A DNA stretch of 35,499 nucleotides from Cyanophora paradoxa CCMP329 (lineage: Eukaryota > Plantae > Glaucophyta): positions 1 through 35,499 of the forward strand of contig QPMI01000639.1 in NCBI GenBank assembly GCA_004431415.1, in the 5' to 3' direction. Positions 1-35,499 of the stretch are shown here, piece after piece. Made by a program: the position numbers and the translations under genes. The notes under the pieces are model-generated. The model was given only the letters and a program-made list of their open reading frames with translations. It searched no databases and was not told where the DNA came from. Numbering within the stretch: the stretch's first letter is position 1; each line of letters opens with the position of its first letter.

Positions 1-856
1 GATTGAAGATATCAGATTGCATTCCAATGAAGATAAATCGTTTTTTTGCAATTGCCACTGTAGCTGGACACAATATACTTTTTATCTCTCCTTTGGCTTT
101 CATAACATACCAGTTATTCGATTCATGGGAACCATTGCAGCATGGGCAATTAGTCCCTTATTAGCAGCATCAAAGTTAAAGCCAAGTTCAGTTTTGAGAG
201 ATTATATTGGGATGCATAAATCCCATATCCACCAGCTCTTTAAGATACTCTTTTCCAGTTCATCATGTGAGGTAGCATTAGCAGTATACTCACTCTTATA
301 GATATAGTTTCTCTGCAATCCACTTTTTAAACTCATCAGTAGGCTCATTGAAATCACAGGTATCATCCCATGGAGCATTACCCAGGTCTTGTTGACACTG
401 GGACAACACATTATTAATCCAGAAGTTCCAGTTCCAGTGATTGTTTTCAGGTCAACCTTTTCAAAGCCTTTAAAGCCTGGAGCCTTATCGGTGATTTTGA
501 GTTTAGTGAACTCCTCAGGTCGTTTAAAGTAGACATGATAGCCTTTTTTAGTTTTTGCCATGGGCTGATTGGCATCAAAGTCATCAGGAAACATATCTCG
601 GAATTTCTCAAAGTCCTCCTCATCATCAAAGTCAATAACCATCATGTTGTCTGAGAGCAGAATGCCCCAAGATACATACTGATTAGTTGCCAGCGCTTCC
701 TCATACTTTTCCCAGGACCAAGCACCTCCCTTATGCTTGAAAACTGGGTCTTTGCTGTCAGGTTTCACTGGGATAATCATGTTTTTGGCGAGTTCCTCAT
801 CAGAATCTGAGCCAGTTAGCGAGCGATTTGATTAACTTGGTCTGTTTGGCGTTCAT
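1..856 (-). CDS. Bifunctional primase-polymerase (AEP Prim-Pol) with downstream Zn-binding module; frameshifted as assembled, probably continues left of the window
   Basis: ORF 202-780 has Prim-Pol motifs IIPV..SKDP, WGILL, VIDFD and TKKGYHVYF. An upstream ATG at 856 (MNAKQTKLIKSLANWL) joins through a 1-nt shift. Alternate frames downstream give APWDDTCDFNEPTDEFKKWI and CPCCNGSHESNNWYV. Confidence 0.75.
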
Positions 857-872
857 TTTCAGCGATGGGGTC

Positions 873-911
873 CCTTTTATATATATAGAAGATTTTTCTT
901 TAAGTAGTTTT
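873..911 (-). promoter_or_regulatory. Element promoter-like motif copy A (AAAACTACTTAAAGA..TCTTCTATATATATAAAAGG) upstream of the Prim-Pol gene
   Basis: 38/39 identical to 2164-2202; lies 17 nt upstream of the ATG at 856 on the minus strand. Confidence 0.65.
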
Positions 912-1066
912 GGGTCCCCCAATCATTTTTTGTTGGAAATCGAGAAAGTATCCCTACGAAATTTATCCACATGATATATCGAGTGGTTCAGATACAAAAA
1001 GGATGAATGGTATTTCAGCGAATAAACAGCATATCCCCAGCCTAGTAATATGCTGGGAAAAATAAT

Positions 1067-1321
1067 TTAGACATGTTTCGATTTTCTCCCTCTGTTTGAG
1101 TAAGGGACATCATACAAATACTTGACAAAGCAGACTGCATTGGCTGCATACTTTCGCTGACATGAACTTGCTATTTTCATGGCTCTATAGGTATCATCGG
1201 TTTGATATAGATCTCTTAGCTGTGTGGCTATTTTTTCGTTAAACTTTTTGATTTGAGCCTTACCTTTTTCAGTTTGCTGGTACCTCTTCATAGCTCTCTT
1301 CTGGGCTTCACTGAGTGGCAT
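1067..1321 (-). CDS. Small basic hypothetical element protein (84 aa)
   Basis: Intact ORF with an A-rich start context, preceded by a variant of the shared upstream motif. Basic helical N-terminus MPLSEAQKRAMKRYQQTEKGK. Confidence 0.65.
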   Translation of the reverse strand: MPLSEAQKRAMKRYQQTEKGKAQIKKFNEKIATQLRDLYQTDDTYRAMKIASSCQRKYAANAVCFVKYLYDVPYSNRGRKSKHV

Positions 1322-1340
1322 TTTTCCTCTGTCTCTCTTA

Positions 1341-1370
1341 ATATATATAGAGAATTCTTTAAATCATTTT
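1341..1370 (-). promoter_or_regulatory. Element promoter-like motif copy B (AAAATGATTTAAAGAATTCTCTATATATAT)
   Basis: Shares the TTAAAGA and CTATATATAT blocks with copies A and C; 20 nt upstream of the ATG at 1321. Confidence 0.55.
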
Positions 1371-1377
1371 TTGTTCT

Positions 1378-2160
1378 TTAACCTCTCTGTCCAAATCTCT
1401 CAATATACATAAGTTTGAAATGCTTACCTAGCAATGCTACAAATGGTTCGATTTCCAAGGTCTCCCATGTTTTCTTGTCCTTATTCCATCTGCAATCTAA
1501 TCCTTTTGCGATATCTTTTTTAAGAAAAGGCACCTGAAACCCAGCAACCAATGTGTTTGTTGTACTGAGTTCTGCATACATTTCAATCAATGCAGATCTA
1601 CCCTCTCTGAACCTCTCTATATCATCTCTGCGAAGATTATCCATTTTGGAATAAACTGGTTGCACCAAATCAGGAAAAGATTAACTGCATGTTATTCCTT
1701 GCTCTTTCTTGTTCTAATTCTCTCTGCCTTCGCTCTCTTTCTTCTAATTCAAGTGTTCTTTCGCTCCTCTGCTTCTTTCTGATTTGCTTTTTTCTTTCCA
1801 ATTCTCTCCTTTATGATAATCTGCACTTATTACAGAAATTATCCTTTCGGTTTTTATGCGATCTCCACATCTTCATATATCTTCCCTCTGCACCCTTTGG
1901 CATAAATCGTAATGCAGCAATTCCCAACAATGACCACAATCTTTTTATTAACATGCAGATATAGCATTGTCTCTAATATGATGCATGCAAGCACATGCTC
2001 AGACTCTGGAGGCAGGTCGTAGTCAAATCATACTTTGCAAGCTTTGCCAAAGAGTTCATATATTTGCTTCTCCAAAGCAACAAATCTTTGAAGTTATCAG
2101 ATCCACAAAGCAACATTAATGTAGCCTTCAAGCGTTCCAGGAAGATTTCTTCTCTGCCAT
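1378..2160 (-). CDS. Cys-rich Zn-finger / coiled-coil protein with C-terminal DUF5710-like domain; frameshifted as assembled
   Basis: The C-terminal ORF 1378-1668 has FQVPFLKKDIAKGLDCRWNKDKKTW, matching the VPF.EKD.AK..G.RWD...K.W pattern. Upstream frames give CACMHHIRDN, IVGNCCI, HKNRKDNFCNKCR and an E/R/K-rich stretch. The ATG at 2160 follows motif copy C. Confidence 0.6.
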
Positions 2161-2163
2161 TGT

Positions 2164-2202
2164 CCTTTTATATATATAGAAGATATTTCTTTAAGTAGTT
2201 TT
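2164..2202 (-). promoter_or_regulatory. Element promoter-like motif copy C
   Basis: 38/39 identical to 873-911; immediately upstream of the ATG at 2160. Confidence 0.65.
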
Positions 2203-2272
2203 CATCAAATTTTTGCGTTCAGGAATATCCCCATTTAAAACCTCCCCTTTTAGTAGGAACAAGTTAGGAACT

Positions 2273-5200
2273 ATGCCCCGAATTAGCAACAGACTTATTA
2301 GAGAAAAAATGGGAACTCATGGGATTACTGGGAACACTGTATGCAGCCCATGAAATTACAGAGGCTGAATATGACCGGGAAATCGGATTTATTTCAAGGG
2401 GCAGACCCACTTTAGCAAAATTAACCAGAAAAGCCAATAACCTCTATGACAAAGTTGAGACTCTTGATGAACTCGATCGCCTGAGGCAAATAGAACCAGA
2501 GGCAGAAGATGGAACAGCATGAATGAATTATATCGCTGGCTCACTTACAGAGCCAGAAGGGAAGTTGTTGATGTGATTGAATATTTAGATAGAATTGCAA
2601 CCTCTCTACCAAAACGTTTAAGAGACAGTCTAGATCAATTCAGGGCAATCAAAGTTCGCTTGTCGTTTATCTGCAAGTTCGTAAAAGTCAGCAATCCACA
2701 GGTTTGGATATCGAAATACATTTACAGCGATTATTTTGTATTAACCAATCGAGAAATATTCGAACTGAGCTGAATAAAGCAGCCCAAATGTGTCAGGAGC
2801 AGATGAATGTGTTGATAGCTATCGATTGGAGAGAATCGAAATGCTAAGAGTTGCTATTATGAGTTATGCCCCAACTGGTGGCTGCTATGTTAAAACACCA
2901 GAATCAATTGCAGCTAAGAAAGCCACAGTGAATATTCGAAATATTGATGATTCTTGCTTCGAAAATGCCATTTGGCATGGATCCATAGGAAAGATGTAAA
3001 TTCCACAGAGAAGTGAGCTTACACAATATCGCAAATGGAAATACTCACCAACCACATACAATCCTTTGGCTCTCAATTTCGACAATATCCCATTCCCTGT
3101 TCCTTGTGATGCTGAAATCATTGATAAATTCGAAGCTCAAAATGCAGGCATTAGCATAAACATCTTTGGAATGGATGGAGATGTTATATATCCACTGCAT
3201 CAATCCAGCAACCCAGGCAGAAAGCAAAAAGATTAATCTCATGCTCATTCATGATGATGAAGGGAATGGTCACTATATTACAATCATGTCCCTTTCAAGA
3301 CTTCTCAGAGTTGCCCTTGATAAAACCAAGGATCAAAAGTTACACTACTGTGATACATGCTTATCTCGATTCAGGTCTGAGGCTAAACTCACTGCTCATG
3401 TGGACTCAAACAGATGCATTGATTGGAGACTCTCAAAGGGAATCACCCCTAAACCTGAGACCACCATAGAGTTTGGACTGAAAAACCTCAGGAAAACTGT
3501 GTGGCTTCCTGTTGTGGTTTACTGCAAGATTGAACATAGAAGCATCCCCATTGATGCATCGAAATCCAAAAGGGAAGTCTCAGCAGTCAACCTGAGAGTA
3601 GTCACTGGGGAAGATGTTCAAGATTTTTCGATTTGAGGGCAGGATCCAATGGGAGGTCTCTTTGAATGCTTGGAGTCCAAAGCTAGAGAACTAATCGATT
3701 TCCTGTTCACCAATATTCCAATGAATGAACTCACAGATGAGCAAAAGGCTATTTACAGGGCTACTAAACACTGTTACCTTTGCAGTGAGAGGTTCACTAA
3801 GGAAAACTTCAAATGCAGAGATCATGATCACCACACAGGTAATTACATTGCACCTGCATGCAGAAACTGCAATCTCCATAGGAGAATCTCAAAGCAAACC
3901 AAAGTTGCAGTTGTTGTTGACCAAATGGATGACTGTGGGACATTCATTTTCAGAAAAATAGCAGGCATGGGTGATAAAAAGCGAATCGAAATCCTTTCGA
4001 AAAACTTTGATCAATACCTGTCATTGCAATGGGTCTTTACAAGTTCATTGATGCAAGCAATTTCATGGATTTTGGAGCTGCTGATGTAGATGAGTTAATG
4101 AACAAATTCCAGGCTTTTAGAAGGCTTTCACACTCAGTATATGGATTGGACCCAGTTCATTATGTATCTGCACCTGGGTTATCTTGGGATGCTATGCTTA
4201 GGACCACCAAGGCAAAAATAGAGCTTATAAGTGATGTAGAGCAATACGAATTTGTTGAGAGGGAATCAGGGGTGGCTTTGCAACAATGCCTTGTAGGTAT
4301 GCTGAGGCTGATGGTGAAAACTCCCACATTATGCTGTTTGATGCTAACAACTTGTATGGCTACTGTTTGAGTCAGCCAATCCCAGTTGGTGATTTTAGAT
4401 GGGAGACCGAATTCAACCCACAAGATAACAGATCCAGTTTCCTGAAGTTGATCTGGATTACCCAATTAGGCTATATCTAGACCACAGTGATTTCCCCCTA
4501 ATTATTAACAGAAAATAGTAGAATATGCCGAATTATCACAATATCAAAAGAGCCTATTAGATCTTTCAGGAGAAGAGCTTGATAAGACCCTAAGCTAACT
4601 GCAACCTTTGGTTCTGTGACCAACTATGTGATTTCTGAGCCTCTTCTACAGTATCTGTTGGACAAAGGTGTGAAATTAAAGAAAGTTCACAGGGTCCTAT
4701 CATTTACTGTGGCTCCTGTCATGAAACCCTATATTGAGCTGAACACTGAGATGAGAAGGAAAGCAGTGAATAAATTCGAGGCTGATTTCTATAAGCTCAT
4801 GAATAACTCAATCTATGGGAAATGCATTGAATCTTGCAGAGGTAGATCTGTGGTTAAGATTGCAAACAGTGAGAAACTGTTTATGAAATATGCAGCCTCT
4901 CCATTGGTGAAATCAACAAGCCCCATAAACGAAAGAGCAGTTGCCTTTGAGTTTTACACAAAACATGTGAAGCTAGATAAGCCAGTTGCCATTGGAGCCT
5001 ATGTTTTGGATGCAGCCAAACTGCATAATTACCAGTTCTTCTATGATACTGTAAGGTCCCAATGGTCCAAAGCCAAATTACTGTTCCATGATACTGATTC
5101 CTTTTGTCTATATATCGAATCTAAGACCTTACAAAAAGATATAGAGAATATATCTTATGCCTTGGACCTAGGGGATCTAACAGAATGACCCAGGTAAATA

Positions 5201-5500
5201 CAAAAATGAGATGCCAGGTTCTGCTATATTGGAGTATGTGGGTCTCAGAGCCAAAGTTTACAGTTTCAGAACTGCTGAGATTGAGAGGAGTAAGCTCTCT
5301 GGGACTTCAACTGAGGAACTCCAATTTAATGATTTAAGCAGTGTTTATTTGCAGGTATCAGCAAGACTGTGACTGCAAAGCAGAAAAGAAGGGCAGATCA
5401 CACAATAATAGACACTGTGAGTAGAAGGGTTGCCCTAAACTGCTTTGATGCAAAGAGATACATCTTACCAGATGGTATTAATTCTGTTCCTTTTAATTAA
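2273..5500 (+). CDS. Protein-primed family B DNA polymerase (Maverick/Polinton type) with endonuclease VII-like Zn domain; multiple frameshifts as assembled
   Basis: Consecutive fragments in order: YVKTPESIAAKKATVNIRNIDDSCF, LNFDNIPFP, INLMLI..GHY, CDTCLSRF, CYLC...RDHDHHTGNYIAPACRNCNL, YGLDPVHYVSAPGLSWDAML, motif A FDANNLYG, motif B FYKLMNNSIYGK, motif C HDTDSF, GKYKNE, GLRAKVY, FDAKRYILPDGINSVPF, then TAA at 5498-5500. Confidence 0.9.
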
Positions 5501-5503
5501 GAG

Positions 5504-6888
5504 ATGCCAGCAACTGGAAGAATAGTTAGAAGAACCACTGAGCAACTGCAAGGTAACCTACTGCCCATCACAGTTCCAAAGGAGGAAAAGGGGGAATCTC
5601 GAATTGTCAAAAAATCAGAGATGAAAGAGCTTGTCCCAGTAGAGATCCCAGTTGCTATTGCAGTGAAAGAAACTAGCAAGATTGCCAAGAGATTCTATGA
5701 TGTGAGGACTGGTTACAAAGGGCTTCAAGCTATGAGAGCTGAGTTACCAGATGAATCCTATAAGCAGTTGCAAGAGTTCTATAAAAAACAAGAAGTTGTT
5801 CAGATCAATGCACCTGCTATATCTAGGAAGAGAGATCCATGGTCCCAATTAGGCAACCCCTTGATACCTATGTGATTGATTTGCTCTTTTTCCCAGCTTA
5901 TAAGAAACAAAACAATGGCTATGATACATTTATGACTGCAATGGAATCAACACTGAGAACTGGGTATATTATACCTATAAGAGATAAATCAGCTCTCACT
6001 ACATTGGCTGCATTTAAACAGCTTGAGATGAGAGTGGCAAGACCAATAGTAAAGGTTCAATCAGATGCTGGGAGTGAATTCCAAAATCGAATATTCCAGG
6101 AGTATTTATCTAGTAAATTCATAGAACACCAAGTGAGTGGAACTGCTGACCATAGAAGCCAAGGTCGAATTGAAGCCTTTAACAAGCAGATTAAGAGACT
6201 GATCACAAACTACTGCATAGCTAATAACACAGCTAGATTCTTTGATGTGTTAGGTGATATTGAGTATAATTACAATAATACAGTTCACTCAGCTACTAAG
6301 ATGAAGCCAGGTGAAACTACAGAGGAGCATTACAGGTATATAGTGGGATTAGAAGATGAGAGATTCAAGAAATCAATAGCTTATCTTGATACCATGCAGC
6401 CTGGCATGTTTGTTAGAGTGAAAGTTGAGAAGAACCCCTTTGCTAAACAGGGTAACAATTGGTCTAGGATGGTTTACACAGTTGATAGTAGGGAAGGCTT
6501 TAAGTTTAAGCTAAGGAGTCCCACTGGTGAGATCATAGATAACAGGTTTGCATTCCATGAGCTGTTGCCTGTGAATGCAGTTGAATATCTAGAAACCCCT
6601 ACAGTGGATGCCTTAGAGCAAGCTAAAGAGGAAGCTAGGGTTGATGCTGCTATAAGGAGAGAAGGCATAGAAGCTGCTAATGAAGTCCCAGATAAGCCTT
6701 TGATAGAGGCTAGGAAGGAGAAGGCTGGGAAAGTTAATAGGGAACTCAAAAAGCTCACCATAGCAGGCACACAGAAACTTTCAGAAGTGAATAGCCAGAG
6801 ATGGTATAGTGACTTTCAGACTACTAAGGAGTCATATACAGCCCCTAAACCTCAAAGAACACTAAGAGAGAGGACCAAAACTAGCTAG
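5504..6888 (+). CDS. Retroviral-like (rve) DDE integrase of Polinton type; one frameshift near 5838
   Basis: ORFs 5504-5875 and 5839-6888. Catalytic triad VIDLL / QSDAGSEF / IEAFNKQIK, then YNNTVHSATKMKP and the SH3-like GMFVRV...NWSRMVYTV. Starts 3 nt after the pol stop. Confidence 0.9.
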
Positions 6889-7365
6889 TTTGCTAGCCGA
6901 AAACTCGTTTTTTCCAAATATATGTATGACTGATATACATATATGCATATGATATACACATTGTCTTGTAGATCTTTTCAAGCGCTTCACAGCGATATGC
7001 AGAACGTTGCGATTTGATAATCTGGTGATGAGATACAAGCGTTTGAAGATGCCGATTATCGATTTTTCGAGATTTCGGAATGATGCATCATAATGATGTA
7101 ATAATGATGTATCATAAACACATAACATATATTATCGCCGTGATCGTCATGATCTCCCGAGTTCGATGGTGTGTCATATATATCATATACATATGCATCG
7201 TCATTATGACATCATTTCGTAACATAACACGTCCGTCATCGTCTTTTTTCCGCAGCGAACAGATAAGTGAACAGTTAACGAGACAACTATTGTAATAGTG
7301 TACTGCAACAACAATTGAAAACAAGATATGCGGGAAGCTATTGAAAGACAATGAAGCAAATTGCG

Positions 7366-7464
7366 AACAATTAAGTGAACAGTTAAGTGGACACCTGTTG
7401 GGAGTAGGCAGTGTCTACTCGTTTATCGTGAAACGGTGTCCACTTAACTGTTCATTTAACTGTT
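7366..7464. repeat. ~30-bp imperfect inverted repeat built from AACAGTTAAGTG-like iterons, with an inner GAGTAG/CTACTC hairpin
   Basis: TTAAGTGAACAGTTAAGTGGACACC (7371-7395) pairs with GGTGTCCACTTAACTGTTCATTTAA (7435-7459), 1 mismatch. An extra AAGTGAACAGTTAA copy lies at about 7265-7278. Confidence 0.85.
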
Positions 7465-7899
7465 GACGAAAACCCATGCATTATGACATCATATCATTAA
7501 ACCACATACAAAACACTAAAATGCATGTATCTCTTCACCAACTCATCATGTGACAAAACCAAAAACAGATTCGGAATCCTCTTAACGAGGCCTGCCTGAC
7601 GATGTAAGTATCATAGGCTCAATAATTCATATGTTTATAAGCATCTCCCCAAGATTCCCCCTATTATATAATATTTATATTAAAGTGGACTCTAGGTTGA
7701 CTCATATTAATCGTAAAAGTAGTAATAGTATATGGATTTTGTTACGAATTCAATGCAAGGGTTGACTAAGTGGGTTGAGTTGACTCAAATTTCACAGGAA
7801 ATAACAATGAATCAGAGTATAAAATGCATTTTTTGAATCAACTACACCAACTAACACTGAGATTTTCACAATATATGAGATCCTTACTGAATATGGTAT

Positions 7900-7990
7900 G
7901 TGTCACAGGTGTCACAGGTTTATCCCAGCTCAAGCCCTATAAAGAGTGATTTTCCCTTTCGATGGGATGGACCTGTGACACCTGTGACAC
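7900..7990. repeat. Perfect 20-bp inverted repeat, each arm a tandem of the 9-mer GTGTCACAG
   Basis: GTGTCACAGGTGTCACAGGT (7900-7919) and ACCTGTGACACCTGTGACAC (7971-7990). Pairing extends imperfectly inward (ATCCCA/TGGGAT) and outward (TGAATAT/ATATTCA). Confidence 0.9.
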
Positions 7991-8241
7991 CCAATATTCA
8001 TTAAATTCCTAAGGGTCCCCCTTAGACTCAATAAAACAATGATAAAAACATATAAGTTTCATGTATAATTACGATTGAATTCAATAAGAGATCGATTTGT
8101 TTTATTTAACAAATGAATCTTTTATGGATCTTAATCGAGTTTAGCGATATGTTTCCGATTAAATGAATTAAATTTAATTAAATTTAATCGAGAAAGTACA
8201 TGAATATAATATCGATTAAATCAATTAACTTTTAGACCAAT

Positions 8242-8524
8242 CACACATAGTAAAATGCGGAGTTTAACCAGAGCAAGATCTAATTGAGATTCAGTTATAT
8301 TATTCGGAAATATATACAGATTATCGATAGACTCAGTAAGACTAATCGGAAAATAAGAGAAATTTACGATAAAATATCGAAAAGAATACAAAATAATCGA
8401 AATAAATGAATATTCGATAAGATATACACAGATTATCGATTGATTGAAATAGAATATACGAGATATATCAACAAAATCAATTAAGATAAGCCGAGGGTTA
8501 AAACTCCGCATTTTACTATGTGTG
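8242..8524. repeat. 283-bp terminal cassette bounded by perfect 24-bp inverted repeats
   Basis: CACACATAGTAAAATGCGGAGTTT (8242-8265) is the exact reverse complement of 8501-8524. The outer arm coincides with the AT/GC boundary. No target-site duplication around the cassette (CCAAT vs CCGGG). Confidence 0.9.
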
Positions 8525-8576
8525 CCGGGGCCCTCGCGAACGCCCCCGTCGCCGTTGCTAGCGCCGTTGCGTGCAG

Positions 8577-9656
8577 GCCGCAGAAGTGCTGGCGATCGCG
8601 GACTGCGACGGGAACACGCCGCTCCACTACGCCGCCCGCGCGGGGGCCTCCGATCGCGAGGCCAGTACAGTGGCTCATGCTCGTGATCACTGGCCGAGCC
8701 TGCGCTCTTTTCGCGCTCTTATTATGAGGCGTCACAGGTCGTCGCGTGCATGCTGCGCGCCGGAGCGCCTGCAGGCACGGCGCGGGACGCGGCGGGGCGC
8801 ACGGCGGCCGAGGTTTCCCCGCCTACTGTCCGCGCTTTCATCGAGCGTGCGTGTCTGCCCATGGCCGGTGTATGCGCGGCGTGGGGGCACTGGATGCTCT
8901 GGCCCGCGCGCAGGGTTCGTGGAGACGGGAAGATGGAGCGGCACGTGGGCCGCCTGGACGAGCTGCCGGCGCCGGCCGCGCACAGCTGCGAGGAGCCGGG
9001 GCCCGAGGAGCCGGCGATCGAGGCGGGGGCCGGGGCCGGGGCGGCGGAGGCGAGCGACGCCGAGGACGACCTCCGACCCGCAAAGCGGCCCAGGGTCCGC
9101 CTCGAGCTTCTTCCTCGCGATCGCTGCGTATTCATCGCTTGTTCCGTTCGAGCTGACGGCGGCACATGCACAGCAGCGGGAAGAGGCGACCGAGGAGGGC
9201 GAGGCGGGGGCGCGGCGGCGCTCGGGGCGGGCGTCAAGGGCGCGGGGGATGAGCTTCGCGGAAGAGGCGTCCGAGGCGGGCGAGTCGGCGGCGGCGGCGG
9301 AGGAGGAGGAGGAGGAGGAGGATGAGCCGGACGCGGGGCCGGCGCCAGCAGGGCGCTCGTCGGGGGAGGAGGAGAGGGCGGAAGAGGAGGAGGCGGTGCG
9401 GGGCGCGCGTCGCGCGCGGCGGCGGGCGACCGGCGGACGGGCAACGGCCCCGCGGCCGGCGAAGGCGAAGGCGAAGCGGGGTCGCGGCCAGATGCAGAGC
9501 GGCGGCGACGAGCCGGCGGGCACGAGCTCGAGCTCGAGCTCGCAGCCACGGCCACGCTCCTCGGACCCCGAGCTCGAGGGCGCGGAGACAGTGGCCGCGG
9601 TGACGGCGCCCCGGCGCTCCGCGCGCCGGCGCTTCAACAGCAGCGGCGGAAAGTGA
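8577..9656 (+). CDS. 3' exons of a host ankyrin-repeat protein with an acidic/low-complexity tail; 5' part not in the window
   Basis: Acceptor TGCAG at 8572-8576. Exon 8577-8660 reads AAEVLAIADCDGNTPLHYAARAGASDRE, followed by a GC-AG intron 8661-8737 and exon 8738-8812 VVACMLRAGAPAGTARDAAGRTAAE (ankyrin consensus). Later exon boundaries are uncertain; TGA at 9654-9656. Confidence 0.6.
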   Translation, partial: AAEVLAIADCDGNTPLHYAARAGASDREASTVAHARDHWPSLRSFRALIMRRHRSSRACCAPERLQARRGTRRGARRPRFPRLLSALSSSVRVCPWPVYARRGGTGCSGPRAGFVETGRWSGTWAAWTSCRRRPRTAARSRGPRSRRSRRGPGPGRRRRATPRTTSDPQSGPGSASSFFLAIAAYSSLVPFELTAAHAQQREEATEEGEAGARRRSGRASRARGMSFAEEASEAGESAAAAEEEEEEEDEPDAGPAPAGRSSGEEERAEEEEAVRGARRARRRATGGRATAPRPAKAKAKRGRGQMQSGGDEPAGTSSSSSSQPRPRSSDPELEGAETVAAVTAPRRSARRRFNSSGGK

Positions 9657-10029
9657 TCACGACGGTCGCGCCTCCTCGAATCTCAGAATCCTGCATTGGA
9701 TTCATTTCCCCATTTGCATATCACGACGCGATCGAGCTGTGTTTCTCAAACGAACAACCAGTTACACTCAAACCATGGCCACTCAAGCTTCGATATCTGG
9801 TGCCACCAGGGGCTTCCAGGTGGGGTCGGGGCCGGGCGGTCGGAGGGCAGAGAGGCCGGGGGGCGTGGGAGGTGGGGGAGAGGCCAGGGATTCCGAGCGT
9901 TTTCGCGTGATTTCGATTCAATTTTGCAGCTGGCGCGGGGGGCAAAAACATTTGGCCGCGGGTAAGGGGGGGGCGGGAGAGGGGCCGGGAACTCTAGGCC
10001 CCAGCCCGCGGCCGGCGGGAAACCGCAGC

Positions 10030-10152
10030 TCATCATGATCATGATCGATATCATTATCATGAGGTGCGAGATCATGACAGTGATCAAGATGAGCTGCAGT
10101 CGATCATCGGCTGGGGAATAACTTGTAAGGTCATGATCATCAGCTGATCATG
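10030..10152. repeat. TCATGA/TGATCA-rich low-complexity tract between convergent gene 3' ends
   Basis: Dense overlapping CATGATCATGATC words; similar words at 7080-7215, 10312-10326 and 28258-28277. Confidence 0.55.
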
Positions 10153-10420
10153 GTTCGAAATCGACCTTTCTGTGCGCAGTGACCCTCTCTCAAATTCTCA
10201 AAGACCGTTAAAGCATCAACGCATGCGCATTAGGCCTCGGGCAGCCCCTCCCCACTCGTCACGCCATTCTTTTTTAATTTCTTTGACTTCTGCCCCATGC
10301 GAGAACATCGCTCATGATCATGATCGAGCGAACCCCAAATCGCATATGCATTTTCCACAAGCGCATCCGCGCAGCAGTAACGATTCGGTTAATTTCTCGA
10401 ACCCGACATAGGCGTCGGCG

Positions 10421-11763
10421 CTATCCGAGCGAATTTGAGTTCATGCTGCTCGCGAGGAGGCCCGGCGCGGGGTCATGGTCAGCCGTGCGACGCGGGCGAG
10501 CGGGGGCGGCGGGGCCACCTGGAGAGGAGGCGGAAGAGGTGGGCCTTGATGCTCTCCGTCGCCTCGATCACCTGCCGCGGCGCGCGCCTCAGCGCGGCGC
10601 CGGTGCTGGCGCGGGGGGCGGGGGCGGCGGGGGTGGGGCCCGCCTCCGGGGGCAGCATCAGGAACATGAAGAGCGTCCTGTGGGGGGCCGGCGAGGGGCG
10701 CCCGGTCAGGACGCGGCCGGCGAGGCCCGGAGCTGCGCGAGGCGGCGGCGGGTCCGGGCGGGCGGACCGGCGGCTCTCGTCGGTGAGGGTCCCGATGATG
10801 CGCCGGAACACGAACAGGTACCTATGACGGGCCGAGCCGTGAGCAGGGAATGGCCGGGGCCGGGGGCGGGGCGGGGCGCGCTCGAGGAGGAGGAGGGCGA
10901 CGACGGCGGCGAACATGGCCGTCTGGAGGGCGAGGAAGGCCTCCAGGCGCAGCGTCGCCTCCTGCGCATGCCCCCTCCGGCGTCAAGCGCGGCGGGGCGG
11001 GGCGAGGCGGGCGGGGCTCAGGGGCGCGCCTCGACGAAGAGGTCGGCGAGGCGCTGGAGGCCCGGCTGCAGCGGGCCCTTGATCGCCCCTCCACCGCCTG
11101 CGCCGCCTCCGACCCGGGGCCACGTGCCCCTGCGCCGAGCACGAGCGTAGGCGGGGCGCAGTGCGGGGCGCGGGGCGGGGCTGCGGGGCGGGCGGACGGG
11201 GCGGGAGGCGTGGAGGACGCGTGCCTCCTCGAGGAAGCGCAGCAGCTGCGCCTGCAGGCCCTCGCCTGAGCCCCCGCCCGCCCCGGCCCCCGCCCCCTCC
11301 GACCCGAACAGCAGCCTGCCGGCGTGCAGCCATACACATCAGCCGGGGGAGCCGCCGCGGGGCGGGGCGGGGAGGGGGCCCGGACCGGTCGGCGGGGTGG
11401 TAGCGGTGGATGGCCCCGTTGAGGTGCGCCGAGCGGTTCCCGAAGAGGAGCGACCGGTGGACCCGCTCCAGCTGCGCGCCCCGCCCCGCCCCGCCCGTGA
11501 GCCGCAGGGCCGGGGGCGGGCGGGTGGCGGGACAGGGCGGACGCGGTCGATAGAGTGGCCGAGCATGGCGCGCTGCTCGGCGTAGTCCCCCGCCCCCAGC
11601 GCCAGCTGCGATGCGAGTTTCACGGGAGAAGGTCTCTGAGAGCGCCGAGCGGGCGGCGGGGGGGCCGGGCCTCGCGGGCGTGGAAGGCGACGCGGACGGG
11701 GAGGGAGCGCAGCAGCCCCGCGAAGTTCCTGCGCCCGGGGCGAGCCGCTCGGAGGCGGGGGGC

Positions 11764-11796
<33 letters not shown>

Positions 11797-14700
11797 ATGG
11801 GGCGGCGACGCACCGCTCCGTGCTGAAGGTCTCTGCGGGATCGGCGGGCAGGGGGCGCAATCAGAAGAAAGCAAGACGCGGTTCGGGGCAGGGGTGCGGC
11901 ACCGCAGGAGGTGCTCGTCTCGAAGCCGACGGCGAACCAGACGAGGAAGAGGGCCCAGAGCAGCAGGAACGCCCCCGCGTACTGCGCCCCACGCCCGCCC
12001 CTCAGCCCCGGCCTCGGCGGCGCCCGGGCCGGCAGGGCGGGGCGGGGCCGGGGCGGGCCTGGAGGGTGACGGGGTCGGCCTCGCCGAAGCGGAGGAGGCG
12101 CGCCGCGCCCGCCGCCCCAGCCGCCCCGCCCCCGCCAGCCCGCCCCGCCCCGCCCACGCCGAAGCCGGGGCCGAGGCCGCCGCGGGGGCGGGCGGGCCGG
12201 GCCCGGCGCCTGCGCCGCGGGCCGCCTCGAGGTCGGGCTTCGCGTCGCCGGCCGGGGCCGGGGCCCCCTTGAGGAGGCTCGAGCGGCGGCGGCGCCGGTC
12301 CCGGCCCTCCCGCTCGCGCTCGCCGGCCGCGTCGGCCGCCTCTGCCACCGCCGCGCGGCGCCGCGTGAGGGGGCGCGGCGCGGCCAAAGAGAAGGCCGGG
12401 GCGGGGCGGGGCGGGGCACCGAGCTCGAGGTCGTCGAAGTCGGCGAGGGAGTCCCCCCCGTCGCTGCCGCCGGCCCTCAGCCCTCGAATTCGAACGCGGC
12501 GGGGGGGCGGGTGCGCGCCTGCCGGCCTCGCTCTCGTTGGCGGCGCTCGGGTCCTGGCCCCGCCGGCCCCGCCGCGCCAGGCGCTTCGCCGACGCCCGCG
12601 GGATGTCCCGGAAGAGACCTGGGGGGGCCACGGATAAGGCGCGAAGAGGGCGAGGAGGGGCGCTTCATTTGGAGGAGAGCTCGAGGGCGGGTCGGACCGA
12701 GGGCGTGGCTCTTCTCGCGCTGCACCGTCGCCACCGTCGGCCTGAAGAAGCCTGCGGCGAGATCGAAGTCGAAGCGTCGGCGACTTGAAGCGGAGGGCGC
12801 CGGGGCGGGGACGGACCGAAGGCGAGGACGAGGAGGAGGCCCGTCACCGACGCGAACATCGCCTGCCGCGGAGGGCGCGCTCGCTCGGGCGCCGGACGAC
12901 ACACGGCCGCCGCGCGAGAGCCGCACGATGAGGAAGACGCGGATGTTGAGGAAGGACTTGTACGCGCGCTCGTCCACGAGCGCCGTCGCCGCGTTGAACG
13001 CGTCGTACAGCCGCGGCCCTGCGCGAGAGGCCAGCTCACAATCAGCCCGGCAGAGCGTCGAGGGTTCCCATTCTTGCCCCCCATTAGATTATTTAAAATT
13101 TTAGGGAGGTGCCGGGGCGGGGGGACCGTTCTCGCGGAGGAAGAAGAGCTCGCGCTGGGCGTGGCTCGCGTTGCGCAGCGCGGCCAGCGGCGCCCGCGCC
13201 ACCCGCCGCCCGTTCGAGACCAGCTGCAGCCCCGCGACCCACAGCGGCTCCACCACCTGCCGCGGCGCAAGCTCAACGATCGCGAGCAGAACAAAAAGCG
13301 GCGCCGCAGAAGACATCAGAGCGGCGCACGTCGGCGACCTCGCCCTCGTCGTTCTTGAAGATGCGGAGGCCCGTGGAGGGGCTCGAGTCCATCTCCAGCC
13401 GCGCCCCTGCGCCCCGCCCGCCCGCCGCCGCCGGCCCGCCTCGGATGCGGGTCTGGGCTCGAAGCGGAGCGCCGGGGGGCGGGCGGACCGCCGGCGTGGA
13501 CGGAGAGGTGCCGCGCCTCGAGCTCGTCCGCCGCCGCCGCCAGCGCCTCCCGCGCCCTGCCGCTCCCTCGACTCGCGCCGCTCCGGGCGGGGCCGGGCGG
13601 GGCGCACCGTCCCTCGAGGGTGCCCGCGGCGTCGAAGGGGAGGACGCCGGCCAGCAGCAGGCTCTGCCCCGGCCCCCGCTCAGGGGCGGCCCCGGCGGGC
13701 TTGTCGGGGGCCTCGATCTCGGGCTCGCCTGGGCGTTGAGGGCGAGGAGGACGGCGTTCTTGCGGCGCGAGCCCGAGGCCCCCGTCTGCTTGATCCCCTG
13801 CAAGCAGCCGCCCCGAGGCCAAGTCAGTCCCCCGCCAGAGGCTCGGGGCGGGGCGGGGCGGGGCGGGGCGGGGCGGGCCTGCTCGTAGTCGCGGACGAGG
13901 TCGCCGACGACGACGAAGGCGGCGACGGCGAGCGCGAAGACGGCCACCAGCACCGCCACCACAGTCTGCCCCGGCCCCGGCCTCGGCAGGGGGCGGGGCC
14001 GGGGGGCAGGGAGGTGTGCGCACGCGCTTCATGCGGCGGATGGAGGCGTCGTGGGCGAGGGCCGTCCCCTGCAGCCGCCGCTTCACCTTCACCCACCGCC
14101 GCTCCCGCCGCCCCCGTTCCTGCTCCGAGTACCCCTCGCCCCGCTCCCCATCCTCGAGCTCCTCCCCGCCGCTCCCGCCCCCGGCCCCGGCCGGCCCCTC
14201 CCGAGCCGCCGAGGCGCGACCGGGGGCGGCGGCCTCGAGCTGGGGCGCGGGGCGGCGGGGCCCGCGGGCTGCAGGGGGTACGCGTCCAGGTCAAGGATGC
14301 GGGCGAGGGCCGCCAGCCCGGAGGCCCCCTCCCCCTCCCCCTCCCCCTCCCCCTCGTCTTTGTGCTTCGACGCGGACGGGCCGGCCTCGGCGTCGGCGTC
14401 GCCGGCGGGGGCGCCCCAGGCGGCGCGCGCCCCCGACATCGGCGCCGACATCGACATCGACGAGGAAGGCGCGACGGGGTCGATGGGGACGAAGACGGGC
14501 CCGCGGGCCGCGAGCGCGAGCGCCGGGGCGGCGCCCGTGTCCCACGAGAGGCGCGCGCGGGGCTGCGAGCTCGACCGCGAGCGCGCGCCCCGCGCCTTCC
14601 CGATCGCGAGCGCCCGCTCGAGCTCGGCCTCCGACGCCGGCTCCGAGTCCTCGGGGTCGGGGCCCAGGCTCGTCCGCGGCTCCGCATCCGCCGCCGCCGC

Positions 14701-17700
14701 CGCCGGCTCCTCGCGATCGCGATCGTGGTCGGGTGCCTCCTCCTCGCCCCCCTCGGCCCCCGCCGCCGCGGACGCGTCGCGCCGCGTCTGCGCCCGGCCC
14801 CGTGAGTGCCCCCCGAACGCGGAGTGCGCATCGGCATCGCCGCGGGCGCGGGCGCCGGCGCCGGGCACCTCGGCGAGAGAGCGGAGGCTGGCGGGCCCGC
14901 GGGCCTCGGCGGCCCAGGCGCCCGGCCGCGCGGAGGAGCGCCTGGCTCCCCCCGGGCCCTCCGCGGGGCCCATCACCGCCGCCGGCCCGTTCGACAGCGC
15001 GACCGATCGGGAGAGCCGCACGGAGCCCGTCGGGGCCGGTGCCACGGCTCCAGGGCCGGCGCCTGTTTCGCGCAGCTCAGCGCAAAGAACGGCCGGGTTA
15101 AGCTTGCGAAAGCGGAGAGCACCGCGGCCGCCGGAGGAGGCGCCGAACGAGCGCGGCGGCTGCGCGACGAAGGAGGGCAGGGCGCTCCCCGACCGCGAGC
15201 GCGGCGAGAGCCTGCGGGAGCGAGCCGCCCCCTGGTGAGCGAGCGGCGCGGGGCGAGCTCGAGCGCGACGGGGCCTGGGGGCGGGGGCGCACCCCGGGGA
15301 GTTGGAGAAGGCGGGGGAGTCGCGGCCCCCGGCCGCCTCGTACTTGGCCCTGCGGCGCCCGCCCCCGGCGTCAGGGCTCGAACACCCAGAATAATACGAG
15401 GTGCGGGGGCGGGGCTCACGAGGCGGGGCCGGGGCGGACGAGGCGGCGGGCGAAGAAGCCCAGGGCCGCCGAGGCGAGCAGCGAGGCCCGCCCGGGATGC
15501 CTGCGCGCCCCGCCGGCCTCAGCAAAATTCGGAGGAGGCGGCGGCGGGAGGGGCCGGCTGCCTGGGGCCGCTCCAGGAGAGCTGGGGGGAGCCTGCCCCG
15601 CCGAGGCCCAGCACGAGGCTGTTGCGGGAGGCGACGGAGGGGGCGTTGGGGTGCGAGCCCGGGGCCGGGCCCTCCCAGGCGCCCTCGCCCAGGGCCGGCC
15701 CCGCCGCCTCCGCCAGCCGCGCGTCCTGCCCGCCGCCGTCAGCGCACCGTGTGGGGCGCAGCGGGGGCGGGGCGGGGGCGACCTCGCAGGCGTCGGCCTG
15801 CTCGAAGAAGGACTGCGCCGCCGCCTCGTCGTTCAGCACCTGCCCCGGCACCGCACCCGGCGGGGCGCCCCAAGTTAGAGTCGAGCCCGAGATACGCGGA
15901 GGCGGGGTGCCGATCGGACCTCGGTCTGGAAGCGCCCGTAGGCCCGCAGGATGCGCGGGGCCCGGGGGTAGCGCGACAGCAGCGCCCTGCGCGGCCGCCC
16001 GCCGTCAGGCGGCGGACCCCCCGGGCGGGCGGGGCGGGGCGGGCCGGTAGTGGGCGTGGGCGCGGCGCTCGGCGGCGTCGACGCGGGCGAGGGTCGCCTC
16101 CAGCGCCCCCACGTCCACCTGCCCGCCCCGCCCCCGCGGTCGCCCTCGAGCGCCCAAGCTGGCGGGGCCGGCGGATGCGCACCTCGCCCTCGGCGGCCGC
16201 CAGCGTGCCCCAGAACTTGCGCACCGAGCGCACCGCCAGCCGGTGGTACCTGCCCCGCCGGCCCGTCAGCGCGCCGGAGGCTGGAAGGGGAGCGGGGCGG
16301 CGGGGGGCTGGGCGCGCTTCTTGGCCCCCGTGAGGTTCGACGTGTACTCGATGTGCGTGATCAGGTCCCGGCCCCCTTCCCCTGCGCGCGCCCCGGCCGC
16401 TCGAGGGCGGCGGGCGGGAGTCGGAGGGAAGCGGGAGAAGCACGGGGCGCACCGAGGTCCACGGCGTTGGCGGACTGCGCGGGAGGAGGCGGGGTGGGTG
16501 TGGGGGCACGAGACAAGCGAGGGGACGGAGGGGGGGGCGGGCGCACCTGCTGCCGCTCGAGGTCCTTCCGGTAGATGACGAACCTGCCGGCGGGTCTCGA
16601 AGACCGGCCCCGAGGCGAGCCCGGGGCGGGGGCGCGGCACCGGAGGTCAAAGCCGGGGTTGAGCTTCGCCGCCTGCCGCACCCGCGCGTGCCCTGTTCCG
16701 CCGCCGTCAGCGCGGGAGCGTCGGGCGCGAGCATGCGCGAAAAACAAAGGGCACCGAGCTCGGGGCTGCGCTTGAACGTGTAGCAGAACTGTGGGGCGCG
16801 CGTGAGGGGAGGCGGGGAAGGGGCGCGGGCGGGAGGCGGGGGGGCGGGCGGGCCTGGGCGTAGGCGAGGAGCGGGGCGGCGGAGGCGGGGAACTTTTCCA
16901 CGCCGGCCCGGTAGATCGCCTCCGCCACCTGCCCTCCCCAGGCTCAGCCGCCGCCTCCCGCGGCGTCCGGGGCGGGCGGGCACCTGCACGGCCTCCTCGT
17001 CCTCGGGCCCCGCCTCGTACACGAAGCGCGCCGCGATCTGGCCCCGCCCCGGCGCCTCAGCCCCGCTGGGCCGGGTCCAGGCGGGCCCCGCCGCCCTCGC
17101 CCAGCGGACCTCGACGTGGAGGGGCCGGCGGAGGGCGGCGACGGCGGCGGCCTCCCCCGTGCACATGCGCAGCCGGTAGCGCGCCCACGAGACCGCGCAG
17201 CCGGCGAGGAAGGCCGGCACCTGCCGGCGCGGGCTCGCGATCAGGAGGCGCTCTCCTCGAGCCGAGGGGCGCGGGCGCACGAGGCCGGCGAGAAGGGCCG
17301 CCTGGAGGGCCACCGGCGGGGCCCCCCGCATCTGCCGGCGCGGCCGCCCGCGCCTCAGCTCCGAGCTGGACGGTTGGGGGCGGGGCGGGGCGGGGCGGGG
17401 CGGGCCTGGGTGTCGAGGAAGCAGACGAAGGAGGCGTACGTGAACGCGAAGGCGAGGCCCGTCTGCAGCTGGTTGCTCCCCAGCCGGTGGTACCTGCCCC
17501 GCCCCCGGCCCCGCCTCACACGGCGCCGGTAATGCAATATGAGGGAGGGGCCGGGGGTCACGGGTAGAACTCGAGGAGGAGAAAGGCGTAGAGGGCGCCC
17601 GAGGCGACGAAAAGCACCGCGATCACCGGCCTGCCCCGCCCGGCGGTGAGCGGCGCGCCCAATTTGCAAGGGGCGGGCCGGGGCGGGGCGGCGGGGCGGG

Positions 17701-19540
17701 CACCGGGGGACGGCCTCGAGGTTGATGAGGACCGAGAGGAGCACGCTGCGGGGGAGCGCAGGCCTCAGGCGGAGGTCCCAAGAAAATAGGCGGGGAAGGG
17801 AGAGGGAGTGGGGGGGAGGGGGGGGGGGGGCGGGGGGGGGGGGTTGGGGGGGGTGCGCGGGGGGGAGCGGCCGCACTTGTTCACGAAGAAGAAAGCGTCC
17901 TGGAATCAGAGGGGCGGCGCGGGGGCGATCAGGGGCGCCCGCGGCCGGGGTACGGGAGAGCGAGACAGGCGAGGGGCGGCGGACCACGCGGGAGTGGGGC
18001 CGGCTGAAGTACTCCCTCTCGCCTGCGGGGCGGGGGCCAGATCAGACCGCGCAGGCGCCGAGGGCGCGGCGGGGGCGCGGCGGGCACCCTCGGGCCCGGT
18101 CTTGTAGTAGTCCGTCTCGAAGAAGAGGAGCTGGGGGCGGGGAGCGTGTCAGTCGCTGGGAGGGGGCGGTTGCTCGGGGCGGGGGCGGGGCGGGGGGCGC
18201 CTGGGCGGAGGCGGCGAAGGCGGTGAAGGCGGCGGAGAGGGCGGCCGCCACTACAAAGAGCGGCACGTGCCGCCCCTCCCAGCACCTGGGGTAGATCAGG
18301 CGCGGAGGCGAGCGCGGGGCGGGGCGCGGCGCGCGTGAGGTCGGCGGGGAAGTAGAGGTGCACGGCGGGGCTGGTCCCTGGCGCCGGGCAGTTGAAGACC
18401 GACGAGAAGACCGAGATCAGCGGCTGCGGAGGGAGCGGCGAGGTCATGCGCGGGGCGAGGGGGCACGGGGGCGGGGGGCGGGGCGGGCCATGTAGGCGAT
18501 GCCGACGACGTTGGAGACGGCGAAGCGGAGGAGGCGCAGCGGCAGCATGAAGCGGAAGTCCTGGTGCGCGAACGCTGCCGGCCAAGGTCAGGAGGACGCC
18601 CCGGGGCGGCGCCGCCGGCCGCGCGGGGCACCGTAGCCTGCGCCGGCCGACGTGAGAGGTCGGCCACGGGGGGTACGGATAGCCGGGGGGGGGGTACGGG
18701 GGCGGACCGACGTAGAAGGCGACGCCGAGGCAGGCGGCGACCACGGAGGCCGCCGTCCAGAAAACCGCCAGGTAGCTCCTGGGGTACGCAAGCGTGAGGG
18801 GGGTACGCGTGCGAGGGAGGTGGGGGGGGGGTACTGGAAGGAGAAGCTGGAGAGGCGGAAGGGCACGGCGAGGCGGATGATGCGGCGGGCCTCCTCGGCC
18901 TGGCGCGGGGTACGGGGTCAGGGCCGGGGACGGTACACAGCGGCGGAGGGGGGTACCCAGGCTATTCCGTCCCACGAGAAGAGCTGAAGCGGAAAGAAAA
19001 TGTACTGAATGGCGACGATGGCCTGCGGGGGGGTACATCGGCATATTTCACACGAGAAGGGGGTGCAGGTGCGCACCGTCTCCAGGATGGCCCACCGCAG
19101 TTTCCGCTCGGACCCCTTCTTCATGACCTGGGGTACGCGTTGCTTCGTCAAGGGGCAGGCTAGGGATTGCGTTACATGAAAAAAAGCCCACCGCAACGAC
19201 CCCGAAGACGGTCTGGCGCAGCAGAAGGGCGGCTCGTCAGGGGGGAACGTCGAACGGGAGCGGGGAGCGGGTGCGGGGTACGGGGCACCTCCTGGACGAG
19301 GCGGGCGACCTCGCCGAGGCCGAAGAGGGCCGACGAGGCGGTCGAGCTCGAGGCCTGCGCCGAGCTCTCATCCCCCCCGCTCGCCACTGCGCATGCCCGC
19401 CCCGGGGGCCGGGGCGTGAACGTGAGCCCGCGCCCGCGCGCGCGCGGGTCGCGAGAGGGGAGGAGGACACCGGAGCCGGCGCCGGAGATGCTGCCCCGCG
19501 CGTGCGGCGGGCGGCCGCGAACGGACCCCGAGCGGTGCAT
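10421..19540 (-). CDS. Large multi-exon TmcB/TmcC-like (tiny macrocysts family) multipass membrane protein
   Basis: Spliced fragments: N-terminal TM block (AIVAIQYIFFPLQLFSWDG, YLAVFWTAASVVAACLGVAFYV, PLISVFSSVFNC); TPR-like block AEAIYRAGVEKFPASA..LLAYAQFCYTFK / RQAAKLNPGFDLRFVIYRKDLER / IEYTSNLTGAKKYHRLAVRSVRKFWGTL / VLNDEAAAQSFFEQAD; later TM blocks; FFRPTVATVQREK..LFRDIPR; C-terminal FRRIIGTLTDESRR..RTLFMFLMLPPEVIEATESIKAHL. Start (19540) and stop (10421) are best estimates. Confidence 0.7.
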
Positions 19541-20409
19541 GGCCGCGTCGACCGCGTGGCACAGAGCTCGAGGAGCTGCCTTGGGGGGCTCGGGCCCAGC
19601 GGCGCTCAGCGGGCGCGCGCCGACCTCGGCGGCCTTCCTGCGCTTTTGTGCTGGTCCGGCCGCGAGCGCGCGCCCCCGCCGCACCGCGCCCGCCGGCGCC
19701 CGCCGCCCGCTGTGTGCGCACGCGCTCTTCTCTCGCGCGCCTCTCCGCTCGAAGGCCCGCTCGAAGGACCGCGAACTAATATCGATACAAAAGCCGGTGC
19801 CGGCGGCTGAAGGCCCAGACGCTGCCAGGCGGGCGGCCGTCTGACCCCGAATCGGCGCTCGACCTCCGAGCCCGGCCCTGTGCTTCCAGCTCGCGCGCCG
19901 GGGGCGGGCCTGGGCCGTGCGCTGCAGCCTGCAGGTAGATGTTTCACGAGCCTGACGACCGGCCTAGGCCGCTGGTCCAGCACGCGCACAGCCGCGCGGA
20001 CGGGCGCGCGCGCGCGCGGCCGGCTCCGCGTACGGCTGGATGCGGTACAGCTAGTGACGCGTTGCAGCTAGCTATAGCTGCACCGCTGGTGCGCGGGCTG
20101 GTAGCCTGGTGGAGGCTGGTGCGCCGGCTCCTCGCCGCGCTTGCGCCGCGCTGCGACAATGATGACCTGCAAAAAAAACGTTCGGGTTCGGATCCCTGTG
20201 GTTCTCCTAGCTTCGTTCGCTCAACCTGAAACGTTGTGATTGATGGCGCGCCTCTCCGCTTCGCGGCCCGGGCGCGCGCCGACGCGAGCTCTCGTCAGTT
20301 TCGACTTGAGGCTCTTGTGCGGCGATCGGGAGCTCGCAGTAACGAGGAGCGGCCTCCAGCGCGACGAACCTGCGGCAGCGCGACCGAGACAGCCCGGGCA
20401 GCCGCAGCA

Positions 20410-22569
20410 ATGTCGCTGGCCGAGGAAGCGATGGAGCGGGCGGCGAGGCTTGCGCGAGCCTTCCCGCGCCAGGCGCTCGCGAAGATTAGCGGCAACGACT
20501 TCAGCCTGCTCCACGACGTCGAGCTGCTCTGCCCCGCTGGTGAGGACGCCCGATAACCTTCGCTCTGTGCGCCGCGGGTGCACGGAGAGCTCAAGGCGCC
20601 CGCGCAGGGGCTGATGGGGGCGGGGCGGCGATCCGCGGCGTCCGCACCGCGACGGGCGAGGCCGTCTGCGTGAAGGAGCTGCTGCTGGCCGAACGTGCGC
20701 GTCTCCGACGCAAGAAAGTCGCGCGCGAGGGTCCGACGCGGCGGCCGCAGGGAACGGCGACCTCTTCGCGCTGGAGTTCGAGCGGCTGCTCGAGGACCTG
20801 CAGGCCGCCAAGCGCCTCCCGCCGCACCCGTGCGCCCCGAGCTCGAGGAGGCGCGCACCGCCGCCCCCGTCGCTGCGGGCTCACGGGGGCGGGCAGGAAC
20901 GTGGCGGGGGTGCGGGAGTTCGCGGCGGTGGCGGACCCGGCGGACGCGCTGGGGCAGAGCGTCTCCTTCTACGTCCTCTCCGACTTCTCCGAGGGCGCCC
21001 GCACCCTCGCCGACGCCCCGGGCGCCGCCCGCGAGGACTCCGCCTGGGCCGCCCTCCTCCAGGTGCCCCCCCGCCCCGCCCCGCCCCGCCCGCCTCACAA
21101 GCACGCGATTCGATCCGACGGGGGGCGGCGTCAGGTGCTGGACGCGCTGCAGCACCTGCACGCGCACCGCGTCGTCCACCGGAACCTGCGCCCCTGCAAC
21201 GTCCTCGCCCTCCGCCCGCCGGCCGCCGCCGGCGCCCACACGCCGGCCTCCCCGGGGCGCGCCCTCGCCACCGGCGCCCCCACCGTCCTCAAGCTCGCCG
21301 ACTGGCACTCCGCGCCCCGCGTGCGCCCCGGCCCCACCTCCCGCGCGGCGGCCGGGGCGCGCCTCACAGGCCGCGCAGTACTGCTCGACGCCGGCGGCCG
21401 AGCGTGAGGCCTACCGCCCGCCCGAGGTCCGCGCGGGGCGGCCGCACAGCGTCCCCGGCGACCTCTGGTGCGCCGGCGCCGTCGTCCGCTCCCTCTGCGC
21501 CCTCGGCGACGACGGGTGCGCCCGCGCCCCCCTCCCGCGCTTCCCGTGCCTTTCTGAGGCGGCGGGGCAGGGAGTTGGCGCCGTACTACAGCTCGGCGCT
21601 GCGGGGCGTCCTCTCGGCGCTCCTGCAGGAGGACCCGGCCCGCCGACCCCGCTCCGCCCTCGAGGCGCGCCCGCACCCCCGCCTCGGGACCCCCGCCCCA
21701 ATCGAGCCGTACCCCCGCAGGCGCTCGAGATGATCCCGGCAATCCCGGCCCCGGCGCCGGCGCCCTCGCCGAAGCCGGCGGCGCCCGCCCCGCCGCGGCT
21801 CGTCCTCACCTCCCCCAACGAGACCTCCCGCCGGTGCGCGCCCCGCAGGACCCCGCGCCCCTCGCCGTGCGCCCGGCCCGGCCCGACGCGCGCCCGCCCC
21901 GCAGCTCCCTGAGCGCCATCTCCGAGGGCTCGGAGGCCGCCGGCGAGTTCGAGGAGTGCCGCGCCGGCCCCGCCGCGAAGCCCGCCCCCGCCCCCCAGCG
22001 CGCCCCGCCCGCCCCGCCCGTGCCGCCCGCCCCGCCTGCACAGCCCGTCCGCGCCGCTCCGGCTGCCCGCCCGGCGCCGGCCGCCCCCCCGCGCCTGCCG
22101 CCCGCGCCGTACCCGTGAGCCCCCCGCGCCGGCCGTCCGCGTCGCGCCGGCGGCCCCTCCCGCTCCTGCGGCCCGGCCCGCGCCGGCGGCGCCTTCTCCG
22201 CCGGCACCGCAGCCGGCGCCGGGGGCGCCCAGGCCCTTCTCCCCTTCTGCGACGGCTGCGCGCCCCGCAGCGGCCCCGAACCCGGTCCCGGCTGCCTCGC
22301 CCCGGCCGCCCCCGCCGCCCTCGCCGGCCGCCTACGGGCCCCCGCCGCCGTCGCCTTCGGCCGCCTTCTCGCGGCCTCCCCCCGCCCTCGCCGGCCGCAG
22401 TCGGGCCGCCGCCGCCCTCGCCGACTGCCGTCGCGCCGGCGCCGCCGCCGCCGGCGAGCGCGGCGCGGGTCACGCTGAAGAGCGCGGCGCTCCTCGTCCG
22501 GGCCGTCGCCGTCCCCGTCGCCGCCTTCGCCCGCCGCCGCTCCCTCGCCCCCGGCGAGCCCCTCGCCCC

Positions 22570-22602
<33 letters not shown>

Positions 22603-23081
22603 TGAGGCGGAGCCGGCGGCGTACGCGTGGGCGCCGCTCTCGGCGCGGGGCCCGGGCCGGCCCGCCCGGCGCTCTTCTCGCCCACGCGCCTCTCGGAGGC
22701 CCCCGCGGAGCTCTCCGTCCGCCCCGCGAGCCCCTTCACCCCCGTGGCGCCTCCCCCGCCCCCGCCGGCCCCAGCCCGCCCCGAGCCCCGCCCCGCCCTC
22801 GCCGCCGCGCGCCCCACGCGGGCCGTCAGCGCCCCGCGCGCTCGCCCGCGCCGGCGCCGGCGCCGGCGCCGGCCCCGAGGGCGGGGCGGCTGCAGGGGAA
22901 GGCGCCGCCGGCGCTGGAGATCCGGTCGCCGGCGCGGGCGGCGGTGACGGCGGCGGCGCGGGCGTTCGAGGAGAAGGCGCGGGCGCTGGCCCCCGCGGAG
23001 GCCGGCGCGGAGACGGGGCCCCGCGCGGGCACCGTCGCCGCCCTCCTCGCCCGCTGGGAGCGCCGCGCCGACGGCGCCTGA
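20410..23081 (+). CDS. Multi-exon protein kinase-fold protein, probable pseudokinase, with Pro-rich tail
   Basis: Spliced reading gives TGEAVCVKEL, LPPHPNVAGV, VLDALQHLHAHRVVHRNLRPCNVL, LKLADWH and YRPPEVRAGRPHSVPGDLWCAG. Ends GTVAALLARWERRADGA-TGA at 23079-23081. Confidence 0.78.
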
Positions 23082-23331
23082 GAGCGCGCCCTCTTCCTCG
23101 AGATCTTCTCCAGCCCGCCCTGCTTAGAAGCTTGTTCCACGGGCCCGCCCCCGAGGGCCCCTCCAGCCGTACCGCTCAGATTCTAGGACAGTTACGCCGC
23201 GCCAGCATGCATATGATTTCGCTGTACTTTACGGTCGACCCCACCGGGGGTCGAGGAACTGCACTGAAAACAAGAAATGCAAAGCAGCGAAAGCTCGAAA
23301 GCGCTGTACAAGCACGGGGCGGGGCGGGGCG

Positions 23332-24374
23332 CTAGGGTGCGGAGCGGCAGACAGGGCAGATGCCGGAGACGGCGAGCCAGCGCCGGAGGCAGGGCGCATG
23401 GTACGCGTGCCCGCACGGCAGCTCCAGCGCGGGCCCCGCAGGCCGGCCGGCCGCCCCCTCCCCAACTGCAACCTCCTCCCGGCAGATCGCGCATGGGATC
23501 GCCTGCGGCGGCGCGGCGCCCGCGCGGGGCCGCCACCGGGCCTCCCGCCGGGCGATTTGATCCGGGGACAAGCCCGCCGTCGCCGGGCGCGGCTCTGCGG
23601 GGGGCGCGGCTCAGGCGGGAGGGGCGGGGCGGGGCCGGGGCGGGGCGGGGCCGCGCCTTCCTCCAGCCCGCCGTCGGGCCCCTCGTCCAGGTCCCGCGAG
23701 CCGTCCAGGGCCACGATGCGCAGCCGCGCCGCCCCCGCCCCGACTGCGAGGGCGAGGCCTCAGGGCGAGCGGGGCGGGGGTCGGAGCAGGGCGCACAGGG
23801 GCGGGCGCGGGCGAGGGCGGCCTGGATCGCCTCCGCCATCTCCGCGCCGCTCTCGAAGACGAGCCGCCGACGCGCCCGCGGCGAGAAGAGCGGCCCCGCC
23901 TGCCCCTCCCCGCCCAGCAGCGCCGGCCCCACCACCAGCCTGCGAGGGGCGCCGCGGCCAGTCCCGTCAGCGTCGGCGCGCTGCGATGCGGCCTGAGCGC
24001 CCCGCGGACCCGCGGCGGAGGCCATCCTCGAGCTGACAGGCGTCCAGAGCCTCGATCTCCTCCAGCGAGCGGACCAGGAGCCGGGAGCATGCACGCGGCG
24101 CCGGGGCGGGCGGGACGCGCGGCGGCCTGCCGAAGACCTCGTCCCGCAGGGAACGCCGCATCCGCGGGGCCACGCGCGGGAGAGTCGCTGGATCTGACGC
24201 CGAGGCGCGCTCCCTCCTTGGCGTGGGCGGAGTGCTGGGCGTGGGCGGGACGGGCCATGACCGCTGACGTGGGGAGCTCGGGGTGCGCGGCGGCGTAGGC
24301 AGCAGGGGACCGGTCCCGCGCCGCATGTCAGGGAGCTCGGCGCTCTCTACTGAGCTCGACGCTGACGGTGCCAT
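23332..24374 (-). CDS. Multi-exon RING-H2 zinc-finger protein (putative E3 ubiquitin ligase)
   Basis: The last exon encodes CAIC...LPCGHAYHAPCLRRWLAVSGICPVCR (C3H2C3). Upstream exons are joined by short GC-rich introns. Start at 24374 or 24328 is uncertain. Confidence 0.75.
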
Positions 24375-24618
24375 CGAGCGGGCTAGCGAACGCGCCCCCT
24401 GGCTCACGCCAGGCGCGCCCCGCCGGCGAACCCGTCGATCCTACGCCGTGCTTCTCAGGCCGCCATGCAGATTCTTGCTGAGTTCTTTTGGGGAAGGTGT
24501 TCGGATTGCCGCGAACGAAGGGAGCTCCAGTACCCGTATCCGAGGCAACTAACTCCAAACTACCTTATACCCGCATTAGTCGTTTCGGCGCGCATCCGTT
24601 TTTGAAGTCGTTCCGAGC

Positions 24619-27600
24619 ATGGAGGCCGAGCCGGGGGATCCCGCTAGCGTAACAACTCCGTCCATAGTCTTCTTCAGCAGCGGAGGTGGGCCAATCCCAT
24701 GTTCGTTGCCATCGCTGTTTGCAGGCGGCGCCAGGGCGCTAGCGCAGCAACTTCCCGAAGGCCGGGCCGGCCAGAACATCGTTAGGATGGTAGCGAAGGA
24801 CTTCAAGAACGGCGGCGCCGTTGTGGACAGTCGTAGCGTCGTCCTGCAGCCCAACCAGTACATCGCGTGGGACCAGCTAGCGACTGATGCGGAAGGCATC
24901 CGATACGAGCTCATCTTCAGCCCGCCACAAGGTAATACAGTAATATGGTCGAGAAACTTGCTGACAGGGCTCGAGCGCAGCGGGCAACGGAGATCAAGAT
25001 GGCGCCTCGCCTGCCTCCCAGGCTGGAAGCGCAGCAGGGGCCGGCTACGGTACTCACCGCGTACGCAACATTGCTATCTTTGTGCTTGACTGCTCTCCCT
25101 TCGCAGCCGCGGCTTACGGTGCCGGCCCGATGCCCCAACACTAGTACTGCGAACTACGCCAGTCCGCATCATACCAACTTTCCACCGGGTGCGGACCATC
25201 ACCCTGTTGATGTGCGTTGTCTCATAGCATCGCCCGTGCGAAGGGTTTCCGGTCGTGGCTGGCCAAGGGGGGTACCCGTCGTTTTGGCAGACCACAACTG
25301 CTTACGACTATCAGCAGCGCGCCAACGCGGCCTTTTGCAGCTATCCTCAAGGTGCGCTTAAACATCCTGCTGAGCTAGTCGCGTCCCGCCCGCTTCTGAT
25401 CGCGCAACGCGCGTCGGCGCCGCTTCCAGGCGCTCCGAGCGAGAGGTTCCGAAGCAGTGCGTTGAAGCTTGCGCGTCTGTTTCTTGATGATCTGATCGCC
25501 AGCCGCAGACCCTGGCGGCTGCGATCCATTCGCTGCAGCTGCGCGCGCCGGCGGCGCTTCTAGCGCAGATCATGAGCGAGCCCGGGCTGGCGGGGCCATC
25601 GCCGCGGCGGCGCCGCCCGGCGGCGCCGCCGCGGGCCCCAACAGCGCGTTTCCGGGCGGTGCCGGCGGCGGCGCCAGCAGCGCGCTTCCGGGCGGCGGAA
25701 CGCTTCCACACTTTGGCCAGGGACATCCTGGTCCCAATGCCTATGGCCTCTTCGGCGCGCCCACTCCGGGGGCGGCCGCCGCCGGGCCGCCGTTCCCTGG
25801 GGCGGCGCCGATGACTGGCCCGTTCTCTGGATCCGGGCTCCCCTTCTCGACTGGTGCGGAAGCCCGCCGTTGCGCCTCTATATATGCAGCTAGTTGACCG
25901 GCCTTCGCAGGCGCAGCACCGTCCTGGATTGATCCGTTCAGCAACGAGGCCGCGGCGGAGGCTTGCAAGCAGGTCAACGACAAGCGCAAGAAGAGCGACA
26001 AGGAGAAGACGTCCAGAATCTTCGTGTGCGACTCCTCGCTAAAGTCCCAGTACCTGGGCGATCACACCTGTGCGTTTGCCATTTCGATGCGCGTCTAAAA
26101 GTCCGCATCCTCACATGCTTGCAGTCAAGGAGGGCGTAGACGACGGGCTCTCCCCTTCCATGTACGCCACCAAGCACTTCGGACCGCTTCTGCGCAAGAA
26201 GATCGAGAAGAGCAAGCGCAACGTCGTTTTCGGCTCGACGGGCCTCCCCGCTTCATGGGACGGCATGCTCAAAGTCGGCTGTGCAGAGAACTGTGCGGAG
26301 CTTATTCAATTTTCAATCATTAATCGCTAACCTTCGGCGCAGCTCGTGGAGCGAAGATCGTCGAGGGAGCCAGAGGCGAAGAGCTCTTGGAGCTGAAGGC
26401 GATCGAGTTTTTCGACGAAAATCCACCAGTTCAGTCATTTTTTGTTGCCTCTCGGTAACTGCATCTTCTCAACAACGTTGTTTTCCGCAGAACCCCCCGG
26501 GCGGCCTCGTGAGGCAGTGCCTCGACAGGGACCTGGGGGTCAAGAGCTATCAGAATTCCAAGAAGATCAACGTCATCATTTTCTCGAACGAGGCTGTAGC
26601 CAAGGCGCTCGATGAGGTGAGCTGCTCGAGCCCTGAGCGCGCGTGACTCGGCGAGCGGCTGTGACTGGGCTGGCGCAGTCGCTCAACCAGGAGTGCCACC
26701 CCATCTCCCTCGACTTTGGGGAGCCCAAGAAGCCCGTCGTCCAGCACACGCTCTTCATTCAGATCAAAGGCACCACGTACGTTAAGTTCTGACGTTGGCG
26801 CCTCGTCGATCTTTATTGACCTTACACCAGGTTGATCCACACCGTTCACCTGCAAGACCTGCAGAAAACGGAGCCGGGGCGCCCTCTCCTGGATCTCCTC
26901 AATAGTGTGCACATTTTTCCTCTCAAGCCCGTCAACCTTTATTTTTTTCTTGCTGGGAAATTTATTTCGTCCTGCAGAGGAGATCAAGACTTTTCTTCAA
27001 GGCTTGAGTGACGAGGCAGATCCGGAGTCGCAGGTGCAGATCGTCCGTCTGCACCTTTCAGATGGCAAGGCTCGCGGCCGGAGCCGCAAGGGCAAGTCAG
27101 GGACCCTCGACAGGCCCTACACTGCCGCTGAGCAGCTCCACTCCCAGAACTGTCGTATCGAAGGTGTGCTTTGCCTTTCAAATTAATTCAAATTAATTTA
27201 ATGCGAAGGTGTCTGAATAAATCCGGTTGCAGCACTCACGGAACATGGCTGCCTCGTGCGCGAGGTAGTTCTCACGGTGGCCAAGGCCAAAAAGACCAAG
27301 GATGCCAAGCAAGCTACGATGAAGCCTCTTCTGGTGGAGCTGGCCCGCAACCCGCTCGAGGTATACCGCTTTTTTATCGCCTTTTCGCTTTCTGTAATTA
27401 ACCTGAAAATTAACTGCTTGCTCAGACGGAGGCGAACGAAGCTGACTGTTCCGTGGTCAAGCCTGACGTCGACGTGAGCTGTGACGGCCACGCTGCCGTT
27501 CTCCACGCCCTCCTCAAGACCACAGACGACGAGGCGGTCAAGTCGTCCATCTTCATGATGGCACATACCTTCCAACCGCCCTTGACGGTCTGCACCCCTG

Positions 27601-28217
27601 CTCTCTCCCTCTCTCGCCCCCCCCCCCTCCCCCCCCTCCCCCCCTTCCCCCCCCCCCCCCACACACACACACACCCACCCCAACCTCCACCCCACCGCCC
27701 CCCCCCCCCCCCCCCCCCCCCCGCCCCCGCGCCCCCACCCCCACCCCCCACCCCAACGCCCCCCCACCCCCTCCCACCCCCACCCCAACGCCCCCCCCCC
27801 CACCCCCCTCCCTTTCTGAGAAGAGGGTATTCTGCAGCTCAGCATCTCGAAGCCGGAGTTGCTTCCTGTGGAAATCCGCAACTGTCTTCTGAGTGGCGAG
27901 CAGATCGAAGCTCTTCGCAAAAAGTACAGGAGCAAGCTGAAGCGCAAGAAGCAGAATGACGACGAAGGTTAGCTTCTTTCCTCGAACTTGCTTTCCAATT
28001 TTCTTCTGATAAACCAGTTGCAGCAACCGCGGAGGAGGTCGTCGAACTCGATGGGAGCGAGGACGAGCGCGAGCAGGAGACGGAGAGCACGTGCAGCGCG
28101 AGCTCTCCGGCGCCCGTCCCCCGCCTGCGCCCCGCGGCCGTGGTCCCCCCCACACTCGCCTCCACCCGCGCGCGGCGGGGCAATGCCGGCATGCGCAAGG
28201 GCGACGACTCGCCTTAA
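24619..28217 (+). CDS. Orphan multi-exon gene of unknown function, possibly disrupted
   Basis: Protein-like exons separated by short GT-AG introns, e.g. NIVRMVAKDFKNGGAVVDSRSVVLQPNQYIAWDQ; FKEGVDDGLSPSMYATKHFGPLLRKK; NPPGGLVRQCLDRDLGVKSYQNSKKINVIIFSNEAVAKALDE; EVVLTVAKAKK..LARNPLE; HAAVLHALLK; ending RKGDDSP-TAA. Apparent in-frame TAG near 25142 and phase conflicts at some junctions. Confidence 0.5.
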
Positions 28218-28658
28218 TCTGACTTAGTACCATATGCATGTTCTTCGCGCAATTTTATATCATGATCATGATCATGAATGACGTGTATAATTGCGAGGCA
28301 TGGCGTAGCTGCAGCTGGCCGCGGGCGGGGCACCGGCATGGTGGCCGCCGGGCGCCCTGGCGAAGTACGCCTAGGTGCCCTCCGGTTATCACGGCGTACC
28401 GCCGCGGCGGTCGGGCCGCGGACCTTGCTCAGGCCCAGACGGAAGGTAATTAATATAAACCCGCACAAGCACCGGGTTTTCACTCAAGCGTAACGGGTCG
28501 GGCCCGCGCGCACGGGGGGGAAGCCTGCGGCTCGAGCTTGCCCGGCTGCTCATGATCAAAGACGCAGTACTCCCAGCGATCGCGACTTCCCGCTTTTAAT
28601 TTGGATCAAGATGTACGTGGTCTAAATACTTCATTTGTAATCAAATACCAAGCTTCGC

Positions 28659-28783
28659 CGAACGTTCCGGACGATGAGCAGCGCTGATCGATGTTGAAGT
28701 AGAATTGATGATGAACTTAGGAAAGTAAGGTCTAATGCTTTGGTCTGAAGACTCATGATAACGTGGATCGTCCGGAACGTTCG
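28659..28783. repeat. Perfect 17-bp inverted repeat enclosing a 91-nt AT-rich segment
   Basis: CGAACGTTCCGGACGAT (28659-28675) and ATCGTCCGGAACGTTCG (28767-28783). Confidence 0.85.
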
Positions 28784-29425
28784 CGCTCGCCGCGAAAATC
28801 GGTGCACACACTCTTAAGATATCATTCTTTAAGAATCTCACTCATTATATCGAAATGAAGCTCTGCTGGCTCGCTCTGTGTCGCGATCGATCGGCGTGAC
28901 CATCAACCAAGGGGCCCCGGCGAAGGCGCGGGACCCAGGCGCGCGGCACAGGCTCTGCTGGGGCCGAGAAAGCGACAAACGAAAGCTATTTGAGTGCTTC
29001 ACATGCTATACAAGGCAGCAGGCGCCGGTCGGGCCGGGCCGGCAGGGGTGGGGCCCCTCAAACGCCCGTCCCCCTAGGCCTGCCACCCGCCCCCCCTGCC
29101 ACCCCTGCGCCGGCGCCCCGCGAGCCGACGGCTGCCCGCGCGGCCCCGGCTCGATAAACTGAATCCCAGGGAGGATGGATGCAGGCGCGGGGCCCGCCCT
29201 GGGGAGGACGGGCGTGGTTCCGCGGGCCCATCATTCTCAGATGCCCCCCTCACTCCCTGGAGGCGAAAGGAGAGGGATAGGGGAAGTGTTTTACCCTTCC
29301 CCAATAAATTATGTATAAAAATGTGTCTATACAAAACGAAGAATCGATGCTCATTTCAACACAACGCCCACAACGCCCGCGGCCGCGGCCTAGCCTCAAT
29401 ATTAATTTGCAAGCGGCTCCCCTTG

Positions 29426-29698
29426 AGGAACCGCGGTGGCTCCTTCAGAAACCGCGGCGGCTCCTGTGAGAACCGCGGCGGCTCCCTCAGAAACCGCGGC
29501 GGCTCCCTCAGGAACCGCGGCGGCTCCCACAGGAACCGCGGCGGCTCCCTAAGGAACCGCGGCGGTTTCCTAAGGAACCGCGGCGGCTCCCTCAGGAACC
29601 GCGGCGGCTCCCTCAGGAACCGCGGCGGCTCCCTAAGGAACCGCGGCGGCTCCCTAAGGAACCGCGGCGGTTCCCTCAGGAACCGCGGCGGTTCCTTG
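29426..29698. repeat. Tandem array of 13 x 21 bp, consensus AGGAACCGCGGCGGCTCCCTC
   Basis: Directly visible; translates as 13 x RNRGGSL-like units in ORF 29321-30034. Confidence 0.95.
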
Positions 29699-30554
29699 CA
29701 ATCGAGGAACTGGCGGGTACCCCCTGATTTTGAGCGAGTAGAAAACTCAGCCAGCTCTGGGGTCGGAAGCATTGTAGGCAGTGGGGCGCAAGTGTACTCC
29801 GCCCCTGCGGCGAATATGGAGATCCCGAAGGTACTGCAGCTGAGTGTTGTGCCGCGTCAACTCCGGTGTTGCGGGCTCTCACGTCGCGGGCAGTGCTCCG
29901 GCCACGAGCGCTGCTGCGTCGAATGCGAATTAGGCGACCTGCACAGGGAAGTTCGAGCGAGTCCGATGCATCGCGCCGCCAGTTCAGAACAGCAAGGCGG
30001 AGACGCAAAACAACGCCTTAAACGCCTTAAGTAGCACCGTAAGCGCTGACATCATTACGCCGCGCAAGTCCTGCGCCCCGCCCGCGCCCTGGCCCATGCC
30101 GCGGCCGCCGACCCTGCGTCGCGGCCCCACCCGCCGCGCCGCAGTAGCCAGCGGCCGACGCAGCCGCCGGCACCCTGCCCCCGGGCGGTGGCGGCGTTCG
30201 CGTGCGTGCGCGGCGGAGGAGGGCCGGCACCGTCTTCCTCGAGCCGGCCAGGCGGGGCAGGCGGCTCCCGCGGGGCGTGACGGCGGGGCATGCGGGAGGG
30301 GGCTGGGGCGGCGGGCGCCTCGCCTGCCCCCTCATCTTCCAGGCGCGCTGCCCCCGCCCCACCGCCCCGCCGCGCGGCGGACAGCCTCAATGCCTCAATG
30401 CGGCGGACTGGAGGGCGCCAGCCGGCGAAGCGCCGCCCGCGGCTCTTTGCTCGAGATCCACGTGCGCCTCGCCCCCCGCCCCCGCGCCCCCACGGTCATG
30501 CGTAAATGCATCTCGCTGGCCCCCGCAGCGGCCTCGACGAGAGCCCTCGCCCGT

Positions 30555-31095
30555 CGCCCGCCCCGGAGTCGCCCACGGCTCGCGCGGCGGCCGGTGCCCT
30601 GGCACCGCCCGCGGCCCATGCCGCCGCCCCCACCCCACCCGCTCGCCGCCCCGGAGTCGCCCACGGCTCGCGCGGCGGCCGGCGCCCTGGCACCGCCTGC
30701 GGCCCATGCCGCCGCCCCCACCCCCACCCCGCTCGCCGCCCCGGAGTCGCCCACGGCTCGTGCGGCGGCCGGCGCCCTGGCACCGCCTGCGGCCCATGCC
30801 GCCGCCCCACCCCCACCCCGCTCGCCGCCCCGGAGTCGCCCACGGCTCGTGCGGCGGCCGGCGCCCTGGCACCGCCTGCGGCCCATGCCGCCGCCCCCAC
30901 CCCCACCCCGCTCGCCGCCCCGGAGTCGCCCACGGCTCGTGCGGCGGCCGGCGCCCTGGCACCGCCTGCGGCCCATGCCGCCGCCCCCACCCCACCCCGC
31001 TCGCCGCCCCGGAGTCGCCCACGGCTCGCGCGGCGGCCGGTGCCCTGGCACCGCCCGCGGCCCATGCCGCCGCCCCCACCCCCACCCCGCTCGCA
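30555..31095. repeat. Minisatellite of 6 x ~89-90 bp GC-rich units
   Basis: CCCCGGAGTCGCCCACGGCTCGYGCGGCGGCCGGYGCCCTGGCACCGCCYGCGGCCCATGCCGCCGCCCC... recurs at about 30561, 30649, 30739, 30828, 30918 and 31007. Confidence 0.95.
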
Positions 31096-31861
31096 ATGCT
31101 TTGACGAGAATATGTCATTGCTAGAGGCGGGCATCCACGGGCCACAAGAGCACGGGCAGAGGCGGCCAGGCAGAGCACCGCGAGTACGCGGACACGGGGC
31201 TCGCTCCGGGGTTGTAGGGCAGTCCCCTGCGGACAAATTAAAAGGCGCGCTCGATGAGGCGAGCCGATAGATCCCTCCAAGAGCTTCACTACAACTTGCG
31301 GGGGCGCTAGCTACGGCGCCAGTACGGCGCGAGGGGCGGAGTTGTGGACGCCCAACTGAGCGCGGGGGCGGCGCTTGTCGCGCTCTAGGGCAAGCACGGT
31401 CATTCTCACCGCCTTCGAGTGATACCGGAAGCTTGTCGGAATGATGCTGGAGCGTTGTGAAGGTCTTGGTCCGGATCCTGCCCGCCGCGGTCAGGTTCCC
31501 AAAGTTGCGGCGGACGGCCGCCAGACCACGCTCACGCGTAGCTGGAACAGCATAGTTCGCGTTTAAGTGGCGCTAGATCGCGTCCGCACCGTGGTTTCGC
31601 GACGCGACTTCCGCAGCAGCACAAAAGTCCAAAATGGCCGTGCCCGACCAGCTCAGCCGATTGGCAGACCCCCTTTTATGAGTTGTTTGCTCACAGGACG
31701 CGCCCCACGACGCCTGGAATTTGCTACACAAACTATTCTACCTGGAGTTGAACAACTGCAAACCTAGGTATAGGGGTAGATTGGAGTATCAGTGCCGGAG
31801 TATACCCGCCGGCGGCTTCCAGGCCAAGTTGCACTGAGCCTCGAGCGACATTGGCGACGCC

Positions 31862-34104
31862 ATGGCGTCCCTGATGAAGCTTCCGATCGTAATTGACAAC
31901 GGGACAGGGTGCGCATCTTCCCGCGCGCCAGTTGGCGCGGGCCGAGCGTACGCGCAGGTACACGAAGATGGGCTACGCGAACAACGTGGAGCCGAATTTC
32001 GTCATACCTACGGTCATCGCGCTCGGCGACCGGCAGGGTCCGCCGGCCGCGCGCCCGCGCCGCGCGGCGTTTGAACTCCCGCCTCCGGGCAGGTGCGGCG
32101 ACGCGGCCGGGGCGCATACCCGACCTGGACTTCGAGATTGGCGACGAGGCGCTCTCGTACAGCCGCCGGGTGGAGCAGAGCACGCTGAGCTACCCGGTGC
32201 GGGGCGGCCTCATCGAGAACTGGGACCACATGGAGAAGTTCTGGGCGCGGAGCATCTTCCACTACCTCAAGTGCGAACCGGAGGACCACAACTTCCTCCT
32301 CGTGCGCCCCGCCCGCCCCGCCCCGCCGCGGCGCCGCGCGGCCCGAGCCGCCGCGGCCGGCGCGCAGACGGAGGCGCCGATGAACCCGCCGGAGAGCCGG
32401 GAGCAGATGGCGGAGATCATGTTCGAGACTTTCAACGTCAACGGGCTCTACATCGCCGTCCAGGCGCGCCCGCAGCTAGCCGCCCCGCCGCCCCGCCCCC
32501 GCCGCGGCGGCCGCGGGGCGCGAGGCGAGGCGGGCGGGGCAGGCGGTGCTGGCGCTGTACGCAGGGATGACGGCGAAGCGGAGCCCCGGGGGCGTCGACG
32601 CGCTCACGGGCACCGTCGTCGACTCGGGCGACGGGGTCACCCACGTCATCCCCATCGCGCGCCCCGCCCCGCCCCGCCCCGCCCCGCGCGCTGCCCCGGC
32701 CGCCCGCCCGCTGATCCGGCGGGGCGCAGGACCGTGGCTACGTGATCAGCACGTGCATACGCAGCGTGCCGATCGCGGGGCGCGACATCACGAACTTCAC
32801 CATGCAGCTCATGCGCGACCGCGAGACCGCGTGCGCCCCCGCCCGCGCGCCCCGCCCCGCCCCGCCCCCTTTACAACCCGCGCTCCTCCCTCCGCGCAGC
32901 ATACCCCCCGAGGAGGCCCTCGATATCGCGCGCCGAGTCAAGGCGCGCAGGGCGGGCCGCCGTACCCCCCGTCGCGCTGATCCCCCCCCTTCCCCGCAGG
33001 AGACGTACGGGTACGTGGCGACGGACCTCGCGGAGGAGTTCCGCAAGTTTGACAGGCGCGGAGTCGCCGGCTCGGGTCCCCCCGGCGCCCGTTTGCTCAC
33101 CCGCCGGCGCAGGGACGCCAACCTCTTCAAGCGCTTCTCGGGGCGCGTCGCGCGCACAAACCAGGCGCGCCGCCCGCCCCCGAAAGCGCCCCTCGCGGGA
33201 CCCGAACCCGCGCGCGCAGCCGTGGCAGTGCGACGTGGGGTACGAGCAGTTCCTGGCCCCCGAGATTTTCTTCAGCCCCGAGATCTCCCCCGGCGACTAC
33301 ACACAACCCCTCCCCAAGGTGACCCCCCTGCCGCCCCCCCTCTCGGCGCCCTGCCCCTGCCGCCGCGTACCCCGCCCGAGGCCGCCGTACCCCCCGCAGA
33401 TCATCGACGAGGTGATCCAGTCGTGCCCCATCGATTGCAGGCGCGGCCTCTACCGCGTACGTACCCCTACCCGTCTGGAGGTGTAACTCTTCCCGCTCAT
33501 CGCGGGGTACGGTAGAACGTCGTCCTGTCCGGGGGCTCCTGCATGTTCAAGGGCTTCCGCCGCCGCGCGGAGAAGAACATCCAGGCGCGCATACCCCTTC
33601 CCTAAGCTTGGCTGCTGTACCCGCCTGACGCGACGCCCTCTGAAGGCCTTCTGTGACGAGCGCTTCGAGCTGAACCAGAAGGCACGCCGTGTACCCCCTT
33701 CCGCGTCCTCCCGCGAAAATTTGACCCCGCTCTTTCGCCGCAGTTCATCCGCGAGCGCGTCGGGGCCGCGCACCAGTCCCACGACGACGGCCTGGTCCGC
33801 GTACCCCCATCCTGCACGCGCACCCCCCGCTGACTCCCTCCTCCCTCCTGCCAGACCTCTGGCCCGCTGGAGGTCAAAGTGATCGCGCCGCCCCTCGCGA
33901 ACCTCTCGTACTCGGTCTGGTACGGCGGCTCCTACCTCGCGACCCTCGTGCGCCCGTACCTCCTCGGGTTCCCGCGTACCCCCGTGAGCCCGGCGCCCCT
34001 GCTGCGCGCAGCCGGGGATGGCGCAGATGTGGCACTCGAAGGAGCAGTACATGGAGTACGGGCCCTCCATCTGCCGCCACAACAAGCTCCTCGAGTCCGG
34101 CTGA
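31862..34104 (+). CDS. ARP3: Actin-related protein 3 (Arp2/3 complex), 16 exons
   Basis: Spliced protein: [173 protein letters not shown] at 34102-34104. All 15 short introns keep frame. Confidence 0.93.
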
Positions 34105-34858
34105 TCATGCGAGGGCGCGCCCCGGGCTCCTGCCCTTCCAAATTCCCCCTGCGCATGCCTGCCGCCCGCTCCCCATGTCCGTGCTCTCCGGGCCCGGCAG
34201 GCCCCCGGCCTTCCGCCACCCCTGCCATACCTGTTCCGAAAACTTCCGGGGACTGTTACATACTGTTCCAAACACTTCTAACTTCTGTTCCACACATATA
34301 AGGCCAGAAGTTCCGTTCCACACCTAACTGCAAATTTGCACTCCGCCCATTTAGATTTCTCGAGAATCTGACGCCAGTTTGAATTCCTGGCGCGAAGGAT
34401 TCGATAAAATACTTTCCGCTCCCTCCGTGCCTCAATTAATATTGGAGAGACAGGGGGCGGGGGAGGGGGGGGGGAGAGGGGGGGGTGGGGGGAGGGGGAG
34501 TGGGAGGGGAGGGGGGTGGGGGGAGGCTGGAGCTTTCTCTCCTGCTTGTTTTGTATGTCGGACGTATCAAAGAAATCGAATGCACTACCATGCTGCGGCG
34601 CCGGCATATATAAATTAGTGAACGTTCCTGTGCTCGTGAGCTCGTCGCCCGTAATTGATTCCCCACTTTCTCCCGACCCTCACTTTCACAAGAATCAATT
34701 GCAAAGGCTATAGAATCAGAAAGCGATGCGGACCGCATCGCGGAGGAGATCACTGCATTGAAAGGCGACTGTTTCTATAAGTGTACAAGGGTCCGGGCGG
34801 ATCCGGACGTCTACTGAAACTAACTGCAACTAGGCTACGAATATACATACCGCGCCGA

Positions 34859-35466
34859 CTAAGCGGCTCCGAGCACGGGCACGGGCAGGGCCGCGGACCG
34901 AGGCGCGAGTGGGCGGGACCCAGCTCCGGCGACGAGCGGGGCGCGGCCCGTGCCGAGGGCGGGGAGCTGGAGGTTAGAGGGGGTACCGGGTGCCGGGGCG
35001 GGGGCGGGGGCGGGGGCGGGGGCGGGCCGCTGGAGGAGGGCGGGGAGGAGGCGGGGACGCGGGCGGGCGGGGCGAGGGCGGCGAGGCGCTCGGCGCGCTG
35101 GGCGGAGGCGAGGTCGCAGGAGGCGCGGTCCACGAGGGCCACCGTCGCCCGCAGCCGCCGCCCCTCCGCCTCCGGCCGCAGCGGCCGCCGCGGGGCCCCG
35201 GGCCCGGCCTCGGGGTGCGCCTCGCGGCTCAGGTGGAGCGCGGGGCCCTCGGCGAAGGCGGCGAGGCGGGGCCGCCAGGGCGTCCGGACCTCGGAGATGC
35301 GCAGCGTCCGCGCCTCCACCACCGTGTCCACGAAGGCGCACTCGCACCGCCCCGGCCCCGGCGCCCGCGCCGGCCCGACGCCGCCGCGCGCCTCGGCATC
35401 GGCCTCGGCCTCGGCGCAGGCGGCGCAGCGCTCGAAGCGGCGCGGGTAGCGCTCCGCCATGACGAA
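34859..35466 (-). CDS. 3' exon(s) of an unidentified host gene extending beyond the window
   Basis: On the minus strand a branch-like CTGAC and a CAG acceptor precede FVMAERYPRRFERCAAC...CECAFVDTVVEARTLRISEVRTPW. Stop position uncertain (34859, or 34750 if unspliced). Confidence 0.5.
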
Positions 35467-35499
35467 CTGGCGGGGGGCGTCAGACGGGGAGGCGGGGCG

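What the first reader, a model, noticed from the sequence alone, without database searches (positions are those of the whole stretch)
3001..6888. Near-total CpG erasure with a strict CGAW exemption
Manual count: only 19 CG dinucleotides in 3001-6888, and only 3 in the 1385-bp integrase, all TCGAAT (about 5600, 6088, 6166). All 19 read CGAA or CGAT on at least one strand; 13 are TCGA. The terminal 8040-8500 region is also rich in TCGA, while adjacent host DNA is saturated with CpG. Arg is mostly AGA/AGG, so the loss happened while the genes stayed coding. Inference: footprint of a host cytosine methylation or mutation defence (or a CpG-sensing restriction) that skips CGAW, for example through flanking preference or blocking by adjacent adenine methylation. 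The rule is looser in 1-3000.
Basis: partly seen in the sequence, partly recalled or inferred. Interest (0 to 1): 0.75.

Follow-up and report, generated by a model that had tools for sequence, protein, structure and literature searches.

The report
Algal viral element's patterned CpG loss
A multi-copy, virus-like mobile element in a GC-rich alga, likely Cyanophora paradoxa, has lost almost every CG step from its polymerase and integrase genes except those inside A/T-rich TCGA-type words, which likely marks a blind spot of the host's DNA-methylation defence that existing methylation data could test.

Summary
3001-6888 has 19 CG against 157 expected, and 19 of 19 read CGAW on one strand. The stretch is the pPolB and rve-integrase core of a multi-copy Polinton-like element that ends near 8524; the host is very likely Cyanophora paradoxa. 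The pattern is not an assembly artefact, survives two codon-shuffle nulls, recurs in other copies (4 of 4 extra CGs) and, more weakly, in both element flanks. It is absent from host DNA and from 25 distant relatives.

The exemption is graded, not strict: CG survival is 0/386 without an AW flank, 6/167 with one, 5/36 in TCGA with one W and 8/30 in WTCGAW. It shows no strand bias and falls 5' to 3' along the genes, then recovers after the stop codon.

Best reading (0.5): footprint of host CpG methylation whose enzyme likely neglects A-tract-flanked TCGA sites. Mutation versus selection is unresolved and no methylation was measured. Adenine-methyl blocking is not supported. The element also avoids GYRC and CTNNAG, which keeps a giant-virus restriction reading alive. 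Earlier scan notes report CpG loss in other DNA; none of those returned shows this context rule.

The parts
1..8524 (.). Right-hand part of a Polinton-like element (38% GC); its left part lies outside the window
   Evidence: GC jumps from about 0.38 to above 0.7 at 8525. Summed contig depth falls from about 45,900 (8480-8543) to 109-170 beyond 8544. Multi-copy status was tested for 2600-8780 only, not for 1-2600.
2681..6900 (.). Core zone of CG erasure: 28 CG, all CGAW; no CG at all in 6168-6897
2820..5500 (+). Protein-primed family B DNA polymerase with an Endonuclease_7-like insert, frame-broken in this copy; its start is probably near 2500 (inferred)
   Evidence: PF03175 E 6e-4 (below curated cut-off) and PF02945 E 3e-5; 95 homologues, best E 4e-36; tblastn tiles 2820-5497 across several frames
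5504..6888 (+). rve-type integrase in two frames in this copy; only 3 CG, all in-frame CGA Arg codons before Ile
   Evidence: PF00665 E 1.5e-4, below curated cut-off; P0001 is 68% and 78% identical over the two parts
202..831 (-). Primase-polymerase-domain ORF
   Evidence: PF09250 E 5e-6; open frame 831-205
1378..1680 (-). Small ORF with a DUF5710-like stretch
   Evidence: PF18974 E 5e-5, below curated cut-off
873..911 (.). 39-nt TATATATA-containing repeat, second copy at 2164-2202; promoter-like (inferred). Non-CGAW CGs cluster near these and near the polymerase 5' end
   Evidence: family D5, 97% identical; positions of non-CGAW CGs
6889..8030 (.). Non-coding end with palindromic blocks (7366-7464, 7900-7990); CG not depleted overall but same ranking of contexts
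   Evidence: o/e 0.98 in 6889-8000; CGAW 22/79 vs other 14/131, P 0.002; inverted repeats I1, I2
8031..8524 (.). AT-rich terminal block rich in ATCGAT-like words, with a perfect 24-bp inverted repeat (8242-8265 / 8501-8524)
   Evidence: CG o/e 2.36, TCGA 8-fold over base composition; I3
31862..34100 (+). Host Arp3 gene with 15 introns; used as host marker and as CG control
   Evidence: exon 100% identical to P0099; exact spliced alignment; CG o/e 1.16

Best explanation
The polymerase and integrase genes of this multi-copy Polinton-like element have lost every CG except those flanked by A then A/T, and this is likely the footprint of the host alga's CpG methyltransferase, which would methylate most CGs but neglect those in TCGA-type, A-tract-flanked words. 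Shown: CG survival rises stepwise from 0% (no AW flank) to 4%, 14% and 27% (WTCGAW), shows no strand bias, and falls along the polymerase-integrase unit from 30% to 4% before returning to 33% after the stop codon. Inferred: integrated, transcribed copies are methylated in the gene body, increasingly towards the 3' end, while 5' ends and termini are spared. Methyl-C would deaminate to T and be fixed in the element lineage, possibly because its own polymerase copies displaced single strands outside host repair, and selection against silencing of the two transposition genes would add to the loss. The enzyme would read both flanks of the pair, since the TCGA count equals the product of the two one-sided effects.
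For: Graded classes 0/386, 6/167, 5/36, 8/30. TCGA 26 observed vs 26.9 from independent one-sided effects. Codon nulls fail: free shuffle gives 76.9 CG (minimum 57 in 5000) vs 17 observed, P 5e-6 for 17 of 17 CGAW; with the CG count fixed, 0 of 1950 samples reach zero non-CGAW sites, mean 5.5. Silent C before G: 10/77 in CGAW contexts vs 0/113 elsewhere, P 8e-5. TG/CA o/e 1.28; CAG/CTG 1.75. One-sided survivors 6/182 vs 5/124 in plus-strand genes and 12/93 vs 9/65 in minus-strand genes. Gradient Spearman -0.58, P 0.004; CGAW-class survival 11/37, 10/71, 6/78, 3/84, then 17/51. Other copies: 4 of 40 listed variants create a CG and all 4 are CGAW. C. paradoxa has DNMT1 and DNMT3, 32% mCG, methylated repeats, and methylation rising towards the end of expressed gene bodies (PMC12344493 section 6). 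6mA-marked 5' ends exclude 5mC in other algae. CpG methyltransferases show flank preferences of about 100-fold (DNMT1) to over 400-fold (M.SssI).
Against: No methylation data by context were seen; the supplement of PMC12344493 gave legends only. Host DNA shows no such footprint: odds ratio 0.61 in 8525-24400 and 1.29 (P 0.31) in 26001-28300, so an element-specific step must be assumed. PMC12695648 section 9 says 5mC does not substantially shape base composition across protists. No CG-to-TG/CA change among 22 variants in 6880-8524, which holds 55 CG (low power). The mutation-versus-selection test fell between both predictions. The mammalian blind spots read do not match: DNMT3B favours T at -1. 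The element also avoids GYRC (4 vs 22.9) and CTNNAG (6 vs 19.6), which host CpG methylation does not explain, and the gradient could instead reflect module age.
Confidence: 0.5

Rival explanations
1. Methylation is flat across contexts, but a host protein that reads or cuts CG (methylated or not) ignores A-tract-flanked TCGA sites, and the element has purged recognisable CGs from its two transposition genes by selection alone.
For: Complete absence (0/386) resembles site avoidance. Loss is deepest in the two genes needed to spread and stops at the integrase stop codon. No CG hypermutation is visible among terminal variants.
Against: Transition products exceed the pure-selection prediction in all three codon tests (0.35 vs 0.23, 0.54 vs 0.40, 0.54 vs 0.49), though none is significant alone against the control (P 0.055, 0.10, 0.49). 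30 non-CGAW CGs persist elsewhere in the element. No such reader is identified.
Confidence: 0.17
2. The pattern was imposed outside the host chromosome, by methyltransferases or restriction enzymes of a co-infecting giant virus on which this Polinton-like element depends; CG (VCGB), GYRC, CTNNAG and GGCC would be the targets.
For: GYRC 16 vs 54.5 (P 9e-10) and CTNNAG 14 vs 37.6 (P 9e-6) among 315 palindromic patterns, both confirmed in the codon null (0 of 1950) and deepest in the same core zone. 5 of 25 relatives avoid GATC, GTAC, TCGA, AGCT, CATG or TGCA. Giant viruses carry restriction-modification systems (PMC7253447 passages).
Against: A two-base core with graded flanks is unlike type II sites. 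CG is at or above expectation in the element end. The gradient along the genes fits a published host pattern. No helper virus is identified. PMC7253447 found no role for methylation in the mimivirus-virophage systems it tested.
Confidence: 0.15
3. Methylation is uniform, but T:G mismatch repair (or resistance to deamination) is efficient only in A-tract-flanked TCGA words, so only these CGs persist.
For: Fits the symmetric, graded, shape-like flank effect reaching +3/+4 as well as the best explanation does.
Against: No repair enzyme of this specificity is identified, and host DNA keeps all CG contexts.
Confidence: 0.08
4. The intronless viral genes avoid sequences that resemble host splice signals, whose donor is GYRCG followed by a base other than A.
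For: 12 of 15 Arp3 donors start GYRC and 14 of 15 have CG at +4/+5, never preceded by T or followed by A, the same VCGB class that is erased. Loss is deepest in coding DNA.
Against: Only 12 of 305 VCGB-class sites have a donor-like GY upstream, yet all 305 lack CG. Host exons hold 17 GYVCGB in 1203 nt. GCAC/GTGC is also missing from the non-coding end (0 vs 5.9). It may explain GYRC alone.
Confidence: 0.04
5. N6-methyladenine next to the CG (ApT by AMT1, or a TCGA-type enzyme) blocks cytosine methylation.
For: Many survivors have an ApT within 3 nt (23/178 vs 4/78, P 0.08).
Against: CGAAA 11/49, CGAAT 12/42, CGAT 15/143. AMT1-type 6mA is lowest in WATW and sits at 5' ends, while the rule is strictest far downstream. 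One-sided non-TCGA sites also survive.
Confidence: 0.03
6. Assembly artefact (methylated C called as T) or a codon and composition effect.
For: This copy carries several single-base frame breaks that contigs of other runs lack.
Against: T>C plus A>G places (37, 49) balance C>T plus G>A places (42, 45) in runs X1 and X3, and only 2 of 17 listed T>C/A>G variants make a CG. Codon nulls are rejected.
Confidence: 0.01

Closest known systems
TpCpG hypermutation of transposons in Pucciniomycotina fungi (Horns et al. 2012, PMC3318451; abstract and outline seen)
   Same: Context-specific CpG loss in repeated mobile DNA, attributed to a host genome defence.
   Different: There TCG is the target; here TCG/CGA is the spared context. 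There it was measured from substitutions among copies; here mostly from composition.
Flanking-sequence preference of CpG methyltransferases: DNMT1 (PMC7381644), DNMT3A/3B (PMC2936528), M.SssI (PMC11879396); passages seen
   Same: Positions -2 to +2 change methylation by 30- to over 400-fold, and coldspot motifs are enriched in human promoter CpG islands.
   Different: None of the coldspots in the passages read is WTCGAW, and the compositional effects reported there are far milder than 0 of 386.
Context-dependent CG methylation in Amoebidium appalachense (PMC11244446, passages seen)
   Same: A protist with flank-dependent mCG (CGC/GCG about 70%, others about 20%) that methylates integrated adintoviruses.
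   Different: In recent repeats it methylates all CG contexts; no CpG-loss footprint is reported in the passages read.
Polinton/Maverick and adinto-like MELD viruses (PMC8502044, passages seen; it mentions related proteins in C. paradoxa contigs)
   Same: pPolB plus rve integrase in an AT-rich, multi-copy integrated element.
   Different: Capsid, ATPase and protease genes are not in the window; 0 of 25 distant relatives share the signature.
Restriction-site avoidance against giant-virus restriction-modification systems (systems described in PMC7253447, passages seen)
   Same: Palindrome depletion is seen in 5 of 25 relatives, and here for GYRC and CTNNAG.
   Different: The CG rule is a graded dinucleotide context, position-dependent along genes, not a fixed 4-6 bp site.

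Membership tests
Polinton/Maverick-type element | Protein-primed family B DNA polymerase | tested here: met
Polinton/Maverick-type element | Retroviral-type (rve) integrase | tested here: met
   PF00665 E 1.5e-4, below curated cut-off; homologues P0002 and P0003 carry PF00665
Polinton/Maverick-type element | Terminal inverted repeats and target-site duplication | not testable with these tools
   Only one end is in the window and no genome is held; local palindromes only
Polinton/Maverick-type element | Capsid proteins, packaging ATPase, protease | tested here: inconclusive
   None among the 10 element ORFs and frames scanned against Pfam outside pol and int; the left part lies outside the window
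5mC-deamination CpG decay | CpG deficit with TpG/CpA excess and normal GpC | tested here: met
   CG 0.12, TG/CA 1.28, GC 1.09
5mC-deamination CpG decay | Excess CG-to-TG/CA changes among copies | tested here: inconclusive
   0 of 22 variants in the element end; in the core 1 of 40 listed variants removes a window CG and 2 transitions create one, with 182 rows not shown
5mC-deamination CpG decay | The sites are methylated, less so at CGAW | not testable with these tools
RIP-like TpCpG hypermutation (Pucciniomycotina) | TCG is the preferred target | tested here: not met
   TCG/CGA is the spared context
RIP-like TpCpG hypermutation (Pucciniomycotina) | Directional C-to-T excess among repeat copies | tested here: not met
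   Change classes are balanced in X1 and X3; unpolarised, shares of 10% or more only
Solo-WCGW methylation loss (definition recalled) | All W-CG-W contexts behave alike | tested here: not met
   TCGA 20/81, ACGT 0/31, TCGT 0/31, ACGA 2/59
Restriction-site avoidance | A fixed palindromic word depleted element-wide | tested here: inconclusive
   Met for GYRC and CTNNAG; not for CG, which is at or above expectation in 6889-8524

The most novel reading that the evidence does not exclude
The element has recoded its polymerase and integrase genes by selection so that its only CpGs sit in a blind spot (WTCGAW) of the glaucophyte methyltransferase: sequence-level camouflage that lets integrated copies stay transcribed and reach high copy number. 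It would also expose a flanking specificity of an early-branching archaeplastid DNMT unlike those of the mammalian enzymes read.
Probability: 0.25. Interest if true: 0.72.

Novelty: new variant of a known kind. Interest (0 to 1): 0.48.

Why it matters
If true, the element's sequence is a long-term record of the specificity of an uncharacterised glaucophyte DNA methyltransferase, and it gives a sharp prediction (low mCG at WTCGAW, intermediate at one-sided CGAW, high at VCGB) that published C. paradoxa methylomes can test at once. It would show that self-replicating elements lose CpG where host genes do not. Context signatures might also help assign Polinton-like viruses to hosts or helper viruses, since relatives carry different signatures. 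If the methylome is flat, the pattern points to an unknown CG reader, repair bias or viral enzyme.

Tried and rejected
No whole genome is held, so other repeat families of the host could not be scored; this is the largest gap. No close relative with DNA was found: viral-contig scans with the integrase, P0001, the prim-pol ORF and a terminal 19-mer were empty, and the metagenome scan gave one distant locus. No RNA holder is listed on record; X15 and X19 are guessed RNA and were not used as evidence of expression.

The purine/pyrimidine-conservation test of mutation versus selection fell between both predictions. AT-richness alone was rejected: non-CGAW sites with at least 5 of 6 A/T flank bases keep 0/39 CG against 22/101 for CGAW sites. 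L014 is also CG-poor (o/e 0.15) with 6 of 7 CGAW around its polymerase, but its whole-locus odds ratio is 1.36, P 0.39, so it is not counted as a second case. GGCC depletion (1 vs 10.1; 19 of 1950 null samples) does not survive correction for 315 patterns.

Two of the 19 CGs (3030, 3629) lie where the frame is uncertain and were left out of the codon tests. The script stopped before the host regions; these were done.

Ten paper searches listed no paper describing this pattern. Most hits were seen as listings only and subscription journals are not covered. The mutation-spectrum preprint 10.64898/2026.02.02.703326 has no Cyanophora mention in its main text.
Full report
Observation. 3001-6888 holds 19 CG against 157.1 expected (o/e 0.12; GpC 1.09; TG/CA 1.28), all 19 read CGAW on one strand (chance fraction 0.325, P 5e-10) and 13 are TCGA. 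The integrase has three, all TCGAAT. The rule extends without exception over 2681-6900 (28 of 28) and holds more weakly in 1-2680 and 6889-8524 (odds ratio 3.4 each), so it is not a product of the chosen interval.

What the DNA is. 1-8524 is AT-rich (38% GC). It encodes a protein-primed B-family polymerase with an Endonuclease_7-like insert (tblastn 2820-5497), an rve integrase (5504-6888), and on the minus strand a prim-pol ORF and small ORFs. Contigs of public runs cover 2600-8524 at very high summed depth, which drops from about 45,900 to 109-170 past 8544. Single contigs in the element reach 3,100-9,000 against 109 in the flank, which suggests dozens of copies, though the tool warns that depth is no copy number. 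Eight of the 12 indel rows shown (27 in all) fall at the frame changes seen by tblastn, so the breaks are assembly errors or peculiar to this copy, and the family is likely coding-intact. This is a Polinton-like element; capsid genes, the other end and the target duplication could not be tested.

Host. An Arp3 exon at 32092-32301 is 100% identical to P0099, whose name follows the style used for Cyanophora paradoxa gene models (PMC6704402 passage). High GC and many short introns fit that species, and earlier unreviewed notes on this genome say the same. I take the host to be very likely C. paradoxa.

Not an artefact, not codons. In runs X1 and X3, T>C plus A>G places (37, 49) balance C>T plus G>A (42, 45); miscalled methyl-C would give a large excess of the former. 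Of 40 variants listed (182 not shown), 4 create a CG in another copy and all 4 are CGAW. One of these needs a neighbouring variant of the same contig, and one (4884) is seen only in X15. In 12 separate in-frame segments (1238 codons, 17 of the 19 CGs) the survivors are 10 codon junctions, 5 CGA and 2 TCG codons. Silent C before G occurs in 10/77 CGAW contexts and 0/113 others, against a baseline of 220/442. Both codon nulls are rejected.

The rule is graded. Counting CG among CG, TG and CA sites in 3001-6888: 0/386 without an AW flank, 6/167 with one, 5/36 for TCGA with one W, 8/30 for WTCGAW; about 25% is neutral at this GC (my arithmetic). TCGA equals the product of the two one-sided effects (26 vs 26.9). 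The flank bias reaches +3/+4, and CGAAW is spared more than CGAT. One-sided survivors show no sense-strand bias, which points to double-stranded DNA rather than mRNA. It is not general AT-richness or WCGW. Survival of the CGAW class falls along pol-int (11/37, 10/71, 6/78, 3/84) and returns to 17/51 after the stop codon. The 30 non-CGAW CGs of the element sit near gene 5' ends or in the non-coding end.

Controls. Host DNA shows no such rule (odds ratio 0.61 and 1.29). Among 25 relatives of unknown host (L001-L025, 29-43% identical in the matched protein segment), odds ratios run from 0.32 to 1.74, against 70 for the core and 5.2 for the whole element. The signature is therefore not a property of pPolB elements in general. 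L001, with the same pol-then-int order, shows the reverse (TCGA 1 in 10.9 kb).

Mechanism. C. paradoxa encodes DNMT1 and DNMT3, has 32% mCG and near-background non-CpG methylation, methylates most repeats, and accumulates methylation towards the end of expressed gene bodies (PMC12344493; sections 5, 6, first part of 10, passages and supplement legends seen). In other algae 6mA marks 5' ends and excludes 5mC (PMC12695648 section 9; 10.64898/2026.10.09.758095 passages). CpG methyltransferases discriminate flanks up to 100- to 400-fold. The simplest reading is a host enzyme that neglects A-tract-flanked TCGA, acting on gene bodies of integrated copies, with loss by deamination and probably also selection. 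Every step from methylation onward is inferred.

Against this reading: host DNA keeps its CGs; none of 22 variants in the CG-rich end is a CG transition (low power); my mutation-versus-selection test fell between both predictions; and the mammalian coldspots I read differ.

A second signal. The element also avoids GYRC (16 vs 54.5) and CTNNAG (14 vs 37.6) (both 0 of 1950 in the codon null), most strongly in the same core. Five of 25 relatives avoid classic four-base palindromes. Host CpG methylation does not explain this, so a giant-virus enzyme remains a real rival, and the gradient could reflect how long each module has been in the element. GYRC is also the start of 12 of 15 host intron donors. 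Splice avoidance cannot explain the CG loss, because 293 of the 305 emptied VCGB-class sites have no donor-like GY upstream, but it may explain GYRC.

Verdict. The signature is real, strong and family-wide, and I did not find it described in ten searches. It belongs to a known kind (methylation-linked, context-dependent CpG loss in mobile DNA) with an inverted context relative to the fungal TCG case (PMC3318451, abstract seen). The mechanism is unproven but testable with existing data. The supplementary figures of PMC12344493, which I could not see, may bear on the context claim. Interest 0.48.

Noticed in passing
window 1-8524: GYRC (16 vs 54.5 expected) and CTNNAG (14 vs 37.6) are depleted, GGCC weakly (1 vs 10.1). 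GTGC never occurs on the plus strand while GCAC occurs 10 times, 7 of them followed by C.
   Followed up: partly
window 31862-34100: The host Arp3 gene has 15 introns of 49-81 nt; 7 start GC rather than GT, and 14 of 15 donors read GYNCG: an unusually high share of GC-AG introns.
   Followed up: partly
L001, L005, L012, L013, L016: Polinton-like viral contigs with strong avoidance of GATC, GTAC, TCGA, AGCT, CATG or TGCA, e.g. GATC 0 vs 20.7 in L005 and 0 vs 20.9 in L016; suggests pressure from restriction enzymes of helper viruses.
   Followed up: no
window 6880-8524: Variants among copies in the non-coding end are mostly transversions (5 transitions of 22 in X4) against 94 of 167 in the coding core in X3 (P 0.005, different runs). 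Some copies replace about 285 nt between 7193 and 7505 with a few other bases.
   Followed up: no
window 7255-7464, 7900-7990, 8242-8524: A stack of palindromic blocks and a perfect 24-bp inverted repeat at the element end; possibly replication origins.
   Followed up: no
L014:3000-5900: An unrelated CG-poor relative (o/e 0.11 here) with 6 of 7 CGs in CGAW around its polymerase; not significant over the whole locus.
   Followed up: partly
window 8525-24400: TCGA is 1.7-fold over its trinucleotide expectation in host DNA (194 vs 112); a codon-pair effect or mild protection, untested.
   Followed up: no
window 24400-28300: A lower-GC (55-64%) stretch that may be another mobile element; the five ORFs scanned had no Pfam match and CG is not depleted.
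   Followed up: partly
window 29430-29700 and 30540-31090: Tandem arrays visible in the sequence: a unit of about 21 nt and one of about 72 nt.
   Followed up: no
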